From a virus: a stretch of DNA of 64,000 nt. The stretch lies in the UHGV virus genome UHGV-1368192; one strand, written 5' to 3'. The notes beneath the pieces were generated by a model. The model searched no databases, was not told the origin of the DNA, and saw nothing but the letters and a program-made list of their open reading frames with translations. Each line of letters opens with the position of its first letter. Position 1 is the stretch's first letter. Positions 1 to 64,000 of the stretch are shown piece by piece. Both the position numbers and the translations under genes were made by a program.

Positions 1-549
1 GTAGAGCTCTGCGTTAAGCTCAAGCTGAAGAGTGTCGACAAGTGTAATTGCAAGGGCGTGTTTGAGTCTGTCAGTGTCGACAAGCTACCCTCTATGATCG
101 GTAACTACAGCATCGAGGCTGGTGAGCTTACTATCAGCTCAGCTAACACTGATAGGTATAGGCACGCACTGTCAGGTGAGTTCGCCTCTAAGACCATCTA
201 CGGCACTATTGGCGGTGACAGGCACCTCAAGCTCAAAGGTCTTGATCCCAGGATGAAGTACCTTGGTGAGGTCCGTATCACGTGTATGCCTGCATCCATT
301 CCTGATAGGAAGCTCCTCTGCGATCAGTCTGAGGAAGGACAGGGTGGAGAATGCGCTGATAACTATGACATTACCATTCCTCTTGAGGAAGGGCTAGTGA
401 TGCCTCTCATAGACGCTGTGAGGAAGGACATCCTTTCTACGATGTACAATGCTGATGACTACAAGAACAACGGCATGGACGACCTCCCAGATATCTACAC
501 ACTTGCTTCAGCTATCTCACGTCAGCTGAGGAATAGGAAAGCTAAGTGA
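1..549 (+). CDS. hypothetical protein, 5' partial (reading frame open to window start; track ORF 58..549)
   Basis: Frame 1 has no stop codon from position 1. The first ATG/GTG is at 58. It lies at the head of the co-directional virion-protein block. Confidence 0.45.
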   Translation, partial: VELCVKLKLKSVDKCNCKGVFESVSVDKLPSMIGNYSIEAGELTISSANTDRYRHALSGEFASKTIYGTIGGDRHLKLKGLDPRMKYLGEVRITCMPASIPDRKLLCDQSEEGQGGECADNYDITIPLEEGLVMPLIDAVRKDILSTMYNADDYKNNGMDDLPDIYTLASAISRQLRNRKAK

Positions 550-992
550 TGAAGAGTATCGGAAGTAAGGAGATCTATCCCTTCCTCAGGAAGGACCTCA
601 AGAAGAAGGTGAAAAGAAGTATCTTCATAGACATAGTGAAGGACCTCAACGCCGCTCTCTTTGATGTCTTGCTTGAGGAAGGGATGGTTCGTCTACCTTT
701 GGATCTCGCAGTCCTCTACCTTGAGCTCAGGGAGTACGAGCCTAAACTTGTCAATGGCAAGCTCACAGGGCTACCACCTATCAACTGGGCGAAGACCAAC
801 GAGATCAGGAAGAGCGGCCATAAAGGCTTAGTGAGGCAGGACTGGAAGCACAAGCTGATCCTGCGTAGCAAGAAGTCCATGAGGAGGCGCACAGTGATGC
901 GTCATTACCTCTTTGAGTATTACAGGAGCGCTAAGACGCGTCTCCGCGAACATGAACAAAGACTAATATATGAACAGGTACATAGGTATTGA
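546..992 (+). CDS. hypothetical basic protein (148 aa)
   Basis: ORF overlaps the neighbouring genes by 4 and 23 nt (ATGA-type coupling). K/R-rich. Confidence 0.5.
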   Translation: MMKSIGSKEIYPFLRKDLKKKVKRSIFIDIVKDLNAALFDVLLEEGMVRLPLDLAVLYLELREYEPKLVNGKLTGLPPINWAKTNEIRKSGHKGLVRQDWKHKLILRSKKSMRRRTVMRHYLFEYYRSAKTRLREHEQRLIYEQVHRY

Positions 993-1575
993 TAGCCTCC
1001 TTTCTAGGTTGACCAGGAATCCAAACTTGGCTACCCTGGATAAGGAGGCTGTTGCTGAGTACGTAGCTAGCTTCACGAGGAAGTATGCAGAGCCCGATAG
1101 TCTGGATATCTACGAAGACGAGGTAGAGATCAAGTCTTTCCGTGGCAGGCTACCTAAGGACTGCCTAAGGCTTGAGTCGGTCCACTTCGGTCGCATGCCC
1201 ATGAATGAGGTGAGGAGAAGCGGTAGGATCGGCAAGTACGAGTATTCCCTACGCAACGGCGTTATGCAGTGCGGCTTTGAGAAAGGCAAGATCGACATCA
1301 AGTATCTCGCTATGCCTGTCGACGAGGATGGCTTCCCCATGGTATATGAGGATGAGCTACTCATCGATGCTATCATAGCGTACATCAAGATGGATCAGTA
1401 CAAGCTCCTCTTCGACAACAATAAGATCAGCAGGGAGTCCTCTCATCAGGCACAGCAGGACTACTCATGGGCTGTTGGGCAGTACCTCGCATCACAGAGG
1501 ATACCATCAGCACAGGAGATCATTGAGATCGGCATGAGAGCAAGATTTTCTGACGTTGGTACGAGAAGGCGATGA
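970..1575 (+). CDS. hypothetical protein (201 aa)
   Basis: ORF overlaps the flanking genes, consistent with one operon. Confidence 0.5.
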   Translation: MNRYIGIDSLLSRLTRNPNLATLDKEAVAEYVASFTRKYAEPDSLDIYEDEVEIKSFRGRLPKDCLRLESVHFGRMPMNEVRRSGRIGKYEYSLRNGVMQCGFEKGKIDIKYLAMPVDEDGFPMVYEDELLIDAIIAYIKMDQYKLLFDNNKISRESSHQAQQDYSWAVGQYLASQRIPSAQEIIEIGMRARFSDVGTRRR

Positions 1576-4500
1576 AAGAGAAGGTTATCCGCCTAATGGC
1601 ACGAGGCATGGCGCAAGACCACGCTGAGGCCAGGGCATCAAACGATTTGGCTTATGAGCTGAGGAATATCCGCATTTCCTCAGACGGCAGCAACACGCTC
1701 TTCTCTATAAGCAGCATCAAGGGGACGGAGGCTAAGAGCTCTGTCCCCGGACGCGTTGTAGCTACCACTGTCATCGGTGACAAGGCTGTCATCCTCAGTA
1801 AGTACAAGAAGGACGGTATGGTCTTCGTCTTCGATGGTGAGAATATCAAGAAGATCTACGAGACGGAAATGAACCTGAGCGACAACGTAGATATGATCGG
1901 TGTCGTTGAGCGCGATGATATCGAGAAGGTCTACTGGGTTGATGGTGTCAATCCGCTGAGGTCACTGAACATCCACGACAAGCGTCTGGCTACCAATCCT
2001 AACGTCGACTACATTAACAACACCTGGTCACTATCTTTTGAGGAAAAGGTAAATGTGACACAGAGCTGGGGACGTGGATCAAAGCTGCATAGTGGTAACG
2101 TCACTTACGTCTTCACCTATTCCCTTATGCACGGCAAGGAGTCGAAGATCTTTGCTGAGTCTGATGTCTACTACATCACTCACTCTGATGGTCGTGGCGG
2201 CTCAGGTGAGGACATCATCAACTGCTCCTTTGATATTGAGATCACCGGTCTGGATCAGAAAGCTGACTTCGTCAATGTGTATAGGATCCTCAGGACTAGT
2301 GAGGGAGGTACGCCTGATGTACAGCGCGTACAGTCCGTTCCTGTCAAGGGCAACGGCGTAGAGTTCCATGACTATGGCCAGCCAGGCATCAGCATCGAGC
2401 CACAGGCTATCCTGTATCTCGGTAGCAACACCATCATCGCTTCTACTCTTGCTGCTAAGGACAACACTCTCTTCCTCGGCAACCTTTCTATCCCCGGCTT
2501 TAAGTTGTCTGAGGAAGAACAGAAGACGATCAAGGACCACTATGCTGCAGGCGGCATAACCTTCAACCCTGTCGATGTGGAGCCTTTCAGGGCTCGACAG
2601 GCAGGTAAGGGTCACAAGGATATCTCTGTGTTGATGCCGTATGAGCATTACCCTGTAGCTATTCAGCTTATCAGTAAGACAGGTCAGGAGTCTAACCCTG
2701 TGCCTGTCGGTGTGTTCATAGCACCTGACTCTCCCTCAAGGCTTGTAGTATCTCCTCCTCCTGTGGTAGGGGACTACGTGGGCTACAGGGTCCTCATCCA
2801 TTATCCATCGACGAAGGAGCGTAGGACAATCGCTAATGGCGTTCTCTCTCCTACCCTCTATACGGTAGCTGATAGGGAGGACGGTGTACCATACGCCTTC
2901 TCCTCATACTGCTTCAGGCCTATCACGCGCGATGAGCTGCTCCCAGAGAGTCTTGGTGATCTCACCGTGAATAAGTCTCTCTTCAGGAAGGAGGTGGACC
3001 AGCCGTTCTTCAAGTCAAGCTCCTCTACCGCTGGTCTTGCATCAGCTCAGGTAAGGGTGTGTGCTGAGATACAGACCTTCAATACCCCTGACATCCAGGA
3101 CTGCTACGATGAGGATATCCAGCTTCACGTGAAGACCCTTGGTGCTCCCATCGAGTCATACGTCTACAGAGATACAAGGGTTGAGGAAGGGAAGTGGAGT
3201 GACATCTCTACTACATACGACCATGAGTCTCTCCTCAGGCCCTCATTGTCTACCACCATAGGATCAACGACGAGGCTTGAGCCAGGCTCTAAGATCCTGA
3301 AGGTGTCAAGCCTTGAGACCGACATGGTGGGTGTGGCTATTCCCCTCTTCTCTACCAAGGACACATCTGGCGGTAAGGTTGTCGAGAATACCACAGCACG
3401 ACTCTCTGTGTATGGTAGGGCAACGACAGACGAGAGGATACTCAATGGCAAGACCTCTACATGGAGGAATGGTGGAGCATCACTGCAGAAGGTTGATGGT
3501 GACACGTACCTTGGCGAGGTGGACAAGATCCTCCCGGCTATCAAGGGTGGCGTGTCGCGTTTCCTCGGTGTTGATGGTAAGGGACAGGCTAGGTCAGTAT
3601 CTAGTATCAGCGGTCCCACGAGGATGAAGTACGGCACGTCAGACCACTTCGTCGTCAAGCTCAGCAAGGATGACCTTGTCACAAACGAGGTCAAGCGTGA
3701 TGGTCTTCCTACTAGCGCTGTGAGTGACTTCATGAATACCATGGAGGGCAGATGGTTCACACATGACTTCGATCCTCAAGGTGGTGCTAACCTCGGTGGT
3801 GCTAAGAACTGTTGGGGACCTGTCTCTATCGAGTTCCACGATGGTGACTTCCCTGATACGTCCTACGCTGATATAGCTACCACCTTCTTCTCGAGTGTTG
3901 AGGAAGTGAGAGAGAAGCTGTTCCCAAGCTGGCTTACCCTTGACGCTGATAACGGCAAGGAGACGTTCTACTATGCTACACCTCCCGGTGGTGTCTACTG
4001 GAACAAGCATGAGGCCATGGACGACAAGAAGGGGAAGATGCGCATCATCAGTCCATATACCAAGGACTCTGGTGATGTCATTGACTCTAACGGCGTACCA
4101 TTCAGGCATTCGCTCTACAAGACTGACGCTACCTCTGTAGGTCTATGGCTTGCTTTCGTGTCAAGAGGACAGATAGCTAAGGGTGTGGGATCATCAAGCA
4201 ACGACAGGGATAATCTGAGGAGGCTGATGAGAGAGATCCTCAAGGTAACAGCTGAGAAGCTCATGAGTAGGTACAACCAAGTTCCTGTCTCCTCAAAGAG
4301 TGTTGTCAAGGCTCCTCTTACCGGCTCAGTCCTTCCCATCGCTCTCATGACGAGAGAGGCTCCTGGGTATGACATCGACAGTCTCAGGTGGGAGTCCTAC
4401 TCTTACGTAACGCCCATTGCTAAGAGTGCTACCGGAGGAGGTGACACCTACTACCAGACGACAACGCTCTTCAAGACTATCCCTTCCTCAGAAGCTAATA

Positions 4501-5702
4501 AGGTGACTGATATCATTGATATTCCTCTCCTCACCAGGGTAAACCAGCTTGGTAGGTATGACAGGAACATCGGCATCAAGACACCGCAGGCTATGAGTAT
4601 GGACAACGTCAATAGGATGAACGATGTCTACAACGATAGGATGACCCTCAAGACGTACGACATCATCCCTGATTACATGCTTACGTCACATCACCCAGCG
4701 TCGTTCACCTGGAGTAAGACTAAGCAGAACGGAGAGTTCATTGACAACTACACGCACTTCAGTGGTGCATCTACAGCATCCCTTGATGGTATCTGTGGTA
4801 GTATCACTAGGATCCTCTCCTCATCAGACAGACTGTTCTTTGTACAGAGACAGGGCATAGGGCTCATCAACTACAACAGCAGAGTCCAGGTCCAAGCGTC
4901 TGATGGTGTGCCTATCGAGATCAGTAATAGTCGCAAGGTCGATGGCCACAGGTACATGTCTAAGGAGATCGGCACAGGTTCTCTGAGGAGGGTATGCCAT
5001 TCCGCATCGGCCCTCTATCTCCTTGACGACCGCACCAGCACGCTTTACAGCCTCTCTGACGGCTTATCTCCCATCTCTAAGCAGAAGTCTATGCAAGACT
5101 ATTTATCGGCCACCACAGGGGCTGTATTGCTCTCAGAGGGAGTTATGAATAGGATTCACGTCTGTACCAAGGATGAGGCGCTGTGCTACAATGAGGAGCT
5201 GCAGGCTTTTGAGTCCTTCTACGACTACAAGAAGATTGAGGAGATGTTCGTCCTTGGTCAGTCGGTCTACAGCTTGGCTTATGGGTATCTCTGGCATAAC
5301 GAGTCGAAGTATGGTGCAGGTCTGTACAACCAAGCTCTTGACTGGTACATCCACTACAGGGTCAATCCTGAAGGTGCAGGCGAGGATAAGATCTTCACCA
5401 ACCTCGACGTCCGTGGTGACACTTGGGATGGTGATAAGCTGATCACCCTTGACCTCACAGAGATGGACGTGTGGACGGAGTATCAGCGCACTATGGGCTA
5501 TGGGATTACCTTTGTAAAGAACTATCCATCAGTGATGAAGGAGAAGTTTAGGATTTACAGAATACAGATCCCAAGGGACGCGCAGAGCAAGTTCAAGATG
5601 GATCGTATCAGGAATCCATGGATGCACCTCAGGCTCCACTCTAATGGTGGCTTGCTCTACAGGAGCATCATTCACGATATAACTGTTCACTATTACGAGT
5701 GA
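1572..5702 (+). CDS. large virion protein, putative tail fibre or tailspike-like (1376 aa)
   Basis: Uninterrupted 4.1 kb ORF. Composition is rich in S/T/G/V/D/N as in beta-rich fibre proteins. ATGA overlap with the next gene. No catalytic motif recognised. Confidence 0.45.
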   Translation: MKEKVIRLMARGMAQDHAEARASNDLAYELRNIRISSDGSNTLFSISSIKGTEAKSSVPGRVVATTVIGDKAVILSKYKKDGMVFVFDGENIKKIYETEMNLSDNVDMIGVVERDDIEKVYWVDGVNPLRSLNIHDKRLATNPNVDYINNTWSLSFEEKVNVTQSWGRGSKLHSGNVTYVFTYSLMHGKESKIFAESDVYYITHSDGRGGSGEDIINCSFDIEITGLDQKADFVNVYRILRTSEGGTPDVQRVQSVPVKGNGVEFHDYGQPGISIEPQAILYLGSNTIIASTLAAKDNTLFLGNLSIPGFKLSEEEQKTIKDHYAAGGITFNPVDVEPFRARQAGKGHKDISVLMPYEHYPVAIQLISKTGQESNPVPVGVFIAPDSPSRLVVSPPPVVGDYVGYRVLIHYPSTKERRTIANGVLSPTLYTVADREDGVPYAFSSYCFRPITRDELLPESLGDLTVNKSLFRKEVDQPFFKSSSSTAGLASAQVRVCAEIQTFNTPDIQDCYDEDIQLHVKTLGAPIESYVYRDTRVEEGKWSDISTTYDHESLLRPSLSTTIGSTTRLEPGSKILKVSSLETDMVGVAIPLFSTKDTSGGKVVENTTARLSVYGRATTDERILNGKTSTWRNGGASLQKVDGDTYLGEVDKILPAIKGGVSRFLGVDGKGQARSVSSISGPTRMKYGTSDHFVVKLSKDDLVTNEVKRDGLPTSAVSDFMNTMEGRWFTHDFDPQGGANLGGAKNCWGPVSIEFHDGDFPDTSYADIATTFFSSVEEVREKLFPSWLTLDADNGKETFYYATPPGGVYWNKHEAMDDKKGKMRIISPYTKDSGDVIDSNGVPFRHSLYKTDATSVGLWLAFVSRGQIAKGVGSSSNDRDNLRRLMREILKVTAEKLMSRYNQVPVSSKSVVKAPLTGSVLPIALMTREAPGYDIDSLRWESYSYVTPIAKSATGGGDTYYQTTTLFKTIPSSEANKVTDIIDIPLLTRVNQLGRYDRNIGIKTPQAMSMDNVNRMNDVYNDRMTLKTYDIIPDYMLTSHHPASFTWSKTKQNGEFIDNYTHFSGASTASLDGICGSITRILSSSDRLFFVQRQGIGLINYNSRVQVQASDGVPIEISNSRKVDGHRYMSKEIGTGSLRRVCHSASALYLLDDRTSTLYSLSDGLSPISKQKSMQDYLSATTGAVLLSEGVMNRIHVCTKDEALCYNEELQAFESFYDYKKIEEMFVLGQSVYSLAYGYLWHNESKYGAGLYNQALDWYIHYRVNPEGAGEDKIFTNLDVRGDTWDGDKLITLDLTEMDVWTEYQRTMGYGITFVKNYPSVMKEKFRIYRIQIPRDAQSKFKMDRIRNPWMHLRLHSNGGLLYRSIIHDITVHYYE

Positions 5703-7414
5703 TTGATATGACAGAATCAGAAATAAGGGCGGCAAGGGCGAGCCGTATCGCAGGTAAGATCTCGGGGGCTATCTCCGGGATCTCTGCCGTGCGTGACGCT
5801 TTCCTCACGTCCAGCAAGCTAAAAGATACTAGCGGTCTTGAGAAGGAAGCGCAGTACTATACAGGTCCTGTAGGCGCAGACAATAATGATGCCCTCATGG
5901 CTCAGTGGGAGGCTATCAAGCCACTTGAGTCCGTCTCCTACTCTCAGGTGAGAGATGACGGCAACGCTATTGGTGGTATCGCATCAGGTGTCCTTGGTGG
6001 TGCCGGTGCTGGTACCGCCTTCGGTCCTATAGGCTCTATCATCGGTGGTGGTCTAGGTCTCATCAGTGGTATTGCTGGTGCTTTCAAGGGTAGCGCTGAT
6101 GCCAGAGAGCGACAGCGTCAGCTCAATGAGCAGAGGGCTATCGCCAACAATGAAGTAAATAGATCCTTCCTCACTGCAGCTCAGGCTGTGGATAGGAGTA
6201 ACGACACCAGACTACAACAGCAGTTCTTCGCTGATGGTGGTGTCACTGAGTTTAACGCTGGTGGCACCCACGAGACTAACCCCAATGGCGGTGTCCAGTT
6301 CGGCATCAATGGTGAAGGCCAACCTATGTTGGCTGAGGAAGGAGAGATTAAGGTAGGTAACTATATGTTCTCAGATCGACTAGAAGAAAGCAAGGGTAAG
6401 AGCTTTGCCAAGGCGGCAAGGAAACTAGCTAAGTCCCTTGAGCAGCGTCCTAACGACCCTATCGAGAAGCGTAGGTTTGAAGTTGAGACGGCAAGGCTTG
6501 CGCAGAGACAGGAACAGATCAAGGCTATGAGCCAACCATCTCTTCCTCAGGGACAGTTGTTTGCCAAGGGAGGTGCTATCTCTCCTCTCCTCAGGTACGC
6601 TCCTGCAGCCCTCTCAGGTCTCAATGTCCTTCGTGATGCCTTCGGTGCGACTAACAGGGATGACTTCTCTAGGGCTGATAGGATCGAGCGTGAGTATGTA
6701 AAGACGTTTAAGGAAGCTCCTGTGAGGACACCTGAGATCGTCAAGGATACGTACAAGCCCTTCGACACTGACTACACAGCTAGCAAGATCATCGCACAGG
6801 GTAATGCCATCAGACAGGCTATCCTCAATGGCTCTGGCGGTAATGGCCTTGGTGCTACTGCAGGTCTCCTCGCAGCTGGTTACAACACACAGCAGGCTAT
6901 CGCTGATGCTAAGATCAAGGCTGATGAGTTCAACGACCAGAGAAGGAGGGCAGCCATCGGCTTCAACCGACAGCAGGAAGCTCAGAATCTCCAGTTCATC
7001 CTACAGCAGGAAGCAGCTAACAGGCAGATCGCAGCACAGAGGTTGCAGGGTATTGAAAGGTCTGAGGCGATGAGAATGGCTGAGGAAGCAGCAAATGCGC
7101 AGGCTAGGTCTGCTAACCTCAACAACTTCGCTATGAACCTTAGCGCTATTGGTGAGACAGCCCTCAACAGGAGGCTGGTAGCTGCAGTCCATGGGTACAC
7201 CTTCGATGATCTTGGTAACATCATAAGGACACCTGGGTACTCTCCAGACTATGCTTCTCCTCAGACCACGACACAGCCGGCTAATACTGGCACTGTCGAT
7301 CTGACTAAGCTGTTCGACTGGACTAAGAAGTATGACCTATCTCTAGGAGCGAACCCTAGCGGTGTTGTATCACCGCCACTACAAGGGTTAGCCCTCCTCA
7401 AGAGACCTAAGTAA
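5699..7414 (+). CDS. virion or ejection protein with a Gly-rich hydrophobic N-terminal region and an Ala/Gln-rich helical C-terminal half (571 aa)
   Basis: Contains GGIASGVLGGAGAGTAFGPIGSIIGGGLGLISGIAGAF segments. These are followed by a long A/Q/R/E-rich region with coiled-coil character. Confidence 0.45.
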   Translation: MIDMTESEIRAARASRIAGKISGAISGISAVRDAFLTSSKLKDTSGLEKEAQYYTGPVGADNNDALMAQWEAIKPLESVSYSQVRDDGNAIGGIASGVLGGAGAGTAFGPIGSIIGGGLGLISGIAGAFKGSADARERQRQLNEQRAIANNEVNRSFLTAAQAVDRSNDTRLQQQFFADGGVTEFNAGGTHETNPNGGVQFGINGEGQPMLAEEGEIKVGNYMFSDRLEESKGKSFAKAARKLAKSLEQRPNDPIEKRRFEVETARLAQRQEQIKAMSQPSLPQGQLFAKGGAISPLLRYAPAALSGLNVLRDAFGATNRDDFSRADRIEREYVKTFKEAPVRTPEIVKDTYKPFDTDYTASKIIAQGNAIRQAILNGSGGNGLGATAGLLAAGYNTQQAIADAKIKADEFNDQRRRAAIGFNRQQEAQNLQFILQQEAANRQIAAQRLQGIERSEAMRMAEEAANAQARSANLNNFAMNLSAIGETALNRRLVAAVHGYTFDDLGNIIRTPGYSPDYASPQTTTQPANTGTVDLTKLFDWTKKYDLSLGANPSGVVSPPLQGLALLKRPK

Positions 7415-7456
7415 TAGATATGGAAGAGTGGTGGCGAGAGTGCCATCATTCTTCCG

Positions 7457-7464
7457 TACCTTTG
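7457..7464 (+). promoter_or_regulatory. Bacteroidetes-type -7 box TACCTTTG
   Basis: Exact TACCTTTG 25 nt upstream of the ATG at 7489, in the 74 nt spacer between virion genes. Confidence 0.45.
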
Positions 7465-7488
7465 AAGAGATACTAATAATAATAGATA

Positions 7489-9348
7489 ATGGCTAAAACG
7501 ACAGTTACCACAGCGGTAATGCAGCCTACCTCCTTCGACCAGATGGCACGTATCATCGAGCCACTGGCCAGACGTGAGGAAGAGTACTATACTACCGCCA
7601 TACAGTCCCATACAGACCTTATGTCGCTTTCCTCAGCCCTGTCTGCCGAGGATAAGAATAGTGACTTCTACAAGGGCACTATCGCGCCTATACTCTCTAA
7701 GCTCAGCGGTTACGCTGATAGGATAGCTAAGGAAGGTGTCGTCTCTGATGGTGCCTACAACAGAGTGATGATGCAGGACCTTGTTAAGCTCAAGGGCCAG
7801 TATGCACAAGGCGCTACCCAGCTCAAGGACGCCCTCACAAGGCGTGCTCAGTACAACGATATGGCTTCTAAGGCCAGGCTACAGGATCCCTCTGCAGTCG
7901 TCCTTGGTAAGGACCTATCCATCCAATCATTCATTGATGATCCCAACAAGGTATCACCTCTCCTCTTCTCAGGTGAGGATGCGAAGAGGCGTGCCTTCGA
8001 CTACCTTGCAGCTTGGAGGAACAGTACACAAGACCTCAAGCTCATCGGGAACATCGATAGGCTTACTAGGATTTTGCGAACAGTAAAGGGGTCTAAGGCT
8101 GAAGATGTGTACAAGGCTATTGGCCAGCACTTCTCAGATCCCAAGAATCCTCTCACCGAGCTTTACAACCAAGTCCTTCACCAGGTCAAGTCCTCCTATG
8201 GTGAGGACATCAGGAAGCACCTTGATGATCCAGAAGCAAACTTCGCCCTTGTCCATGGCGTACAGCGTGGTATGATCGGTGCTGCAGGTGGTGATACAAT
8301 GACTCCATTTGAGGATAAGGAGGCCATCATGAGGCTTCAGGCTAGCCTCTCAGCTGCTCGTTCTGGCGGTGGACGCAGGAACGGTGGTGGAGGAGGCGGT
8401 GGTGGATCTACCGATGAAAAGGGTGGGTCCATCGATGTCATTGCTCGAGGTGGTGGTGTAGCTGTCGGCTCTGCAGGTGTTAAGGGTAAGACGCTCCTTA
8501 ACTCTATCTACAAGTCCGCAAAGGACAGGTTTTATAGGCTCCCATCTCCAGCAAGAACGCCATCGAACTTCGACACTATCCTCACCGAGTCATACATGAA
8601 GGCCTTCGGTAGCCAGAACCTCCCAGAGGTGGCTAAGCTCCTCAAGCCTGCAGGGTTTGCCTGGAACGGTAATAAGCTGGTTGCGCCATCCACTAGGTCA
8701 GCAGATGGTAAGGGTGTTCAGTTTAATCCCGACTTCGATAAGCTGGGCAGTACAGCTGCACTCAATAATAGGCTATATGCCATGACAGCAAGGAACAACG
8801 TCGCAGGTGAGTTCAACGTGTCAGCTCAGACGGCCAACGATATCCTCAAGAACGCAATCACCGGCGTTCATGGTGCTGTGTATGGCGACAAGAATGCTTA
8901 CGCCCAGCTCGGTCTTAATGACATTGAAGGTCAAAAGGTCGATGAGTTTATCACCCTTGTAAGAAGTGGCTATACGCCTAAGGATGCGAAGATTGGTATA
9001 ACCTCTGACGGTAGGCCTTATTATGAAGCCTCGTTCTTTGACAACCAGAGTCAGACTAACAAGCGTTATAGAGTACCCCTTGCCGACTCTAAGAACTTCC
9101 AACAGCAAGCCGGCGTGGGTTCAGCATTAGACTTTAACCCCTCTGAAGAATCACTGATGAGGCTCAAGCTGTACCTTGCTAAGATAGAATCAGTACAGAA
9201 CCTCAAGCGAGAGTCTGGTAATATCGATGAAGAACAGGTCTTACAGGGCCAGCAAGTTTATGATATGGTCACCCAGCCAGTTGGTGCACCTGACCCCGGA
9301 CTTTTATTAGAACAACATTATGGGAAGAGCAAAACGAAAGGTTTTTAG
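7489..9348 (+). CDS. hypothetical virion protein with a poly-Gly tract (619 aa)
   Basis: ORF contains GGGRRNGGGGGGGGS. It is preceded by an exact TACCTTTG box 25 nt upstream. Confidence 0.5.
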   Translation: MAKTTVTTAVMQPTSFDQMARIIEPLARREEEYYTTAIQSHTDLMSLSSALSAEDKNSDFYKGTIAPILSKLSGYADRIAKEGVVSDGAYNRVMMQDLVKLKGQYAQGATQLKDALTRRAQYNDMASKARLQDPSAVVLGKDLSIQSFIDDPNKVSPLLFSGEDAKRRAFDYLAAWRNSTQDLKLIGNIDRLTRILRTVKGSKAEDVYKAIGQHFSDPKNPLTELYNQVLHQVKSSYGEDIRKHLDDPEANFALVHGVQRGMIGAAGGDTMTPFEDKEAIMRLQASLSAARSGGGRRNGGGGGGGGSTDEKGGSIDVIARGGGVAVGSAGVKGKTLLNSIYKSAKDRFYRLPSPARTPSNFDTILTESYMKAFGSQNLPEVAKLLKPAGFAWNGNKLVAPSTRSADGKGVQFNPDFDKLGSTAALNNRLYAMTARNNVAGEFNVSAQTANDILKNAITGVHGAVYGDKNAYAQLGLNDIEGQKVDEFITLVRSGYTPKDAKIGITSDGRPYYEASFFDNQSQTNKRYRVPLADSKNFQQQAGVGSALDFNPSEESLMRLKLYLAKIESVQNLKRESGNIDEEQVLQGQQVYDMVTQPVGAPDPGLLLEQHYGKSKTKGF

Positions 9349-12300
9349 ACCCATCTTCGGTAAGGACCTATCCTCCAGCGCAGGTCGTAGGTCTCAGGAA
9401 CAAGTAGACAATTCGTTCCGCGCAGCGCAGCTACAGTACGAGATAAACGCTGAGAAGTACCGCGCTTCAGCTATCAGGAATCTCGGTGAGAGCCTTGAGG
9501 GTCTCAATGAAGCTGAGAAGCAGATTCTGATCGACAAGGCGATCGCCGACATCATGCCTAAGGAGGAGAACCCCTTTGCAGATATCAGCTCCAACCCTGA
9601 TGCCGTAGGCGCTATTCAGGCAGACGAGGAGAGGTTCAAGGCTGGTAGTCAAGTTGACTATGGTCTTCTTGACAAGGCTGAGGTGTGGATGAATGCATCT
9701 ATGAATAAGCTCCTTGCTAACGCTACCCAGTCTATCAAGGCTGGGTCAGACGTTATCAGGGGAGCCTCTGACTACTTCTTCAGTGGGAATGATGTATCAC
9801 CTAATTACATGCTCAGTGAAGCCGTAGAGCGTGAAGGGAAGGGTGCGCTCTACAATATCTTCGGTGCAGGTAACAAGTACCTAGCTGAGACTGCTGAGTC
9901 TGCAGATAGAGCTATTCATGGTGCAGAAGCATCACTGGCTAGCCGAGGTATGGACTCTGGCTTCTGGCATGCTGCATCAGACATGGTGGGGCAATGGGGT
10001 TTCACCTATGGTGGTATGGGCACTGCTGCTCTTGGTCGTCTGGCAGGTGGTACCTTCTCAGTCTTCGGTAAGATTGCTAAGTCGGCCTCTACAGCAACTA
10101 GGTGGGCTAAGGCATCTGAATACACGAGGAAGCTGTTCTCTGCAGGGTCACATCTCTATGGCGCACTCAGTGAAGCCGCCGTAGAGTCGTACGGCGTGAG
10201 CAAGGCTCTTGAGGAAGCCAAGGGTAGTCAGCTCGCTCAACTGAGGAGCATGATGCAGAAGGACTTCGATCAAGACTTCTACTCCTATGAGCGTAAGTAC
10301 GGTGCCATCAAGTTCAGTGACTTTGCTGATAACATTCTTACTTCCTCAGGCATGGATCCTAGGCTCAAACGAGAAGTGGCCAACGTCCTATCTGGGAAGT
10401 CAGAGAATGCCTCTCCTAATGCCATAGCTGCAGCCAACGCTATCGTATCACAGTACAAGGATCAGGCTGAGAAGGCTATCCTGCAGAACGCCAGTGATGA
10501 GATTGACCAGCGCAATGGTCTTGCCTCAGGATGGACCGCAGGTCTCAACACCTTCATCCTCACCTTCATGAATAAGTACTCCTACGAGCTGGCCACTGAC
10601 AAGCTCGCTGGTGCTAACCGTCTGAAGAAGGCTGGTAGGTTTGGTGTTCTCGGTAGTACACTCATCAACGCTACATCAGAAGGTATTGAGGAAGTAGTAC
10701 AGGGTGGTATCAGCAAGGGCGCAGAGAGTCTCGGTAAGAGAGCTGTTGATGAAATGCTCCGCGCCTCTACCATCTCAGAACGTAACAGCACTTCTATCGG
10801 CGTCCTTGGCTCTCTTGGTGAGATTGGTAAGGGCGTGTGGGACACTACATTCTCTGCGTCTCCATGGGTTGACGAGGCTCTCCCTGCTATCGTCAGCACT
10901 CTCCTCATACCCATGTATAAGGGTAGTAAGATGGTTGGGTCAAGGGATATGGTCAATGAGAGGACCGATGCCTTTGGTGACCCTCGTGGTGAGAAGAAGA
11001 GCTGGTTAAGCAAGCTCTATGATAGTAGCCCCATTGGCTTCGCCGGCGTTGAGCGTTACCGAGACTACAAGTACAGCGGTGGCAAGCAGCGTACCTCTGA
11101 TGAAGCTATTGAGGCTATGTCCAAGATCATCAAGGGTAAGCACGACGATCTCACCAAGGAAGAGAAGAGGGTAATGACTGAGGTCTTCGGTCAGAACTAT
11201 GCTGAGACGGTCCATGAGACTTACCAGAGTGTGGTTGATGCTATGGCTTCAGCTGACCGTATGAACACTCTTCTTGAGAAGGTAGCTCAGTCCACCTCAG
11301 ACTCTACCGATGTCGCCGTAGCAGAGGAGCTGGCTAAGGCTCACAATGTAGCTACTATGCTTAGTGTCATCGGCAACAGCTCTATCGGCTTGGCTAACTT
11401 CAATAAGCGAAACTTCGGTCAGTGGACCTCTGACCTTATGAGGTCTACTCGCGAGTTCGGCGCTGACATGGGTCACGCTATCTCTTCCCTCTTTGGTGCT
11501 AACACTGAGGAGAAGGAAGCCAGGTATCAGGCTGCCGTTGCTAAGCGTGAAGCTGATAAGGCTGCACGTGAGGAAGCAAGAAGGTCTGAGTCAGATCCAT
11601 TCTCCGAAGTTCCTGACAATCTCAGACCCTTCCTCAACTTCCTTGATGTCAAGGAGACTGATGAGGCTACACTGGTCAGCATCGCTAGACAACGTATCGA
11701 GAACACACTCGATTCTGAGGAGAGGCAGAAGATGCAGGAGGCCTACTTCCAGGGCGAGGGATCTGACAAGCTCACTGAGAAGGCCATCAAGGATATTGCT
11801 GGTGAGATCAACAAGCAGAAGCATACTCTCGCTGACATCGCTGTCGACTACACCAACACTATGAGGTACCTCGATCTTGGCACTAAGGCCGGAGAACTCA
11901 GTGGCAGAGAGAAGAGTCGTATCGCCGCAGCTGCAGCTAGCTTCAATCACCTCAGGAGGCTCTCCTTAGAACACATGGATGCGTTTGAGGAAGAGGTAGC
12001 TGGTCTATACAAGGAAGCCTCACAGAGTCTCGAGAAGCGTATTACCGAGCTTATCAAGGATCGTGAGGATATGCGCAGCAACCTCAATACTGATGATGAG
12101 AAAAGGAAGAGTCGTCTTGAGGACTACATCGATCAGACTAACAAGGCGATCGAAGAGCTTGAGAAGCAGATGCGCGCTCTTGAGGAAGCCCAGAAGAAGT
12201 ATGAGGAATCTAAGAAGGGAGACTTCTCTCACGCCCTTGGTGGCTGGGATGAGTTCACCCAGAGATTCGACAGCTTCTCCAAGCTCAATGAAGCTCACAT

Positions 12301-15300
12301 CGATGCAGCCTTCATGGCAGGTAATGATGAGCTTGGTACTAAGCTCGCTGAGATGACCCTTGTTGATGAGAAGAAGTCTGAGAATGGCAAGCTGGCTCTC
12401 AGCTTTGCTAGGCAAGCTATGCAAGGTGTAGAAGCCCTTGACAAGATGCTCGAGGGGAAGAATAACACCGATATACTTGTAGCAAGGGCAGCTGAGGAAG
12501 AGAAGAGGCAGGCTGAGCAGGATGCGGCTGACGCTGTGAGGAATGGTGAGCCCAAGGAGGATGTTGACAGAGCCTTAGATAGTGCTGAGTCGAACGGCTT
12601 AGAAGGCGACGAGGTTGATGTCGCAAAGGCTGCAGCAGCTAAGGCCGCTGAAGGTGAAGGATCAGAACTGTCGAGGTACAGGTCCTCTGTCCGCAATGCT
12701 ATCAAGAATACCCTCAAGGGTAATGAGGACTTCATGGGGATACTTCGTAGCTTCGAGCTTGATAGTGATGCCATCGATAAGTTTATCGATGACCTCATCT
12801 CCATGGTAAACGATGTAGTCGATGTAGACCCCAATGGCGGGTACACCGATTACAAGGAGGCTATGACTGATGCCCTCAATCTTCTTACGGATCGCCAAAA
12901 CAATCCTGATCTAGCTAACCAGATCTTCGGGCTTAATAATGACGACCTCATCTCCGCTGTAGCTGAATGGATAAAGGGTAATATCGATGAGTTCCCTCAG
13001 GATCCTACCACTCCAGCGCAGACTCTACAAGGTAAGCCATCAAAGCCTAATGGTGAGCGCATCGTGGACTCTATAGAGTTTGACCAGGCTACACAGCATG
13101 ATATAGAGTCTGCATCTATTGGTGGCGTGACAGTCCTCAACTACAGCATGTCACAGCGCCTCCAGGAACTCTTCCATGGCAAGAATGCCATAGTCAACCT
13201 CCTGAGCAAAGGCAGTGCTACTATCAACACGTCTATCACCTTTGCTGATGGCAAGGCTACGATAAACGTGTCGATCAGTGCAGGGTCCGAAACATATGAG
13301 TTTAGCTTCAGCCTTGGGTATGATGATCTAAGGAATCGCCTGCAGATGGGTGTTAGCCTTAGCACTCTTATCGGCGACATCGTCAATACGATGGTTAAGG
13401 TCAATGAGAGGAATATCAGGAAGGCGTTTGAGGCAGCAGGCAAGGACTATGCAAAGAAGAAGAATGAGGCTAAGAAGAGCGCTGTAGGCAATCAGAATAG
13501 CGGTGAGAAGAACAACGAGGGTCGACCTTCAGATACTAAACCTAAAGTACATGAAGGCCCAGTTCCAGGATCTACAGAGCCTACATCTCCAGCTACCGAT
13601 CCTACAGATGATGATGGGAGCAAACCATCTCTTCCTCATACCGGACGACTCACGCTGTGGGATCAGTATAACCCTGGACTCAATGAGGCAAATCTCACCT
13701 CTCTGTCTGAAGAGTGGCAAGAGAAGATAAGGAAGTGGTATGAGGAAAAGAACGTAGGTCTCAACCTCAAGAACGCTAAGGGTAAGGAGGTCTTCTATGG
13801 CTTTGCTGAAGAGCTATCTGAGAATGGCGATGTCAGTAACTCCCCTATCGTTGTCTATGTAAAGGACGAGCAAGACCAGTTCGTGCCCATCGGTCTTCTC
13901 CCTGATCACACGACAGGCAACACCCAGGTCCTTATCGACAACATTCGTGCTGTAGCTACTGAGGACAAGAAGTTCGACATCTTCTCTTCCTCAGACCTCA
14001 ATGCTCCGAAGGCAGCTATCAGCAAGGTTAAGTACTCTCCATTCAAAGCCAAGCGTGTTCGTGGTGATAAGACTATCGACGCTGAGACTATCGAGAATGG
14101 TATTGAGGAAGAGCTGAAGAGAGGTCAGGTAGCTATCTCTGTCACGGCGTTCCCCAATGGGGACAATCCTCCAACGATCAAAAGTACCACTCACGACAAG
14201 GACCTTGATAGTGAGACCGCCGAGGTGATCGATGCGTTTATAAAAGAGAAGGAATCATTCCTAGCTCAAAATTACGGACAGACTTACCTGGTCGTTCTTG
14301 TCAATGGCAAGGATGGTCCTAAGCCTACACTGGTTGGTATTAAGGGCCGAGACTTGATCGTTGACCTCGTGCAAGGTACAGCAGAAGATAGTGAGGTTTC
14401 AGATCTGGCTGATGAGTACATGGATAAGCTCACAGAAGAGTTTAAGAAGGCCATGGAGACACCAGATGGCGAGGCTTCAGGGGTTTATGGAGAAAAGTAC
14501 TCTAGTGTATTCGGCAGCTCCTTTGTCTATTCGGTTAAGCCTCTTCGCGATGCTGATGGTAATGTAACTCAAGTTGAGATCACATTCCCCAAGCGACTAA
14601 ACGAGGGTAATATCCAGAGCTCAGCGCCTGTAGTCGTAGATATCGACCTCTCCTCAGGGGATACCATACAGGCTCTTGCTAACGCTATCGTCGATGCGAT
14701 GAAGAGTTCTGGCAAGGAGAAGCGTAGGACGGCTATCGCTGAGTCTATCATGGGGAATAAGGAGAAAGTTGAGGACGTTATGACCAGTGGCATGCGAATG
14801 ACTGAGGTGCGTGACGAGGCCGGCTTTGAAGCTCTCTCTGAGGAGAAGGGTGGTGAGGAAGGCAACAAGACAACTCCTGAACCTACTACTCCTCCTCAGG
14901 GACCTGAAGGCACGAAGACAATGCCTAGGGTGTCTACAGCTGCAGCGAGCAATGAAGGTAATGGTGACGGTTCATTCGGTTCCGCCGGCCAGGATTCACT
15001 TGAGAAGATCAAGGATGACTTTGCGAAGAACCTTGTTGACAAGGGGTACAGCGTCGTTGTCAAGAGCTCTACGTCTCCTCATATAGCAGCTGTCGATAAT
15101 GGTAGGATCTACATGTTTGAGATCAACCCTGTCGACGGCACGTACAATAAGGTCGAGTGGAGCGCGATGCATCCTACCCTCAAGGCTGATGCTTTCGCCC
15201 TTATCAATAGCGCGCTGTCATCAGATTTCAAGAGTAGCAAGAATGGTAGGCTCCTCGAGTACGGTGAGGAGATGGGTGGTTCCACTCATACTATAACTGT

Positions 15301-17128
15301 ACGTAGGTCTACCAAGGGTATGTCTACTGGTGGCAAGAAGAAGAGTAGTGGTAGCAATGCTGATAGGATTGTCAGGCTAGCTAAGGAAGAGAAGCACGTT
15401 GCGGCTCATGCTATCAAGACAGAGCCAACGCTTAGAGGTCTTGTCCTTGAGCTTGCAGCTAAGGGTGTCTCATCTGGCACGCCAATCTACTTCTCTGAGC
15501 ACACCATCAATGGCAAGACCTATGGCGGTGGTCATAAGGTTATCCTACAGGCTGAGGATGAACATGGCAATGTCCACAGTGTAGAGGTTGAGATCGACAA
15601 TGAGCTCGGTGCCAAGATGGACAAGATCGCAGAGGATGTGCGAGAGCTATCTGTCAAGAAGGTCTCCGAGGGGTTTGCTATGATCTCTGACGTGAAGATG
15701 AAGGATCTCAACAGGGATGTAATCACTGGCGAAGCAGATATCATCTTCCTCAGGAACGATGGAGAGAAGGGTGAGGGCATAGTCGCCGACATCAAGAGCA
15801 CTCTTATTGCGTCTGAGGACTCATCTCCAGCTGAGGCGATCCGAAGGAGCCAGCACGATGGTGTCTATGCTACAACTAAGTATAAGGCCCAGATTGATGG
15901 CTATGAGACGCATATCAAATCTCTCGGCTTCAAGATAGCTGAGCAAGGGTATGTTATTGCTGTCGGCTATGCTACAAGTAACGGCGCAACCGTTGTCGAG
16001 GCTATGTCTCTAGACGAAAAGGATCTTAACAGGCACAGGAAGACACTCAATCGCGGTACAAAAACTGGTCGTAATGGTCTTAACCCTAACGATGAGGTTG
16101 AGGCTGATCCTTACGAAGAGAGGGAAGCTCTTTTGCCATTTGAGCGTGGAGACGTATACAAGGAAGCTCACGATGTAGCTAAGCTCCTACCTCAGGGTCT
16201 GCTATACCAGGCTATCAGGATCCATCAAGGTATCGCTGAAGTGACTCCTGGTGTCTGGGGTAGGTACCGTAATGGCATTATCGAAGTTGCTAGTGGTGCG
16301 TCAGCTGGTACACTCTACCATGAGGCTATGCACTTCATCTATGAGAAGCTCCTAACGGACGCTGATAGGGGTATGCTAGTCTCAGGCTTGTCAGAGGTGA
16401 CTGAGGAACAGATCAGAGAGATCTTTGGCAACCAGATACCTATCGCCTACGCTCGTGATGTCAGAGAGCTCTCTGCCGAACTCTTCCGTCTGTGGATGCA
16501 GACTAAGGGCGACAAGAAGGCTCGTAAGGCTCTTGAGGAGAAGATTACTAAGCTAGCGCCTAAGAAGAAAGGCTTCTGGGGTCGATTGCAGGCCCTCTGG
16601 GAGCGTATCAAGGCAGCTCTGGGGTATACTCCCACATCGAGCGTCGTAAGCGTCCTGACGGGCATTGAGGGCGGTAACTACTCTCATGTGTCTGTAGCCT
16701 CAAGAGTGAACGCTACTAACCTCTCCTCACCTATGGAGGGCGTGGTAGAGTCAATGCTCAGGTACGGTCTTATGAGTGAGGAAGAGTTTAACTCTTCTTA
16801 TGATCCTTCCTCAATCATGGCCTCAAGGAATCTAGCTCAACTTATCCATAAGAAGCTCATGGAGCTTGCGTATGAAGCCCTGAGTGACCTCGAAGGCGAC
16901 AAGATCGAGACGAGCCACGCTGGTAGTATCAGGCGTAGAGAGGGCGATATTGACGATGCCATTGCTGTCCTTCGTGATGCAGCATCTACATCTGAGAAGG
17001 CTAAGCACACTGTTGAGATCATCGATGAGCTTGGTATCGATAGCCAGACCAAGACGGTCCAGGAGATGGATGCTCTTGAGGAAAGGACAGATAATCTCCT
17101 TGGTCAAACGCTTGCAGGCTGTAGGTAG
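9320..17128 (+). CDS. giant virion protein (2602 aa) with a C-terminal HExxH zincin-like motif
   Basis: 7.8 kb ORF with long E/K/A-rich coiled-coil stretches and PT-rich linkers. HEAMH lies within AGTLYHEAMHFIYEKLL near the C-terminus. The size is typical of crAss-like ejected giant proteins. Confidence 0.5.
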   Translation: MGRAKRKVFRPIFGKDLSSSAGRRSQEQVDNSFRAAQLQYEINAEKYRASAIRNLGESLEGLNEAEKQILIDKAIADIMPKEENPFADISSNPDAVGAIQADEERFKAGSQVDYGLLDKAEVWMNASMNKLLANATQSIKAGSDVIRGASDYFFSGNDVSPNYMLSEAVEREGKGALYNIFGAGNKYLAETAESADRAIHGAEASLASRGMDSGFWHAASDMVGQWGFTYGGMGTAALGRLAGGTFSVFGKIAKSASTATRWAKASEYTRKLFSAGSHLYGALSEAAVESYGVSKALEEAKGSQLAQLRSMMQKDFDQDFYSYERKYGAIKFSDFADNILTSSGMDPRLKREVANVLSGKSENASPNAIAAANAIVSQYKDQAEKAILQNASDEIDQRNGLASGWTAGLNTFILTFMNKYSYELATDKLAGANRLKKAGRFGVLGSTLINATSEGIEEVVQGGISKGAESLGKRAVDEMLRASTISERNSTSIGVLGSLGEIGKGVWDTTFSASPWVDEALPAIVSTLLIPMYKGSKMVGSRDMVNERTDAFGDPRGEKKSWLSKLYDSSPIGFAGVERYRDYKYSGGKQRTSDEAIEAMSKIIKGKHDDLTKEEKRVMTEVFGQNYAETVHETYQSVVDAMASADRMNTLLEKVAQSTSDSTDVAVAEELAKAHNVATMLSVIGNSSIGLANFNKRNFGQWTSDLMRSTREFGADMGHAISSLFGANTEEKEARYQAAVAKREADKAAREEARRSESDPFSEVPDNLRPFLNFLDVKETDEATLVSIARQRIENTLDSEERQKMQEAYFQGEGSDKLTEKAIKDIAGEINKQKHTLADIAVDYTNTMRYLDLGTKAGELSGREKSRIAAAAASFNHLRRLSLEHMDAFEEEVAGLYKEASQSLEKRITELIKDREDMRSNLNTDDEKRKSRLEDYIDQTNKAIEELEKQMRALEEAQKKYEESKKGDFSHALGGWDEFTQRFDSFSKLNEAHIDAAFMAGNDELGTKLAEMTLVDEKKSENGKLALSFARQAMQGVEALDKMLEGKNNTDILVARAAEEEKRQAEQDAADAVRNGEPKEDVDRALDSAESNGLEGDEVDVAKAAAAKAAEGEGSELSRYRSSVRNAIKNTLKGNEDFMGILRSFELDSDAIDKFIDDLISMVNDVVDVDPNGGYTDYKEAMTDALNLLTDRQNNPDLANQIFGLNNDDLISAVAEWIKGNIDEFPQDPTTPAQTLQGKPSKPNGERIVDSIEFDQATQHDIESASIGGVTVLNYSMSQRLQELFHGKNAIVNLLSKGSATINTSITFADGKATINVSISAGSETYEFSFSLGYDDLRNRLQMGVSLSTLIGDIVNTMVKVNERNIRKAFEAAGKDYAKKKNEAKKSAVGNQNSGEKNNEGRPSDTKPKVHEGPVPGSTEPTSPATDPTDDDGSKPSLPHTGRLTLWDQYNPGLNEANLTSLSEEWQEKIRKWYEEKNVGLNLKNAKGKEVFYGFAEELSENGDVSNSPIVVYVKDEQDQFVPIGLLPDHTTGNTQVLIDNIRAVATEDKKFDIFSSSDLNAPKAAISKVKYSPFKAKRVRGDKTIDAETIENGIEEELKRGQVAISVTAFPNGDNPPTIKSTTHDKDLDSETAEVIDAFIKEKESFLAQNYGQTYLVVLVNGKDGPKPTLVGIKGRDLIVDLVQGTAEDSEVSDLADEYMDKLTEEFKKAMETPDGEASGVYGEKYSSVFGSSFVYSVKPLRDADGNVTQVEITFPKRLNEGNIQSSAPVVVDIDLSSGDTIQALANAIVDAMKSSGKEKRRTAIAESIMGNKEKVEDVMTSGMRMTEVRDEAGFEALSEEKGGEEGNKTTPEPTTPPQGPEGTKTMPRVSTAAASNEGNGDGSFGSAGQDSLEKIKDDFAKNLVDKGYSVVVKSSTSPHIAAVDNGRIYMFEINPVDGTYNKVEWSAMHPTLKADAFALINSALSSDFKSSKNGRLLEYGEEMGGSTHTITVRRSTKGMSTGGKKKSSGSNADRIVRLAKEEKHVAAHAIKTEPTLRGLVLELAAKGVSSGTPIYFSEHTINGKTYGGGHKVILQAEDEHGNVHSVEVEIDNELGAKMDKIAEDVRELSVKKVSEGFAMISDVKMKDLNRDVITGEADIIFLRNDGEKGEGIVADIKSTLIASEDSSPAEAIRRSQHDGVYATTKYKAQIDGYETHIKSLGFKIAEQGYVIAVGYATSNGATVVEAMSLDEKDLNRHRKTLNRGTKTGRNGLNPNDEVEADPYEEREALLPFERGDVYKEAHDVAKLLPQGLLYQAIRIHQGIAEVTPGVWGRYRNGIIEVASGASAGTLYHEAMHFIYEKLLTDADRGMLVSGLSEVTEEQIREIFGNQIPIAYARDVRELSAELFRLWMQTKGDKKARKALEEKITKLAPKKKGFWGRLQALWERIKAALGYTPTSSVVSVLTGIEGGNYSHVSVASRVNATNLSSPMEGVVESMLRYGLMSEEEFNSSYDPSSIMASRNLAQLIHKKLMELAYEALSDLEGDKIETSHAGSIRRREGDIDDAIAVLRDAASTSEKAKHTVEIIDELGIDSQTKTVQEMDALEERTDNLLGQTLAGCR

Positions 17129-17147
17129 TCATCACCTGTAGCTTATA

Positions 17148-17192
17148 CAAAAAGAATCCCCCATCCTTCTTCAGGGTGGGGGATCTTTCTTC
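17148..17192. terminator. bidirectional rho-independent terminator between convergent giant genes
   Basis: Stem ATCCCCCA...TGGGGGAT (17155-17184). It is flanked by ACAAAAAG on one side and CTTTCTTCTC on the other. Confidence 0.7.
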
Positions 17193-17207
17193 TCTTACAG
17201 TTCGTGA

Positions 17208-20200
17208 TTATTCATCATCATCAGAGTCTCGGTGGAAGACTCCGTAATCGAGGACTGCATCACCGGCTAGGTTGTTGTACTTCATGAAGAAGTTATCAGG
17301 TAGCGGCGTGAGGTATGTAGGCTGGTACTTCTTGATATCCTTCATCTGCTTCTCGCGGAATGAGTCGCCCACGAATGGTATGTTGAACATGTTCCTACCG
17401 ATGATACCGACAACGAAGACATTCCAGAAGGTCCTGTCTGCAGGAGATCCATTCTCCATGTCATTCTTGTACCTTCTCCAGGCCTTGACAATGAAGCTAT
17501 CATCAGACTCCTCGATGTACCTGTTCTCGTTCTCCCACTCAGTAGGGTTAGCCTTCTTCTTCCCCTCCTGACTGTTATTCACGATCCTGTTGTACGTGTC
17601 ACCTATACCGCTAAACAGGCTCATCATGGTCTTGTACCCTGCTACACCACTAGTTGCCATAGACTCGATACTCTGACCGAAGTCCATCTTCTTCACGCCT
17701 GCACCAGCACCAAACATATTGTTCTGCACCATAGCCATAGCGAAGGCGATAGGATCGCCAGGATGAAGCTCGTTAGAACCAGCGCTGGCTAGACCGTAGA
17801 GGTCAGCGATGATGCCAAGGCTTATATCCTTCATCTGCTTATTCAGGAACCTCTTCGCCGTCTCCAACTGCTGAGATGTTGATTTATCTGCAGCCTCATT
17901 GTACCTTGCGTAGTTCCTCCTCATGCGATCATAGAGGTCTGTATGGATCAATCCGAGTTTAACAGCGTAGGGACCGAGAAGCGGGGTAAGGGACGTGAGG
18001 AAGTGCAAGGCTAGCTGAGCCAGCGTTTCATACCAAGGCTCATCATCATCGTCATCAGCAAAGCCCATGGTGAGCATAGCTACGTATAGAGTGTCAGTAA
18101 GAGCCCTCATGGCGTGCACGATCAATGCTGACCTACCGAGACGATGCAGGTTGTTAGCCTGCATATCTGACAGGTGGAACTTCTTCTGCACTGCACCTCT
18201 AAGCGTCTTGCTGATCATGAAAGGAACAAACATTGCCACTGCAGCTGTACCCAGCGCGTGCATAGCACTGATGCTATCCTTTCCATCTTCACCCTTGACG
18301 TGCATCATCTTCCACAAGGTAGTATATGCTCCTTCCTCAAACTCCTGGTTCTGCGCGTTGTACCTAGTACCCCTGAACATATCAGAGATAATCACAGGCA
18401 TCCAGTTGCGGAAGGTGAGGACTGCCCTACCAATAGCGTACGAGTTTGCAGCCGCCCTGTCATTGTCGTTATAGGCACCGAGAGTTCTCTGTGTACCAAG
18501 GAGCAACCTCTGAGAGTGACCGCCAAGCCAGTTGTACATCTCTTCTCTGTTCTTAGCACCAGAGAACGCTATAAGAGAATCCTCGACGAACTTGGTCATC
18601 CTTACCCCCTCGGGAGCTTTGAGGTCCTTCATATAGTCGTAGAGAGACTTCCCCTTGAACTTCTCCTTAGCCTCTGGGTTCAGCTCACCAGCCTCTACAT
18701 TGAGAAGATAGGCAATAGCGAAGCTCGTCTTCATCCACTCATCACCCATGGTTAGAGGAGCCATAAGCGTCTCAGTGGAGAACAAGCTCATCAGTGACCT
18801 GACCTGCGAGACATTGCCTTGCATGAAGGCTTCTCGTCCATCGTGGCTAGAGTCCATGAGGAAGAGAAGAGATGTGAGAGGATCCTCAACGATACCCCTC
18901 TTATTGAACTTCCACCTACTGGGGATCTCTCTATGAGCGAGAAGGATGGCCTTTACCAGTGATGTGGCGTTATATCCTGTACGACTATCACCTAAGGCTG
19001 TAGCCCTGAGGAAGCCGTTGATGAGGTTCTTAATACCTGACACAGCATTCAGACCAAGGCCTGTCACATAGACAAGGTCGTTGAAGGGATCCATCGCTGC
19101 ATCCAACCTCTTATCCCAGTCAGGTCTCTCATCATTGATGACGTTCTTCTCGTAGATAGTACGATTAATGTACGCATCATAGTCAGCCATCTTGTCTCGT
19201 CCGACTCCATTCTTTCTGCTGTGGTAGCCTCGATTCTCTACGTCAAGGATACGCGTCAGCTCTACGATATGCCTGATAGCTGCCATCCTAGTATAGTAGG
19301 CCGAGGAAGCAGCATAATTCTTCATCGCACCGATAGGGTCAGTGAGATAGTCTACATCTGGATTCTTCGACAGCTCAAGGCCAAACTGGGTGTAGCCCTT
19401 AGGCTTATGCACGAAGAGTAGCGTTCCAAGTGGGTCACGTGTATGCACGCCCTCATACTCCTCAATACCAATAACACCACCAAGGATTTTCTGCTTCCAG
19501 TTGATAGCTGCAACCCTCTTGATAGGATTGAGCTCCTTTGAGGATCCACGCCTGGCAAAGAGTGGTAGCTTCCATGGCTCGGGCTTTAACCCAGACCATA
19601 CATCCAGATCCTTCTTTATGTCATACAGCGCGTCGACAAATTCCTTCTGTCCATCACTGAGGTTATAGTACTCCTCATTCCTAAAGAAGTCCCCAGGTAA
19701 CGTCTCTACTATATCAGAGCCGTCTTCTCTCTGTCCAACGATGTACTCCTCTGTGAGCTTTGAGCCATGCTCTCGTTCCCACTCTTCCTTATAGTATTCT
19801 TCTAAGCCTCTCCTTTCTTGATGGACAGACTCATAGTCCATGTTGGCTTTGTGTATCCTTCGATACTCCGCCAATTTCTCATTGAGTCCTTTCTCTACCT
19901 TCTCTGCGATCTTCTCCTTCTCGGCTTCGAACTCCAGCCACTTGAATGGTGATACGATCTCACCGGTGATACGGCCATTCTTGTCACGTCTCAAAGACCA
20001 CTGATCCTCGTTCTGCAGATTGTGCTTCTCCTTGATCTCAGTGAGCTTGCTCTCTGTTGCCTGAGACCTGGCCATAATAGCCATGTTCCCTCTGTTCTCC
20101 GTAGCCTTGATGAATCGAGCAATGAGAACGTGGATGAGGTCTCCGTTGGTAGCTACTGGCGTGAGGAAGGCCGAGAACTTGTTGTTCTTCGATGAGTACT

Positions 20201-21959
20201 TCCCCATGTCTCGGATAATCTCATCCTTCAGAGCTGCTCTTGCAGCGCCTTCGGTTTCAAATAGCTTGTTGCCATAGCCATCCTTTGCATCCTTAAAGTA
20301 CTTGATGACCAGGTCTATTATGATCTCAGCCATCTTATCCTTGAGGTCGTACTTCTTTATAGATGCATCAATACTCGTCTTGTTATCCGAGATGTTCTTC
20401 CTGATTTTCTCTGTAAACGCTATCAGCCTAGCTCTCTCGCTATCAGACATCTGTATAGCCTCTGACCCCTCCGTCTTATTAAGCATCAATATGATGTCAT
20501 TGGCAAGTTCTTCGTTTTCCTCAAGATTCTTTGCCACCATATAGATGTTCCTGAGGAGAGAGGCAGAGACGTTATACGCAACAAGACTCTTATCACCATT
20601 CGTTAGGATGTTATCCACGTCCTTCATCTGGTCTACAACGGCAGACGCATAGTCGTTCATGATAGTCAGGCCCTCAATGAGGCTATCTATAGCGTCCACA
20701 GCGATAGCCGTGCCAAGGGCTGAGTTCACTCGACCTGATGCAACACCAAGCAGGTTTCGGGCTCCATCGATGTAATCGATCCTATCCTCGTCAAGGTTAG
20801 TCCTAAAGAGCTCGCCCTTCTTGACTGACTGACTGTAGAAGGCGTTGATCCTACTCTTTAGCTCCTCTGCGATCCTATTGATCCCAGCGATCTCATTCTT
20901 GATTCCTGTGCTGTTAGCGATGGCAGCATACAAGCTCCTACCCTTCACGATCTCAGAGAGGTGCTCATTAGAAAGCAGCGCCTTCTTGGCTACAATCTTA
21001 CTGGCATAATCCCTGAAGAGTCTGTCGGTGTGCTCTACCTCATTGAGGAAGACTCCGTCAGTGATGCCATGGAAGAGATCCTTGATAGCCTGCCAGATGC
21101 GGCTGAGGAAGGAATAGTGTTTTCCTTCGTACTGTCCGAGGATATGCTGAGTGAGGAGCTTGGCCATTGCCTCTCTCCTCAGAAGGTCCTGTGAGCCATC
21201 ATAGAGCTCGCTGTACGTCTCAAACTCCTTGCCTAGTATCTCCTTCACCTGGGCACTAGATATCGCGTTAGAGAGCCTCTCACGCAATGCTGGTGGTGCA
21301 AACTCCAACGCGATGTGTGCAAGCTCCTCGGTGAGGACCTCATTAGATGAGCCATTAGCCACGCGGATGAGTGCAGCCAGCTTATTGGTGGCTTGTGCGG
21401 TCTCGAGGAAGACGGTCTCGCCTGCCTGTCTCAGTCCTTCCTCAATGGCCTCGAAGTGCTCTACAGGAATGCCGTAGTGTTCAAGGAGCGCCATGATCCT
21501 ACCACGTAGGACAGCCTGCCTCTCAGCATCAGCCTTGGCTTCCCTATCCTCGGTATAGGACAACTTGTATCCTTCCTCAGTCACCTCAGGCACCAAGGGC
21601 GTACGCTCGGAGATAGGATCCTTGTTACCTTTCCTCACAGCCGCAAAGGCAGAATCGTAGGTCTCAAAGTGATTATCCTCGCCAGCATACGTACGGACCA
21701 TATAGGATCCGTACGAGCTAGCAGGGAACATATCCCCGACCGGGGTCAGGGCCAGGACATCTCGTCCTGACCACTGGCCTTGATCGTTTTTCTTTAGGTC
21801 ATGCCCATAGTCTTCAAACCACTTGCTGATGGATGCGTAGTAGGCATCTACTGTCGCGTTCCTATCTTGCAAGATGTCTCCAAGCTCCATGAACATCTTA
21901 CTTCTCTCTTTCCCACGCGGTGTCTCAACCGTTGGGTACATTACACATGACTTACTCAT
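17208..21959 (-). CDS. giant protein (1583 aa), putative virion or ejected protein
   Basis: 4.75 kb ORF on the minus strand. It overlaps the upstream giant gene by 4 nt. No recognisable catalytic motif. Confidence 0.5.
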   Translation of the reverse strand: MSKSCVMYPTVETPRGKERSKMFMELGDILQDRNATVDAYYASISKWFEDYGHDLKKNDQGQWSGRDVLALTPVGDMFPASSYGSYMVRTYAGEDNHFETYDSAFAAVRKGNKDPISERTPLVPEVTEEGYKLSYTEDREAKADAERQAVLRGRIMALLEHYGIPVEHFEAIEEGLRQAGETVFLETAQATNKLAALIRVANGSSNEVLTEELAHIALEFAPPALRERLSNAISSAQVKEILGKEFETYSELYDGSQDLLRREAMAKLLTQHILGQYEGKHYSFLSRIWQAIKDLFHGITDGVFLNEVEHTDRLFRDYASKIVAKKALLSNEHLSEIVKGRSLYAAIANSTGIKNEIAGINRIAEELKSRINAFYSQSVKKGELFRTNLDEDRIDYIDGARNLLGVASGRVNSALGTAIAVDAIDSLIEGLTIMNDYASAVVDQMKDVDNILTNGDKSLVAYNVSASLLRNIYMVAKNLEENEELANDIILMLNKTEGSEAIQMSDSERARLIAFTEKIRKNISDNKTSIDASIKKYDLKDKMAEIIIDLVIKYFKDAKDGYGNKLFETEGAARAALKDEIIRDMGKYSSKNNKFSAFLTPVATNGDLIHVLIARFIKATENRGNMAIMARSQATESKLTEIKEKHNLQNEDQWSLRRDKNGRITGEIVSPFKWLEFEAEKEKIAEKVEKGLNEKLAEYRRIHKANMDYESVHQERRGLEEYYKEEWEREHGSKLTEEYIVGQREDGSDIVETLPGDFFRNEEYYNLSDGQKEFVDALYDIKKDLDVWSGLKPEPWKLPLFARRGSSKELNPIKRVAAINWKQKILGGVIGIEEYEGVHTRDPLGTLLFVHKPKGYTQFGLELSKNPDVDYLTDPIGAMKNYAASSAYYTRMAAIRHIVELTRILDVENRGYHSRKNGVGRDKMADYDAYINRTIYEKNVINDERPDWDKRLDAAMDPFNDLVYVTGLGLNAVSGIKNLINGFLRATALGDSRTGYNATSLVKAILLAHREIPSRWKFNKRGIVEDPLTSLLFLMDSSHDGREAFMQGNVSQVRSLMSLFSTETLMAPLTMGDEWMKTSFAIAYLLNVEAGELNPEAKEKFKGKSLYDYMKDLKAPEGVRMTKFVEDSLIAFSGAKNREEMYNWLGGHSQRLLLGTQRTLGAYNDNDRAAANSYAIGRAVLTFRNWMPVIISDMFRGTRYNAQNQEFEEGAYTTLWKMMHVKGEDGKDSISAMHALGTAAVAMFVPFMISKTLRGAVQKKFHLSDMQANNLHRLGRSALIVHAMRALTDTLYVAMLTMGFADDDDDEPWYETLAQLALHFLTSLTPLLGPYAVKLGLIHTDLYDRMRRNYARYNEAADKSTSQQLETAKRFLNKQMKDISLGIIADLYGLASAGSNELHPGDPIAFAMAMVQNNMFGAGAGVKKMDFGQSIESMATSGVAGYKTMMSLFSGIGDTYNRIVNNSQEGKKKANPTEWENENRYIEESDDSFIVKAWRRYKNDMENGSPADRTFWNVFVVGIIGRNMFNIPFVGDSFREKQMKDIKKYQPTYLTPLPDNFFMKYNNLAGDAVLDYGVFHRDSDDDE

Positions 21960-24900
21960 TGTCTACATGCATTATTATTCTCTTCTGTTTGAGTCTTCTC
22001 AACCTCTGCTATCACGCCAAAGAGCGGAGAGTATGATACGGCTTCTGAATGAGCCTTGGCCTTGAGTGGTCCGGACTGCTCTATCAACCCATTCTCAGCC
22101 AGGCGAACGAGATTCAGCTTCTCAGGCTGCGCTCTCTGGAGCGAAGGTAATAGATAGTCTCCGTCCATCCTATAGTCGTTGTACAGCGTTCCATCCTCGG
22201 TCACGATACCCCTTGGGTCGATCCTGGTGTAGACCGTGTCCCCTGCGTAGGCTCTACTGTCTATGCCCTGGACGTAGATGATGCCACGGTTGGGCTGATC
22301 CTTATCTGCGATGACATAGACAGGATCCCTCTTCTCACTTGTCACCATGATATAGTCAGGAGCGATACCGCCTGTGGTCTCCAGTAGTGCGACAGCGTCT
22401 TGCTGTGGCACAACACGGCCAATCTTCCTGATGTTCTCCCTGACGTAGTTCTGCATGAACTGATGAGTGAACTCAGTATCTAGCTCCTGTCCAGCCCTCA
22501 GCTCAAGGGCATCGAACTTGATCCTCTCAAGCATCGCGTTGCGCCCCATCATAAGAGCCTTCACTGACTGAGGTATAGCCTGTAGCATAGCCTTCATGTT
22601 CGGATTACCACTCATGTAGGTTGCGTACAGAGCTAAGCCCTTGAGGAGCTCATAGTCCCTAAGAGCCTTTGCACGCTCTACACCGGTCAGTCGAGTGTTG
22701 TGCGCCTGCTCGATGATATCCTCAAAGGCAGCTGTAGCCTTCGCCATGGCCTTCTCCTCACTCGGAGTACCAAGACTCTTGAAGACCAACGACTGGAACG
22801 TCCTCTTCTTCCATTGCTTGTCGATGAGGACAGGTACGATGTTCTCCTTGCCGAGACCTACTATCTTCTTCAGGGACTCTGGTGCAGTCCTATTGAAAAT
22901 GTCTGGGAACTTGGTGATAATCTCCTGCGCCAGGACATTCTTCTTTTCCTCATCCTCAGAGTAGGTAGTGATAGCTGAGCTTACGTACTGATCGTATGCA
23001 GAGAGGAACTTCTTAGTAAAGTCCATCGTAGGCTTTACACCGAGTCTCCTAGCCGTCTCTACGATAGAGAGGGCAAACATAGGTGATACCTTAGGGTTGT
23101 AGACAGACTCTGCATACATCGTTCCGAAAAGACCAAGGCCCAGATACATCCTGTAGAAGTGCCCATCCTTGTTCTGCTCGATGAAGGTCTTAGTGGTAGC
23201 ATTAGGACTGAGCCCTGGCAGAGTCCTCAGTGGTACGATGATACCCTCATGCCTGATATACCTGTGATTCTGCGCGCGCTCGATCTGGTCGATAGACTTG
23301 ACCATAGCGAAGACAGACTCATTGACACCACCCTTAGGTCCGCTTGAGGAGACATCAGACTTGCTCTGGAAGACAAGGTCCTTGATCTCTGATGCAGCAT
23401 TCACCACGTCTATGAGGAGGTCAGCAACACGCTTGACGGACTCCTTCGTTCTTAGATCCAACTTATTGAATGCCTCTACTACCTTGTCGTCAGTAGCATT
23501 GAGAGCCTCCTTGATGAGATCCTGGGTCTCGAACTTAGAACATTCTATAAGGTCCTCCATAGACACGTCTACAGATCTATTGCTTTTAACCTCACCGCCC
23601 TGAGCTAGCGCCTTGAAGAGAGCCTGTGATCGTCCCTCATCACCCTCGAGGTTGGCAATGTGCTTCCACAGAGGTGTGGCAGTGATAAGACCAATGATGC
23701 TCCCTGGCACACCCATCCTCACCATAGTGGCGATGATAGACGCATTATCCATAGTGATGTCAGCAAGACCGATCACAGGGTCCTTAGCGTTATCCACAGA
23801 TGCAGCGCTGTACTCCTCAAGGATACGAGAGACATACGTCTTGTCGTCGCCTATCATTCCATTGAGTGACTGATATGTTGCGCCAGCGATCTTAATGGGT
23901 TTCTCCAGCTCGAGGAGCTGTGCCTGCTGGAAGACGCTCGTAGCGGTGTTCTCATTAGCGAATACACCTACGAGACCGAGACCAGCCTTGTTCTGTCTCT
24001 GCATCTCCATCTCCACCTCAGACAGGGCGATGTTCTTGCCTGACCTAAAGATATCTACGATCTCATTGATCTTGTCGAGGTCGAGGTTATGCAGGTATTC
24101 AAAGATGACCTTGTCACCGATCTTCTTGTCAGCCTTGTCGTCAAGGACCTGCTCAAGGATCTCCTCAAGCCTCTCCTTGCTTATCTTACTGATGATGTAG
24201 CCAATCTTCAGGTCCTTCTTCACACCATCATAACCGCCAGGCTGTGCCATCTCTAAGGCCGCCTGTGGGCTCCTCAGAACGCCTCTGATGATGTCAAAGA
24301 GTACGTTGGTTCTCTGCCTTTGGTTGAGATCCCTGGTGTTGACACCGCCATTCTTGAAGACTTCTGCAGCTGAGTAGTTGATGTCAAGAACTGCGGGCCT
24401 CTTAGGCATCTTCTTGTCACCTCTGATCTGAGCCTGACGCACCTTCTCATCATAGTCCTTCTTGATTTCAGCGATCTTCTTTTTGCCAGGACCAACATCC
24501 TTCTTCATAAAGAAGAGCTTGTCGACGTCGAAGTCAAAGCCCGCCTGAGCAATACACTCATGAGGAACCTGGATAACACCACCGGCAACACGAGGCAGGA
24601 AGCCCACGATACGGAGAGGGAAGGCTGAGTACTTAGACTCGGTAGGAATACGATAAGCTACAAGCTCAAGGAGATCCTCTCTACCATCCTTCTCAATCTT
24701 CTTGACATCGATCTCTCCCTTCTCATTAGCGTACTCAAGGATCTCGCTAGAGTGTGGCGTGACACGTACAGGTACGTAGTCGATGGACCCATCCTCCTTG
24801 TACTGAACCTTCAGGTCGTTAGACGCTTCAGCTGAGCTCATCTGGATGAGTGATCCCCCAGGGACCATCATCTTATAGATCTTCTTCGCTGCCATCGCGT

Positions 24901-27900
24901 AGAAGGCAGAGTGCAGAGCATCCTGGAACGAAGGATCGTAGATGTCGTTCGTGAAGTGCTTACGTCCGTACTCGTCTACGTGAACCTCAAGGTAGTCCTC
25001 GCTAGATGGATCGTAATAGTCACTATCCATAAGTGCATCAAGTATCTTTCTCCTCAGACGATCGAAGCGCTTGTTGTAGCTCTTGACACTCTTCTTGCTG
25101 ATACCCTCGCTGTCAGGGTTCATCTCGATACCTGACTTGATGAACTCATCGATAGCGTGCTGACCTACGATCTCATTGATGGCTGCCTTGATCTGATAGC
25201 CAGACACCTCTACTCCGGCGATCTCAAAGGTATCCAGGTTATTGAGGTTGGTCGTGATGATCTTCCTCAGCTGTGTACCAAGCCTCTGCCACGTGTTGAA
25301 AGAGTGAAGGGGCGTTGAGGTCTGGATACCATAGTACTTATACGGCATGTCCTTGACCTTCTTTTCGTCAAGTTTGATACGACCATTCTCATCTCTATCC
25401 ACTATGTGTCTCTTCCTACCATCGATCTCCACCTCTGTGCTAGACTCTACTAGCTGCGCGGTGATAAAGTCAGAGATATCATCAGTCATGATCTTTGAGA
25501 ACTCAGCCCTGTACTTCTCTACCTCTTCCTCAGACAGCTCCTTCTTCTTTACGTAGTCTGCCATATTCTCATCGAACTCCTCAAGACTAGCAGCTGTGAT
25601 GGTCCTCTTCTTGCCGTTGTTGACCTCGAACGTGTACTTGATAGGAGCGATATTATCCAGGCTGAGGTCTACGGTAGCATAGTTACCTACCTTAGATGCA
25701 CTATTATACTCAATAGCGTCGATCTGGTTATCCTCCATGAACTTCACAAGCGCATTGAGGAAAGGAGAAGATACCCCTTCCTCATTAAGTCCAGTGAGGA
25801 GAGCCTCAGAGTGCTTGTACTGCTGAATGACCTTGGTATCCCTATCACCGTCCTTGACATGGATGTCGCCGTAGTACAGGCTCTTGATGACATTAAAGCG
25901 GTGGTCCTTGATCTTGGCGTAGTCAGGCTCACGACCTTCCTTGATAGCATTAGCCATCTCCTCAAGAGCTTCGATAGCTCCATCAGTATAACCCTGCCCT
26001 GAACCCTCAAGGATACGCTTGTAGCCTGAAGGTGACAGCCAAGCCTGTCCGTCGGTAGCTGTGATCTCGCTATAGGCCTTGAGTGAAGCGTCATAGCCAG
26101 CCTTGGTGATAAGCCCAAGCTCTTTCTTCTTATCGAGGATAGCCTTGATCTCCTTGGTTAGCCTATCAGCCATACGGTCATTGATGACGACAGTACGCCT
26201 TACAGCGTTCTTCTCCATGTCAAGCCTCTGGGTATTACTCTGCGCCTGCTTAGCACGCTTGACCTCATTGACCATACTACCAAGTACAGCCTTATCACCA
26301 TAGAGCAGATGTCCGATCTGGATCCTCCAGAACACACCATTGAAGGCAAGTGCATATTGCTCCATTGCTTCACCCTTATGGTCAAGGGCAAACTCATCCC
26401 ATGACTGTACCTCATTCTGAACCTCCTGATTGAACTGTATCTCTACCTCATTCCTCAGGACCTCCTCTAGTTTAGTGAGGTCCGTGTTACGAGCTCTGTT
26501 ATACGCGTGGATGAATTTCACCCTGTCGAGATCCGAGAGGTTCTTGTCAATCATGGCACTCATGATGTTGTACTCGATACCCTCGACCTTCGCTGTGAAG
26601 TCATTGAGCCCAGGTAGCGATACGAACCTATGAGCCATGCTATCCCTCTTACCGATCTTCATAGCCTTCTCCTTGCCAAAGAGCACGTGCTGAGCTCTCC
26701 TGGCTTCATTGTAGGCAAGCATGGTGAGGTGGTTTATAGCGAACTCTCTGTCGACCTTCCTCTTGTTTTCATCCTCCTTCATAGGATCGAGTCTCCTCAC
26801 CTTGACGAACTCAAGGGTGGATGCTTCTGCGGCTACAGGTAGGTGAGCCCAGTAGTAGGCGTTGTCCTTATCCCTCTGAGAGTCGTAGTAGAGGTTAGCA
26901 AGCTCATTGCTATTCCACTTGTTCATCTTGCGACCATTGTGCACAACGACTCTCTTCCTTGAGAATAACCCTGACACAAAGCTCTTCGCAACGTAAGCGT
27001 CATTGAGGAAGGCGTTAGCTGTATGATACTTGCCCTGTATTCCCTCTAACGCAACCTGATTCCTGTAGATCTCATCCTTGTCAAGATACTCGCGCCGTAT
27101 TGTATCTACGATCTTAGGATGCCTGTTGTTGCCCCTAAACTGTAGCTCCTGGAACGCCATATCACGATATGACGGTGCGAGGCTTGATGCAAAGAGGAGA
27201 CCCTCTACGCTTGTTCCAGTAGTGTCATAGCTCAATACTCCTGTGTAGAATACTGCGCTAATCTTTGATAGGCTACTATAGACGTATGAGAAGTCTGAAC
27301 CCCTCGTGAAGTCTATTGGCGACTTCAGCGTGAACTTCTTGCCGTCACCCATCTGAGCGGCAAGCTTTCTCAGGTTCTTTGCGTAGTCAGCTATTGAGAA
27401 TCTCAGCATGGTGAGGATGTCGTGACGTGATCCCGAAAGATTCCTATCCCCTGTTGGAGGCACAGTGCTTGCTGAATTGTTGTACCCTCTCGTTGTCTGT
27501 GCTGCCTTAGTCCATTCGATAGACAGCATCCTTGGCTCAACAAATATCCCAAACTTCTGCAGCAACTTAGACACGCGCTCCTGTAGCTGAATGAGTCTTT
27601 CGGCTTCAGTCAGCTTCATTTCAAGTCCACTGTCCATGCTGAAGTCCAGACCGACCAGGTCTATCATAGATTGGTCTATCTCTGTGGCGATCTTGTCTAT
27701 CTCCTCAACCGACAGTGTTAGACCATCTACACCAAAGGCTTCTGTGAACTTGCTTGCCCACTTACTGATGACATCAAGATTTGATGACCTATCCGCCATG
27801 AACACAAATCCCTGGCTATCTCTGACAGCGTACTTTATCCTGATCTTGTTTATCGCAGAGAACAGCTGTGATGCCATAGCCCTCATCCTCTTGCGCTTCT

Positions 27901-29827
27901 GGATGGACTCTTCGTTCCTGTAGTCAATGTAAGGGCGCAGCTGCTTTATCCATGGCTCTACGGTCTCCATAACTTCAAGACGCTCAAGCATGTCCTCGCT
28001 GTTCTCAATGCCCTCCATAAGAGAGGCAAGGGTATTGTAGGTCTCACCAAGTGACTTGAACTTAGTGTACCCGAACGAGTCGGTGATAGGCTTGCCGTCA
28101 AGATCCACATCCTCGATGACTGAGAATAGAGCCCTTACCGCTGGGGTGATAGTCGACATTACTGACTTCTCCTCAGCCTCAAGGAACCTGACATCCTCTC
28201 CAGCATCTCCTTCCTCAGAACTCCCTGTCTCCTCAGAGTCTTCTGCCTGGTCTCCTTCCTCATCGAAGAGGTCGTCAAAGAGATTACCCTCATATAGGTC
28301 GTCATCTCCGTCTTCTTCCTCATCAGCATCTTTGAGCTCCTCAGCCTCGCTGATCTTCTCAAGAGCTATGGTAGAGCCAAGTATCGATCTTGCGACCTTG
28401 TTGGTGGCAAGGTGGAACATCCTCTCATCCTTATCGATATTCGTCTCGATATTCTTTAGGGTGTCCCTCTCACTCATCACGAAGCCATAGGATGCCGCTA
28501 CGGCCTCTATAATAGCATCACGCTGCTTTGATATCTCTGGGTCGTTCTGAAGCCGTACAGCCTTGATGATAGCCTCGTCAAGGGCTGTCCTGTCGAGGAG
28601 CCCATTAGGATCCTCACTAAATACCAAGTACGTCTTGAGTGCCTCAGCAAAGATTTCCTTGTCCTCAAGCCCTACGTTCCTCAGTGCCCTATCAATGATG
28701 ACATCCTTAGCCATCTTATCAGCCTTGTCTATGCGATTGCTGATAGCGGCCTTGGTTAGAGCGTATAGAGTCTCCTTAGATTCCTTGCTCTTGAAGTCAT
28801 GTAGGAACCCACCATCTTCCTTGAGGAGAGAAGAGACAACGCCCTTGACAACATCTGTAAGGACTCTCTGTTCCCTTCTGTTCTTCCTGCTCTCTATAGC
28901 TCGTGCGGAAGCGTCTGCGTTCTGTCGGTAGCCAAGGACCGATGCGTCATGAAGAACCCTGACACCCTTATCCACCATATTCTTAGCTTCTGTCGCTATA
29001 AGGCTATAGATCGTTGAGTCTACTACACCCATGGCGTTTCGCTCGGCTACAGATAGCATCCTGATCTCTCCGTTACCAGCCAAGCTATGAAGCACATCGA
29101 TGACCGACATCTTAGCCTTCATGGCTTCGTTGACCATATTAGTAGAGACATCGACAAACTCTTCCTTGATCCTTGCTACAGCGTCATCGCTAAGCCTCGT
29201 CTTGCCGTCTCCGTTCTTGATAAGCTCATTGAGCACAGCGCCGGTATCGACGCTCCCATCTGACTTACGGTAGTCCTTGAAGCCCGACTGAATGATCTTG
29301 GCAACTCGCTCGATGTTCTTCTCAAGGTCACTCCTATCCAGGGCGTATCTCGCGCGCTTCTTGTAAACATTGTCAAGGATACGAACGAGGATAGCCGAGT
29401 TGAGATCGTTGATCTTACCTATAGCGTCCTGCGTCAGGAACTCATAGGCGTTGTTCTCCAATGCGTTCTGGATATAGAGTGGCACGTAAGACATGACAGC
29501 CTTGTACCCATCAGTCTCCTGGATGGGTCGACCATCAGGCTTCATCTTTCCGATCTTATCCAGTACTGCATCAACCTCCTCATTATTCTTGATAAGCTCC
29601 TGGAACTTGCGCTCAAGGATACGGATCGTGCTCTTCTTAGTAAGCTGATCGTTAGTAAACTCGTACCCTTGCGTCATCTCGGTATAAGCAATAAGCGCCT
29701 GGACCTTTTCTACTTTGTCGGCCAGGTGCTTGATTGGACTCATACCTTCTTGCCCTTCATACTCGGACTCGTTGATCAACTTCTTGATCTCCTCGTATGT
29801 CTCGGGGCTCAGTATTCTACAATGCAT
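21956..29827 (-). CDS. giant protein (2623 aa), candidate virion-packaged RNA polymerase
   Basis: 7.9 kb ORF. It contains AQAGFDFDVDKLFF, reminiscent of the DFDGD metal-binding loop of two-barrel RNA polymerases. Its size and context match crAss-like giant RNAP genes. Confidence 0.4.
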   Translation of the reverse strand: MHCRILSPETYEEIKKLINESEYEGQEGMSPIKHLADKVEKVQALIAYTEMTQGYEFTNDQLTKKSTIRILERKFQELIKNNEEVDAVLDKIGKMKPDGRPIQETDGYKAVMSYVPLYIQNALENNAYEFLTQDAIGKINDLNSAILVRILDNVYKKRARYALDRSDLEKNIERVAKIIQSGFKDYRKSDGSVDTGAVLNELIKNGDGKTRLSDDAVARIKEEFVDVSTNMVNEAMKAKMSVIDVLHSLAGNGEIRMLSVAERNAMGVVDSTIYSLIATEAKNMVDKGVRVLHDASVLGYRQNADASARAIESRKNRREQRVLTDVVKGVVSSLLKEDGGFLHDFKSKESKETLYALTKAAISNRIDKADKMAKDVIIDRALRNVGLEDKEIFAEALKTYLVFSEDPNGLLDRTALDEAIIKAVRLQNDPEISKQRDAIIEAVAASYGFVMSERDTLKNIETNIDKDERMFHLATNKVARSILGSTIALEKISEAEELKDADEEEDGDDDLYEGNLFDDLFDEEGDQAEDSEETGSSEEGDAGEDVRFLEAEEKSVMSTITPAVRALFSVIEDVDLDGKPITDSFGYTKFKSLGETYNTLASLMEGIENSEDMLERLEVMETVEPWIKQLRPYIDYRNEESIQKRKRMRAMASQLFSAINKIRIKYAVRDSQGFVFMADRSSNLDVISKWASKFTEAFGVDGLTLSVEEIDKIATEIDQSMIDLVGLDFSMDSGLEMKLTEAERLIQLQERVSKLLQKFGIFVEPRMLSIEWTKAAQTTRGYNNSASTVPPTGDRNLSGSRHDILTMLRFSIADYAKNLRKLAAQMGDGKKFTLKSPIDFTRGSDFSYVYSSLSKISAVFYTGVLSYDTTGTSVEGLLFASSLAPSYRDMAFQELQFRGNNRHPKIVDTIRREYLDKDEIYRNQVALEGIQGKYHTANAFLNDAYVAKSFVSGLFSRKRVVVHNGRKMNKWNSNELANLYYDSQRDKDNAYYWAHLPVAAEASTLEFVKVRRLDPMKEDENKRKVDREFAINHLTMLAYNEARRAQHVLFGKEKAMKIGKRDSMAHRFVSLPGLNDFTAKVEGIEYNIMSAMIDKNLSDLDRVKFIHAYNRARNTDLTKLEEVLRNEVEIQFNQEVQNEVQSWDEFALDHKGEAMEQYALAFNGVFWRIQIGHLLYGDKAVLGSMVNEVKRAKQAQSNTQRLDMEKNAVRRTVVINDRMADRLTKEIKAILDKKKELGLITKAGYDASLKAYSEITATDGQAWLSPSGYKRILEGSGQGYTDGAIEALEEMANAIKEGREPDYAKIKDHRFNVIKSLYYGDIHVKDGDRDTKVIQQYKHSEALLTGLNEEGVSSPFLNALVKFMEDNQIDAIEYNSASKVGNYATVDLSLDNIAPIKYTFEVNNGKKRTITAASLEEFDENMADYVKKKELSEEEVEKYRAEFSKIMTDDISDFITAQLVESSTEVEIDGRKRHIVDRDENGRIKLDEKKVKDMPYKYYGIQTSTPLHSFNTWQRLGTQLRKIITTNLNNLDTFEIAGVEVSGYQIKAAINEIVGQHAIDEFIKSGIEMNPDSEGISKKSVKSYNKRFDRLRRKILDALMDSDYYDPSSEDYLEVHVDEYGRKHFTNDIYDPSFQDALHSAFYAMAAKKIYKMMVPGGSLIQMSSAEASNDLKVQYKEDGSIDYVPVRVTPHSSEILEYANEKGEIDVKKIEKDGREDLLELVAYRIPTESKYSAFPLRIVGFLPRVAGGVIQVPHECIAQAGFDFDVDKLFFMKKDVGPGKKKIAEIKKDYDEKVRQAQIRGDKKMPKRPAVLDINYSAAEVFKNGGVNTRDLNQRQRTNVLFDIIRGVLRSPQAALEMAQPGGYDGVKKDLKIGYIISKISKERLEEILEQVLDDKADKKIGDKVIFEYLHNLDLDKINEIVDIFRSGKNIALSEVEMEMQRQNKAGLGLVGVFANENTATSVFQQAQLLELEKPIKIAGATYQSLNGMIGDDKTYVSRILEEYSAASVDNAKDPVIGLADITMDNASIIATMVRMGVPGSIIGLITATPLWKHIANLEGDEGRSQALFKALAQGGEVKSNRSVDVSMEDLIECSKFETQDLIKEALNATDDKVVEAFNKLDLRTKESVKRVADLLIDVVNAASEIKDLVFQSKSDVSSSGPKGGVNESVFAMVKSIDQIERAQNHRYIRHEGIIVPLRTLPGLSPNATTKTFIEQNKDGHFYRMYLGLGLFGTMYAESVYNPKVSPMFALSIVETARRLGVKPTMDFTKKFLSAYDQYVSSAITTYSEDEEKKNVLAQEIITKFPDIFNRTAPESLKKIVGLGKENIVPVLIDKQWKKRTFQSLVFKSLGTPSEEKAMAKATAAFEDIIEQAHNTRLTGVERAKALRDYELLKGLALYATYMSGNPNMKAMLQAIPQSVKALMMGRNAMLERIKFDALELRAGQELDTEFTHQFMQNYVRENIRKIGRVVPQQDAVALLETTGGIAPDYIMVTSEKRDPVYVIADKDQPNRGIIYVQGIDSRAYAGDTVYTRIDPRGIVTEDGTLYNDYRMDGDYLLPSLQRAQPEKLNLVRLAENGLIEQSGPLKAKAHSEAVSYSPLFGVIAEVEKTQTEENNNACRQ

Positions 29828-29894
29828 AGTCTATATTATATGTGATTCTATCCCAAAAAGAAGGGGTACGCACCCGAAAGTACGCACCCCTAAG

Positions 29895-30710
29895 TTACTG
29901 CTTATCCAGGAGATCCCTTGCCTTGGTCATCACATCCTTGGCATCTGCGTGTGGCTTCCCGGTCTCTCCATCAACACGCTTTCGGAAGATCTCGTCCCAC
30001 TCTCGCCTGGTGTAAGTGTAGACAACCTTTGTTGCCGTGCCTAAGGGGAGGTGCTTCCTTGCGTAATCCGTTGGGACTCCCTTCCTGAGGAGAGAGAAGT
30101 AGTACTCCTCATCTATCTTGAACTTCCTCAGGCTATCCTCCCATCTCTCAGTATCCTCATCGGCAAACACTGTCTTGAGGATAGGCAGGTCAGGTCTCTT
30201 CTTAGTGCCGTAGGCTATGAACCTCGTACTGCTCTCTGCTATGGCGTTAGGGGATACCCTATTCAGCTCTCGCGAGATATCGATAGATGTAACGCACTCT
30301 ATGGTGTACCTGCGGATGGACTCCGGTACTTTCTCTGCAGGGATCCTCCATTCCTCACGTAGGTACTCCTTGTCGTTCTCCTCATAAGCCTGACCGTTGC
30401 TGGCCACATAGGCTATAACGCCAGGATCGCCAAAGACGTATCCAGGTTGCTCGCTCATATTGACATGCTCAAATACCACATGGGTAAACTTGCTAAGGCG
30501 TGACGCTATATGGGCATGCTCTGGTGGTATCATGTAGTACCTCGTGGTATGCCTGAACATAGACCTATGCCCAGAGCGCCACAAATGCTCGCAGAGACGC
30601 TTATTATCCTTCGGTGAGGAATCGTAGCACACGCTCGCACATCGTGAGATATGGGCCTCTAAATCGCTCCCACACTCGTAAAGAGCGACTGATGGTTCTA
30701 AAATGATCAT
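29895..30710 (-). CDS. ThyX-like (flavin-dependent thymidylate synthase fold) protein
   Basis: N-terminal SxCYDS, GHRSMFRH and C-terminal ARKHLPLGTATKVVYTYTRREW align by eye to ThyX blocks. The canonical RHR(x7)S motif is not evident. Confidence 0.45.
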   Translation of the reverse strand: MIILEPSVALYECGSDLEAHISRCASVCYDSSPKDNKRLCEHLWRSGHRSMFRHTTRYYMIPPEHAHIASRLSKFTHVVFEHVNMSEQPGYVFGDPGVIAYVASNGQAYEENDKEYLREEWRIPAEKVPESIRRYTIECVTSIDISRELNRVSPNAIAESSTRFIAYGTKKRPDLPILKTVFADEDTERWEDSLRKFKIDEEYYFSLLRKGVPTDYARKHLPLGTATKVVYTYTRREWDEIFRKRVDGETGKPHADAKDVMTKARDLLDKQ

Positions 30711-31492
30711 GATTCTACTATATGGGGTTTAACTGATGATGCCGGTTGAGGAAGAGATGAAGGCATAAGGTCGTAACGTTTCCTATCTAAACGGTAAGGG
30801 TGTATAGAAGCGCTAAGGGTCGGGGAACCTTTCAATGCTTGCTCTGTGGTGGCTACATACGTATAGCCGTTCTCGTTAGTATTGATAACCTGCACGTCAA
30901 TACTCTGCGGTACAAGCTCCTGAGGAATAAGGGCAACAACAATAGCATCCTTTGGCTCCTCCTCAAGCACAGGTACAATGCCTACTTCCTCCTCAAGAGA
31001 GATAGTATTAGCTTCCTCAATGGGATCCACCACGTCACGCATGTAAGCCTGATAAAGCCGTACTCGGTTAACTCTGGACATAAAAATAGGATTAACCCAG
31101 TAACGGCGTATCTGCCGGCGAGCAATTACAGACTTCTCGATCAGCTCACGCAAGCCACGATACACAGAGTTGAGAGCAATACCCTCTTCCTCAGAAATAA
31201 CCTTTGCGTCGAGCACTACACAGTTTTCCTCATCAAGACCCTGTGAGAGCCTCGCAAAGATGATCAGCGCTGATGGGGATAGTCTAGACATTACCTGGAA
31301 TCCCTTAGGGTAGACACGCACGTGCTGTGATGTGTCTACCATCTCTTTCTGTCGGAGAGCTATATCCACATCAGTTATCTCCCCTTCGCCTGTGACGACG
31401 TGGAGATCCTTCTGTGTGGTGTACCTATACCTGTTCTGAAAGTCTGCCTCAAGGGCTAAGTCCATGGCGAATGGACATCTTGGAGTTGCCAT
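30707..31492 (-). CDS. putative winged-helix DNA-binding protein (regulator or replication initiator-like)
   Basis: LSPSALIIFARLSQGL...VYRGLRELIEKSVIARR resembles a winged-helix recognition helix plus wing. Palindromic operators and a TACCTTTG box lie upstream. Confidence 0.4.
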   Translation of the reverse strand: MATPRCPFAMDLALEADFQNRYRYTTQKDLHVVTGEGEITDVDIALRQKEMVDTSQHVRVYPKGFQVMSRLSPSALIIFARLSQGLDEENCVVLDAKVISEEEGIALNSVYRGLRELIEKSVIARRQIRRYWVNPIFMSRVNRVRLYQAYMRDVVDPIEEANTISLEEEVGIVPVLEEEPKDAIVVALIPQELVPQSIDVQVINTNENGYTYVATTEQALKGSPTLSASIHPYRLDRKRYDLMPSSLPQPASSVKPHIVES

Positions 31493-31520
31493 ATCTATCT
31501 GTTGTTATCGTTCTGTACTG

Positions 31521-31528
31521 CAAAGGTA
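31521..31528 (-). promoter_or_regulatory. Bacteroidetes-type -7 box TACCTTTG (TAnnTTTG)
   Basis: The plus strand reads CAAAGGTA. It lies 29 nt upstream of the ATG at 31492. Confidence 0.5.
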
Positions 31529-31546
31529 ATGAAACTATTTGGATTT

Positions 31547-31594
31547 TATACAATGCTGTATACTAAATTCAGATTCTTTATACAGCGCTGTATA
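31547..31594. promoter_or_regulatory. pair of 16 bp palindromic operator-like sites
   Basis: TATACAATGCTGTATA (31547-31562) and the perfect palindrome TATACAGCGCTGTATA (31579-31594). The centres are 32 bp apart. They sit upstream of the winged-helix gene. Confidence 0.5.
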
Positions 31595-31596
31595 AT

Positions 31597-31635
31597 AAAA
31601 AAAGGGGAAAGCACTGATAATCAGCACCTTCCCCC
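31597..31635 (-). terminator. rho-independent terminator (minus strand)
   Basis: Read on the minus strand: GGGGGAAGGTGCTGAT..ATCAGTGCTTTCCCC followed by TTTTTTT. Confidence 0.65.
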
Positions 31636-31675
31636 TTTCGTCTATATATATTTATAGTTAGTATAGTAGCGAGCG

Positions 31676-32263
31676 TTATAGCGGATCGATTATGTCCAGG
31701 TATTCCTGCGTGTGGAATACGTAGTAGACATTCTTCCATCCCTGTACGCTCTTGCCTTTCATAACCCAGAGTAGACTCATGAAGGCTGCGTCCTGCAGTA
31801 GTCGCTCTGGACTCATCTTACCTGACAGCTTCATGGGTAGCTGGTAGTGGCTATCGATGAACTCAATCTCCTCTACCGCATATTCTTCCATAGATTCAAA
31901 TCTACCAAAGTACTCGGTCTCAAAAGCGTCTGGCGAGGCTAGCGCTTCGTATTCGAATACTTCGTCCTGTCTCTGTAGCCACATCTCGTATGGCTCTCTT
32001 AGCGAAGCCTTCAGCTTTCTGTTTGCTTCAAAGAACTCGCAGTCGATACCTCCTTTATTAAGTAGTACCTCTGGAACTCCATATAAAGCTATGATTTGCT
32101 GATTGACCTCTCTTAGGTTTTTCCATACGTATCTATCGAAGTCGTCTTTGTCCGTCATGTTTGACAGATCTACCTTGATTGCATCCTTAGGTGAGACCAT
32201 GCCGTCTATCACTGGTGCTACAGCTACCCATGCCCCATCAAAGATTCTCTTTTCTTGTTCCAT
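31676..32263 (-). CDS. ArdA-like anti-restriction protein (diverged)
   Basis: Acidic. YFGRFESMEEYAVEEIE matches the ArdA Y.G.wdSeEDfA block. The C-terminus ends ..YYVF, like ArdA GHVF. Confidence 0.4.
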   Translation of the reverse strand: MEQEKRIFDGAWVAVAPVIDGMVSPKDAIKVDLSNMTDKDDFDRYVWKNLREVNQQIIALYGVPEVLLNKGGIDCEFFEANRKLKASLREPYEMWLQRQDEVFEYEALASPDAFETEYFGRFESMEEYAVEEIEFIDSHYQLPMKLSGKMSPERLLQDAAFMSLLWVMKGKSVQGWKNVYYVFHTQEYLDIIDPL

Positions 32264-32275
32264 GTCTTTTGCTTA

Positions 32276-32860
32276 TTACCAGTTAGGTATCTTGAAGAAG
32301 TAGTTGTACTCTCCTCCATGTACGAAGCAATTCATAAACTCTTCTGAAGAGAGCATCTCCTCCTTGGTCATCCCGGTTACATCCACGTCAAGCTCGTACC
32401 TGATGGGATCTGACTTTACTGAGTCTGCGAAGTCCTCTACGTCATCGTATGATCCCAGGTGGTTGTCCCAGAAAGAATCGATATCCAGTCTCACCTTCTC
32501 CTCGTTTCCCTTGAAGTGCTCGAGCTGAGCCTCTACCCAGAACTCGTATGCCTTGGTGTCACACTTATTCAGGTTCTGGTTGATCTCGAAGAACTCTGGC
32601 CGTAGCTCGAAGTTCTTCATGAAGAATGCTGGCATATCGCTAGTACCGATAATCTTTGGTGGCATCCTCTCGTATCCGTAGTTCAACTCCCTGCAGTAGG
32701 CGTTAAACATGTGGGCGCTTGAGAATGGGTATAGTAGTACCCAGTCACCGCACGTATGCTTTGTCTCAGTGTCGTTGAGGTCCATCTTCTGGAACTCTTC
32801 ATATGGCACTACATACACCTTGGCGGTGGGGTAGGCCACAAATAATGGGCTCTTATTCAT
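32276..32860 (-). CDS. ArdA-like anti-restriction protein (diverged)
   Basis: KVYVVPYEE...GDWVLLYPF resembles the ArdA N-terminus. LGSYDDVEDFADSV matches the central ArdA block. Confidence 0.4.
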   Translation of the reverse strand: MNKSPLFVAYPTAKVYVVPYEEFQKMDLNDTETKHTCGDWVLLYPFSSAHMFNAYCRELNYGYERMPPKIIGTSDMPAFFMKNFELRPEFFEINQNLNKCDTKAYEFWVEAQLEHFKGNEEKVRLDIDSFWDNHLGSYDDVEDFADSVKSDPIRYELDVDVTGMTKEEMLSSEEFMNCFVHGGEYNYFFKIPNW

Positions 32861-32879
32861 AGTTGTCTTGTTGTTTAGC

Positions 32880-33266
32880 TTATTCCTCTGGCATCAGTAC
32901 TTCTGCATCCCAGTATAGTTGATCGTTGTTGAGTAGCTCGTATAGGCTCTCACCTGTACTCTCAAGTACCCAGCATCCTCTAGAGAATACTACGACATCA
33001 TCGATCTCTCTTGACATCGCTGTGCCGTCTCTATCCATCCACTGATAGCCACCTACGATTCTGCATCCTTCAAAGACTAGCTTACCGTTTAAGTCTATTC
33101 CTGTGTATTGATAGACATAGGCTACGCGCGCTACGTCTGTTTCCTCACTCATGTATGGACCTAGGATCAGCCAATCTATGCCGTTATCATCATGGCAAGC
33201 TGATCCAGTGACCCACTCATTCCTGGCGTTGTACCCGCCAAATAGTATATCTCTTTCTTCTTTCAT
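32880..33266 (-). CDS. YopX-like protein
   Basis: YTGIDLNGKLVFEGCRIV resembles the YopX core YTGLKDKNGKEIYEGDIV. Confidence 0.35.
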   Translation of the reverse strand: MKEERDILFGGYNARNEWVTGSACHDDNGIDWLILGPYMSEETDVARVAYVYQYTGIDLNGKLVFEGCRIVGGYQWMDRDGTAMSREIDDVVVFSRGCWVLESTGESLYELLNNDQLYWDAEVLMPEE

Positions 33267-33329
33267 CTTGGTTATAGTGGTTGAGGAAGAGAGAAAGATG
33301 TTTCCACCTACTCTCCCTTCCTCAGGTGA

Positions 33330-33977
33330 TTATTCTCCGGTAAGACTCTCAGCTACCTGATACAGCCTGTATCGCTTAGCAAAGTCCTTAACCATATTTA
33401 GGTCGTTGTCAGTGTAGATAACCTCCTTGACGGTATCTTCTGAGTCTAGACAGCTCTTTATCTCTAGGTAATACCTTCCGGTAGCACCTTGTGAAATGAG
33501 GAAGTACAGCTCACCATCCTTGCTCAGGCTGAGAATCTTTGCGTACATGCATGACTTCAAGCCTGACGTAGTCGGTAGCTCTACATCCTTCCAGTTCAGT
33601 GGTGGCATCATACTCTCTAGGACTTCCGACTGAGTGACTCTTCGATATATCAAGCTGTTAATGTTATTAGCTCGATCATTCTCCGCTAGCTCCATTAACT
33701 CACCAATATCACCTCTCGTTTCTGCGAATGGTTCAAGTTCATACTCTTCCCCATTGTCCTTCACGATTACGATATTGAGCTTTGATGGTGTACTCATGTC
33801 TCCTCTTACTATTTGATAGTATGAAGTCTCATTCTTGGAGAGCCGGATGTTGAGTGCCCTAATAAACCTGATCATCTCGATCTTCCCGGTTGCCTCAGGA
33901 TTGATGGGGTTCGCTATCTTATCGACTATCTTCCAGTCTAGTGGTTGTTTTGTCTTGTATAATCCTATCTTGTTCAT
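33330..33977 (-). CDS. hypothetical protein (215 aa)
   Basis: ORF with 11 nt spacing to the next gene. Confidence 0.5.
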   Translation of the reverse strand: MNKIGLYKTKQPLDWKIVDKIANPINPEATGKIEMIRFIRALNIRLSKNETSYYQIVRGDMSTPSKLNIVIVKDNGEEYELEPFAETRGDIGELMELAENDRANNINSLIYRRVTQSEVLESMMPPLNWKDVELPTTSGLKSCMYAKILSLSKDGELYFLISQGATGRYYLEIKSCLDSEDTVKEVIYTDNDLNMVKDFAKRYRLYQVAESLTGE

Positions 33978-33988
33978 ATCCTTGTTGT

Positions 33989-34540
33989 TTAGATGTACCC
34001 CTCTAAGTGAAACACGTAGATTACCTCTTCGCCTTTCTTCTCAGGGTGGGGGCCATTTATCATTACTACACTGCTCATATAGCACCTATCCTCAAGCACG
34101 TCCTCTGGCTTTAACTTTTCAGACAGCATGATGGGGATGGTATTTAGATCATCCCAGGTCTTTATGATATGCCGTGCGTAGTCCTCCTTATTATCGAAGA
34201 AGCCGTAGTACATCTCCATTACATCCTGTGGATCTACATCTCCCTTCAGATCATCAATGTACAGCTCATAGGCAATTAGCTCCTCATCGTTTAGAGTCCC
34301 TACAGCCTTAAAGAAGTTATCCTTGATGATCTCCTTGCTCTCCCAGTCCACAAGGGCTGCAGGCATATCAAATCCGATAGAGTGCTTTTCCCAGCCATTA
34401 GACAGATATTCCTGTAGCTCATTGGCAAACTGGTCCTTTGTCATCTTGCCTACGGAGAACCTCTTGTCTTTGTAGACTAGCTCTCCAGCCTTCATCTTCT
34501 TTGCGATCAGGACGATGGCTTCGTCTTTTAATGTATTCAT
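33989..34540 (-). CDS. ArdA-like anti-restriction protein (diverged)
   Basis: YYGFFDNKEDYARHII matches the ArdA central block. The C-terminus ..IYVFHLE resembles ArdA GHVFE. Confidence 0.4.
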   Translation of the reverse strand: MNTLKDEAIVLIAKKMKAGELVYKDKRFSVGKMTKDQFANELQEYLSNGWEKHSIGFDMPAALVDWESKEIIKDNFFKAVGTLNDEELIAYELYIDDLKGDVDPQDVMEMYYGFFDNKEDYARHIIKTWDDLNTIPIMLSEKLKPEDVLEDRCYMSSVVMINGPHPEKKGEEVIYVFHLEGYI

Positions 34541-35046
34541 TGTTGTTCTTTCTTGAATGATTCTTTTGTGATGATGGTGTGATGCTTGGCGATGTCGTAG
34601 TCTATCATTCCATCCGTTATCTCGTCTGTGGCAACGAAGATATCCACCTCGTCCTTTTCCTTGTCGTATGAGGCGTGGTACAAGATAGAGCTTTCATCTG
34701 GGTACTCCTCATTGATTATCGAGGTAAGCTCTCTGGCGGTACCAGCATTAAGACCATCAGCTTCCTCATAGAAGTTGACAAGATTTTCCTGTACCATCTT
34801 GATGAGTCGGATCTGGCCGTCTTCCCATCCCTGGATACCCTCTACAGGGCTCCAGCTTACGTCTCCTTGATCAGCCAAGGCCTTGAGTTCCTCGGCAGTC
34901 TTGTCGTACTTGATGCTGATGTATAGATCTGCTGATTCATAGTTGCCTTCTGAACAGACCGTTTCTAAGCCTGTGGTCATTGTTATGACAAACTCAGCCC
35001 CATTGATCTTGACTGGGTTGCCCTGCATTCTTATGATTTCTCTCAT
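34537..35046 (-). CDS. hypothetical acidic protein (169 aa)
   Basis: ORF with 4 nt overlap to the upstream gene. Confidence 0.5.
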   Translation of the reverse strand: MREIIRMQGNPVKINGAEFVITMTTGLETVCSEGNYESADLYISIKYDKTAEELKALADQGDVSWSPVEGIQGWEDGQIRLIKMVQENLVNFYEEADGLNAGTARELTSIINEEYPDESSILYHASYDKEKDEVDIFVATDEITDGMIDYDIAKHHTIITKESFKKEQQ

Positions 35047-35052
35047 TGTTTC

Positions 35053-35676
35053 TTACTTAATATCGATTGGTACATCTAGCTGCTTGAGGAAGATCCTACC
35101 CTTGTAGGCCTCATAGCAAGCCTTCACTGCCTCTTCCTCAGCCATATCGAATGAGGAGAGGAATTGGAATTGAGGAAAGCGATGATCCATCCAGCGCTTA
35201 TTTCCGTGAATGAAGTCCTCAAGATTAGCATAGCCCTTACCTACCAGCTGCATCCTGAAGAGTGCAGGCTCGCAGACATACATAGGCCAGTCGTAAGGCT
35301 GTCCTGGCTTTCCCTTGCAGCCTCTGTTGGCCCATTCCTCCCAGACAAGGTAATCCTCCAGCTCTTCCTCAAGAAGGTCTCTGTGGACCTTGTAGAAGGC
35401 CTGAGAGAGTCTTCCCTCGCAGATAAGCCCTTGAGGAAAGTTAGAGGTGTTGAGGAAGAGGATATCTGGATTCCTCTCCTTAGGGAAGAGGGCTTTGCAA
35501 GCCGCCATATACTCCTCTACAGAGCTATAGTTGCCTGGCGTGGTCCACTTCCCGATGCTTAACTTCTTAGTGTCGTCATTGCGCATAGCAATGAGCTGTG
35601 TCGTGACGTATAGTCGCGCGCGTCTTAGTCCTCCGTCCATATTAGTAGTCTGAAAATACGAAGCCTGGCTTGCCAA
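35053..35676 (-). CDS. ArdA N-terminal-domain-like protein
   Basis: RLYVTTQLIAMRNDDTKKLSIGKWTTPGNYSSVEEYMAACKAL matches the ArdA N-terminus VYIANLGKYNEGELVGAWFTFPIDFEE. Confidence 0.5.
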   Translation of the reverse strand: MASQASYFQTTNMDGGLRRARLYVTTQLIAMRNDDTKKLSIGKWTTPGNYSSVEEYMAACKALFPKERNPDILFLNTSNFPQGLICEGRLSQAFYKVHRDLLEEELEDYLVWEEWANRGCKGKPGQPYDWPMYVCEPALFRMQLVGKGYANLEDFIHGNKRWMDHRFPQFQFLSSFDMAEEEAVKACYEAYKGRIFLKQLDVPIDIK

Positions 35677-36235
35677 TCACTTCGTTGTCAACGTATGTGT
35701 AGTCACTGATGAAGAGGTCTCTCTTGAAGGCATCAAGGTCGAAGTAGAAGTATGGTGATATATTCTCTACCTTCTCGATCTCTTCTCCGTAGCACTCATT
35801 CATTAGCTCCTCTGCGAAGTCCTCTTCGCTGTAGTACTGACCTTTGTATCGGTCCTCAAACTTCGATGCGTCCACTGAGCTTACACTCCAAGGGTTGTTG
35901 TGGTAGTTGTGGATGTAAGCCTCAAAGGCCTCATGTAGATCCTCATCCAGCTCGTCAAACGCATCCTTGGTGGTGAAGAAGGACCAATCGATCTCGTTAC
36001 TGCCTTCCTGATAGATGCGGTCATCATCGATGCCCTCTACCTCAAGGATCTTAACCTCGAGTTCTCCTTCCTCATCGTCCCCATAGTATTCCTCTAGGAG
36101 ATCTTCTACATCTTCCCAGTAGTCTAGATCCTTGAGTTCGATCTCAAGACCTCTCTCATTGGGATCTTCAAGGTATCGCTTGCTTGTGGTCACTCGTACC
36201 TTGGATTCATAGATCTGTTCTCTGATAGTTGCCAT
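35642..36235 (-). CDS. ardA: ArdA anti-restriction protein (C-terminal domain clear)
   Basis: FEDRYKGQYYSEEDFAEELMNECYGE followed by YFYFDLDAFKRDLFISDYTYVDNE...GFVF matches the ArdA ..YIDYQAYGRDLDLSGTFISTNHGIFEIV. Confidence 0.6.
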   Translation of the reverse strand: MATIREQIYESKVRVTTSKRYLEDPNERGLEIELKDLDYWEDVEDLLEEYYGDDEEGELEVKILEVEGIDDDRIYQEGSNEIDWSFFTTKDAFDELDEDLHEAFEAYIHNYHNNPWSVSSVDASKFEDRYKGQYYSEEDFAEELMNECYGEEIEKVENISPYFYFDLDAFKRDLFISDYTYVDNEVIGKPGFVFSDY

Positions 36236-36258
36236 AGCTGTTGCTTATTAGTTTGTTG

Positions 36259-36633
36259 TTAGAGCTCTACTATTTCGGAGCCGTCGTGTTCCTTAGCCTC
36301 AGGTTTTTCGTATGGTTCTCGCACGGAGCCCTTCTTCAGGTACTTGAAGGCCTCCTGATCCAGCTCGTTCTCAATATCCCTGATGAGCATCTCGTAACTC
36401 ATACGCTCCATACCCAGAGCCACCGATGCTGGCAGGTTACTCATGATCTCCTTACGGAAGCGGCGTGAGGAGAAGAGGCCACCGAACCATACTGTCTCTT
36501 CCTCATAAAGGAATCCTGTGACCTTGATATTTGATACCTTGAGATCAAGGATAGTACGCTGCTCGTACTTGCGTGTGATGCTTGTGATAGCTTTAGTCTC
36601 TCGAGTGAAGACAAAGTTCTTGATCGTTTTCAT
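36259..36633 (-). CDS. hypothetical protein (124 aa)
   Basis: ORF only. Confidence 0.45.
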   Translation of the reverse strand: MKTIKNFVFTRETKAITSITRKYEQRTILDLKVSNIKVTGFLYEEETVWFGGLFSSRRFRKEIMSNLPASVALGMERMSYEMLIRDIENELDQEAFKYLKKGSVREPYEKPEAKEHDGSEIVEL

Positions 36634-36703
36634 TGCGCTTATATTTGTTTTGTTCTTAGTATTTCTATTCTTTCTTTGATTGTACTACATATAGGGGTAA
36701 TAA

Positions 36704-36733
36704 GGGGGATCAGCTGCAACTGATCCCCCTTTT
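36704..36733. terminator. GC hairpin, terminator-like
   Basis: GGGGGATCAG ctgcaa CTGATCCCCC followed by TTTT on the plus strand. It lies 1-2 nt downstream of the stop of the minus-strand gene 36735..37601, where the minus-side U-tract is weak. Confidence 0.4.
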
Positions 36734-36734
36734 C

Positions 36735-37601
36735 CTATTCTCTTAGTGCGTCTTCTTTTGACATAGACCTTAAAGCAATACCGTTGCGTGCGGCAAATCG
36801 TATGGGCTCATCTGTACCCGGGAAGTACACGTTACACACATTGTCCCACTCCCTATCCTCCAGGATCCTCTTGACCGCAAGGTCATTCTCCTGTAGCCTC
36901 GGGATGAACTTAGGCCCGAAGGGTCCGTGTCCTATATACCACATGCCAGAAACACAGGACATCTTGATCTCCTCATCGGACATATCTGCCATCCTGTATA
37001 TGACTGCGTGATCGTTGTAGGCGTTAGTAATCTCCTTAGTCAGTCCGGACATCAGGCCTCGCAAGTACGCAACCTTATGCTTAACTGATACCTGACTGCT
37101 GGAAATCACGTCACCCCTATTAGATACCGCTATGGTATTAAGGACACGGAAACCTCTCTGACCTTCCTTGATGTATAGTAGTGCGCTCTTCTGTAGCTTG
37201 GTGAAGGCGTGCTCATCAAAGACAGTTAGTGTGTCCGTCATCATCCTTTCCTCACGCCTGTGTACCCCAACCAAAACACCATAGGCAAACCACTCCCTCT
37301 CAGATTCTCTCTCGATCATCAGATAAGAAAGAGGAAGAGTAACAGAAAAAGAAGGAAGGAAAAGACCATCACGCCTTTCCTCAATCTCTTCTGGCATGAC
37401 TGCCACTGGTGTCTGTATTGATCCCAACATAGGGATAGGTACATAGGAACAGGTCTTGAGCCTCGTGGGTTCTCCATACATGATACGTCCCCTACGGAGC
37501 CCCTCCTCAGTGAGGAAGGTGCAACCGTTAGCGTCCCTCAATGGTATAGGACCTTTCTCTGCCGTCATCACAACGGTGGATGCTTTATATCCTCTTCGCA
37601 T
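36735..37601 (-). CDS. hypothetical protein (288 aa)
   Basis: ORF only. No clear motif. Confidence 0.5.
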   Translation of the reverse strand: MRRGYKASTVVMTAEKGPIPLRDANGCTFLTEEGLRRGRIMYGEPTRLKTCSYVPIPMLGSIQTPVAVMPEEIEERRDGLFLPSFSVTLPLSYLMIERESEREWFAYGVLVGVHRREERMMTDTLTVFDEHAFTKLQKSALLYIKEGQRGFRVLNTIAVSNRGDVISSSQVSVKHKVAYLRGLMSGLTKEITNAYNDHAVIYRMADMSDEEIKMSCVSGMWYIGHGPFGPKFIPRLQENDLAVKRILEDREWDNVCNVYFPGTDEPIRFAARNGIALRSMSKEDALRE

Positions 37602-38622
37602 ATATGTCCTCGATAGAGTTCACTTCTTCAGCGTTGATCTCTTTGTAGTGTCTAACGCCTGAGGAGAGATAGTATTCAAGCTCTGCAGCGACCTTACGCC
37701 ACGATGGTACGCTGTGATCACCGATAGAGTAACCTGTGCTACCATCCTTCGTCTGGCTGAACTTAAATGCTAGAGGTCGTGGCGTTCCGTTGTTACGCAC
37801 CACGATAAAGTGGAAGTCGTCAAGCTCATAGTCCTTGAACTGCTCATGCTGATTCATCCTAGCCCTGATGATATCATAGTACATCTGAGCTTGAATGCCG
37901 TAGTTCCATTCGATGACTGACTCTGGGAAGTCATCTTCTACCTTGCTGGTGGTCTTGAGGTCAATGATCCTCACAAGCTTCTTAGCGTGGTCCACAGTGA
38001 TGATGTCAGCCATACAGCGCAATCCTACACGGCCCATCTTAGCTGTGAACTTCAGCTGGTAGAAGATCTCACCGTCGAAGGGTGGTACCTCCAGGACCTT
38101 TGATACACCTGTGTTAGCTCGTAGGGCATTCACACACGCCATAGCCTTATCCAGCTGGTCCTGGGTGATGATGTTCTTACCTTGCGTCTTCCTCACAGCG
38201 TCAAAGTACTCAGCACAGCCGTGTACGTTCTTCAGTCGTGAGGACTTGTACCGATCATCGATGTAGTACTTACACTCAATGCATGCCTTGTGTATCTCTT
38301 CCTCAGGAACTTCTACCACCTTACTATAAGTGGTTGAGGAGAGAAGAAGGTCTACAACGTCCTTTAATTTCCCTGATGGCACATTGTCTTCCTTTCCTAC
38401 TACATAGCGCTCAGGGAACTCCTCTGGCGCTGTGAAGAGGCAATCGACTAACGAACCGAAGGTTAGTGATGCAGATGTGACCTTGTCGTCTAGGTTGTCG
38501 ATCCTCCCTATACCTTCCCTGAGGAAGCGAGAGATCTTACTATAAGACAAAGCCGGATCCGCACGGTAGGTATCCTCGCTTACGTCCCAAGCAAGGTCCT
38601 TGAAGTTCGGATGGTTACTCAT
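37585..38622 (-). CDS. PD-(D/E)XK exonuclease (YqaJ or RecB-family-like)
   Basis: N-terminal ALSYSKISRF...SLTFGSLVD. ADIITVDHAKKLVRIIDLKTTSK provides the D..D/ExK motif. IQAQMYY provides the QxxxY motif. Confidence 0.55.
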   Translation of the reverse strand: MSNHPNFKDLAWDVSEDTYRADPALSYSKISRFLREGIGRIDNLDDKVTSASLTFGSLVDCLFTAPEEFPERYVVGKEDNVPSGKLKDVVDLLLSSTTYSKVVEVPEEEIHKACIECKYYIDDRYKSSRLKNVHGCAEYFDAVRKTQGKNIITQDQLDKAMACVNALRANTGVSKVLEVPPFDGEIFYQLKFTAKMGRVGLRCMADIITVDHAKKLVRIIDLKTTSKVEDDFPESVIEWNYGIQAQMYYDIIRARMNQHEQFKDYELDDFHFIVVRNNGTPRPLAFKFSQTKDGSTGYSIGDHSVPSWRKVAAELEYYLSSGVRHYKEINAEEVNSIEDIYAKRI

Positions 38623-39043
38623 TGTTCTTAGTATGTTCTATAAATTCTTTGATGTCCTTGACTGTCTTGATCTCCCAGAAGTGGATCTCGAGATCTGTCT
38701 TGAGCTGTTCTAGGTATTGTAGTATGAGCTTCCTCTTTACAGGGTAAACATCATTGGCGAAGCCCTTGCACTCTATGATATGCAGCTGGGTCTTCGTCAT
38801 ATAGACGAAGTCAGGCATGTATGTGATGGCTCTTACCACATTCACGATCTTGTACATCGATGAGTGGAAGTTCACCTGCTTAGGCTCGAACTTCTCCATG
38901 AGCGTCATCTTCTTAGGCTCATGTAGGATGTCTAGCCCATGATTCTCACATACCTTGTAGAATCTTTCTTCCAGCTTAGAACGGAACTTGATCCCCTTGT
39001 ACTCCGTCCAGGAGGCTCCCCTGATCTTCTTGTTTCCCGTCAT
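38615..39043 (-). CDS. small PD-(D/E)XK-like endonuclease (resolvase or Vsr-like fold?)
   Basis: FRSKLEERFYK...YMPDFVY...IIECKG gives an E...PD...ExK arrangement. Confidence 0.35.
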   Translation of the reverse strand: MTGNKKIRGASWTEYKGIKFRSKLEERFYKVCENHGLDILHEPKKMTLMEKFEPKQVNFHSSMYKIVNVVRAITYMPDFVYMTKTQLHIIECKGFANDVYPVKRKLILQYLEQLKTDLEIHFWEIKTVKDIKEFIEHTKNNE

Positions 39044-40007
39044 GATACATTAGTGTGAGAACGACCTCGGCCATAACATCCACCCCATAGGTCTCAGCGA
39101 GATCTGATGGGTCCTTACATCCATAGTCCTTGGGTAGGACTAGGTTGATAAGTCTTGGGTACTTCTCTCGCAACACGGCGGCGTAGTGCTGCCCATTGTT
39201 GACGCTAGAGTCGAAGTCGTTATCGTATAGTAGGTAGACCTCCTCAAAGCGCTTAAAGAGATCCATCATCACCTTATGGTTAGGTTTAGTCCCTTCGGAC
39301 TGCATCGCCGTGGCAGGAATACCTATAGCCTTCCACAGGCACATGGCGTCCTTCCTAGACGATGTGATGATGAGTCTCTTGCCCTGAGGAGGTAGGAGAG
39401 TCCACAGGTTCCACACTGAAGCATCAGTGTTAGATAGCCACTTCATCTTCTGACTCTTTGGCTGGTAGACCTTGATATGCATACGACCATCTTTATTCTC
39501 TACATAGGCGTAGGATAGTGCTTCCGCTGGGAAGGTGTTATACCCACTACCTCTGTTGATACTGATCGTCTTGACAGCATACACACCGAACTCTGTAAGG
39601 TCCTTAGTAGAGATACCATAGGCAGACCAATACTTCTCATCCACCGCACTGAACTCACGCGTTGTCACTGAAATGTCTATGATCTGATCTACTACCTCCA
39701 TCTGTAACCTGTTGTGATTCTTGATAGTCTTGTTCCCGAAGTCCTCGATGAGCTTGGCTCTTGTCTCGCCTGTGAGCAAAGATATCAATTTTAACACAGA
39801 CCCTGATTCGCCGGTCCCATGATCCTTATAAAGAATGCCTCCCTTTCGACCTTTGAAGATCGAGAAGGAGGCACCTCTATCTAGTCTCATTGGGGAGCGG
39901 ATGAGGCAAGGGACTCTCTCCACGCCAAGGTATTCCTTGAGCATGTTGAGGTCCCGAGCTTCATCTATGAACCGGTCACTATCTGTTATGCCCAGTCCAA
40001 ACGCCAT
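38976..40007 (-). CDS. DnaG-like primase (TOPRIM) with a degenerate Zn-ribbon
   Basis: VPCLIRSPMRLDRGASFSIF resembles the CPFHxExTPSFxV ribbon. YLLYDNDFDSSVNNGQ is a DxD TOPRIM motif. The real start is probably downstream of the 38615 gene overlap. Confidence 0.5.
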   Translation of the reverse strand: MAFGLGITDSDRFIDEARDLNMLKEYLGVERVPCLIRSPMRLDRGASFSIFKGRKGGILYKDHGTGESGSVLKLISLLTGETRAKLIEDFGNKTIKNHNRLQMEVVDQIIDISVTTREFSAVDEKYWSAYGISTKDLTEFGVYAVKTISINRGSGYNTFPAEALSYAYVENKDGRMHIKVYQPKSQKMKWLSNTDASVWNLWTLLPPQGKRLIITSSRKDAMCLWKAIGIPATAMQSEGTKPNHKVMMDLFKRFEEVYLLYDNDFDSSVNNGQHYAAVLREKYPRLINLVLPKDYGCKDPSDLAETYGVDVMAEVVLTLMYHDGKQEDQGSLLDGVQGDQVPF

Positions 40008-41068
40008 TAGAACGTAGCTGGCTCATTAGCGAAGGGATCGTCATCACCAGTTACATCAGCTCCACCTGCGAGAGGATCAGCGTTGCCAGCGCCACCGAAG
40101 GGATCATCATCCCCTGAGAGCTCAGCGCTGCTTGCCGTAGCTGAACCTACGTTGTTAGGAGCCTTGGCAAACGTAGAGATCGTGTTAGCTGCGAAGGGTG
40201 CGATAGCGTCCGTAGAGAACTGATCCTTGATAGATCCACCGAAGGCAGCGAGCTCATCGACGTGCTTAGCGACCTGCTTGTTGATGTAGGTAGCCTTAGC
40301 ATACGATGTGAAGAAGAGACGATTGTAGATCGACTGATAGAACACTGATGGATTATCCTTGTCCTGACGAGCCGTGAACATCAGCTTGACAGCACGGAGC
40401 TCACCGATCTTGACGATACCCTTCAGCTCCTTCATCTTGCCAGCGAGGAGACTCTTGATATCGTCGATGCAGCACTCAGCCTCCTGAAGGTTAGCGATAG
40501 GGAGCCACTGTTTCGTGTTGTTGTCATACTGATGTGTCTCAGGGATCTGCAGGAACGTGCGGATGAACTTCACGAGATCTTCCTCACCACGTACGGCACG
40601 ACGGAAGCCAGGGAAGATACGAGCCTTGAAGCCGCTGTCATAGACTACCTCCTTCTTCTCTTCTACCTGCTCAGCCGTAGCCCATGCAGTGTTACCATAC
40701 TTGTCGATTACCTGATAGCGGATAGGCTTGCCGTTCTCGCCCTTAGACTGGAAGAACTCCTTGTAGAGACGGAAGCGGATGGAAGAGTTGAGCTTACGTC
40801 CATCGACCATTTCCTCGAGGGTCTCTACGTGGAATACGATGTCCACGTAGTCTACGGTGCGCTGTACGTTGCCCTGCTCATCCTTGTACTCTGCAGTACC
40901 GGAATACTTAGGCTCTTCTCGGTCGATCTTTCGACCAAGGAGATCGCTGAGCTCAGCGTTGGTTGGGTTGACTGCGATTACACGCACAGGTGCGATACCT
41001 ACATATACGTCGCGTGCTTCTGATGTGAGAGAGAGAGACTGATTGTTCTCGCCTTTTGCAAATGCCAT
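40007..41068 (-). CDS. putative single-stranded DNA-binding protein with duplicated acidic DDDPF tails
   Basis: C-terminus ..GDDDPFGG...GDDDPFANEPATF resembles the bacterial SSB DDDIPF tail. Confidence 0.4.
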   Translation of the reverse strand: MAFAKGENNQSLSLTSEARDVYVGIAPVRVIAVNPTNAELSDLLGRKIDREEPKYSGTAEYKDEQGNVQRTVDYVDIVFHVETLEEMVDGRKLNSSIRFRLYKEFFQSKGENGKPIRYQVIDKYGNTAWATAEQVEEKKEVVYDSGFKARIFPGFRRAVRGEEDLVKFIRTFLQIPETHQYDNNTKQWLPIANLQEAECCIDDIKSLLAGKMKELKGIVKIGELRAVKLMFTARQDKDNPSVFYQSIYNRLFFTSYAKATYINKQVAKHVDELAAFGGSIKDQFSTDAIAPFAANTISTFAKAPNNVGSATASSAELSGDDDPFGGAGNADPLAGGADVTGDDDPFANEPATF

Positions 41069-41103
41069 AATACTTGTCTTGTTATGTTAGTTATGATTCT
41101 TGA

Positions 41104-41655
41104 TTAGTTGAAAGGTAGATCATCGATGGATGAGGAGAAGGGATCTTTGTCCTCTTCCTCATGATCGTAGCTTGAAGGATGGACGAACTCCGTAGTCTCA
41201 GCATCCTCTACTGGGATGATGTCGTGATCGCCCTCTTCCTCAGGATCGAGATCTGGTGTCTCGTCTTCCTCAGGTTCTTCGATGTCTGGCTGTTCGTCCT
41301 CAGCCTCGTCCTGGTCCTCATTGCTGGGGATGACGACTACGATCTTCATCTGTTCGTCGTGACTGAGGTCAGCGAACTCCTTGGGGCTGAGACCACCGGT
41401 GAGCTTCTTGAGGTGCTCAGCGTTGAGGTCGATGAGTGTCTTGTAGGATTCCTCCTCTACACCCATAGCCTCTAGTTTCTTAGCGTATCGAGCTCGTACA
41501 GCCTCTGCTGCACGCTGTGCTGCACGCTGAGCTTCTTCCTCGCACTTAGATGCTACTACTGTTTTCTTCTCCTCAATACCGGCTACCTTAGACTTGTAGT
41601 CTTCGATGACCTTGAGGATCCAGCGCATTGCTGTTACTTCTGTTCTTGATGCCAT
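41104..41655 (-). CDS. acidic protein with an SSB-tail-like C-terminus (..SIDDLPFN)
   Basis: N-terminal coiled-coil, highly acidic C-terminal half ending IDDLPFN. Confidence 0.4.
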   Translation of the reverse strand: MASRTEVTAMRWILKVIEDYKSKVAGIEEKKTVVASKCEEEAQRAAQRAAEAVRARYAKKLEAMGVEEESYKTLIDLNAEHLKKLTGGLSPKEFADLSHDEQMKIVVVIPSNEDQDEAEDEQPDIEEPEEDETPDLDPEEEGDHDIIPVEDAETTEFVHPSSYDHEEEDKDPFSSSIDDLPFN

Positions 41656-41677
41656 GCTTATAAGTTGTTAATGGTTA

Positions 41678-42457
41678 TTACTTGATCTCTGCGGCTGGCT
41701 TAACTGCAGAGGGTTTCTTTTCTTCTTTCTTAGGAGGTTCCTCCATGGTCCCTTCCTCCTCATAGTAGGCACGTGAGATATCGAGGACTGCCTGAAGGTC
41801 GTTGTCGATGTATCTCTCCTCAAACATACCTACAGGTGACTTAGCTGGGATGGTGAAGCCATGACGCTTAGTCCTGCGAGTGATGAAGCGATAGACAGGT
41901 TCGTCTTCCTCATCATCAAACTCTACGTCCGTGAAGAGGGTGACGGTGACAAGCTCCAGCGGGTTAGACTGCTTGTCTACCAGCTTACCTACTGAGGAGA
42001 GCTTGTACTCTGGAAATTCCAGGGTGGTGTCGTCATCCTTCTCGACGTGCATCATCAGGACTACCTGTAGATCCGCGCGCTGCTTAGAGAGGAAGTAGAG
42101 TAACTCCTGGAAGTTAGCCGCCATACGGTTGAACTTGTCGTAGCCCTTCTCCCCTGCGCGGATAGTGTTGAAGCTCTCGTTACGCATCAGATAGATCGTA
42201 TCGTCAATGACGATGGTCTTGATATGCTTGAGAGGACCATCAGCCTTGGTAGAGGCGATGAACTTCATGATCTGGTGGTAGTCGTCGGTCTCTACGAAGT
42301 TGCGGTTCTGAGTGTTGAACTTCTTCTTGTAGCCACGGAAGGGGATGTCCTTCAATGGTACGACGTTGATGATTAGTGTCTCCTCAGGCCTGAGGTTGCG
42401 CATTGAGTAAGACTTGCCTGTACCAGTCTTACCAGCGACGATGATTGCTTTTGCCAT
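41678..42457 (-). CDS. P-loop ATPase (Sak4 or AAA_24-like recombination ATPase?)
   Basis: Walker A IIVAGKTGTGKSY. Walker B KTIVIDDTIY. Confidence 0.5.
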   Translation of the reverse strand: MAKAIIVAGKTGTGKSYSMRNLRPEETLIINVVPLKDIPFRGYKKKFNTQNRNFVETDDYHQIMKFIASTKADGPLKHIKTIVIDDTIYLMRNESFNTIRAGEKGYDKFNRMAANFQELLYFLSKQRADLQVVLMMHVEKDDDTTLEFPEYKLSSVGKLVDKQSNPLELVTVTLFTDVEFDDEEDEPVYRFITRRTKRHGFTIPAKSPVGMFEERYIDNDLQAVLDISRAYYEEEGTMEEPPKKEEKKPSAVKPAAEIK

Positions 42458-42462
42458 GCTTA

Positions 42463-43587
42463 TTACTTTCTGAAAGTTTCTATTAGTTTGAGGTCGTCAG
42501 CCACATACCCTGCCTCATCCTCTGGCTTCTTAGCCTCCTTGAAGTAGGCCATTGCACCACAGAAGATAAGACCGATAGTGCTACCGACTTCCCCATCTCT
42601 GTTCTTCTCTATGGATAAGAAGCGGATATTATCCTTGTACTTCTTGATATCATACCCTGCGTACTGAGGGATGTCGTGTACAGCTGGTGAGTATATCCCC
42701 ATCATAACATCAGCATCCCTATACGTGTACTTAGTGTCTGCCAGACCTGAGCGTGTTGGTCGTGTGCGCTTAGCCTTGACAGCTTCCTGAGTCTCATTCT
42801 CGCCAGACTGCTGTTGTACCACTACAGGTATGAACTTGTAGAAGTTAGCTGCCTTCTTCTTGAGGTACTTGCTCAGTCGGTCCATAGAAGCCTTGAGAGA
42901 CTCGCCCTTACTTGGCATGAGGAGAGATATGTGGTCAAGCCATATGATCACATACTTGTTGTCGTCTGCGATCTTATAGGACTCTGGCACCTTGGTCGTG
43001 GTGATAACACCGGTGACTTCATCTACCTCTTCCTTCTCCTCATATCCTATAGTGCCGTGCATCTCAGCGTACCTCTCAATCTCATGTTCAATACCCTCCA
43101 TCGTATCGGCGGACTTGAAGAGCATACAAGACTCAAAGTATCTGAGGAAGGACTGAAAGTCCTTTGTCTCCATATACTTCTTCGTCTCCTCATCGATCTT
43201 CTGCTCAGGGTGAGTACCCTTGAGGACCGACTTAGGTACGACCTTCTTGAGGTTGCGATAGAGTAGGTAGCTGATAAACCTCAGCATGATATCCTCCTGG
43301 GTTTCCTCAAGAGGAAATGCTATGACATTGACCTTTATACGCCCATTAGAGTAGAACGCCTTGAGGATAGGCTCAAATAGGAAGTAGGCACAGGTGAACT
43401 GTGATTTACCTCCATTTGAGTAAGCCGTGATCAGGTGATACGTGGCTCGCTGTATCCCAGGAAAGCTCCGCTTGAACCTCTGGAAAGACAAAGGTATGAT
43501 ATTCTTTTGGACATCATCCACAGCCTGAGCTGTGCTTATGAGGTCCAGGACTTTATCCGTTAGTGACTTCCTTTTCGTCGTACTCAT
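42463..43587 (-). CDS. DnaB-like replicative helicase (RecA-fold C-terminal domain)
   Basis: LITAYSNGGKSQFTCAYFL is Walker A. VIIWLDHISLL is Walker B. Domain order is as in the DnaB C-terminal domain. Confidence 0.55.
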   Translation of the reverse strand: MSTTKRKSLTDKVLDLISTAQAVDDVQKNIIPLSFQRFKRSFPGIQRATYHLITAYSNGGKSQFTCAYFLFEPILKAFYSNGRIKVNVIAFPLEETQEDIMLRFISYLLYRNLKKVVPKSVLKGTHPEQKIDEETKKYMETKDFQSFLRYFESCMLFKSADTMEGIEHEIERYAEMHGTIGYEEKEEVDEVTGVITTTKVPESYKIADDNKYVIIWLDHISLLMPSKGESLKASMDRLSKYLKKKAANFYKFIPVVVQQQSGENETQEAVKAKRTRPTRSGLADTKYTYRDADVMMGIYSPAVHDIPQYAGYDIKKYKDNIRFLSIEKNRDGEVGSTIGLIFCGAMAYFKEAKKPEDEAGYVADDLKLIETFRK

Positions 43588-43822
43588 TGGGGTCTAGGTT
43601 GAGGAGAAGAGCACCTACCTCAATACGGTTATTGATGGCTCGGCTCTGCGCCTTCTCATATAATGCGAGCATCTTGAGGCGTGCGCCTACCAATGCTGAC
43701 TTAGCTGTATCTGCTACGAAGTGGGTGTAGACAGGCTGTTCTAGTTGATCGATCTCGTTGTAGAGGCAGATGGTAGCCTGATAGCCATCGCCATTCTTGA
43801 TCATGCTGTGCGTAATCTTCAT
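43553..43822 (-). CDS. hypothetical protein (89 aa)
   Basis: ORF overlapping the helicase start region. Confidence 0.4.
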   Translation of the reverse strand: MKITHSMIKNGDGYQATICLYNEIDQLEQPVYTHFVADTAKSALVGARLKMLALYEKAQSRAINNRIEVGALLLNLDPNEYDEKEVTNG

Positions 43823-43837
43823 TTGCTTGTTTGTTTG

Positions 43838-44215
43838 TTATACTAGGGTTTGTGTCCAGTCCTCTTCTTCCACGATCATCTCGTCTCCGAGCTCGATCCA
43901 GTTGAGGAGGTAGGACTCGTGTTTAGGGGTTTGTGGTGTGCCTCCGTAGCTGAAGATGAAGTCCTCAAGGCCTCTCAGATAAGTCCAGTCGCCTCTCAGT
44001 GAGTCGATGTACTTCTTAGTGGCCTCGATGATGACCTCTTCCTCAATCTCCCTATTGGGGTCAAAGACAGTACGGAAGTTTGTTAGTGATATTGCTATGT
44101 TCGCTGGTGCCCCAGCAAACGGCACTGAGTAGCCTGGCCTCTTCCCCTTCGGGTAGAGTGCCCTTAGCTGTCTAGCTAGTGGCAACTCCTCAGCGCTAGA
44201 TCGTATCTTACTCAT
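43838..44215 (-). CDS. hypothetical protein (start trimmed to MSKIRSS..; track ORF 43838..44368)
   Basis: The longer ORF overlaps the upstream gene by about 150 nt. The internal Met at 44215 abuts the stop of 44212..44736. Confidence 0.4.
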   Translation of the reverse strand: MSKIRSSAEELPLARQLRALYPKGKRPGYSVPFAGAPANIAISLTNFRTVFDPNREIEEEVIIEATKKYIDSLRGDWTYLRGLEDFIFSYGGTPQTPKHESYLLNWIELGDEMIVEEEDWTQTLV

Positions 44216-44736
44216 CTTAGTCGGTGTCTGATGTTCTTTACGTAGTGATATATGATACTCTTGAACTGTAGGTCTGCATCTACATGGGCTATCACCTTGT
44301 GCATTTGCAGTGGCTCTATGATCGTTCTGGTACTCCTGTACTTCGATATAGCCTCTCTGAGGGACCATATCGAGAACTGTGGGTACTTCTGCCTGAACGC
44401 TCGGATTGAGGAAGACAGAGAGACTATATTGTCCTGCTTGCCGGGCTTGTAGTGGAAGAGTAGCTCTCTTGCGAGCTCTACCTCATCCATCTCCCTCACC
44501 CCATGCTTCATAGCCTTCCAGATGATAGCGTCAGTTTCAGCTGTTGCAAAATATGCACCATCTTCCTTGACGATATTCACGATGTGTCCTATCTCATTGT
44601 AGAGATGCTCCCCGGTCCCTTCTTGGGCGGTGAGTATCCTGCTACTGATGAGTAGTGCCATCTCCTGATAGGTCAGACCTATGCTCTCAAGGTAAGCATC
44701 ATTGAATATGATTTGTCCGAATGAAATGTCTGTCAT
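44212..44736 (-). CDS. hypothetical protein (174 aa)
   Basis: ORF with 4 nt overlap to the helicase gene. Confidence 0.5.
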   Translation of the reverse strand: MTDISFGQIIFNDAYLESIGLTYQEMALLISSRILTAQEGTGEHLYNEIGHIVNIVKEDGAYFATAETDAIIWKAMKHGVREMDEVELARELLFHYKPGKQDNIVSLSSSIRAFRQKYPQFSIWSLREAISKYRSTRTIIEPLQMHKVIAHVDADLQFKSIIYHYVKNIRHRLR

Positions 44737-45983
44737 CTTGAGTGGTACACTTTCTGTCCATTTCCAACAACCTCAAGGGCGGACTTGAGGAACTCCTCGT
44801 CTCGGGTATTGTCGATACAGAGGATGACTACAAGGGGCTTATCATGGCGCAGGACACGTCCTACCTTCTGAATAACACCTCGTTCTCCTGCATCGAGTTG
44901 GGAGATAATGCCTACCTCACAGTCGAAGAGGTTGTAGCCTTCCTGCAACATACCCACAGCGAAGATCTCGTCAATCTTACCATCGTTGAAGTTGTCTAGT
45001 ATTGCTTGATTGTTCTTCTTCTTAGAGTGAATACTACATTCATAGTTCAGAGCATCAGCCTGGTCTATTGAGGAGACGAAGCATACGAACCTTTTACCCT
45101 TAGCGCGGATGCGGTCAGTGATACTCTTGATTCGTGATGTCTTAATCTCCCCAAGGATCCTCTTACGCTCTATGCAGGCGTTAAAGTATACCTGCTTGCT
45201 GTACTCTGTGCCTTGCTTGTCGTACATATCCTTAGCCCAGGTTACTCGGCTCTCAATGTAGTCGTAGTACTGCCTTTCCGTACAGCTGATCAGCACATTG
45301 GCTGATGGGTTATGCTCCTTAGAGATCCAGTAGAACCTTTTGTCGTAGCCTGTCTTGACAGTAAAGGGCTTGTTGGGGTCACGTACGACCTTGATGACCT
45401 GATTAGCCACCTTGTTGTCCAGTTTAGAGTGCATCACCCAGATCTCAGGCTCCGGTAAGACACCAGACTTAACAGCGTTCCTCAGAGTGACCTTCAGCGT
45501 CTGTAACTCCGGCCGTGCCTGCTTGAGGAAGGCTACTTCGCTTTCCTTCAATGTGGCACTGAGGAAGACAGTATATGTAGACTTGATGTCTAGGAATGCC
45601 TCCTTACGCTTGTCTGTGACCAGGTGGTGCGATTCATCAGCGATGATGAGATCGTACTCCTTACCTGCCAGCTTGTGCATAGAGTGGTAGCAATAAGTCT
45701 CGCATTCTACTCCCTCCTTCCTCAGGAACTTCTCAAACTCCGTCTCCCAGTTCTTGCCGTGGCCAACCTCATTGACGAGCAAGAGCACGCTCTTGATGTC
45801 TGGTATGCTGTTGATCACTTCAATGGCTAAGGCTGACTTGCCAAAGCCAGTAGGTAGGTTGAGGAGGATATGCTTAGCCTTATCCACGAGTAGTAGCTTG
45901 GCTAGCAAGCCTCGCATCTTCTCTCTATCCATAGGCGGACTCTTGTCTTTCTTTGTTGTTCGTTTCTTATACTTTCTACTCAT
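44733..45983 (-). CDS. SF2 DExH-box helicase
   Basis: Motif I LPTGFGKS, motif II DESHH, motif III SAT, motif VI QKVGRVLR. Confidence 0.75.
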   Translation of the reverse strand: MSRKYKKRTTKKDKSPPMDREKMRGLLAKLLLVDKAKHILLNLPTGFGKSALAIEVINSIPDIKSVLLLVNEVGHGKNWETEFEKFLRKEGVECETYCYHSMHKLAGKEYDLIIADESHHLVTDKRKEAFLDIKSTYTVFLSATLKESEVAFLKQARPELQTLKVTLRNAVKSGVLPEPEIWVMHSKLDNKVANQVIKVVRDPNKPFTVKTGYDKRFYWISKEHNPSANVLISCTERQYYDYIESRVTWAKDMYDKQGTEYSKQVYFNACIERKRILGEIKTSRIKSITDRIRAKGKRFVCFVSSIDQADALNYECSIHSKKKNNQAILDNFNDGKIDEIFAVGMLQEGYNLFDCEVGIISQLDAGERGVIQKVGRVLRHDKPLVVILCIDNTRDEEFLKSALEVVGNGQKVYHSR

Positions 45984-46112
45984 GTTACTGATTTTCTTAG
46001 ATAAGGGGGGTGACCTCCTTAGAAGCCACCCCCAATACCACCAACTATAATAAGCATAGCTATGTCGCCTTGGCGAAACAGCTTGTCAGTAACGACAGGT
46101 CAAAGGTAAGAA

Positions 46113-46544
46113 TTATTCCTCATCCTCTTCCCCATCGTCGTCCTCCTCAGGATCATCTTCTCCTGGGAAGGGGAACTCTACCTCGATAGCTTCCTCATCT
46201 CCTTCTTCAGCCAGCTCGTACATCTTGACACCGCTATACATCATACCGAAGGATTGAATAACCAGGCCCCACAGCCCAAGCTCCTCGATCCAGATGAAGA
46301 TGGTCTCTGGGTATCGCTTGGTGATTCTTAGGACCTCGTATAGATCCTTGTTGGTGAGGAGACAGGTATAGCAATCATCCTCAGTATCTGTAACGCGCAG
46401 GACCTCTGATGTGAAGCACTCCTCTCCCATGTAGGCGCATTCGTTCGTCTCATTCATCTGCAGAGCCTTACAGCACGCTACGGTGTTGTGGAGCTCATCG
46501 ATGATCTTCATTAGGTTAGTTTCCTTGACTCTTAGCTTTCTCAT
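46113..46544 (-). CDS. hypothetical protein with an acidic C-terminal tail (143 aa)
   Basis: ORF. C-terminus EDDPEEDDDGEEDEE. Confidence 0.5.
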   Translation of the reverse strand: MRKLRVKETNLMKIIDELHNTVACCKALQMNETNECAYMGEECFTSEVLRVTDTEDDCYTCLLTNKDLYEVLRITKRYPETIFIWIEELGLWGLVIQSFGMMYSGVKMYELAEEGDEEAIEVEFPFPGEDDPEEDDDGEEDEE

Positions 46545-46655
46545 ATCTCTTATGTATTGTTGTTAAATGATATAAGGGCCTAACCTCCCGGCCAGACCCT
46601 TACGATAGTGCTTGAAATGATTCTTGTGTTGTAGTGTTACAAAATTAGTGAATAC

Positions 46656-46740
46656 TTTTTGATCGCCCAAGATGCTGAGTGAAACTCCTCGGATGTCCCA
46701 AATCTGCGAGTGCATCTGGGCGATCATTTGTTTATTTTTC
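46656..46740 (+). terminator. long imperfect hairpin with T-rich tail (plus-strand terminator-like) inside a minus-strand gene block
   Basis: GATCGCCCAAGATGC (46661-46675) pairs with GCATCTGGGCGATC (46712-46725). The downstream sequence is ATTTGTTTATTTTT. It is covered only by a dubious 73 aa ORF. Confidence 0.4.
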
Positions 46741-47052
46741 TTCGTGGTGATAGTGGATGATTCCACGTACCACGCTCTCTGCATCGATGCTCTTCCTTAT
46801 GGCTTTCTCGAGCCCTTCGATCAAGTCTAGGATACCCTGAATGTCTGAGAGATGCTCAAGTGCATACTCTTTGACCTCATCAATCCTATCCTGAACCTCA
46901 AGGTTAGCCTTTAGGGTTCTTGTCGTTGCGATGTAAAGGTAGTCAATTTCTTTCTTATCAATCATGATTGCTGTTGTTAAATAGTTAGGGGCAGGCCTAA
47001 GCCTACCCCTATACTTGTTAGTTGAAGATGCTGCGTAACCACCATGCACCAC
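46732..47052 (-). CDS. hypothetical protein (106 aa)
   Basis: ORF only. Confidence 0.45.
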   Translation of the reverse strand: MVHGGYAASSTNKYRGRLRPAPNYLTTAIMIDKKEIDYLYIATTRTLKANLEVQDRIDEVKEYALEHLSDIQGILDLIEGLEKAIRKSIDAESVVRGIIHYHHEEK

Positions 47053-47512
47053 CGCCAGCGACGATTACCATGGGGAGCACGATGAGAATGAAGAACATGA
47101 TAGCGTGGATCACGTGGATCTTATTGCTCTTCTCTACCCACATCTTGTCGGTGATACAGAAGAAGCGGTCGAGCTTACGCTTCCAGTCTTCTACATAGAA
47201 CTCGCCGTTGTAGTACTTCTTGAAGCGACGTACTTCACCGTCTTGTCCTGCGATCCAGTACTTCTCTGTGCCATCTTCCATCTTGGCCACAAGACCAAGG
47301 CGACCATCTGGCCACTGCTTAGGCTCGACACCAGTCTGGTTGACCCAGCTGAAGTATACCTCCTGGTTGAGCTTAGCGCCATTAGGATCGATCTGCTCTA
47401 CCTTGATATCCTCAGCCTTCAGAGGGATGAACCCTTCACGCTTGACAGTTGTACCGTCAGGACCTGCAGCACTGATAGGGTCCTCGATGACCCTTACATA
47501 TTTCTTTGCCAT
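47018..47512 (-). CDS. hypothetical protein with a C-terminal transmembrane helix (164 aa)
   Basis: C-terminus IHAIMFFILIVLPMVIVAGGGAWWL. Confidence 0.5.
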   Translation of the reverse strand: MAKKYVRVIEDPISAAGPDGTTVKREGFIPLKAEDIKVEQIDPNGAKLNQEVYFSWVNQTGVEPKQWPDGRLGLVAKMEDGTEKYWIAGQDGEVRRFKKYYNGEFYVEDWKRKLDRFFCITDKMWVEKSNKIHVIHAIMFFILIVLPMVIVAGGGAWWLRSIFN

Positions 47513-47578
47513 ACTCTATATAATGAAGTGATACCCTTTGGCTCTTCCTCAGGGACTATGGCCACAAAGTTAACACTT

Positions 47579-47839
47579 CTATAGGGACATGAGGAGAGCA
47601 AAGAGAATACCTAAGGCATCACATGCAAGATCCTTCTTGTCAAAGTAGCCTCCACGCTTAGCATCCCAGACCTCCTTAGCTACTGATACTACTGCCGAGA
47701 TGGCGATAGCCACCCAGAGGCCCGCTACAAGGCTCACAATCTTCGTCAGTGAGGCGATCGCTACAAAGTGGAGGCATCCATCCACCCCGATGTTTTTAAC
47801 GCACCACAGGGCGATTCTGTCGGTTAGTGACTGTTTCAT
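47579..47839 (-). CDS. small membrane protein (holin-like?)
   Basis: 86 aa with two predicted transmembrane segments. Confidence 0.4.
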   Translation of the reverse strand: MKQSLTDRIALWCVKNIGVDGCLHFVAIASLTKIVSLVAGLWVAIAISAVVSVAKEVWDAKRGGYFDKKDLACDALGILFALLMSL

Positions 47840-47842
47840 TGT

Positions 47843-48307
47843 TTATAATCCTTGCTTAATCTTTCCGATATGAATGATGTCGTACACGTCTTCTATTAGA
47901 ATGGCCTTCTCTATTGTCCAGTCTTTGTGGTCCTTTCTCAGCCACATGCTTTTTGAGGATGCTTGTTTAGCCTGTAGACCTGTCTCAGCCTTTACAAGCT
48001 GGTATCTGTAGAGATCCTTGTAATCGCCATTTAGACACTGAGTGTATATTGACATCTTTACAAGGTAGAGTCTTTCGCCTCCAGCTTCTAGGATTTTATC
48101 GTCTATAAGCTTAAAGCCATCCATTTTGTACTTAAAGCTCATACCCGAGCTACTGTATATCTGGTGCTGATCTCTAATCTCGGACTCGATAGTAATTCTC
48201 TGAGTTTCCCATTGGCATACCACTGCGTAGGTTCTTGCTTTCTCACTGTCCCCTATTTTTACCTCTACAATTTGTAGTGCGTATGGGACCTTTCTTCCTT
48301 CTTCCAT
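47843..48307 (-). CDS. hypothetical protein (154 aa)
   Basis: ORF with 3 nt spacing. Confidence 0.5.
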   Translation of the reverse strand: MEEGRKVPYALQIVEVKIGDSEKARTYAVVCQWETQRITIESEIRDQHQIYSSSGMSFKYKMDGFKLIDDKILEAGGERLYLVKMSIYTQCLNGDYKDLYRYQLVKAETGLQAKQASSKSMWLRKDHKDWTIEKAILIEDVYDIIHIGKIKQGL

Positions 48308-48316
48308 ATCTTAGCT

Positions 48317-48637
48317 CTATTCCTCGTTATCTTCTTGTAGGATCTGCTTTAGCAGCATCTCCCGGTCCTTGTTGATTAGGTCGGTGAGTTCAGGGTCGGT
48401 GCGACTTGCTCCTCGTCCTACCCAGCTACCGATAACCTCTCCAATGTAGTTCTCGCCTTTTGCCTTGATGGTTCGCATTAAGAAGGCTACCCATACTCCC
48501 TCTTCCTCAGGTCCAGGTATTACCTGAAGAACATGCCGGTATTCCACGATAACGTTTCCAAGCTTGAACTGAGCCATCTTAAAGAATGACTGTATATGCT
48601 GGTTTCCTGCTTTTAGCTCTAAATCTTTCATTTCCAT
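48317..48637 (-). CDS. hypothetical protein (106 aa)
   Basis: ORF only. Confidence 0.5.
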   Translation of the reverse strand: MEMKDLELKAGNQHIQSFFKMAQFKLGNVIVEYRHVLQVIPGPEEEGVWVAFLMRTIKAKGENYIGEVIGSWVGRGASRTDPELTDLINKDREMLLKQILQEDNEE

Positions 48638-48737
48638 CTTGGTTTACGTCTTATACTAAATTAACCTCACCCTCCTCATTGGGTATTAGTCTTTGAGGAA
48701 GATGAGGTTGGTTATACTTCTGTTGTTAGTCTCTGTC

Positions 48738-49139
48738 TTATATGTTTATACTAGTCAGCATCACATCGTTATATGTGAGTCCGATGATAGCGTTATCGTA
48801 GCCCTCGTCATAGCTATAGAGGTCTAATGGGATAAAGATAGATGGTCCATTATCAGGTGCTATTCTAACACCTATGCCTCCCTGTGGCACAATAGAGTCC
48901 TTGATGTTCTTTAGGTTGAGGTAGAACTTCAAGCCCTTGAGGAAGCGGATATCTTCCTTGATTCCACTAAAGTCAAAGTAGCCATCTTCTCTATCCTCCT
49001 TGATCCCATACAGCTCACCATTCTCGTGTCGCATGTTCAAACCGCGCCCATCTACTGACTCTATGTAGAGGGGGCCAAAGGCTACTTGCTGAGACTTAGG
49101 CAGCTTCTTGAGGAGGCTGTCGTAGTGATCTATTAACAT
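48738..49139 (-). CDS. hypothetical protein (133 aa)
   Basis: ORF only. Confidence 0.5.
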   Translation of the reverse strand: MLIDHYDSLLKKLPKSQQVAFGPLYIESVDGRGLNMRHENGELYGIKEDREDGYFDFSGIKEDIRFLKGLKFYLNLKNIKDSIVPQGGIGVRIAPDNGPSIFIPLDLYSYDEGYDNAIIGLTYNDVMLTSINI

Positions 49140-49188
49140 ATTTCCTGTGGTTTATAAATGAGAATAGCCGACCTCATGGCCGGCTGTG

Positions 49189-49260
49189 TACCCCGAGATG
49201 GAATCGAACCATCATCGTAAGTTTAGGAAACTTATGTTCTATCCGTTGAACTATCGGGGC
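49189..49260 (-). tRNA. tRNA-Arg (anticodon CCT)
   Basis: The minus strand reads GCCCCGA-TA-GTTC-AACGGATA-GAAC-A-TAAGT-TTCCTAA-ACTTA-CGAT-GATGG-TTCGATT-CCATC-TCGGGGT-A. This gives a complete cloverleaf of 72 nt. The GGTTCGATTCC T-arm is present. No CCA is encoded. Confidence 0.8.
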
Positions 49261-49394
49261 TTGTGCGGGCCACCTCCATTATGGCTAAGAGGTAAGCCCG
49301 CGTCGTGTAATCACTCAAATGGAACCAATGCAAAGATAGCGCGTTTAGCGATATGAGCAACACAGGTGCGCCCATCTTTGCTTTTTGAGTGATC

Positions 49395-49787
49395 TTAGTC
49401 TACAAGGATTCTCTGCCCCACGTCTGTGCTGACGTAGGTAGCTGAGTCGACTCGCTCCTCAACGATGCGACCATCATCCTTGCGGACTATGAAGTAGTAT
49501 CGCGTCTCTCTGCGCTCTATACGTTGTTCTAGTTGTTTTGCATCCCAGTTGTACATATACCCTGAGGGCACGAAGGTCTTGTCCATGACCTCAGCGTTTG
49601 ACTCAGGTGTTGTGATGGCTACTATGGTGAACGGTGCGAACAAGGCGATTAGCGCTGATGTAATCATTATTGCTGTGTATTTCTTGTCCTGCTTCACTGT
49701 CGTCAATGTACCCCCGATCATCACAGCACAGGTTATGCAGACGGCTAAGGGCACAAAAATTGATAGGAAAATCAGTAAGTCTCGCAT
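49395..49787 (-). CDS. membrane-anchored protein, paralog of 50993..51292
   Basis: Two N-terminal transmembrane helices. The C-terminus YYFIVRKDDGRIVEERVDSATYVSTDVGQRILVD is shared with the paralog. Confidence 0.5.
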   Translation of the reverse strand: MRDLLIFLSIFVPLAVCITCAVMIGGTLTTVKQDKKYTAIMITSALIALFAPFTIVAITTPESNAEVMDKTFVPSGYMYNWDAKQLEQRIERRETRYYFIVRKDDGRIVEERVDSATYVSTDVGQRILVD

Positions 49788-50350
49788 TGGTCTATATTAT
49801 TAGAACTTGATACTATTTCTAGTCTCAAGTAAAACTTATGGATACATCATCCCCTAGGCAATTTAATAGGTATTGAGGAAAGACATATAAGTAGAAGAAC
49901 ATATTATTCCTTTCCTCATTAAACGCGCGCGCGAGGCGCATTTTCGGGCGAACCCGAACCTAATTAAATTGCGCATAGGGGGATGGCTTCTTAGCCCCAA
50001 GGGTGAGGTACCACTATGGTATCCAATCCTCAACCTCTCGGCTGTCTCTCTTCCTCAGGCAACACGTACCCAATGTCGATTGACACTCTACTCTTTATCT
50101 AATCAGGCCTGAGTAGTAGTATTAGCTCTCTTTAGGTCTGGCCAAACCTAGACGGCGGATCACTTTACCAGCCGGCCACCTATCCGTCAATTTTATATCC
50201 CCTGGGTTACTACCCAAAGCTCCTGGTGGCGTTCATTCTCCCACAGGACGTTCGATGTACACCGTTGAATGGGAGGGGAATCTCCAACTATCCACCGCCC
50301 TTGGGATGCCGTACACTTCTGTACCTCCTAGGCGGCCTCATTGCTGGGCC
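49788..50350 (-). ncRNA. candidate large structured non-coding RNA or long structured leader (ORF-free, GC-elevated)
   Basis: About 560 nt carries no ORF above 60 aa on either strand. It contains many local hairpins, for example TTGAGGAAAG..CCTTTCCTCA at 49873-49918. An exact TACCTTTG box at 50355-50362 points leftward into it. A tRNA lies about 530 nt downstream on the same strand. Confidence 0.3.
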
Positions 50351-50354
50351 ACCA

Positions 50355-50362
50355 CAAAGGTA
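50355..50362 (-). promoter_or_regulatory. Bacteroidetes-type -7 box TACCTTTG directing leftward transcription into the ORF-free region
   Basis: The plus strand reads CAAAGGTA. No coding sequence follows for about 560 nt. Confidence 0.4.
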
Positions 50363-50416
50363 TGAAGAATATCTGGGACTTGAGGAAGAGAGAGTAGGTG
50401 AATCTGGCTGTTAGTC

Positions 50417-50692
50417 TTAAAACATACTCATTACGTCATCTACATACTCCTCCCAGGCGAGTTTATATCCTTCCTCAAGAGTCTTGATGCCGCCCTCCAC
50501 TAGAATGGTCTCTCCGGTGATATCCATCTTGAGGAGGCTATAGATACCCATAGAGCGTTCCATGAGGAAGTCATACCACAGGTTTGTCTCTGCGATCTTA
50601 TCGGCATCATTCGCGCTCATCCACTCTAGTGGCTTGAGGATTTGTGATAGTTGTTCTTTCTTCATAGTTGTTACTTGTTTCAATTCACGCAC
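50417..50692 (-). CDS. small protein, KEQL..PLEW..YVDDV family member 1
   Basis: Shares KEQL-x-PLEW and AW-x-YVDDV blocks with 50739..50996 and more loosely with 55199..55483. Confidence 0.45.
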   Translation of the reverse strand: MRELKQVTTMKKEQLSQILKPLEWMSANDADKIAETNLWYDFLMERSMGIYSLLKMDITGETILVEGGIKTLEEGYKLAWEEYVDDVMSMF

Positions 50693-50738
50693 CCTGGGAA
50701 TGGTGCGACCTGCTTTAGTTGTTCTCTCTTCGTGATTC

Positions 50739-50996
50739 TTACTTGAATAGGTCTAACACGTCATCGACGTAGTCATTCCAGGCTATGGCCTTAGCTTCCT
50801 TCAGCGTTGGAACGTTCCTCTTTATTAGTACTCTTGGCCCATCGCCTGTATCATCGACCATTACTGTATATGCCCCATCAACTTTAGATATTCTATACCA
50901 CCCATTGTGGAAGTCAGTGTATGCCGCTATGTCGCCGAAGCCGGCTCCATTCCACTCCAGCGGCACTAGTTCTTGTTCTAATTGTTCTTTTGTCAT
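50739..50996 (-). CDS. small protein, KEQL..PLEW..YVDDV family member 2
   Basis: Tandem paralog of 50417..50692. Confidence 0.45.
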   Translation of the reverse strand: MTKEQLEQELVPLEWNGAGFGDIAAYTDFHNGWYRISKVDGAYTVMVDDTGDGPRVLIKRNVPTLKEAKAIAWNDYVDDVLDLFK

Positions 50997-51292
50997 TTTA
51001 GTTTATTGATGTTTACTCTGTCTCCTACGTTGGTATCCATGTAGACTATCTTCGCTACTCGCTCTTCTATGACGTGCTTGTCGTCACGTTTGATTGTCAG
51101 GTAGTAGTTGTCTTCTGAGGATATCCATGCGGGCTTGACTGTCTTTTCTATTACAACACCGTTATTTCTCAGGTGCCGATCTTGCTTGTCTAGCCATCCA
51201 GCAAAGAGTAATAATATACCAAAGAATAGTATAAATATGAATCCTGGATTTTCCACCCAGAATGGGGTTTCTGTTTTATTATGTCGTCCCAT
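50993..51292 (-). CDS. membrane-anchored protein, paralog of 49395..49787
   Basis: N-terminal transmembrane helix. Conserved YYLTIKRDDKHVIEERVAKIVYMDTNVGDRV block. Confidence 0.5.
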   Translation of the reverse strand: MGRHNKTETPFWVENPGFIFILFFGILLLFAGWLDKQDRHLRNNGVVIEKTVKPAWISSEDNYYLTIKRDDKHVIEERVAKIVYMDTNVGDRVNINKLK

Positions 51293-51382
51293 ATCTCTTA
51301 TTATTAGCGTTCCACTGACTACCCCATATGAGATAGCCGGTGGTCTGCTTATTACACATATACTACTTAGTCGTAGAGAAGA

Positions 51383-51727
51383 CTAGTTAGCGATAGTATT
51401 CTTATCCTCACTCTGCTCTTCTACGCCTAGGCGCTTGAGCTGAGCGTCGATGATACTAAGCTGTAAGCCTTCCAGCTTTACAGCCATTGAGGAAGAGAGC
51501 TTAGTGGACATAGCCAGCGCTGTGATGCCGGTCATTCCTTCTGAGAAGACTCTTGCCGTAGCTGCTGGATCCTCCTTGTTGATGACTGCCTGGTGCATCT
51601 TCATGAAGAAGTCCATAGTTGCGTCAGCGAGCTCCTCTGCCTGCTTAGCTACATCGATGAAGTTCTCTGTCTTTGTTTTGCTTGCTTCCAGCTCCTTGAT
51701 ACGGAGCTCCTTTTCTTCTTGCGTCAT
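51383..51727 (-). CDS. hypothetical helical protein (114 aa)
   Basis: ORF only. Confidence 0.45.
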   Translation of the reverse strand: MTQEEKELRIKELEASKTKTENFIDVAKQAEELADATMDFFMKMHQAVINKEDPAATARVFSEGMTGITALAMSTKLSSSMAVKLEGLQLSIIDAQLKRLGVEEQSEDKNTIAN

Positions 51728-51733
51728 TGTTTG

Positions 51734-52234
51734 TTAGTTAGATTGAGTTTCGACTGTGATCTTGATCTCCTTACGACCAAGGATGAATCGGTCTACGATA
51801 GAGTCCTCTAGGAAAGCTACGATAGGTGTATCCTTGATAGAGATGACTCTTTCTTCGTGGTCCCCTTCCTCATAGTCCTTGATGAACTTCACCGCTAAGG
51901 CGTAGGCTGCGTGGAAGTCCTCTACGGAGAGGAAGAGCTTGCGTGTGGTGCTCTTAGTCACCACACCCATATCGTTGATCGCGTCCACCTGGTAGGTCGC
52001 TAAGTAGAACTCTGGTGTCTGGTGCTCCTGTAGTTTCTTCTGTTCAAGTTCAGCCTTGACGACCTTGAGAGAGTCGATCTTCAGGCTGTCGAGCTTGTAG
52101 TCTTGCTGATACGTGACCCATTTGATGACCAGCGCCTCAGCGAAGGCGTAGTTAGGTGCTTCGACGAGGTAAGACTCGGACATCTTCTCATCAAAGGTGG
52201 TCTCATACGAGACCTTAGCTTGGAATAGCTTCAT
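51734..52234 (-). CDS. hypothetical protein (166 aa)
   Basis: ORF only. Confidence 0.5.
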   Translation of the reverse strand: MKLFQAKVSYETTFDEKMSESYLVEAPNYAFAEALVIKWVTYQQDYKLDSLKIDSLKVVKAELEQKKLQEHQTPEFYLATYQVDAINDMGVVTKSTTRKLFLSVEDFHAAYALAVKFIKDYEEGDHEERVISIKDTPIVAFLEDSIVDRFILGRKEIKITVETQSN

Positions 52235-52322
52235 TTGATTTTGTGTTTAGAGTTATACTTTCCCATTGCTGGGGTTCATAAGTTCTAGAAGATTCTCTTT
52301 AATTTATGAGAATTGAAGAGGA

Positions 52323-52538
52323 TTACTCATCTCTCTCCTCCTCAGGATTGAGGGTCTCGGAGATCCATAACAGCTCATCTTCGATGTGAGGAGAGCGATG
52401 TACTCTCCTCTCCCTACCATCGGTGACATCGCCTTCTATGTTGATCATAGAGTGTACCACCTCGATGGTTGTCTCGAAGTAGTCCATTGTTGCACCGCGG
52501 ACCTTATCGATCGTTATCGTTGCGATTCTTTGCTTCAT
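52323..52538 (-). CDS. hypothetical small protein (71 aa)
   Basis: ORF. Overlaps the next gene by 35 nt. Confidence 0.35.
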   Translation of the reverse strand: MKQRIATITIDKVRGATMDYFETTIEVVHSMINIEGDVTDGRERRVHRSPHIEDELLWISETLNPEEERDE

Positions 52539-53301
52539 ACGATTTGAGTCTTCTTCTCAATTCAGATATGGTGCTATATAGACCACTAAAAGCTTCGTGT
52601 GCAGTATGGACATACATTGGGCCGATCTTCTCATCTTTGAACATAGTCTTTTCTGCTAGTCCCTTATCTATTGTTGTTGTTGCTATGTATAGATGTGGGT
52701 AGAGGCTTTTAGTCTTCAGCTCCAGGCTTACCGTTTTACCTTCGATCGAAGTGGAGACGTTGATAATCTCTGAATCTTCCAGTTCCTCTACCTCCATGGT
52801 GATCGGTTCCCGCATCTCCATCTTCATTAGGTAGTCTTTGGCCGTTTGTAGCTCCAGCCGTCTTAATTGACTAGCCGACAGCTTCTCTGGCTCGTAGACT
52901 CCTGGTATCTCCGGAATCTCGATAGGCTTGAGTCCTGGTATCTCCTTTCTTGAGATCTTGATGCACTTGCTCTTCTCATCCTGGTAGACGTTGTACAATT
53001 TCCTGAGGAAGGGTGTGATGATCAGGCTTATCTCAAGAGGAGAGAGCTTCTGCATATCTAGCGTATACATCGTATCTCTTCTATTCTTATAGGCCACCTC
53101 AGTCCATATAGGCTCCTCTGAGAGTGTCAAAACGTATGGGTGATTATACCGCCTTACGTGGTCTAAGATCTCGCCTTGTAGGGCCTCTACGAGCCACTCA
53201 CGGCAATCCCATACAGGTCTATTGCCTTCGTACTTCTTGATAGGCCATAGCTCCTCTATCATGGTGAATTCCCTACACTCAGGGATTATGTTCTCATTCA
53301 T
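52504..53301 (-). CDS. hypothetical protein (265 aa)
   Basis: ORF only. Confidence 0.5.
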   Translation of the reverse strand: MNENIIPECREFTMIEELWPIKKYEGNRPVWDCREWLVEALQGEILDHVRRYNHPYVLTLSEEPIWTEVAYKNRRDTMYTLDMQKLSPLEISLIITPFLRKLYNVYQDEKSKCIKISRKEIPGLKPIEIPEIPGVYEPEKLSASQLRRLELQTAKDYLMKMEMREPITMEVEELEDSEIINVSTSIEGKTVSLELKTKSLYPHLYIATTTIDKGLAEKTMFKDEKIGPMYVHTAHEAFSGLYSTISELRRRLKSYEAKNRNDNDR

Positions 53302-53511
53302 AGTTGTTTCTTTTGATTTGCCCCTGAGGAGAGGATAGTGTCCCTTCCTCAGGATCTATTACTTCTTCTTTGTTCTGCCCTCGCCACCGCACAGATGAAT
53401 GTGAGGATAACAAAAGCTCTTACTTCTGTGGGGTATCCACTCGCCAGGATCAAATAAATGCCCTGTATGAAGAGATAAAGCCTTATGAGGTCTATCATAC
53501 TACTCATACCG

Positions 53512-53673
53512 TTGGAGGCGCATACAGACGGCTGCAGATAGGCACATGGCTACCTGAGTAATGCCGGTGATCATGTCGGTCTCAAAGAACACCACAGCGC
53601 TAAGCCCTGCGATGAAGGAGATGAGCACCATGGCGATAGAGCGTAGTAGCTCGTTGCGATTCTTTCTTGTCAT
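53512..53673 (-). CDS. small hydrophobic protein (53 aa), not in the ORF track
   Basis: The minus strand reads ATG ACA AGA AAG.. MTRKNRNELLRSIAMVLISFIAGLSAVVFFETDMITGITQVAMCLSAAVCMRLQRYE. Its start lies 6 nt after the stop of the upstream gene. Confidence 0.3.
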
Positions 53674-53678
53674 ATCTT

Positions 53679-54260
53679 TTACTTTCTCTTATTTAGCTTC
53701 TCTGCTACCTCTTTGATGAAGAACTCCCTGAACTCAGGTAGACGCTCAAGGATGTAGGTCAGCATGCTCGCTACCCTGCTTGGTGGTACTCCATCTTCGA
53801 TCTCTTGCTTGATATTGGTATCCCCGATCCCGTTTATTCTGATTTCCCTTACCTCATTTTGATGGTCGTATTTTATCTCTATGTATCCTCGCGCTATCAT
53901 TCTTACCTCATTTGGCTTTTCCTTCGCAAGATCCTCGATATCCACATTGATGCTGATGTCTCTCATCCAGATTGACTCTCCAACACGTAATACTCCTGAG
54001 AGCTGTAGCATCTCCATGATTGCTGTCATTCGTAATAGCTCGGATTCCATGCGCTGTATTTTCCTAACGCATGATGCTATATACTCATAGGCTCGTCTCT
54101 GATGCCTATCGAGCATGTAGTAGTCTAAGCCAACACCACAGACTCTCGCGATCTCTTGCGCCTTTTTCTTCCGGTTCTTTCTCTTCCTTTGTTCGATTGG
54201 GCTCTTTTTTCTGTAAATCTCCTGTGCCTCGGAGACTAGGTGAATTAATTCCATATCCAT
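53679..54260 (-). CDS. hypothetical protein (193 aa), basic N-terminus
   Basis: ORF only. Confidence 0.5.
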   Translation of the reverse strand: MDMELIHLVSEAQEIYRKKSPIEQRKRKNRKKKAQEIARVCGVGLDYYMLDRHQRRAYEYIASCVRKIQRMESELLRMTAIMEMLQLSGVLRVGESIWMRDISINVDIEDLAKEKPNEVRMIARGYIEIKYDHQNEVREIRINGIGDTNIKQEIEDGVPPSRVASMLTYILERLPEFREFFIKEVAEKLNKRK

Positions 54261-54269
54261 ATTCTTGCC

Positions 54270-54863
54270 TTATTTACTTAACCACTTCTCTACGCGCTGG
54301 ATGAACTCTGCTTCAAACTTGTCGAACTCTTGTAGGGTGAAGTCAAGAATATCCTTAATCTCACCATACGATAGACCTCTTGGTCCATTCTTACTTATTG
54401 ATATCGGTTTATTCTGATATACACGGAAGGTGCAAACTCCGTAGTTAGGCACATGCTTCGATATCTCTATCCACGTGTGTGTTGGCCCTCCCACTTGATC
54501 GTTCTTTCTCTGTCTTATCGTCATTGGTGGTGCCTCCCATTCTATCCCTTTTCGCCCTAGCACACTATCCAGCGACATTATATTTTTGTCTACTAGATCT
54601 CTAGATATTTTGCAGATGACTGTCATTCTTCCTCTCAGCTTATGGACTTTGAGGAGAGATGATGCCATCTTTTGGACAGTAACTCTCATCTGCTTTGACG
54701 CTAAGGCATAGTAGACCTCGGTGTCCAGCATTTTCTTGATCTGGTTTTCCGTGTTGCGCCTGTGGTCTTCCTTGAGCTTTTCTGCAGCCTGTATGTTTAC
54801 GGCTTTCTCGGAGACGCTTATGGATAGATGTATTAGTCTATCCAGCTTCTTATCTTTCGCCAT
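54270..54863 (-). CDS. hypothetical protein (197 aa)
   Basis: ORF only. Confidence 0.5.
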   Translation of the reverse strand: MAKDKKLDRLIHLSISVSEKAVNIQAAEKLKEDHRRNTENQIKKMLDTEVYYALASKQMRVTVQKMASSLLKVHKLRGRMTVICKISRDLVDKNIMSLDSVLGRKGIEWEAPPMTIRQRKNDQVGGPTHTWIEISKHVPNYGVCTFRVYQNKPISISKNGPRGLSYGEIKDILDFTLQEFDKFEAEFIQRVEKWLSK

Positions 54864-54909
54864 AGCTTATACTATTAAAGGCCCCCTCGTGCTTGAGGAG
54901 GCCCAGATT

Positions 54910-55206
54910 CTACTTGACTTGTTCAAACTCTTCCTTGAGTTCAGTACTATTGAACACACCGAACAGCCCTGATTCTTGGCTATAGAGGAAGTGATCACCC
55001 TTCTTGAGCTCTAACTGTCGACCGTAGAAAATAAAGAAGAGGCTTTGTGCATCTTCTATCACTATTGTATTTGAGCCTAGACGCACGAAAATACCCATCT
55101 TATTGTCTGGGTCGTTCAAGATATCGTGAAACTCCTTTAGGTTCTTACCGGTGTACTGTAGCCCCTTGAAGGTGATACCATCCTTGTTCTTATATGTCTT
55201 AACCAT
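54910..55206 (-). CDS. hypothetical protein (98 aa)
   Basis: ORF only. Confidence 0.45.
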   Translation of the reverse strand: MVKTYKNKDGITFKGLQYTGKNLKEFHDILNDPDNKMGIFVRLGSNTIVIEDAQSLFFIFYGRQLELKKGDHFLYSQESGLFGVFNSTELKEEFEQVK

Positions 55207-55483
55207 TCTTTGATTGCTTTAGTGTATGATAGATTTCGTCTGCTACCCATTCCTTGACTTCCTTTTCCATCTCTGGGAAGGTCTTGCCTGTGCAGATCTC
55301 TGTTGAGTATCCTGGGTGAATGGCGTTTGCTATCCATCCCTCTGCAAATGGATCTCTAACTGCTAAGATCCGCATTCCCCATACTGGGTCCCATACGCAT
55401 CTCGTAGTTCCGGTCTCCTTACCAGCTGGGCTTACCCACTCTGGGTCTTTCAGCTGTTCCTTGATTTGTTCCTTGGTGATCAT
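55199..55483 (-). CDS. small protein, distant member of the KEQL..PEW family
   Basis: N-terminus MITKEQIKEQLKDPEW. C-terminus EVKEWVADEIY. Confidence 0.4.
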   Translation of the reverse strand: MITKEQIKEQLKDPEWVSPAGKETGTTRCVWDPVWGMRILAVRDPFAEGWIANAIHPGYSTEICTGKTFPEMEKEVKEWVADEIYHTLKQSKNG

Positions 55484-55527
55484 AGTCGTTGCTTATTAGT
55501 GGTTGAGGAGGAGATAGTATATCTCCC

Positions 55528-55818
55528 CTACTGATTTAGTATGAGGTTTTTATGATGCTCTCTGCAGATATCTAGGCCCTCTTCTACGGTTTTGCATTTC
55601 GTTCCAAAGAGCTCCAATGGTGATACGATCATAGCTTCATCATCTCGGACCATTACTTCATAGAGAACATCGAGGTCTGATTGTGCGTAGTAGTTGTAAC
55701 TTCTTATGTATGGGTACTCCTTGAATCGTAGTGGTTGGTGTCCCCTTAGTTCATCTTTATCCATAGGTCTCTGTATTAACAAAGCATCCCCAGCCTTCCT
55801 ATAGAGAGCCGGGGACAC
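55528..55818 (-). CDS. hypothetical protein (96 aa)
   Basis: ORF only. Confidence 0.45.
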   Translation of the reverse strand: MSPALYRKAGDALLIQRPMDKDELRGHQPLRFKEYPYIRSYNYYAQSDLDVLYEVMVRDDEAMIVSPLELFGTKCKTVEEGLDICREHHKNLILNQ

Positions 55819-55838
55819 CTTTATTGTTAGTTACTATC

Positions 55839-56459
55839 CTAGTAGTTCTTACCGTGCTTGTAGGGGCGCATCTCATTGTAGCGCATCTTGACCTGGATGT
55901 GTTTCATCAGGTCAATACCCATAAGCTCAGCGATGATGTGGATCTCTGCGATGATGTGGCAGAAGGATCCTACGTTACCGAACTCAATGTCGATATTGCC
56001 AGCGTTTCGTACGATATACCATACGTGTGATGGCATAGACATTTCCTCGTAGGATTCCGTACGCCCCTCTTCCTCAAGAGTGCGCTTGATCTTCTGCTCG
56101 ATCATGATGAGCGAGTCTACGAGGTGTGTGCGCATCTCACTCTCTCCGTTGTTGGCCAGAGCGTCAAGCGCGCGGATGACTACGTCTGCAGCCTCGTCCT
56201 CCCAGTTGTTCTTGACCTCTTCCTCAAAGCGCTTCTTGAACTTCTCGTCGTCGGTCTCGTTGATCAGCTCGTCGAGATTGACCTTGGTGATGAGTCCTGC
56301 ACGGTGAGCATTGATCATCTCACCAAGCTCGGAGACGATCATCCCCTGGTAGTGGGATGGTGGAAGCTCCTCATCCCAGAAACCCTTGTTGACTGCGTTC
56401 TTGTGGATCTCAATGCCGATGAGGGCGAGATTACCCCAGTTAAATTCTCCTTGATACAT
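55839..56459 (-). CDS. MazG-like nucleotide pyrophosphohydrolase
   Basis: IVSELGEMINAHR and EDEAADVVIRALDALA match the MazG EExxE/D and EELGDVLWY blocks. The C-terminus has K..RY. Confidence 0.5.
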   Translation of the reverse strand: MYQGEFNWGNLALIGIEIHKNAVNKGFWDEELPPSHYQGMIVSELGEMINAHRAGLITKVNLDELINETDDEKFKKRFEEEVKNNWEDEAADVVIRALDALANNGESEMRTHLVDSLIMIEQKIKRTLEEEGRTESYEEMSMPSHVWYIVRNAGNIDIEFGNVGSFCHIIAEIHIIAELMGIDLMKHIQVKMRYNEMRPYKHGKNY

Positions 56460-56470
56460 GTTCTTACTTG

Positions 56471-57091
56471 TTATATTACGGTGATTTTCTCAGACAGCTC
56501 TTTGCTGTACTTGATCCTGATTAGTTTACCCTTTGTGATATGACTGCTATTTATTCGTCTCATCCTTACGGCGTCATCGACGAAGTTCTGAAGAGTCCTC
56601 TTTGAGTACATGACGATGTTTGAGAGAATGAACTGCACAGTACTATCGTCTTCTGTTCCCTTGAGTTTGATAACTCGATCGGCGTATAGCTCTGGGAACA
56701 CTGATGGGACGTACTGTTCAACTCCAAACTTCTCCATGTACTGGTCTATATACCACTGGTTGAACTCATAGGGCTTACCTATTCCTAGAGAGCACAGCTC
56801 TAGCATGTGGAATTGGCTCTGATGGGTCCAGTCTAGGTCAGGTTTGATTGGGATGGGCATGTGGTGCTCTCTCATTGCAAGGATGGATAACCCTATGGAT
56901 ATGACTCCATCCTTTACAGCTATCTCTATAGTCTTGCCTTCCCTATCAAAGTAGGCGCTGGGCATAAAGACCTCGAGCTTGAGCATCTCTCTTAGTTCTT
57001 GACTCTCTTCTTTGTTCTCTTCCTCAAGGGCTGCTAGCTGTGTTGCTAAGTTCCCGAAGAGAGCTATCCTTTCTTTCAGATCGCTATCCAT
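56471..57091 (-). CDS. hypothetical protein (206 aa)
   Basis: ORF only. Confidence 0.5.
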   Translation of the reverse strand: MDSDLKERIALFGNLATQLAALEEENKEESQELREMLKLEVFMPSAYFDREGKTIEIAVKDGVISIGLSILAMREHHMPIPIKPDLDWTHQSQFHMLELCSLGIGKPYEFNQWYIDQYMEKFGVEQYVPSVFPELYADRVIKLKGTEDDSTVQFILSNIVMYSKRTLQNFVDDAVRMRRINSSHITKGKLIRIKYSKELSEKITVI

Positions 57092-57093
57092 TA

Positions 57094-57675
57094 TTAGTCT
57101 GATATTAAGAACTCGTTGATGTAGATGTAGTCGTCAGTGCCCTTGTCGTACTCTTGGTCGTTGTTCCAACAGTCTACCTCTAAGAGCTCGCTGAAGGCGA
57201 TGCCGGTGAGCTTGTAGGCGATATCAAGGGCTTCATCCTCGGTCTTGACGTACTCGGTACCGATCTTGTCTCCTACCTTGTAGTCTACTCGGTATTGCTT
57301 TGGGAAATACTTTCCTTCCTTATCGTTAGTCTTGAGGATTCCACATTCACGCATGACCTCTCGATAGTAGATCTTGATACCCTTGAACTCCTCGGCTAGA
57401 CAGTGCATGAATTCTGATTTGCCGTACATCTCTTCCGTCTCAAGTCGTAGAGTGACTGGCGATTCGGACAGGTCCACCTCGATAGAGTTGAGGTAGGAGC
57501 GTGGGCATACGACTTGAGGGTCGCCCTTAACTGCGCCTAAGTCGTACAGCATACCACCAAGCCACGTATTGCCGTTGTTCTGCATGTACTTGTTGATAAC
57601 GCCATTGATGTATCCTAGGATCATCTCAGGTCCCTCGATGACATATGAGACCGATGAGTATCTTGCTGTATCCAT
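57094..57675 (-). CDS. hypothetical protein (193 aa)
   Basis: ORF only. Confidence 0.5.
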   Translation of the reverse strand: MDTARYSSVSYVIEGPEMILGYINGVINKYMQNNGNTWLGGMLYDLGAVKGDPQVVCPRSYLNSIEVDLSESPVTLRLETEEMYGKSEFMHCLAEEFKGIKIYYREVMRECGILKTNDKEGKYFPKQYRVDYKVGDKIGTEYVKTEDEALDIAYKLTGIAFSELLEVDCWNNDQEYDKGTDDYIYINEFLISD

Positions 57676-57722
57676 TGTTATGTTAGTTTGTATTTTGCTC
57701 TGTTGGCTTATTTCCGGCCCTG

Positions 57723-58127
57723 TTACGGCTTCAAATCTCCTCCCTGGACACTTGTACTACCGAGAGATTCTGCGGCCTCCTGAAGCTGTTCTACGCTTCT
57801 GGCCATAAAGAGGAGCTTTGATGAGGTGGTACCTGCGCTGTCGGTGACGAGGTAAAGACCGAAATAACTCTCGGCTTCCTCATTAGCATCGATGGCGTAT
57901 AGGACCTTATGGATGGGCGTGTCCTTGAGGAAGGTGATAAGACCAGGCTCGAAGTCTGTGTACTTTTTACCTTCATCTACCTGCCACAAGAGTGATGTCT
58001 CCGTCTTCTTCTCTTCTTCAAGCGTTCTTATGGCGAGTGCAGCCGCCCATATCACTAGTCCTATGAGGAAGAAGATGATTATGAATCTGAGTACTTCTTT
58101 CATTGTGCTTATACTAATAAAGCCCAC
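57723..58127 (-). CDS. membrane-anchored protein (N-terminal transmembrane helix, 134 aa)
   Basis: N-terminus LRFIIIFFLIGLVIWAAALAI. Confidence 0.45.
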   Translation of the reverse strand: MGFISISTMKEVLRFIIIFFLIGLVIWAAALAIRTLEEEKKTETSLLWQVDEGKKYTDFEPGLITFLKDTPIHKVLYAIDANEEAESYFGLYLVTDSAGTTSSKLLFMARSVEQLQEAAESLGSTSVQGGDLKP

Positions 58128-58158
58128 ACCACCGTGTTAGGGCGATGTGGGCGTACTG

Positions 58159-58764
58159 TTAGAGTTTGATGGTGTCTCTGATGATCTCCAACATGAGCTT
58201 CATATCTATGTAGCTCTCGTGTTCTGCTCGGACCCGATCGACGAAGTGATCCTTTGTAGATTCTTCTCGCCCTTTGACCTCATTCAGGACGTGCTCTGCA
58301 GCTTCCCTGATCTGTCTGAGCTGCTTCTTGGGATCTTTAGGAATCACAGGATTGTCCTCTTCCTCCTTGTCGTAGATGCTTTTGATCTTAGTCATAATGG
58401 TGTCAGCTACCTTAACCATCAGTCCTGAGTGCAGGTAGTTGGCTACGTTAAGGACGAAGTCCTTATCCTCTCGAGGGATACGATCCTGCGCACAGAAGGA
58501 TAGTACCTCTGCTATGTTGCGAGTATCGACTTTCTTACCTCGGTCCTTTGGATCCTTCTTGAGATCCTTGAGCAACTCGCGTCGTGCGTAGTCAATGGCC
58601 TTGAGGAGATCCTCCTTACCACCCTTGTCACGGAAGCGGATTACGTACTTGAGGATACATCCCTCTGCGAAAGAGAGGTTGAGGTTCTCGATGAGATCCA
58701 GAGGTTGGTAGTCGTAACCTTTGTAGTGTTCTCCTCCTACCTGGATTGATTCTAGTTTATCCAT
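58159..58764 (-). CDS. DUF3310-like protein, paralog 1
   Basis: GEHYKGYDYQPLDLI...GCILKYVIRFRDKGGKEDLLKAIDYA fits the DUF3310 HYK...IKY..R...K.G..DL.KA pattern. Confidence 0.45.
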   Translation of the reverse strand: MDKLESIQVGGEHYKGYDYQPLDLIENLNLSFAEGCILKYVIRFRDKGGKEDLLKAIDYARRELLKDLKKDPKDRGKKVDTRNIAEVLSFCAQDRIPREDKDFVLNVANYLHSGLMVKVADTIMTKIKSIYDKEEEDNPVIPKDPKKQLRQIREAAEHVLNEVKGREESTKDHFVDRVRAEHESYIDMKLMLEIIRDTIKL

Positions 58765-58988
58765 GTCTTACTTGTTGTTGTTGGTTCGTTGATGATGCCT
58801 TCTTTAGTTCTCTTTACATAGATGCCTGCGTCATCTATGTATTCTTTCAGATCCCTTAGCTCCTGGATTGATGGGTACCTATTCTCAAACTCACATTGAT
58901 CTATGAGTTGATTTAGGTTACACCTCAGGACAGTGAGCATATTAGATGCGTCACTAAGGTTGGCCAGGATTACTTCTTTTGTACTCAT
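58752..58988 (-). CDS. hypothetical small protein (78 aa)
   Basis: ORF only. Confidence 0.4.
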   Translation of the reverse strand: MSTKEVILANLSDASNMLTVLRCNLNQLIDQCEFENRYPSIQELRDLKEYIDDAGIYVKRTKEGIINEPTTTSKTWIN

Positions 58989-59395
58989 TCCTGTTCGTGC
59001 GTTGGGTACTCTATCTTCATCTGCATATCGATAAGGTGAGCAAGCTCTCTCATCTGGTAGTTGCAGATAAGGGTGATTGCGATTATGAGGAAGGTTTGAG
59101 TTTCTCTGTCAAACTGCTCCTGTATGATAAAGGCGAATGTATTTGGCAGGTTAGGGTTTTCCGCTAGTACTTCCCCATAGTTACACTGGCTTGCTTTCTT
59201 GCTGTTTAACCCTATCTCAGCGTAGTGCTTAGCCTTCTTCAGGTCCTGAAGGCCATTCTTCTTCCGGTATCGTACGAGATATTTGAGGATGTTACCCTGG
59301 ATGAAGTCGAACTTCATATCCATGATGTACTTCACAGGCTCGTACTTGTACCCCTTGTAGTGGGACTCGCCTTGGTAGTTGTCGTTCTTTTCCAT
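58985..59395 (-). CDS. DUF3310-like protein, paralog 2
   Basis: GESHYKGYKYEPVKYI...GNILKYLVRYRKKNGLQDLKKAKHYA. Confidence 0.45.
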   Translation of the reverse strand: MEKNDNYQGESHYKGYKYEPVKYIMDMKFDFIQGNILKYLVRYRKKNGLQDLKKAKHYAEIGLNSKKASQCNYGEVLAENPNLPNTFAFIIQEQFDRETQTFLIIAITLICNYQMRELAHLIDMQMKIEYPTHEQE

Positions 59396-59397
59396 TG

Positions 59398-59961
59398 TTA
59401 CTCTTCTCCTTTGGTGAGTTGAATTAGTTCTTCGTCTAGGTCGATGTCAAATGTCCATCCGATATTGAATAGGAATTTCAGCGCCATCAGCGTATCCTTT
59501 GCGTTACACATGCTTCTATACACAGCGGCTACAAGCTCCGACTCAAACTCAAAGGACTGGAGGTGTTCCTTCATCTTAGGACTTTCTACAGACTCCTTGT
59601 TGTAAATCATAGGGAGAATCATAGAGTAGACCATAGATGACATTACGACCGATTCTGTTAGCTCTATATTGTGAACCACAGTCTCGGCAACCTTGATTAG
59701 GTTGAGCTTTAGGATCTTCTTTGCTTTATCTTGATCCTCTATTGTTTCGCTCTTACAAATGAACTTTATTAAGTTCAGGATGATTCCGATGCTCAGAGCT
59801 GCTGATCTCGTAGCGTCAGCTGTAGGTCTAATCATATCCTTGGCCTTGTAGATGCGTATTGCATCAGCCACCTCTACGAATCGACCTCGAAGCATAGCCT
59901 GTCCTTCTGAGGCTGGGATATCTGCGTTCTCAATGCAGATCTGTCTTGCTGTCTTGTTCAT
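59398..59961 (-). CDS. hypothetical protein (187 aa)
   Basis: ORF only. Confidence 0.5.
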   Translation of the reverse strand: MNKTARQICIENADIPASEGQAMLRGRFVEVADAIRIYKAKDMIRPTADATRSAALSIGIILNLIKFICKSETIEDQDKAKKILKLNLIKVAETVVHNIELTESVVMSSMVYSMILPMIYNKESVESPKMKEHLQSFEFESELVAAVYRSMCNAKDTLMALKFLFNIGWTFDIDLDEELIQLTKGEE

Positions 59962-59962
59962 A

Positions 59963-60694
59963 CTATTCTTGCTTTACTGATTTTCTATTCTTTCTTCGTT
60001 CTACCATCTTATCCTCTGTACGTAGGACCGAGAGGAGGAGCATCATCGTAGCTTCTTTCGTGAGCTGCTTAGGACTGGCATCCTTATCATCCCTATCCCA
60101 GAAGTGATGGTACATGAGGAGACCAGGACCTGATGATTCAATAGATAGCACTCTCTCCGTTCTGATGAAGTAGTCTACCTGCCTATCCGTCCCTGGATGG
60201 ATCTTAGCGTGTAGTACGCCATCGACCTCATAGTACTCAGGGATGACGACATTGAGCTCTACCTGTCTCTTCATCTCCTCAGGATCGTACTGGGTAGGCA
60301 TAACAGCATACTTCCATTCCCAGAAGCGATCTACAAGGATATTGAACGTTACCTCCCTGATCCTCTGTCGTACGTAGTTCTTATCTATAGAGCTCGTTCT
60401 GAAGCTGGCGTGGTCAAACTCTGCCATAAAGGAGTAGTTCACGTATGCAGCTGCTATGTGAGATGCGGCGTATGGCCCCCTGAAGAACGTCAGGTGTACT
60501 CTACGCTCGTTCTCACCACTCAGTCTTTCCTCAGTGTGCTGGATGTAGTAACAGTACTTCTTACTGTTGTTAGGTACTATGAGGTATATGGCCTTGAGTT
60601 CGTACGCATAATAGCGATACGGCCAGTTGAGCTTGCATCTTGAGGGTAGCTCCACTAGCTTGTTCATAAGCCCCTCAGCGGTCTTTCTGTCCAT
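59963..60694 (-). CDS. hypothetical protein (243 aa)
   Basis: ORF only. Confidence 0.5.
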   Translation of the reverse strand: MDRKTAEGLMNKLVELPSRCKLNWPYRYYAYELKAIYLIVPNNSKKYCYYIQHTEERLSGENERRVHLTFFRGPYAASHIAAAYVNYSFMAEFDHASFRTSSIDKNYVRQRIREVTFNILVDRFWEWKYAVMPTQYDPEEMKRQVELNVVIPEYYEVDGVLHAKIHPGTDRQVDYFIRTERVLSIESSGPGLLMYHHFWDRDDKDASPKQLTKEATMMLLLSVLRTEDKMVERRKNRKSVKQE

Positions 60695-60906
60695 TACTTG
60701 TGATTCTTAGTTAGTCGTTCTACTGTACCGAGCATGGCAGCTGCTACGGCGAAGAGTGTGGCGTAACCGATCACCTGACCGATAAACCACAGGAAGATGT
60801 TGATATCCTCTTCCTTCCAGCCGTAAGTGAGCGTGAGGAAGAGAATACCAAAGATTGATATCACTACTGATAGTGCGTACTGAGCGTTGTTGAGATATGG
60901 CTTCAT
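60694..60906 (-). CDS. small membrane protein (70 aa, two transmembrane helices)
   Basis: ORF. A TACCTTTG box lies 20 nt upstream. Confidence 0.45.
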   Translation of the reverse strand: MKPYLNNAQYALSVVISIFGILFLTLTYGWKEEDINIFLWFIGQVIGYATLFAVAAAMLGTVERLTKNHK

Positions 60907-60925
60907 AATCGTATTGTTGTTGTTG

Positions 60926-60933
60926 CAAAGGTA
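60926..60933 (-). promoter_or_regulatory. Bacteroidetes-type -7 box TACCTTTG
   Basis: The plus strand reads CAAAGGTA. It lies 20 nt upstream of the ATG at 60906, at the edge of a 430 nt non-coding stretch. Confidence 0.45.
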
Positions 60934-61340
60934 CCCCCATTCTTTTAGGCCGTAAAGGTCCTAAGGCGTAATGCGCTAAGAATACCTACTGGTTATACTA
61001 TCTTCTCCTCAGGAGCTTTTCCTCAAGCCCCTGTTAGCTTGCTAGCTCATGCTAGCTCTTATATGTGTGTGTTGGTCTTATGGTATAGCGTCCTATGGTA
61101 AAGCGCAGGGTCTGATGTTCATATAGTACGCCGCCTTCCCTATTTCTCTCTTCCTCAGACGACAATGCCACCACCTTACAAATGGCAGGCCGTACAAAGA
61201 GAACGGAAGGTAAGACGTACTATGTGAACACCCCTACTACAATCGGCAGGTGCGAAGCCGGAGTTTCCAACAGCTCCACACGCCGGTCGTATTAACCCTG
61301 TACTCGGCTATAGGCGCGTAGCACTTATAGACCGCTTATA

Positions 61341-61368
61341 CAAAAAAGACCTCCCTAAGGAGGTCTTT
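61341..61368 (-). terminator. rho-independent terminator (minus strand)
   Basis: Read on the minus strand: AGACCTCC ttag GGAGGTCT followed by TTTTTTG. It lies directly downstream of the stop of 61374..61676. Confidence 0.75.
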
Positions 61369-61373
61369 GCGCT

Positions 61374-61676
61374 TTACGCCTTGTAAAGGACGATGGTCTG
61401 GTGAGTCTGCTCGTGCGGTACAGGTCCGCAATAGACAGTGGCTCCCCAGCCAATGGTAGTCCCACGGAGTGGCTCTACAGGCTTCTCCGTGGTGAAGTCA
61501 AGACACATACGTGCTGTGTCCTGGTCGTAATAGACGAGCTGACGCTTGACCCCAGCCTTGCGTACAAGGTCTAAGAAGTCGCGTAGCATCTGATTCCCAG
61601 CGGAAACGATATCAATCGCCTCAATGACCGAAGTCACTGAGGGATTGAGTTCGTCCAAGATGACCATCTGACGCAT
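61374..61676 (-). CDS. hypothetical protein (100 aa)
   Basis: ORF followed by a strong terminator. Confidence 0.5.
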   Translation of the reverse strand: MRQMVILDELNPSVTSVIEAIDIVSAGNQMLRDFLDLVRKAGVKRQLVYYDQDTARMCLDFTTEKPVEPLRGTTIGWGATVYCGPVPHEQTHQTIVLYKA

Positions 61677-61686
61677 AGCTGTAAGG

Positions 61687-62184
61687 CTATAAGAAGTTCA
61701 TCTTGTAGCGTGGGTCAGCCTCGTAGTTGCCGATGAACAGGTTGTACCCGGCAGGCTGATTGTCTACGATGCGCATCTGGAGGTTCACGTGGAACACCTG
61801 ACCTGTCTGCTGCGTAAGGGCGATAGCATCCTCGAAGACCTGAGGGCCTTCCTTGGTGCCATTAACCCATACAGCGGTAGGCTTGCCATCTACGCTGATG
61901 AAGGCCTGCTGGCGGTCGCCATACTGAGTCTTCATCACAAACGTACTGAGCACGCCGAGCTTCTTGAGGTCAGCCATCTGCGTAAGCTCTACGGACTTAG
62001 CCGTAACCGTATATGCGCGTGGGCGCTCTACTACGGTCTCAACAGCCTCCTCAAAAGGATTGACTGGAGTAGCTTCAGTAGCTTCAACGCCGTCTACGTG
62101 CATACCCTGAACTTCGGCGTTGTTAAGTTCAGTTGCGATGTTGTTCTGTGCAGCTTCAGCTGCGATCTTCGTCTTGCGAGCCAT
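61687..62184 (-). CDS. hypothetical protein (165 aa; start revised to MARKTKIAAE..)
   Basis: The track ORF extends to 62412 through a 66 % GC region, giving an R/P-rich junk N-terminus. The ATG at 62184 starts the compositionally normal part. Confidence 0.5.
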   Translation of the reverse strand: MARKTKIAAEAAQNNIATELNNAEVQGMHVDGVEATEATPVNPFEEAVETVVERPRAYTVTAKSVELTQMADLKKLGVLSTFVMKTQYGDRQQAFISVDGKPTAVWVNGTKEGPQVFEDAIALTQQTGQVFHVNLQMRIVDNQPAGYNLFIGNYEADPRYKMNFL

Positions 62185-62205
62185 AATTCTTATTCGCGTT
62201 AGAAG

Positions 62206-62527
62206 TGATGCTCCCTTCCCACCGTGGGTCGGGTAGCGGCGGTCCTTAGAGCGGACCACACTTGGTGAACCGGAGTCAACCGGCGGTACCTGCAGTTCCG
62301 TGCAGGCGGTAGAGACGTGGCGATGCTTCGCACCGGCAATGTAGAGGCCGGGAGGATGGCGAAGGCGGAGCCACGGACGGCAGAAAGCCCCGACAAGGGA
62401 TATCCCCCGCAAGCGGCAGGGCTACCAGCCGGAGGTCGCCAGCCGGAGGAACACCCGCCAGGGTGCAGGCGTAAGCCCACAACCCTGACAAGGGATATCC
62501 CCCGACGTTCGGCCGAAGGCCGCAGGG
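62206..62527. repeat. GC-rich (about 66 %) non-coding island with internal direct repeats
   Basis: The 18 nt repeat GACAAGGGATATCCCCCG occurs at 62392-62409 and 62488-62505. The tandem CCAGCCGGAGG occurs at 62425-62435 and 62439-62449. Short hairpins are GGTCC..GGACC and CGGCC gaa GGCCG. The island is flanked by GTTAGAAG at 62198-62205 and 62528-62535. Confidence 0.5.
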
Positions 62528-62528
62528 G

Positions 62529-63110
62529 TTAGAAGATGCGGCTGGCCTGACGGTAGAGGTACAGGCGAGCACACAGGAGAGGGTCGGAGATGCCGACGTA
62601 GTAACAGACGGAGACAACAACACGTAGTGCCTTGGCTTCGGCTCTTGTGCTATAGTCGTCCGACTTCCTCAGCTCATCCAGGGCTATAGCACCATTGCGT
62701 AGGAGACTCTCCTTGCCGTGGTAGGGAGCCGTCACGAAGATGCTGTTCAGCCACAGAGCGCCGCTCTCTTTCTTGCTTATGCGTAAGATGAGGTGTGCGA
62801 TAGCACCACCCATCAGGACGTAGAAGGAGGGAAGAGAGCTTGCTACCTTCCTCAGGTACCCATACTTGCGTACGCGATTGTCGAGGATGTCACGCAAGAG
62901 CGTAGCTTTCTTCTGGCTGGGCTGTGCCCACTTAATGATTAGACATAGGACGAACTGTAGGATGCGTGCCTTGCTCATCAGCTTGACGATGGCTTCGTAA
63001 GCAAGGCGGTAGTTAGTTACTGCGCTATCCTTGGTGCCGGCATTGTGGATGGCCGTGTTAGCGAGGTTGATGATAGCGGTGATCTCGTTGTTGACGTTGA
63101 TAGTATTCAT
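62529..63110 (-). CDS. hypothetical protein (193 aa)
   Basis: ORF. Its stop codon lies within the right copy of the 8 bp repeat. Confidence 0.5.
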   Translation of the reverse strand: MNTINVNNEITAIINLANTAIHNAGTKDSAVTNYRLAYEAIVKLMSKARILQFVLCLIIKWAQPSQKKATLLRDILDNRVRKYGYLRKVASSLPSFYVLMGGAIAHLILRISKKESGALWLNSIFVTAPYHGKESLLRNGAIALDELRKSDDYSTRAEAKALRVVVSVCYYVGISDPLLCARLYLYRQASRIF

Positions 63111-63194
63111 ATCTGTAGGTGTTGTGCCGTTAGGCGGTTATTGTTAAGTATGATAAAGTCACCTCCCCCGGTGTGGGGAAGGTGACTGCTGTTA

Positions 63195-63611
63195 TTAGAA
63201 GGGGAGAACGTGAGGATCTTGAGGTCTTACAGGATTTGGATCAAGGCTAGCACAGAAGACTATATGATCATCTATCTCTTCCTCAGGAGAATACGCATAA
63301 GACATCTCAATCTCCTGATCAATCTCAAAGTTCTCGATATCCACACTTATTAGAGCGGCATAGATAGCTCGATAATCATCCTCTGTGGCATATTCGACAA
63401 TGGCATCATATAGAGCCTTGTCCCGAACTTTAGCACAACACAGGACAATAGCCTTCACTGTGCCCATATACCCACTCGGACAGCCAATCATATCATCAGC
63501 ATCAGCAACATAGCTGTAGGCGTATATCTTACACGCCAGCTGATAATAATTATCAAAGCTAAGGTTAGACAGAAGGACGGACGATTCACGGAGGGTCTTG
63601 ATTGCTTCCAT
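63195..63611 (-). CDS. hypothetical acidic protein (138 aa)
   Basis: ORF only. Confidence 0.5.
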   Translation of the reverse strand: MEAIKTLRESSVLLSNLSFDNYYQLACKIYAYSYVADADDMIGCPSGYMGTVKAIVLCCAKVRDKALYDAIVEYATEDDYRAIYAALISVDIENFEIDQEIEMSYAYSPEEEIDDHIVFCASLDPNPVRPQDPHVLPF

Positions 63612-64000
63612 TGTAGTAAGGTGTTAGGAAGTGAAACAATAATGAACACCACCCCAACCGGGATGGTGTACGACAGAACAATAAGGCAACAACAGCTAAG
63701 TATAGCCGTAGCATCAGCACAGATATACACCCGCAGAAAGGCAGAAAGGCGGAGAAAGAGTCCAGCCCCTACCCCACGTCTTCCCATTAGGGCCGTCATC
63801 ACAACAGCTATTCTGGGTGTTGTTGTCTTGATCACACGGATTGCCGTGCGCAGAGAGGGTGTATTATCTCCTGAGGAAAGGAGAGGTCGTACTACACCCT
63901 TGATATGGAGCTGGGCTATACCCCTTGCTGAGCTGCACTGTGGACTTGGTGTCCTTGATGCTTGTACCCTGGCCAGCGTCCTGCACTGGTGAAGTGTACA

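Follow-up and report, generated by a model that had tools for sequence, protein, structure and literature searches.

Five diverged ArdA paralogs form the core of a strain-variable, putative counter-defence island in a crAss-like phage

We describe here five ArdA paralogs packed into 4.6 kb of a gut phage genome, with three unrelated small ORFs between them (Table 1). At a probability of roughly 60%, the region is best read as a strain-variable counter-defence island around five ArdA-fold paralogs, in which A, B and C would be specialised and D would be a non-mimic. Conjugative elements, and some phages, usually encode just one ArdA. The dense negative surface charge of ArdA (pI about 4) imitates the DNA backbone, and the protein forms a homodimer through its C-terminal domain to give an elongated mimic of about 42 bp DNA. 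crAss-like phages are among the most abundant human gut viruses and yet, to our knowledge, little has been learnt about their means of withstanding the numerous Bacteroidales defence systems.

Results

All five ORFs are present on the minus strand of the window (the whole 64,000-nt stretch of DNA that was analysed), where the initial annotation had placed them, D being listed there as 35053..35676. The phage is crAss-like (Crassvirales), since its genome encodes hallmark crAss virion proteins (Pfam crAss_MUZ at 2e-140, together with crAss_CARG1 and crAss_CARGO2); its nuclease shares 34-41% identity with the nucleases of IAS virus and crAss001. The array is set in a replication module, with ThyX and RepL-like genes on one side and nuclease, primase and helicase genes on the other. 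A terminator-like hairpin 36 nt downstream of the stop codon of A is probably the 3' end of the array transcript, judging from its sequence. Matches to sigma-70 promoters were fewer than in shuffled sequence and therefore carry no information. A DNA search of GenBank phages with the array region returned no match.

Table 1. Features of the ArdA array and its 3' flank.
Feature	Coordinates	Strand	Description
A	31676..32263	-	diverged ArdA paralog, A/B/C subfamily, 195 aa, net charge -15
B	32276..32860	-	diverged ArdA paralog, A/B/C subfamily, 194 aa, net charge -17
C	33989..34540	-	diverged ArdA paralog, A/B/C subfamily, 183 aa, net charge -15
D	35053..35640	-	ArdA-derived, 195 aa from the probable ATG at 35640, net charge -2, pI 6.0
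E	35642..36235	-	canonical full-length ArdA, 197 aa, net charge -40, pI 4.05
Interleaved ORF	32880..33266	-	acidic, 128 aa, net charge -16, initially called YopX-like; in some strains only
Interleaved ORF	33330..33977	-	215 aa, not ArdA, strain-variable
Interleaved ORF	34537..35046	-	acidic, 169 aa, net charge -20, unrelated to ArdA, strain-variable
Terminator-like hairpin	31599..31639	-	stem of 19 pairs, then a T-run; identified by a consensus scan and by reading the sequence directly

Homology to ArdA was assessed with an HMM trained on 54 ArdA proteins from beyond this phage clade, whose ORFs had first been chosen with HMMs that included the five families and were verified with Pfam only afterwards (44 of the 44 viral members being Pfam-verified ArdA). 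Among the 438 stop-to-stop ORFs of the window, the five best matches are exactly A-E (E 8e-25, B 7e-12, D 5e-11, C 1.5e-8 and A 7e-7), separated by more than five orders of magnitude from the next ORF at 0.24. Alignment to the reference ArdA profile with hhalign agrees, giving 92.8% for A, 96.8% for B (E 2e-10, with 116 columns aligned, among them those of the N-domain), 88.6% for C and 95.9% for D. Comparisons between the families are collinear throughout (A-C 99%, A-B 97.6%, C-E 74%, B-C 69% and B-D 63%), whereas 60 control pairs with 12 other proteins of the same phage reached P=0.037 at best, even though several of these controls are more acidic. The copies share 13-27% pairwise identity; BLASTP links A with C (3.5e-10) and A with B (1.9e-8), and more weakly B with D (5e-4 against 9 sequences, 0.003 against 43). 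A profile restricted to A, B and C was run on 1.84 billion proteins, and seven of the ten distant matches scanned beyond their own family passed the Pfam cut-off for ArdA. By these profile comparisons, all five are shown to be ArdA homologs at the superfamily level, and the window contains no others; further ORFs of 190-206 aa at 53-63 kb were rejected as family members by the independent HMM and by similarity searches. The claim of five diverged ArdA-superfamily paralogs in a phage is thus borne out. Such an array is also as unusual as had been supposed, since 49 of 50 other viral ArdA loci hold a single copy.

Less sensitive searches recover only part of this family. With Pfam ArdA (PF07275, cut-off 27 bits), E passes at 28.8 bits, B falls below the cut-off (14.7 bits, E-value 0.047), and A, C and D give no match; PHROGs and NCBIfam hold no match for any array gene. 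Single-sequence phmmer with E and B, and a profile of the E family, found no ArdA among PDB sequences, a search of insufficient sensitivity. The possibility raised earlier, that no ORF except 35642..36235 would match an ArdA profile, is therefore literally true at the Pfam cut-off but fails with sensitive independent profiles, which match A-D. That the resemblance of A, C and D is a chance likeness of acidic, helix-rich proteins, leaving E (perhaps with B) as the sole ArdA, would agree with the empty Pfam and PDB searches. It is hardly credible given the wide gap in the independent HMM search, the control proteins (P of at least 0.037) and a predicted fold of A that matches the ArdA structure 2W82 uniquely, and for A, B and C it is already refuted.

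E had been described as a gene for the C-terminal domain only. It is in fact full-length, with N-terminal, central and C-terminal ArdA domains: it matches annotated ArdA proteins at 36-47% identity over its full length, and its alignment to the independent HMM spans model positions 40-202 of 206. Nor is 35053..35676 the only ORF with an unambiguous N-domain, since that of B is also clear against reference ArdA. In D, the N-terminal and central domains are ArdA-like and the C-terminal third is divergent. The stop codon of E (TAA at 35644-35642) is followed one base on by an ATG at 35640, and an ATG-initiated D ORF directly follows the end of E in 13 of 13 related loci. Most likely, then, D starts at this ATG in the window as well, and the 35-nt overlap reported between D and E would be an artefact of calling the ORF from its first TTG. 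D and E were also considered as a split ArdA gene, which was rejected because nothing is missing from E, while D, having an ATG to itself, is a paralog in its own right.

Charge was compared by composition with 57 reference ArdAs, which have a median net charge of -15.7 per 100 aa (5-95% range -18.7 to -10.6). At -20.3, E is more acidic than 96% of them. A, B and C (-7.7 to -8.8) lie at or beyond the weak edge of the references with about half the usual density, and D (-1.0) is near neutral and outside the reference range, so that only E is ArdA-like in charge. The predicted structure of A, the member of A/B/C that was modelled, has the three domains of 2W82, namely a beta-beta-alpha-beta N-terminal domain, a helical centre and an alpha/beta C-terminal domain.

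In the search of 1.84 billion proteins, the subfamily of A, B and C appears confined to this phage lineage. In public data, none of the three has a closer relative than the other two, suggesting that they arose by duplication inside the lineage. Their distribution differs: B is found in all strains, with orthologs 65-93% identical; A occurs in 3 of 13 related loci as well as in a further related sequence, L074; and C is full-length in four related loci, frameshifted in one (L003) and, in eight, replaced by a short allele of 114-115 aa that lacks the N-domain and keeps the central and C-terminal parts of ArdA.

The surrounding island, at about 31.7-35.0 kb, is variable in both gene content and sequence. 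Parts of it align in only 4-9 of 14 related sequences, compared with 13-14 for the flanks, and copies have been gained and lost between strains. Relative to L074, the flanks of the window are 88-96% identical, while D is 89%, A 72%, B 65% and C 50% identical, and the E slot holds an ArdA allele of 39% identity. Overall, array alleles differ by 28-61% between strains. We thus show that the island gains, loses and swaps alleles among otherwise nearly identical genomes. Every island gene is under purifying selection (dN/dS 0.08-0.24), so that all appear to be functional, and a reading as decaying pseudogenes was rejected on this ground, the frameshifted short C of L003 being the exception. The most variable genes have dS of 0.8-1.6, as opposed to 0.26-0.59 in conserved genes, a difference indicating that long-established alleles have been exchanged by recombination.

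The interleaved ORFs also vary between strains, and hhalign found no relation between them and the five ArdA families (P>0.1 for 34537..35046). The latter ORF has no family match in Pfam, PHROGs or NCBIfam; it is missing from 3 of 13 loci (L001, L002 and L012), and its alleles (dN/dS 0.22) are 57-59% or 91-93% identical to the window copy, and 52% in L074. ORF 33330..33977, with 44-87% identity across strains, gave weak matches only (Pfam DUF5517 at E 4e-4, below the cut-off, and PDB 4lid_A at E 0.056). The YopX-like label given to 32880..33266 could not be upheld, as no match to Pfam YopX (PF09643) was obtained at E<=1 and none in PHROGs, NCBIfam, PDB or annotated phages; the sole resemblance is presumably the short stretch YQYTGIDLNGKLVFEG. 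This ORF is missing from L001, L003, L009 and L010 and has a dN/dS of 0.085. By their position in the island, all three are candidate new anti-defence proteins.

Discussion

If the region is a counter-defence island, E would act as a classical ArdA, that is, as an acidic homodimer imitating about 42 bp of bent B-form DNA. The dimer would occupy the DNA-binding groove of the methylase core (HsdM2HsdS) of Type I restriction-modification (R-M) enzymes, and restriction of the incoming phage genome would thereby be blocked. A, B and C would keep the three-domain fold, with about half the negative charge, and may be variants specialised for other DNA-binding host proteins, be they other Type I enzyme families or other defence systems. 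Strains would then carry different sets of paralogs because these copies bind different host proteins, each set depending on the hosts met. D, neutral and conserved, may no longer be a DNA mimic and may have taken on some core role. Against this scheme, ArdA mimicry is independent of DNA sequence, and therefore one good copy might be enough to counter Type I enzymes. It is also possible that the mimicry of A, B and C, given their lower charge, is weakened or lost and not retargeted.

The initial annotation had offered two readings, a heavy investment against Type I restriction and a set of decoys tuned to different host systems, of which the second appears to fit the sequences better. As worded, the first presumes five acidic mimics, a premise that the charges contradict. 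In a redundant form, all five proteins would inhibit Type I enzymes, either for dosage or to cover the IA-IE types of Bacteroidales hosts. The ArdA homology common to all five would favour this, as would the reports that ArdA efficiency differs between Type I subtypes (PMC10149784) and that short ArdA fragments retain their activity against Type I enzymes (PMC12548430). We nevertheless consider it unlikely, given the near-neutral charge of D and the halved charge density of A, B and C relative to reference ArdAs, the divergence of the copies where dosage would favour near-identical ones, and the core-like conservation of D while the others vary, which suggests different roles. At the other extreme, E might be the sole anti-restriction protein, with A-D acting outside defence, for example on host repair enzymes, nucleoid proteins or transcription regulators during replication. 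Precedents exist in the ArdA-like gp119, which targets the repair enzyme EndoV (PMC13091555), and in two reports that ArdA proteins can change host gene expression (PMC13300388, PMC10746416). The location in a replication module and the neutral, conserved D would agree with such functions. This explanation is also rather unlikely, as the presence and absence of A, B and C and their deep allelic divergence between near-identical genomes are expected of counter-defence accessory genes, not of housekeeping genes.

The counter-defence island may be extended, tentatively, to a possible scenario in which the ArdA fold has radiated in one crAss-like lineage into a swappable decoy toolkit. E would counter Type I R-M. 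Each member of the set formed by A, B, C and the short C alleles would neutralise its own DNA-binding defence or repair system, while D would be a non-mimic that has gained a new core function. Mixed dimers may even form within this set, through the C-terminal domain that its members share. If this is true, cassette exchange between strains would track the defence repertoires of gut hosts. The locus places natural variants of one DNA-mimic fold side by side (highly acidic, half-charged, neutral and N-terminally truncated), and strains exchange them. It therefore lends itself directly to testing the amount of charge and the choice of domains on which the target specificity of a DNA mimic depends. 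The array may also help to flag counter-defence islands in crAss genomes.

In the papers covered by our literature search, no ArdA gene was reported from a crAss-like phage. The closest known relative is ArdA/Orf18 of Tn916 (PDB 2W82, PF07275), an inhibitor of Type I R-M that is normally encoded singly. In contrast, the array comprises five paralogs, with A, B and C lineage-specific at about half the charge, and D neutral with a divergent C-terminal third. Another analogy is Ocr (T7 gp0.3), likewise a phage-encoded acidic DNA mimic, which acts early in infection against DNA-binding defence enzymes. Ocr is active against both Type I R-M and BREX, so that one mimic can serve against more than one defence system (PMC7261183), and the inhibition exerted by ArdA and Ocr varies with the R-M system tested (PMC10149784). 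Unlike the array, however, Ocr is a single gene with an unrelated fold, and the array proteins showed no similarity to it in sequence or structure. The short forms of C have counterparts in sArdN/sArdC (PMC12548430) and in gp119 of Fletchervirus (PMC13091555), where gp119-type short forms span domains 2-3, as the short C alleles do. N-only and C-only ArdAs are active and differ in their preference for EcoKI or EcoR124II, and these cases, together with the inhibition of EndoV by gp119, indicate that target preference can vary among ArdA-derived proteins, or that they can hit targets outside R-M. Whereas sArdN/sArdC and gp119 are each encoded singly in other elements, long and short C are alleles at one slot of an array of several paralogs.

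Layout of the array

The window derives from a crAss-like phage; upstream genes match the Pfam models of the crAss muzzle protein (2e-140) and of crAss cargo proteins 1 and 2. No close phage was found in GenBank, where a DNA search gave no match, and the nuclease of the window shares just 34-41% identity with its IAS virus and crAss001 counterparts. The same phage group is represented by 13 IMG/VR contigs (12.6-93 kb) and 2 ENA contigs (~91.6 kb).

Five leftward ORFs, here A to E, are present where the initial annotation had placed them. Together with three interleaved ORFs unrelated to ArdA, they form a closely packed minus-strand array of eight, with gaps of -4 to 63 nt. A hairpin and T-run lie 36 nt past the stop of A. 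At the other end, upstream of the array, ORFs 36735-37601 and 36259-36633 are separated by 100 nt; a hairpin in this gap, with the T-run absent on the minus strand, may mark the limit of a transcription unit. The 35-nt overlap once described between D and E is an artefact of calling D from its first TTG. The window has an ATG one base past the TAA stop of E, and in 13/13 related loci a D ORF with an ATG start directly follows the end of E, giving a D of 195 aa. Nor do D and E form complementary halves, as had seemed the case when a clear C-domain was seen only in E and a clear N-domain only in D; E is a complete ArdA, aligning end to end with ArdA proteins.

Features of the window and of related loci
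Feature	Coordinates	Strand	Remarks
A	31676-32263	minus	ArdA homolog
B	32276-32860	minus	ArdA homolog
C	33989-34540	minus	ArdA homolog
D	35053-35676 (as first called)	minus	ArdA homolog; 195 aa from ATG
E	35642-36235	minus	ArdA homolog
Interleaved ORF	32880-33266	minus	unrelated to ArdA
Interleaved ORF	33330-33977	minus	unrelated to ArdA
Interleaved ORF	34537-35046	minus	unrelated to ArdA
Hairpin	36702-36731		12 bp, GC-rich
Short C alleles	e.g. L002:11207-11554		L002, L004, L005, L008-L012
Frameshifted C copy	L003:11690-11932		80 aa
E slot of L074	L074:6364-6903		179-aa ArdA allele
Replication module	~29.9 to 46 kb	minus	ThyX, RepL-like, DUF3799 PD-(D/E)XK nuclease, DUF1064, Toprim-like primase, AAA_24, DnaB, SNF2-type helicase
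Giant ORF	9320-17128	plus	2602 aa
Giant ORF	17208-21959	minus	1583 aa; no match in Pfam search
Giant ORF	21956-29827	minus	2623 aa
Very acidic ORF	41104-41655	minus	183 aa, net -32, pI 4.27
Very acidic ORF	46113-46544	minus	143 aa, net -26
Very acidic ORF	63195-63611	minus	138 aa, net -16
tRNA-Arg(CCT)	49188-49260
Paralogous ORF pair	58159-58764 / 58985-59395	minus	BLASTP 4e-17, 32% identity, 139 aa

All five ORFs are related to ArdA

At the curated Pfam ArdA cut-off of 27 bits, E alone among the five passes (28.8 bits); B falls below it (14.7 bits, E-value 0.047), and A, C and D gave no match in the Pfam ArdA search. On this cut-off alone the proposed family of five paralogs would shrink to E, but more sensitive and independent evidence, from links between the paralogs, a profile of A, B and C and an independent HMM, overturns that reading. 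The HMM was built from 54 ArdA proteins from outside this phage clade (44/44 viral ones Pfam-confirmed) and run with filters off on the complete set of 438 stop-to-stop ORFs in the window. The five claimed ORFs took its first five ranks (E 8e-25, B 7e-12, D 5e-11, C 1.5e-8, A 7e-7), and the sixth-ranked ORF had an E-value of 0.24. Against the reference ArdA alignment, hhalign gave 92.8% for A, 96.8% for B, 88.6% for C and 95.9% for D.

BLASTP joined A to C (3.5e-10) and to B (1.9e-8), and B weakly to D (5e-4 against 9 sequences, 0.003 against 43). Family-profile hhalign was collinear throughout (A-C 99%, A-B 97.6%, C-E 74%, B-C 69%, B-D 63%), and the best of 60 control comparisons with 12 other proteins of the phage, several of them more acidic, reached P=0.037. 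A profile limited to A, B and C with their orthologs was compared with 1.84 billion representative proteins in a search that used no word index. It recovered its own small family and then distant proteins, the latter with library-wide E-values between 5e-7 and 9e-4; 7/10 of those scanned passed the Pfam ArdA cut-off, and one more reached 25.1 bits. The profile also matched P0072 (E-value 2.3e-5), an 802-aa helicase with eight Pfam HA (helicase-associated) repeats. The HA-repeat match covers profile positions 59-108, corresponding to the ArdA central helical domain, and may reflect either true distant kinship or repeat-inflated scoring.

The copies differ in charge and between strains

The five copies are not equivalent. 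E carries a charge of -20.3 per 100 aa, exceeding the acidity of 96% of 57 reference ArdAs (median -15.7 per 100 aa), and its nearest outside kin are ArdAs annotated in Prevotella and metagenomes (36-47% identity). A, B and C, at -7.7 to -8.8, lie at or past the weak edge of the reference range, and D, at -1.0, resembles the phage's ordinary proteins. Within the whole 1.84-billion-protein library, A, B and C are mutually nearest relatives, in a subfamily of ~3 full-length 50%-identity representatives plus fragments, which argues for its birth by duplication inside this phage lineage.

While the window elsewhere aligns with 13-14 of 14 related sequences, parts of the island at ~31.7-35.0 kb align with just 4-9. 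E, D and B occur in 13/13 loci and A in 3/13; ORF 32880-33266 is missing from 4/13. The C slot holds a long allele (183-197 aa) in 4/13 loci, a short one (114-115 aa) in 8/13 and a frameshifted one in 1/13, the short alleles lacking the ArdA N-domain and starting at the central helical domain. In the further related genome L074, flanking genes are 88-96% identical to those of the window at the protein level, and identities in the array are 39% for E, 50% for C, 52% for 34537-35046, 65% for B, 68% for 33330-33977, 72% for A and 89% for D; the change at the E slot is an allelic replacement, not gradual divergence. Pairwise dN/dS is 0.08-0.24 in island genes versus 0.05-0.15 in other compared genes, so island genes are kept by selection. 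In the genes that vary most (A, B, C, 33330-33977, 34537-35046), dS is 0.8-1.6 versus 0.26-0.59 elsewhere, and this high dS combined with low dN/dS indicates recombinational exchange of old alleles, not decay. Three public metagenome proteins are apparent deletion chimeras: P0068 fuses E residues 3-27 with B residues 144-194, P0071 fuses a C-allele N-domain with the final 50 aa of the 33330-33977 protein, and P0064 is B minus its central domain. Either genuine recombination or faulty assembly may have produced them.

For ORF 32880-33266, the former YopX label found no match in Pfam, PHROGs, NCBIfam, PDB or annotated phages. The C-terminal 60 aa of the 33330-33977 protein gave weak yet concordant matches to Pfam DUF5517 (E-value 4e-4, below cut-off) and PDB 4lid_A ('A-100'; 0.056). 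The three very acidic ORFs had no Pfam match, and hhalign showed no kinship to ArdA; these, too, could encode DNA mimics or anti-defence proteins.

Discussion

From these sequence comparisons we infer that the ArdA fold has radiated here to form a counter-defence island. ArdA and phage ArdA-like genes are already known, and 49/50 other viral contigs with an ArdA homolog have a single copy within +/-8 kb. In the literature, our coverage of which is incomplete, we came across neither ArdA in a crAss-like phage nor a tandem array of several ArdA paralogs. The array is readily open to experimental test.

Because charge differs between the copies, a heavy investment against Type I restriction, as initially proposed, is not the best reading. 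The acidic dimer of ArdA (Orf18) imitates a DNA stretch of ~42 bp and blocks the methylase core of Type I enzymes, and by analogy E would act by this classical mechanism. D, being neutral and conserved, is probably no longer a DNA mimic and would have some other role. A, B, C and the short C alleles may instead be specialised decoys with altered targets, since the fold is kept, charge is halved, selection is purifying and presence is strain-specific. Published work points in the same direction: inhibition by ArdA and Ocr varies with the R-M system tested (PMC10149784), short ArdA fragments differ in target preference (PMC12548430), and a phage ArdA-like protein inhibits EndoV (PMC13091555). 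The short C alleles, with their missing N-domain, resemble the published sArdC and gp119-type short ArdAs.

Follow-up and report, generated by a model that had tools for sequence, protein, structure and literature searches.

The closest described counterparts of the DNA word analyzed here are Chi sites, the DNA-uptake sequences, HIP1, and the words read by DNA translocases. Known Chi sequences are contiguous, asymmetric, and purine/G-rich, and those of AddAB-type enzymes known so far are 5-7 nt long. KOPS (GGGNAGGG, read by FtsK) and SRS (GAGAAGGG, read by SpoIIIE) are purine-rich 8-mers read by a DNA translocase and are strongly skewed with respect to the replication strand. DUS of Neisseria and USS of the Pasteurellaceae, 9-12 bp long, belong to competent bacteria, whose uptake machinery reads them; they occur about once per kb, on both strands and mostly within genes, and their inverted copies form intergenic hairpins. 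HIP1 (GCGATCGC), a palindromic octamer of cyanobacteria and their phages, is associated with methyltransferases and is a feature of the host genome. In phages P1 and LLS, no octamer is commoner than Chi, and the octamers next in frequency overlap Chi by 7 nt (PMC12315714). Among lambdoid phages, the Chi-rich genomes are those without a recombination module of their own and without a RecBCD inhibitor (PMC12315714). Chi-rich phages with fixed ends are strongly biased in the orientation of the sites (20 to 3 in LLS and 32 to 0 in MD8). Bacteroides has AddAB, and the Chi of the B. fragilis enzyme is stated as unknown (PMC2887965).

The window analyzed here is a stretch of 64,000 nt (64 kb) from a phage genome of roughly 90 kb. 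It can be classed by its sequence as that of a crAss-like phage (Crassvirales): its proteins match the Pfam families crAss_MUZ (2.2e-140), Crass_capsid (3.9e-142), CARG1, CARGO2, Ring_1, Ring_2, and AuxCP, and the gene order parallels gp43-gp54 of crAss001. The octamer TGAGGAAG occurs in the window in 99 exact copies, against 4.1 expected from dinucleotide shuffles, and the excess over random expectation is ∼25-50-fold. We know of no denser selected oligomer in any phage. The density is 1.55 copies/kb, with 47 copies on the plus strand and 52 on the minus strand. Plus-strand copies start at 330, 384, 419, 674, 2510, 3182, 3899, 6334, 7081, 7575, 10210, 10687, 11569, 11986, 12181, 12493, 14104, 14854, 16777, 17996, 18857, 19007, 20162, 21044, 21104, 27004, 30747, 33282, 33497, 35085, 35451, 37511, 38520, 43143, 44407, 45524, 45560, 48694, 48938, 50381, 50563, 51488, 53004, 57926, 58064, 59086, and 60834. 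Those on the minus strand start at 581, 4483, 6166, 6542, 10341, 11629, 13631, 13986, 15745, 16806, 18332, 21437, 21572, 25262, 25525, 25777, 28210, 28255, 28315, 30123, 31012, 31186, 33317, 34761, 35133, 35364, 36067, 36498, 38188, 38298, 40579, 41154, 41235, 41265, 41905, 44038, 45717, 46190, 47544, 48502, 50050, 50470, 51865, 53344, 56069, 56219, 57019, 57875, 61150, 62664, 62847, and 63278. TGAGGARR is present in 202 copies and TGAGGA in 295, and the sister words TGAGGAGA, TGAGGAAA, and TGAGGAGG number 57, 22, and 24 genome-wide. The 9-mer CTGAGGAAG, put at roughly twenty occurrences by the initial annotation, is found 37 times, versus 1.2 expected.

Ninety of the 99 copies lie fully within called CDSs, non-coding DNA making up 7.4% of the window; one of the other nine (44407) is within an alternative ORF. 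The emphasis first placed on intergenic copies was therefore misleading. About half of the copies occupy the codon phase xxT GAG GAA Gxx. Coverage is even, more so than Poisson (variance/mean 0.12 at 8 kb, P=0.006), and the spacing on each strand is ∼1.3 kb. An absolute-strand effect was absent (Fisher P=0.66, with no skew after allowing for gene orientation), and neither an orientation polarity nor an origin-marking strand switch of the word was visible in the 64 kb. TGAGGAAG thus resembles KOPS and SRS as a purine-rich 8-mer and is unlike them in having no strand skew.

The enrichment exceeds what the encoded proteins and codon usage produce. With both held fixed in a synonymous-codon shuffle, sense copies within CDSs number 56 against 6.5 expected (8.6-fold), and antisense copies 34 against 3.9 (8.7-fold); a ∼9-fold excess persists in synonymous-codon and codon-order shuffles alike. 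This shuffle had been named beforehand as the refuting check, and the excess survived it. The proposal that Glu-Glu codons make up just a part of the signal and that a functional explanation is needed was borne out, and the enrichment is stronger than the initial annotation had it. When all 8-mers are ranked against a null that keeps amino acids and codon usage, the top two places go to TGAGGAAG (z=23.6) and its reverse complement (z=17.8). A 5-mer-based Markov model yields just 31 copies, and the excess outlasts phase-aware models up to order 5, by which an origin in low-order word avoidance was rejected. In its main (cheapest) codon phase, TGAGGAAG fills 72% of the synonymous opportunities in sense and 74% in antisense, and overall 64% and 49%, respectively; one-off control words fill 2-13%. 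A reshaping of the protein sequences by the word was rejected, as EE and FL dipeptides are at no higher level here than in other crAss-like phages. A long or dispersed repeat of the REP/MITE type was likewise rejected: no 14-mer occurs more than three times, the flanks carry an information content of ∼0, and one 20-mer occurs twice.

Among relatives, wobble positions within the copies are kept in 94.1% of cases, compared with 72.6% for the same codons elsewhere, and a second region repeats this result (92.2% versus 80.0%). Antisense copies are conserved at wobble positions as strongly as sense copies, and the footprint of conservation covers exactly positions 1-8 of the word. In a 15.7-kb comparison, 21 of 37 site columns are common to at least 12 of 14 genomes, each of which has 21-28 copies. 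TGAGGAAG, accompanied by the weaker sister word TGAGGAGA, is a discrete DNA recognition word of 8 bases, and selection has placed it at essentially every site that the proteins permit, evenly and on both strands. Because antisense copies are enriched and conserved equally to sense copies, the word acts in DNA and not in mRNA.

These results largely refute the view that the word is without function of its own and arises from codon-pair bias, from Glu-Glu-rich proteins, and from the avoidance of other short words such as GGAGG and TCGA. The preferred codon phase would fit such an origin, and GGAGG/AGGAGG and TCGA are indeed depleted in the window, which favors TGAG over CGAG or GGAG. However, the excess survives the codon shuffles and Markov models, it is equal in antisense, where avoidance of GGAGG in mRNA is irrelevant, and the dipeptides concerned are not elevated. 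The additional wobble constraint with its exact 8-base footprint also argues against a by-product, as do outgroups of similar EE content that lack the bias, and we regard this explanation as extremely improbable.

The few intergenic copies include a 43-nt hairpin at 33282-33324 (minus strand, -28.4 kcal/mol) with arms TGAGGAAGGGAGAG and CTCTCTTCCTCA, which carries one copy per strand (33317-33324 on the minus and 33282-33289 on the plus strand). Gene 33330-33977 has its stop codon 5 nt ahead of the hairpin, and the ATG of gene 32880-33266 comes 15 nt after the hairpin's end, with no U-tract following the hairpin. Across 11 relatives the hairpin hardly varies, even though identity of the flanking protein drops to 57-62% and 3 of the 11 have another gene in place of the downstream one. 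The 'YopX-like' label given to this downstream gene found no confirmation in Pfam, PHROGs, or PDB sequence searches. Site 33302-33326 (minus strand) reads CCTGAGGAAGGGAGAGTAGGTGGAA and lies 36-60 nt upstream of the ATG at 33266; a site of the same type at 50379-50402 (plus strand) reads CTTGAGGAAGAGAGAGTAGGTGAA. The 20-mer shared by the two, TGAGGAAGRGAGAGTAGGTG, has exactly two occurrences versus 0.02 expected. The first (TGAGGAAGGGAGAGTAGGTG, 33305-33324, minus strand) makes up the 5′ arm of the 43-nt hairpin together with the beginning of its loop and is kept in 11 of 11 relatives spanning the site, with a single G-for-A change in one of them (L150). The second (TGAGGAAGAGAGAGTAGGTG, 50381-50400, plus strand) is inverted relative to the first, ∼17 kb apart, and precedes, on the transcribed (minus) strand, a -7 box of the Bacteroidota type (TAccTTTG, 50362-50355) by ∼20 nt; it is identical in another relative, L138.

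Three hairpins listed in the initial annotation proved real as well. That at 48661-48712 (minus strand, -24.6 kcal/mol) has a 16-bp stem of CTTCCTCA and TGAGGAGG, is intergenic, and includes the plus-strand copy 48694-48701; it is partly kept in L138, with both arms altered. At the 3′ end of an ORF-free stretch, the hairpin at 49873-49918 (minus strand, -14.0 kcal/mol) pairs the one-off variant TGAGGAAAG with CTTTCCTCA. In L138 its arms are the canonical TGAGGAAG and CTTCCTCA, a concerted two-sided change by which pairing is kept. The intergenic hairpin at 53323-53354 (minus strand, -19.6 kcal/mol; CCTGAGGAAGGGA...TCTCCTCAGG) includes the minus-strand copy 53344-53351, lies upstream of the ATG at 53301, and differs in L138 by one loop base. 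The hairpin reported at 61015-61037, on the other hand, is weak (-9.6 kcal/mol). The remaining sites are single minus-strand copies. CCCTGAGGAAGAGCC at 47544-47551 follows a TAnnTTTG-type -7 box at a distance of ∼15 nt, precedes the ATG at 47512 by 32 nt, and is kept in L138. CCTGAGGAAGAGAG at 50050-50057 lies in the ORF-free, GC-rich stretch, where an Rfam search returned no family, and its L138 orthologue is TGAGAAAG, with one base changed. TCTGAGGAAGAGAG at 61150-61157 lies in the 430-nt non-coding stretch 60941-61373. All coordinates and sequences listed at the outset were accurate, including those at 47541-47554, 53343-53354, 50046-50059, and 61146-61159. A genome-wide excess of hairpin pairing was rejected: inverted pairs no more than 70 nt apart number 55, against ∼47 estimated from the motif density.

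The initial annotation had suggested a binding site for a regulator, a promoter element, or an RNA processing or translation signal. For the bulk of the copies, it is highly improbable that the word is a promoter element of the phage RNA polymerase, a classical operator, or an RNA-processing or translation signal. Several copies do precede start codons by 15-60 nt, the conservation of one hairpin is exceptional, and one 20-mer adjoins a promoter-like box. Nevertheless, the location of ∼90% of the copies within genes in both orientations, the equal enrichment and conservation of antisense copies, and the lack of Shine-Dalgarno usage argue against these readings as a general explanation. The leaders of this phage are A-rich, and the motif is seldom within 40 nt of a start codon; a role as Shine-Dalgarno sequence or ribosome-binding site was rejected on these grounds and on the equal antisense enrichment. 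As intrinsic terminators, the motif stems are strong, but the sequence that follows them is ACCACTATAACC and similar, with no U-tract, and hairpins followed by T-runs elsewhere in the window (e.g., 61368-61345) do not contain the word. A regulator site or an RNA/DNA hairpin function is possible for just a handful of intergenic elements, and the few intergenic hairpins may be regulatory elements in their own right or a word abundant anyway being put to a second use.

What reads the word in DNA can be approached through the comparison with Chi. We tentatively favor, at clearly less than even confidence, a Chi-like signal for a helicase-nuclease that acts from DNA ends. Such an enzyme, most likely of the AddAB or RecBCD type and from a putative Bacteroidota host, would read the word in unwound single-stranded DNA while degrading linear phage DNA from an end or break, and on meeting it would shift from destruction to recombination and repair. 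Ends arising from injection, restriction, CRISPR cutting, or a collapsed fork could thereby feed recombination-dependent replication. Properly oriented copies recur at intervals of ∼1.3 kb either way, so that rescue would come within ∼1 kb of any end.

The enrichment, selection, near-saturation, and even coverage on both strands all suit a Chi-like role. As in the Chi of P1, LLS, and MD8, the word is a contiguous, asymmetric octamer (it differs from its own reverse complement) that is G/purine-rich and tops the octamer count, and the runner-up octamers of the window overlap it by 7 nt; the ∼25-50-fold excess over random expectation is a further feature in common. The statistics match those of Chi-rich P1, where Chi is also present on both strands (15 and 12 copies in the first 50 kb, computed directly) and fills 41% of the synonymous opportunities in sense and 44% in antisense, compared with 49-64% for TGAGGAAG. 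A-rich, SD-less leaders and TAnnTTTG boxes point to a Bacteroidota host.

Several observations speak against a Chi-like role. TGAGGAAG differs from every known Chi sequence, it is longer than the known Chi of AddAB-type enzymes, and its density is three times that of any described Chi-rich phage. Unlike LLS and MD8, this phage shows no polarity of the word; the best-studied relative, crAss001, is packaged with fixed direct terminal repeats, and other Crassvirales, such as crAss002, are permuted, a genome type in which Chi in both orientations would be expected, as in P1. Unlike the Chi-rich lambdoid phages, it carries recombination genes of its own, a PD-(D/E)XK/DUF3799 exonuclease (37585-38622) and an AAA_24 ATPase (41678-42457), both identified by Pfam, although the lambdoid rule may not transfer. 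Any selected octamer would give the same statistics, whatever its reader. A Chi site is recognized by the RecBCD, AddAB, or AdnAB enzyme of the host, with attenuated nuclease activity and loading of RecA, and is over-represented and co-oriented with replication in the host chromosome; no host genome was found for this phage in the searches described below.

The distribution of the word bears on the identity of its reader. The bias is present in every tested relative of one isolated crAss-like clade of ∼49% GC (47-50%), within which the helicase is 85-92% identical, falling to ≤41% in the next relatives. It is absent from the nearest outgroups, which have 32-34% GC, homologous primase and helicase genes, and a similar EE content, and from three other crAss-like phages. 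It was likewise absent from ∼1.4 Mb of sampled bacterial and metagenomic DNA and from ∼230 other viral contigs sampled; L402 appeared mildly enriched at first sight and was rejected, its top words being unrelated. Ninety-five bacterial fragments (∼30 of them from Bacteroidota) average 0.035 copies/kb. In inverted-pair scans of viral and metagenome collections, of which human-associated DNA is a small part, none of the at least 120 metagenome loci listed was dense (maximum 0.39 extra copies/kb), and the dense ones among the at least 120 viral loci listed were three loci of the clade itself. In a scan of viral contigs for triple direct repeats, tandem protein repeats of unrelated viruses swamped the result. 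No paper mentioning TGAGGAAG in such a role was found in a literature search.

A bias of the whole host genome, acquired by the phage through replicating and recombining in that background, would be driven by DNA uptake, as for DUS and USS, or by a repair- or methylation-linked process, as for HIP1. The density of TGAGGAAG (1.5/kb), its presence on both strands, and its copies in coding phase match these three words. With HIP1, TGAGGAAG shares the octamer length, a preferred phase in coding sequence, over-representation beyond codon usage, and conserved orthologous positions; its inverted copies make intergenic hairpins, as those of DUS and USS do in terminators. The jump in GC content from 32-34% to 47-50% suggests adaptation to a new host. 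However, pair frequency varies with the square of density, so a host as dense as the phage should dominate the inverted-pair scans, and among the loci listed no bacterium dense in the word was found; the low average of the bacterial fragments also speaks against such a bias. Inverted pairs in the window do not exceed the density expectation, uptake sequences bring no gain to a phage, here of a lytic-type clade, and TGAGGAAG, so far specific to this phage clade, is asymmetric where HIP1-type words are palindromic. A host-wide bias is decidedly unlikely.

Other searches also failed to link the clade to a host. The muzzle protein had no match in 185,579 bacterial and archaeal genomes, and an anticodon-arm scan with the phage tRNA-Arg(CCU) gave 95 matches, close to chance level, and no host; the true tRNA matches, no more than 68% identical, belonged to Clostridia, Bacilli, and Acidobacteria. 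Homologues of the DUF4494 protein of the phage were found within the clade only, and no host of the clade is reported in the literature searched.

The even, ∼1.3-kb spacing of the word, serving both strands equally, would also suit a replication-priming signal, required on the template by a Toprim (DnaG-type) primase or a primosome loader at Okazaki-fragment spacing on both strands. The phage encodes a DnaB-type helicase and a protein with a weak match to a Toprim-type primase (Pfam E=0.0099, below the curated cut-off), and a clade-specific word would be in keeping with a co-evolving enzyme specificity. Known primases, however, recognize 3-5 nt rather than 8, the outgroups have the homologous genes without the word, and there is no origin-marking strand switch in the 64 kb, which makes priming very unlikely.

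A somewhat unlikely alternative to a Chi-like signal is an array of sites for a sequence-specific DNA-binding protein encoded by the clade, bound as monomers to the duplex 8-mer in either orientation along the whole genome. Such an array might organize, compact, mark, or protect the phage DNA or activate transcription or replication globally, and the conserved 20-mers and hairpins would then be high-affinity or regulatory versions of the site. The enrichment regardless of orientation, the even coverage, and the sharp 8-bp footprint all agree with this, and the abrupt onset in one isolated clade is what a clade-specific reader protein would produce, with no other dense organism or virus among the ∼240 viral, 95 bacterial, and 120 metagenomic loci listed. 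Extended versions, the 20-mers, are kept at two intergenic sites, and a promoter adjoins one of these. As annotation is lacking for most proteins of the early region, there is ample room among them for an unrecognized DNA-binding protein. However, no candidate protein was found: the 'winged-helix' label of ORF 30707-31492 was not upheld, as Pfam, PHROGs, PADLOC, and PDB sequence searches gave no match to this ORF. To our knowledge, an exact 8-bp monomer specificity without flanking preference is unusual for HTH-type proteins, and we know of no phage whose coding sequence is saturated with binding sites of a nucleoid-type protein.

Searches of Pfam, PHROGs, PADLOC, and PDB sequences for an enzyme that writes or reads the word covered ∼50 of the ∼70 called ORFs of the window and 10 larger ORFs from ∼17 kb of additional genome of relatives, and revealed no methyltransferase, nickase, or annotated sequence-specific DNA-binding protein. 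This bears on the idea that the word is a target of DNA modification (methylation or hypermodification), more sites giving more protection from host nucleases. Type IIG, IIL, and III methyltransferases typically target asymmetric words of 6-8 bp, a range that includes the length of TGAGGAAG, and the phage does invest in anti-restriction, with an encoded ArdA-like protein and the depletion of TCGA. Among the ORFs screened, however, Pfam gave no match to a methyltransferase, a DpdA-type enzyme, or another modification enzyme. Moreover, modification targets are not normally enriched, and we are aware of no case of selection for more such sites; modification is very unlikely indeed.

The abrupt appearance of the word in one clade, and its absence from the other organisms and viruses sampled, would also fit a phage-autonomous mark of 'self', in which a helicase-nuclease or DNA-binding protein encoded by the clade, in place of the host enzyme, reads TGAGGAAG. 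Host DNA (∼0.04 copies/kb) would be degraded or silenced, and phage DNA (1.5/kb) spared and recombined, which would amount to a Chi-like self/non-self system belonging to a virus; we consider this unlikely. If the reader were phage-encoded, viral marking of own DNA by such a word would be novel. If it is instead the Chi of the host, as in the reading we tentatively favor, it would provide the missing Chi of a Bacteroidota AddAB (B. fragilis, PMC2887965) and would open that question to direct testing in vitro. Whatever its reader, a word of this kind biases the codon and k-mer statistics of the clade, and with them host prediction and binning; TGAGGAAG also offers a simple k-mer handle for finding the host of this uncultured crAss-like clade.

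The 9-mer CTGAGGAAG had been put at roughly twenty copies in the initial annotation, whose coordinates and sequences all proved correct when re-checked; that scale was too low, with 37 copies present in the window against 1.2 expected. Its core, the octamer TGAGGAAG, occurs 99 times where 4.1 copies are expected, and TGAGGA and TGAGGARR are found 295 and 202 times, respectively. Both DNA strands are equally served (47 and 52 copies), and no absolute-strand effect is left after allowing for sense preference (Fisher P = 0.66). Along the genome, the copies are spread more evenly than a Poisson process would give at 4–8 kb (variance/mean 0.12 at 8 kb, P = 0.006), and there is no genome-wide excess of inverted pairs. 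Nine of the 99 copies do not lie fully within called coding sequences (CDSs), non-coding DNA making up 7.4% of the window; one of the nine, at 44407, falls in an alternative ORF. The flanks are nearly free of information, with only a slight preference for Y at −1 and a slight purine richness in the tail, and no sequence of 14 nt is found more than three times in the window, which rules out a dispersed repeat element and indicates that TGAGGAAG is a short word.

Glu-Glu codons had been held to account for only part of the recurrence, and this is borne out by a ∼9-fold excess of TGAGGAAG over a codon-shuffle null. Synonymous codons were shuffled within each gene, with protein sequence and codon usage fixed, a control proposed in the initial annotation as a means of refuting the motif, and the enrichment survived. 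CDSs contain 56 sense and 34 antisense copies, compared to 6.5 and 3.9 after shuffling, so that the enrichment is equal in both orientations (8.6-fold and 8.7-fold, respectively). Scored against this null, TGAGGAAG and its reverse complement are the two top 8-mers (z = 23.6 and 17.8), and the sister word TGAGGAGA is third. Markov models predict 31 (5-mer-based) or 58 (6-mer-based) copies against the 99 observed, and models that take phase into account and treat coding sense and antisense separately likewise leave the count unexplained. The copies use the codon phases of lowest cost, which are xxT GAG GAA Gxx (Glu-Glu) for sense copies and xxC TTC CTC Axx (Phe-Leu) for antisense copies, and neither dipeptide is commoner than in other crAss-like phages; the pressure for TGAGGAAG is met through codon choice, with the proteins unchanged. 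Where the protein permits the word, 64% of sense positions (72% in the main phase) and 49% of antisense positions (74% in the main phase) are filled. Occupancy is 2%–13% for one-off control words and 33%–38% for TGAGGAGA. Some short words fall below the synonymous null: on the coding sense strand, the Shine-Dalgarno (SD)-like GGAGG (93 versus 169), AGGAGG (51 versus 99), and GAGGAGG (16 versus 48), as well as the palindrome TCGA (267 versus 408) and T-runs (TTTT, 32 versus 116). Although the avoidance of GGAGG or TCGA is genuine, it cannot produce the octamer, and TGAGGAAG is hardly credible as a side effect of biases in codons and short words.

Conservation was measured in a 15.7-kb alignment of 14 relatives with 79%–95% nucleotide identity. 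Where amino acids are unchanged, motif 8-mers are identical in DNA in 92% of comparisons, compared to 48% for other 8-mers of the same phase. In a one-to-one codon-matched comparison, wobble bases are retained at 94.1% inside copies and 72.6% outside, the values being 95.8% and 62% for GAA, the minor Glu codon. This extra conservation spans the eight motif positions exactly, returning to baseline at −1 and +9. Site columns common to at least 12 of the 14 genomes number 21 of 37 and the remainder turn over, yet despite this turnover each genome keeps 21–28 copies in the aligned region. Wobble retention is 92.2% versus 80.0% in a second region of minus-strand genes (23.3–44.0 kb, nine relatives). 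These data show TGAGGAAG to be a discrete 8-base recognition element at the DNA level, which is orientation independent, evenly spread, near-saturating, and selectively maintained.

The window belongs to the genome of a crAss-like phage. The crassvirus muzzle protein (1572–5702, Pfam E = 2e-140), cargo proteins 1 and 2, and ring proteins 1 and 2 were matched in it, and the major and auxiliary capsid proteins in a 95%-identical relative (Pfam); the crAss001 gp43–gp54 gene order is preserved. Genes run on the plus strand to 17.1 kb and on the minus strand from 17.2 kb on. Leaders are A-rich and without an SD sequence, and intergenic regions contain TAnnTTTG boxes, which we take to be gene expression of the Bacteroidota style. 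A phage-encoded tRNA-Arg with anticodon CCU lies at 49188–49260 (minus strand) and reads AGG, the commonest Arg codon of the phage (35%); its identity to any bacterial tRNA found with the same anticodon arm is at most 68%. An ArdA-like anti-restriction protein is encoded at 35642–36235 (minus strand; Pfam E = 2.3e-6, just above the curated cut-off), and in the in-clade relative L138 a gene neighboring this position matches the Pfam family Sequestin.

A promoter, regulator, or RNA signal had been suggested for the motif. As a general reading this does not hold, since most copies lie in genes and those in antisense match the sense copies in both enrichment and conservation; for the bulk of the copies, such a role is very unlikely. 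A ribosome-binding role was rejected in a phage without SD usage. The element matches no Rfam family. A terminator motif was also rejected: no U-tract follows the motif hairpins, and the word is not used by those terminator-like hairpins with downstream T-runs that a consensus scan finds.

A regulator or RNA role may apply to a few intergenic elements only. A 43-nt hairpin at 33282–33324 (−28.4 kcal/mol) is almost invariant in 11 relatives, though the upstream protein drops to 57%–62% identity. In three relatives (L144, L145, and L150), the downstream gene, the “YopX-like” ORF in the window, is swapped for unrelated sequence from locus position ∼10700 onward and the hairpin is kept; it may be a module boundary where genes get exchanged. 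Its first 20 nt, the 20-mer TGAGGAAGRGAGAGTAGGTG at 33305–33324 (minus), have one further exact copy, inverted, at 50381–50400 (plus), and both copies are kept across the clade. They flank ∼17 kb holding replication and recombination genes. The second copy adjoins a Bacteroidota-type −7 box, TAccTTTG at 50362–50355, which precedes an ORF-free, GC-rich stretch of ∼490 nt (∼49860–50354, minus strand). This stretch, which may be a phage non-coding RNA, has no Rfam match even at E ≤ 1, is kept in L138, and ends in a hairpin at 49873–49918, the arms of which are TGAGGAAAG/CTTTCCTCA in the window and TGAGGAAG/CTTCCTCA in L138, a joint change that keeps the pairing. The near-invariance of the first hairpin, the conservation of the 20-mer, and the paired arm changes indicate that these few elements are subject to their own structural or regulatory constraint. 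Nearby, the alternating run CGCGCGCGCG at 49925–49945 (minus) adds to the over-represented 7-mer GCGCGCG (7 versus 0.6 expected). Another non-coding stretch, of 430 nt at 60941–61373, contains one motif copy; it starts with a strong terminator-like hairpin and T-run (61368–61345, AAAGACCTCC...GGAGGTCTTT TTTTG).

No close match to the window was found among GenBank phages, and the best protein identity to described crassviruses is ∼32%. IMG/VR holds at least 14 relatives of ∼87–93 kb each. By helicase similarity the clade is isolated: among 5.8 billion proteins, its homologs are 85%–92% identical and the next nearest at most 41%. All in-clade genomes examined carry the TGAGGAAG bias, whereas the nearest outgroups (L139 and L140, ∼40% helicase identity) do not. 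GC content is 47%–50% in the clade, 32%–34% in these outgroups, and 35%–40% in other crAss-like phages examined; the large GC jump and the octamer bias arise on one and the same branch. The bias is also absent from crAss001, cr85_1, and Dulem virus 41 (antisense occupancy 2%–7%) and from ∼240 other viral loci among the matches listed. The abrupt, clade-restricted origin of the word favors a reading in which its copies form a site array for a DNA-binding protein specific to this phage clade; this is possible though rather doubtful. Screening of ∼50 of the window's ∼70 called ORFs, and of the larger ORFs (∼17 kb of extra genome) of relatives, revealed no methyltransferase, no nickase, and no protein annotated as binding DNA sequence-specifically. 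A priming signal is improbable and a modification target slightly more so.

A host-wide drive on the word, like DUS or HIP1, is also unlikely. Bacterial fragments (n = 95, ∼30 from Bacteroidota) average 0.035 copies per kb, and at least 120 listed metagenome loci, each with an inverted motif pair, are without phage-like bias. Because pair frequency scales with density squared, an abundant organism at phage-like density should have dominated such scans, and among the matches listed only own-clade contigs are dense. On these matches, the scans weaken a host-wide drive and are evidence against phage-like density across a host, not proof.

Among known systems, TGAGGAAG appears to behave most like Chi in phages that are rich in it. 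Chi outnumbers every other octamer in P1 and LLS, the octamers ranking next in frequency overlap Chi by 7 nt, and its ∼27- to 30-fold enrichment is unexplained by codon usage (PMC12315714). In the first 50 kb of P1, we computed 15 and 12 copies on the two strands and occupancies of 41% (sense) and 44% (antisense) of synonymous opportunities, a pattern like that of the window. Bacteroides has an AddAB, the Chi sequence of which is not known (PMC2887965). Based on these likenesses and on AddAB, we tentatively favor a Chi-like role, in which a helicase-nuclease of DNA ends, most likely the host's, would read TGAGGAAG in unwound phage DNA and then turn from degradation to recombination and repair. 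Against this, the phage carries its own exonuclease and ATPase genes, and in lambdoid phages own recombination genes go with a lack of Chi (PMC12315714). TGAGGAAG is also without polarity, in contrast to the strong polarity in fixed-end Chi-rich phages (crAss001 has fixed terminal repeats, whereas other crassviruses are permuted), and its density is three times that of any described Chi-rich case.

Selected, iterated genomic words such as Chi, DUS/USS, and HIP1 are known. In the literature searched, TGAGGAAG is not mentioned in such a role and the crAss literature describes no oligomer bias; the word, its carrier, and its density are new, as is its apparent confinement to a single viral clade. 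The high interest of TGAGGAAG lies in the directly testable predictions it gives, on the host, on a Bacteroidota Chi, or on a self mark owned by the virus.

Follow-up and report, generated by a model that had tools for sequence, protein, structure and literature searches.

A stretch of roughly 560-610 nt on the minus strand (49790-50397) of a crAss-like phage genome very likely represents a new large RNA gene, which is co-transcribed with a small membrane protein and a tRNA. Positions refer to the window, i.e. the complete 64,000 nucleotides of the virus genome UHGV-1368192 that were analysed. The stretch contains no conserved ORF. A large structured non-coding RNA had been suggested here by a sequence-only reading of the DNA, and this suggestion is supported: the region is non-coding, it is more conserved than its flanks, it shows compensatory changes and no Rfam family matches it. 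That the region functions as a structured RNA element of one kind or another is, in our view, highly probable. The narrower reading, a stable structured RNA that acts in trans, is an evenly balanced one.

Conserved non-coding RNAs of more than 500 nt are rare in bacteria and phages and make up only a few classes (GOLLD, ROOL, OLE, raiA). To our knowledge these have unexpected architectures and jobs that are still unknown. The crAss-like phages (Crassvirales) are the most abundant viruses and the dominant phages of the human gut. The RNA reported here would offer a second, independent system for the question why phages keep big folded RNAs beside tRNAs, and its size suits in vitro transcription, structure probing and cryo-EM. 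The family is limited to a single narrow lineage of which no member is in culture, so that genetic work will be difficult and the support from covariation is thin.

Extent of the RNA and layout of the proposed transcription unit

The borders of the conserved block were determined with 25 sequences. The block starts sharply at 50397, which is 35 nt upstream of the TACCTTTG box, and ends at the ATG at 49787. The conserved element is thereby slightly larger than 49788-50362, the span proposed by the sequence-only reading. An elevated GC content had been named as a further argument for this span. This argument is weak: the GC content of 49788-50362 is 0.475 and equals the background (0.486 in the whole window, 0.474 between 30 and 64 kb), and an elevation is found only in the 5' three quarters (49920-50362, 0.526). 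The gene upstream has its own stop at 50417, and the identity of this neighbour varies between genomes. A helicase/primase block is located approximately 4 kb from the RNA, with the RNA on its upstream side.

The exact -7 box that had been noticed on the minus strand is present, and a putative transcription start near 50348 can be predicted from it. The exact TACCTTTG 8-mer occurs nine times in the window, compared to about two copies that the length alone would predict. Of the nine, five are in intergenic positions upstream of genes (four besides the RNA locus), and three have a ATTCTTCnTACCTTTG-like context; the sequence of the segment 50363..50397 is absent at the other TACCTTTG sites. A TTTG at -33, which should lie about 19-21 nt ahead of the -7 box, was not found in CTCTTCCTCAAGTCCCAGATATTCTTCA; the -33 element of Bacteroidota is weakly conserved.

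The 5' end of the RNA is ambiguous, with candidates at about 50348 and about 50397, because the conserved block and a 13-bp complementarity begin upstream of the putative promoter. The pyrimidine tract CUCUCUCUUCCUCA in this upstream segment is perfectly complementary to 50045-50057 over 13 bp (helix 1). Helix 1 shows no covariation, three uncompensated mismatches and one G-U. For the segment 50363..50397 there are two readings, the actual 5' end of the RNA with helix 1 or a promoter-upstream element.

The unit consists, in this order, of the conserved TACCTTTG box, the RNA, the 130-aa membrane protein, a structured element of about 134 nt ("ncRNA2"), tRNA-Arg(CCU) and a terminator (Table 1). 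In a terminator scan no terminator-like site was flagged between 50362 and the tRNA, and one was flagged directly after the tRNA; this hairpin is likely the end of the transcription unit. The proposed layout of one unit, in which the membrane-protein gene, a second hairpin region and tRNA-Arg follow the RNA, holds down to this hairpin.

Table 1. Features of the RNA locus with their positions in the window.
Feature	Position	Strand	Remark
TACCTTTG, match to the Bacteroidota -7 box (TAnnTTTG)	50355..50362	-	Invariant in 25 sequences
Segment upstream of the TACCTTTG box, with pyrimidine tract CUCUCUCUUCCUCA (50381-50393)	50363..50397	-	Conservation onset at 50397
5' domain: closing stem GGUGGC/GCCACC and two branches (helices 4-9)	50220..50358	-	Consensus fold
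Helix 7 hairpin GGAGGUACA-GAAG-UGUAC..UCC	50304..50328	-	Best covarying helix
Central region: hairpin GGGU-AGUA-ACCC (50204-50215), short hairpins, purine tract UGAGGAAGAGAGA (50045-50057)	50044..50219	-	GGGU-AGUA-ACCC invariant
Helix 17-18 hairpin CCGAGAGGUUGAGGA...UACCUCACCCUUGG	49993..50043	-	Consensus fold
3' domain: long stem (CCAUCCCCCUAUGCGCA.UUUAA / UUAAAU.GCCUAGGGGAUGG) closing a junction with three hairpins	49846..49987	-	Consensus fold
Hairpins of the 3' domain: variable; CGCG; UGAGGAAAGG/CUUUCCUCA	49942-49963; 49923-49941; 49874-49918	-	
Terminal hairpin ACUUGAGACUA-GAAA-UAGUAUCAAGU	49805..49830	-	Consensus fold; C-G to U-G changes; 17 nt upstream of the ATG
130-aa protein gene	49395..49787	-	Always directly downstream of the RNA
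ncRNA2: nested hairpins, then hairpin GCGGGCUUACCUC-UUAGCCAUAAUG-GAGGUGGCCCGC	49261..49394	-	About 134 nt, conserved
tRNA-Arg, anticodon CCU	49188..49260	-	ARAGORN and Rfam, 67.6 bits
Terminator-like hairpin AGCCGGCC-AUGA-GGUCGGCU, then AUUCUCAUUU	49166..49185	-	Terminator scan; kept in relatives

Conservation and distribution

The RNA was found in 12 out of 12 related Crassvirales genomes of about 90 kb that cover the position. Compared to ten relatives from IMG/VR it is 90-95% identical, while the flanking genes reach 72-82%. It is still 89.6-93.7% identical in contigs whose downstream 130-aa protein is just 45-58% identical. Nucleotide diversity is 0.054 in the RNA versus 0.22-0.52 at the third codon positions of the downstream gene, with a sharp boundary at the ATG, and within the approximately 1.3 kb analysed around it the RNA is the most conserved stretch measured. 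Purifying selection on the RNA is much stronger than on the neighbouring genes.

The alignment comprises 25 copies, which are 87-98% mutually identical. A 20-mer of the central region, GGGTAGTAACCCAGGGGATA, is invariant in every copy. Unpaired columns are nearly as invariant as paired ones, with 67 out of 253 unpaired compared to 62 out of 312 paired columns being variable. These near-invariant unpaired columns are signs that the RNA is more than a set of hairpins. The spacing between RNA and ATG and their adjacency are constant in 25 out of 25 copies. The alleles of the variable hairpins are mosaic across the copies, which indicates frequent recombination.

The family is specific to one lineage of approximately 90-kb crAss-like (Crassvirales) phages from human-associated metagenomes. 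Among GenBank phages there was no blastn match with 1.4 kb and no tblastn match with the DUF4494 neighbour. Exact or near-exact pattern searches (three of IMG/VR, one of JGI/ENA metagenomes) led only to the same lineage, to chance matches (L016, L040) or to nothing, and two 20-mers were absent from the bacterial and archaeal genomes of GTDB. Searches anchored on the 130-aa protein and on the DUF4494 neighbour gave no relatives outside the same lineage. A distant set of 1.0 Mb consisted of helicase-anchored loci from 64 distant Crassvirales contigs and two stretches of the GenBank phage cr111_1; in this set nhmmer found no match at E<=10, and a covariance model of the 5' domain gave only two 13-bit matches with E = 6. 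The 1.8-kb gap adjoining tRNA-Arg in cr111_1 is unrelated to the RNA. Within the window there is no second copy.

RNA fold and covariation

The minimum free energy of the minus strand is -219 kcal/mol, compared to -187.7 +/- 5.7 for shuffled sequences (z = -5.5; plus strand z = -4.1). Canonical pairing is found in 99.2% of 4052 pair cells. Changes on both sides of a pair occur in 37 cells compared to 9.5 in shuffles (0/500), a control that related sequences may exceed even without any structure, and to 0-6 if the partners are slid. At Watson-Crick consensus pairs the one-sided variants lead to G-U in 20 events covering 40 cells and to A-C in 16 events covering 17 cells. The A-C variants are therefore nearly all singletons. 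Among the one-sided variants those that are shared are G-U, in line with an RNA of the gene strand.

Several helices are kept by compensatory change on the gene strand. Comparative folding against homologous contigs, as the sequence-only reading had proposed, revealed compensatory changes, a paired indel and the swap of a whole hairpin. In helix 7 four pairs are changed on both sides (CG/GC, GC/AU, GC/AU, UA/CG) with 100% of the cells paired, and its outer and inner alleles occur in three combinations. In helix 8 of the 5' domain one U-A pair is inserted or deleted as a pair (A2 columns 140/171). The covariance model R1 scores 153.8 bits at the 5' domain. The covarying pairs of the 3' domain are 449/562 (AU<->UA) and 450/561 (AU, GU, GC), and helix 19 shows a series from AU to GU to GC. 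The variable hairpin is exchanged as a whole, UUCGGG-UUCG-CCCGAA versus GCGGG-AUCAAA-CCCGC, and the CGCG hairpin shows U-G<->C-G changes. The stem TGAGGAAAG/CTTTCCTCA, which had been placed at 49873-49918, was located at 49874-49918. One-sided changes in helix 17-18 are G-U compatible with the exception of three cells. The terminal hairpin is not followed by a U-tract and was not flagged by the terminator scan.

For the central region of about 175 nt the predicted fold depends on whether the 44 nt ahead of the promoter box are included. Its overall fold differs between the models and is not settled.

The covariation is based on approximately six to eight events, and most helices are without any variation. 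An all-versus-all column search for pseudoknots yielded an overwhelming number of lineage-linked alleles and of chance pairs due to G-U tolerance; the sole clean extra pair (A2 columns 283/331, UA in 4 sequences and GC in 20) is confined to one sub-clade. The enrichment of GAGGAAGAG-type motifs was considered as a regulatory repeat and rejected, since it is mostly made up of Glu-rich coding sequence and the very abundant hexamers TGAGGA/TCCTCA. Hairpin-type pairs of these motifs number 17, compared to 10.5 expected from the hexamer counts.

Downstream gene, second structured element and tRNA

Two membrane helices are predicted at the N-terminus of the 130-aa protein, and a domain of about 65 aa at its C-terminus is conserved. 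In the AlphaFold model only the two helices are confident, and the confidence of the C-terminal part is low. Its 84 relatives, with 45-100% identity, are all located on Crassvirales contigs of approximately 90 kb. Diversity by codon position is 0.46/0.32/0.52 in the N-terminal half of the gene and 0.09/0.08/0.22 in the C-terminal half.

A second region of nested hairpins had been described at 49270-49390. Its stems ATCACTCAAA/TTTGAGTGAT and GCAAAGAT/ATCTTTGC were found at 49310-49393, within ncRNA2, the 3' end of which lies 5 nt ahead of the tRNA. The diversity of ncRNA2 is 0.069 versus 0.269 for the tRNA, and its conservation is 0.97-0.99. The minimum free energy corresponds to z = -4.75 on the minus strand and z = -3.15 on the plus strand, and the 3' hairpin shows two compensatory pairs. 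Rfam gave no match to ncRNA2 (locus 49100-50500, E<=10).

The gene for tRNA-Arg(CCT) is located where it had been expected. The tRNA-Arg of the relatives exists in three unrelated sequence versions, all with the anticodon CCU. This tRNA reads AGG, which is the commonest Arg codon among the long phage ORFs counted. In two relatives an HNH gene is inserted near the tRNA.

Comparison with known RNA families

We compared the DNA to 4227 Rfam families, at gathering score for the whole window and at E<=10 for the locus 49100-50500 (cmscan with permissive filters) and four relatives, and found just the tRNA. The RNA belongs to no described RNA family, and the earlier statement that it cannot be assigned to GOLLD or ROOL is borne out by this covariance-model search. 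RNase P RNA, tmRNA, 6S, SRP RNA, known riboswitches and small ribozymes likewise gave no Rfam match. In the literature searched on crAss-like phages or Crassvirales and non-coding RNA we found no description of this RNA, and neither there nor in Rfam did we find a structured RNA gene of crAss-like phages. A large IMG/VR survey of structured RNAs reported motifs of 29-151 nt only.

ROOL (rumen-originating, ornate, large) is an RNA of about 580 nt with many helices, borne by phages or prophages and typically adjoining tRNA genes. The RNA reported here is similar in size (560-610 nt), in its many helices, in its location in a phage genome and in having a tRNA-Arg 530 nt downstream in one unit. 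There is, however, no detectable similarity in sequence or structure, and the ROOL model (RF03087) gave no match at E<=10 in the locus and four relatives. While the hosts of ROOL are mostly Firmicutes and its source the rumen, the phage analysed here is of Bacteroidota type, and its RNA forms one fused unit with a protein gene and another structured element. GOLLD is an ornate phage or prophage RNA of about 800 nt, which is often adjacent to or embraces tRNA genes and is expressed in the lytic cycle. Both are large ornate phage RNAs linked to a tRNA, but GOLLD differs in its size of about 800 nt, in taxa and in architecture, and shows no covariance-model similarity: the model (RF01998) gave no match at E<=10 (locus and four relatives) or at gathering score (whole window). 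ROOL and GOLLD self-assemble into RNA-only multimers, which cryo-EM has shown as cages for ROOL.

The stable RNAs C and D (species 1 and 2) of the T4 tRNA cluster are structured RNAs of about 120-140 nt, which are co-transcribed with tRNAs and cut from the same precursor. They are the closest analogy for the 134-nt element ahead of the tRNA and for the idea of a maturation through tRNA processing. Their sequences are unrelated to those found here; the 600-nt RNA exceeds them several-fold in size, and a protein gene lies between it and the tRNA.

T-box leaders are structured RNAs of 200-300 nt in Gram-positive bacteria that are tied to one tRNA species. In the RNA reported here a loop with AGG and its flanks is complementary over 16 nt to the anticodon arm of its own tRNA. 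This complementarity does not, however, persist across changes of the tRNA or of the loop, and there is no Rfam match to T-box. T-box-like tRNA sensing by the loop of helix 22 was rejected, because the alleles of the loop are unlinked to the three versions of the tRNA. A reverse-transcriptase-linked RNA (retron, DRT or DGR template) was rejected as well, as Pfam found no RT domain in 20 neighbouring proteins; all genes within approximately 4 kb of the RNA encode less than 270 aa.

Possible function and alternative explanations

In the reading that we favor, transcription would run to the left, with the conserved TACCTTTG box as the most likely promoter and the host RNA polymerase as the most likely enzyme, and the RNA would form the first part of the unit ahead of the membrane-protein gene, the 134-nt element, tRNA-Arg(CCU) and the hairpin terminator. 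The functional product would be the folded RNA itself. It may be freed from the precursor by tRNA-processing and other endonucleases, and could act in trans as a stable RNA during infection, as is assumed for the tRNA-linked GOLLD and ROOL. A cis and a trans role are inseparable, as every copy of the RNA is joined to the downstream gene with the same spacing.

A farther-reaching and rather unlikely version would be that the RNA represents a new "ornate" class of large RNAs, the first one in Crassvirales, and that it cooperates with ncRNA2 and tRNA-Arg(CCU). The near-invariant unpaired nucleotides might then reflect a complex tertiary or quaternary architecture, or else a core for catalysis or ligand binding. 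Such an RNA could, for example, protect, mature or deliver the tRNA-Arg(CCU), needed by AGG-rich phage genes, or be a decoy for host RNA-targeting defence.

The main rival is a giant cis-acting leader (5' UTR), which we consider possible, if with reservations. The folded RNA would then remain part of the message and regulate the downstream membrane-protein gene and the tRNA at the level of translation, stability or processing. A leader would account for the constant distance and adjacency to the ATG in all 25 copies, for a conservation that reaches the start codon and for the absence of a terminator between RNA and gene. A leader might work by alternative pairings, as tracts of the UGAGGAAG type and of the CUUCCUCA type occur twice each in the RNA and could pair in more than one way, or by contacts with ncRNA2 that loop out the coding region, where an invariant 8-nt tract GGCUAAGA of the RNA is complementary to an invariant ncRNA2 loop. 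These alternative and long-range pairings show no covariation, however, and the idea of tRNA sensing was tested and failed. A length of about 600 nt that is nearly invariant, unpaired positions included, is far beyond known bacterial leaders, and the N-terminal half of the regulated gene would be free to evolve (diversity 0.3-0.5) while its supposed regulator is frozen.

If the RNA were a ribozyme or a leftover of a selfish RNA element, e.g. a self-splicing intron without ORF or another mobile RNA, its high identity would be explained by recent spread instead of a function for the phage. Crassvirales do carry many group I introns (PMC7886860), the identity of the RNA exceeds that of its flanks, the mosaic alleles of the variable hairpins point to frequent recombination, and the HNH gene near the tRNA of two relatives would fit as well. 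We nevertheless regard this as improbable. Neither group I (RF00028), group II (RF00029, D1-D4) nor small-ribozyme models gave a match at E<=10. The flanks are two separate complete genes, the downstream one with its own ATG and full-length homologues, and the upstream neighbour is variable, so there are no exons to join. The RNA occupies one fixed site in every genome, with no copy elsewhere in the window, in other phages or in the bacterial genomes searched, and a recent sweep would not leave every lineage with boundaries so close to the ATG (a few bases).

Alternatively, the conserved element could be DNA: a cluster of promoters or operators, an origin of replication, or a site of recombination close to the replication genes. 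The position approximately 4 kb upstream of the helicase/primase block, the conservation that continues upstream of the putative transcription start, and matches to TAnnTTTG within the RNA region and within ncRNA2 would agree with this. A DNA element does not explain why the compensatory changes, the paired indel and the hairpin swap keep the pairing and not the sequence, or why the shared variants are G-U, which is neutral only in an RNA from the gene strand. We found no iterons or direct repeats, the cumulative GC skew does not turn here, and such sites need far less than 600 bp of near-invariant DNA, which makes this explanation very improbable.

One or more small or recoded proteins missed by a standard ORF search, a thought suggested by the frequent reassignment of stop codons in Crassvirales (PMC7886860) and by the two short ORFs present, have a practically negligible probability, as reading through TAG, TGA or TAA opens no frame, the sole tRNA is Arg(CCU) and not a suppressor, the third-position excess of the adjacent gene is absent in the RNA, single-base indels shift the frame of the longer ORF in most relatives and the hairpin swap alters the end of the shorter one. 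These two are the longest ORFs between the stop at 50417 and the ATG at 49787, with 62 aa (50226-50414, plus strand, GTG) and 56 aa (49863-50033, minus strand, TTG). The claim that no ORF exceeds 60 aa fails by the marginal 62-aa ORF, disrupted by the indels mentioned, and stands for anything longer. A genetic-code-aware search found no frame open across the element under any single stop reassignment; the longest stop-to-stop stretch, 125 codons on the opposite strand, extends outside of the element. The diversity of the RNA by phase is 0.055/0.047/0.060, i.e. without codon periodicity, and frameshifting 1-nt indels are numerous across its copies; the region 49790-50397 is therefore non-coding.

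Overall reading and genomic context

The element at window positions 49790-50397 (−), about 560-610 nt long, is very probably a functional structured RNA element. This bears out the sequence-only reading, which had seen a large structured non-coding RNA here, and the finding is real. The hairpins named in that reading are all present where it had placed them, as is the -7 promoter-type box TACCTTTG at 50355-50362. The raised GC content that it described holds for 49920-50362 only (0.526), while the whole span equals the background (0.475). We give an even chance to the element acting as a stable trans-acting RNA. Alternatively it could be a giant leader acting in cis on the membrane-protein/tRNA unit that directly follows it (see table), a reading that we consider less likely.

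Features of the element and its downstream unit in window coordinates; the modules of the consensus fold are those that were stable between models
Feature	Position	Strand	Remark
5' domain	50220-50358	−	closed by GGUGGC/GCCACC
Invariant hairpin GGGU-AGUA-ACCC	50204-50215	−	consensus fold
Hairpin	49993-50043	−	consensus fold
3' domain	49846-49987	−	20-pair stem closing three-hairpin junction
Terminal hairpin	49805-49830	−	consensus fold
130-aa gene (predicted membrane protein)	49395-49787	−	first downstream of element
ncRNA2 (134-nt hairpin stretch)	49261-49394	−	after 130-aa gene
tRNA-Arg(CCU)	49188-49260	−	after ncRNA2
Terminator-like hairpin	49166-49185	−	after tRNA

The window belongs to the genome of a crAss-like phage (Crassvirales). 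Its ORFs of 2602, 2623, 1583 and 1376 aa are very large, the replication block on the minus strand encodes an SNF2-type helicase, a DnaB-like helicase and a primase, and identical or near-identical proteins in nr carry the label 'Crassvirales sp.'. The related contigs measure 87-93 kb. Helicase identity to the nearest GenBank phages is only 37%, the best being cr111_1 (Steigviridae), and the helicase relatives in IMG/VR are either at least 85% or at most 40% identical. Judged by such sequence comparison, the lineage is isolated.

Conservation of the element

Copies of the element were found via a 133-aa neighbour, by DNA patterns and via exact matches to proteins distantly related to the 130-aa protein, and 25 distinct full-length copies were aligned. 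These are 87-98% identical among themselves, and the flanking genes show 72-82% DNA identity. Even where the downstream protein is down to 45-58% amino-acid identity the element is still 89.6-93.7% identical. Its nucleotide diversity is 0.054; by codon position the adjacent gene reaches 0.46/0.32/0.52 in its N half and 0.09/0.08/0.22 in its C half. The edges of conservation are sharp, at 50397 on one side and at the ATG of the 130-aa gene on the other, and since they occur in every lineage, recent sweeping or transfer would not account for them. The hairpin alleles form a mosaic, which shows that they have long coexisted and recombined. All 12 lineage genomes covering the position contain the element.

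Non-coding character

The element is not coding. No ORF exceeds 62 aa on either strand between the 91-aa gene, whose stop lies at 50417, and the ATG (49787) of the 130-aa gene, and an ORF search aware of alternative genetic codes opened no frame across the element with TAG, TGA or TAA read through; the sole tRNA is no suppressor. In most relatives single-base indels shift the frame of the 62-aa ORF, which lies on the opposite strand, and a 56-aa ORF has its end altered by a hairpin swap. Hidden coding keeps only a small residue of probability: diversity by phase is flat in the element (0.055/0.047/0.060), the neighbouring gene having the usual third-position excess, and one-base indels are common (89 one-base gap cells).

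Secondary structure and its support

On the gene strand, 629 nt fold at −219 kcal/mol against −187.7 ± 5.7 kcal/mol for dinucleotide shuffles (z = −5.5), and the opposite strand of the same stretch gives z = −4.1. The comparative evidence is stronger than this folding-energy evidence. Folding against the copies of related phages revealed compensatory changes. In helix 7 four pairs vary at both partners, and three combinations of their alleles occur. In helix 19 one pair alternates AU↔UA and its neighbour is AU, GU or GC, helix 13 holds one double change, and in helix 8 a U-A pair is gained or lost as a unit. One hairpin is swapped whole, with a UUCG loop or an AUCAAA loop, its pairing being kept. 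As the family is shallow, the support that variation lends is genuine but limited.

Of all cells at the 169 pairs, 99.2% are canonical. Double-change cells number 37 versus 9.5 ± 2.5 in shuffles (0 of 500 reaching this value) and versus 0-6 if the partners are slid by 1-3 columns, an excess that is support and not proof, since related sequences can beat a shuffle control without structure. At Watson-Crick consensus pairs, G-U variants are shared (20 events in 40 cells), whereas A-C variants are nearly all singletons (16 events in 17 cells). This pattern is as predicted for selection on the minus-strand RNA; it argues against the opposite strand and against a site acting at the DNA level, a reading of little probability. 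The unpaired columns are almost as invariant as the paired ones, which suggests tertiary contacts, partners or alternative pairings. The fold predicted for the central 175 nt is provisional, since models with and without the 44 nt upstream of the promoter box give different pairings.

Start of the RNA

The pattern TAnnTTTG at large is not enriched in the window (27 versus 20.6 expected). The exact 8-mer TACCTTTG occurs nine times, five copies being intergenic and upstream of genes (7457, 31521, 46101, 50355 and 60926) and three of these sharing a similar ATTCTT context; the five are probably the host-type promoters of the phage. Because of this recurrence and shared context, the box at 50355-50362 is credible as a host-type promoter, with a predicted start near 50348.

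Several observations count against that start: conservation sets in at 50397, 35 nt upstream of the box, and the segment upstream of the box holds CUCUCUCUUCCUCA, the perfect 13-base complement of UGAGGAAGAGAGA (50045-50057). Also against it, the other TACCTTTG sites are without the segment 50363-50397, and the consensus energy is lower with the segment (−309 kcal/mol) than without it (−285 kcal/mol). Conversely, the resulting helix CUCUCUCUUCCUCA/UGAGGAAGAGAGA has three mismatches that are not compensated, one G-U and no covarying pair, and two hexamers, TGAGGA (139 copies) and TCCTCA (156 copies), are each about ninefold over-represented genome-wide. With upstream conservation and complementarity on one side and the mismatched helix and hexamer abundance on the other, we keep both 5' ends, either near 50348 or at 50397. 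Read-through from upstream genes would include the segment whichever start holds.

Intergenic hairpins at 30744, 33279, 38332, 43597 and 55501 (−) have the 3' arm CTCYTCCTCAACC and precede start codons by 10-35 nt.

Distribution and known families

The large RNA is a new RNA family of a generally known kind, the interest of which is tempered by its narrow distribution. Rfam covariance models, spanning GOLLD, ROOL, group I/II introns, RNase P RNA, tmRNA, 6S, T-box and small ribozymes, gave no match to it at E ≤ 10 in the window and four relatives. A selfish or ribozyme element has slight probability; there are no exons to join around the element, no reverse transcriptase nearby, no repeats and no second copy in the window. 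Nothing similar was found in GenBank phages, two 20-mers from the two elements matched none of the genomes in a one-genome-per-species bacterial and archaeal collection, and neither nhmmer nor a 5'-domain covariance model detected a homologue in 1.0 Mb from distant relatives (64 IMG/VR contigs and two cr111_1 stretches). Our literature search found no description of the element.

By context the large RNA resembles the phage RNAs GOLLD and ROOL, being big, rich in helices, adjoining a tRNA and of unknown job, and the smaller ncRNA2 recalls the stable RNAs C and D of the T4 tRNA cluster, but the two belong to none of these families.

In cr111_1, 1.8 kb without annotation separate divergent gene blocks beside a tRNA-Arg (L049 4245-6082; MT774387.1 80244-82081); the sequence of this gap is unrelated to the large RNA. 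A further ORF-free stretch of the window, 60940-61373 (−), folds with an MFE z of −8.85 and has a strong terminator-like hairpin and then a long irregular one of about 300 nt. The stretch carries CUGAGGAAGAGAGA (61146-61157), is itself followed by a TACCTTTG box (60926-60933), and in seven relatives is no more conserved than its flanking genes (diversity 0.03-0.26).

The second element, the tRNA and neighbouring genes

ncRNA2 is conserved like the large RNA (per-column identity 0.97-0.99, diversity 0.069) and more so than the tRNA (0.269). It folds (z = −4.75, gene strand) into nested hairpins and, at the 3' side, a hairpin in which two pairs show compensatory change, and has no match in Rfam. 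It also holds a TATCTTTG match (49331-49338), which could be a tRNA promoter.

Relatives (L003/L023, L011, L032 and others) carry the tRNA-Arg in three versions of unrelated sequence, all with anticodon CCU, and on one contig (two loci) a truncated remnant of the version found in the window sits next to a different one. Versions and remnant suggest exchange of the tRNA as a cassette between conserved flanks, and the event looks like a replacement between ncRNA2 and the terminator. As AGG accounts for 305 of the 726 arginine codons in 17 long ORFs of the window (23.8 per 1000), more than any other arginine codon, the unit provides a tRNA that the phage needs.

Two candidate complementarities, both invariant, link the large RNA with the loop of ncRNA2 (8 bp) and with the terminator stem (10 bp, palindromic core). 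Pairing of its AGG loop and flanks with the tRNA anticodon arm was rejected, loop and tRNA alleles assorting independently.

Just after the tRNA two relatives carry an HNH endonuclease gene (weak HNH_3 match; L029/L030 4626-5225), other relatives have a 165-169-aa gene at this position, and the window has neither. Upstream lies a 99-aa gene (50993-51292), paralogous at 27% identity to the 130-aa membrane protein's C-terminal domain; both match DUF7489 weakly, and no structured RNA precedes the 99-aa gene. Small paralogous genes of 85-104 aa stand in tandem just upstream of the element (50417-50996), without a family match; they share the motif KPLEW ... EEAKAIAW.DYV and number two in the window and four in the related locus L001 (766-1836).
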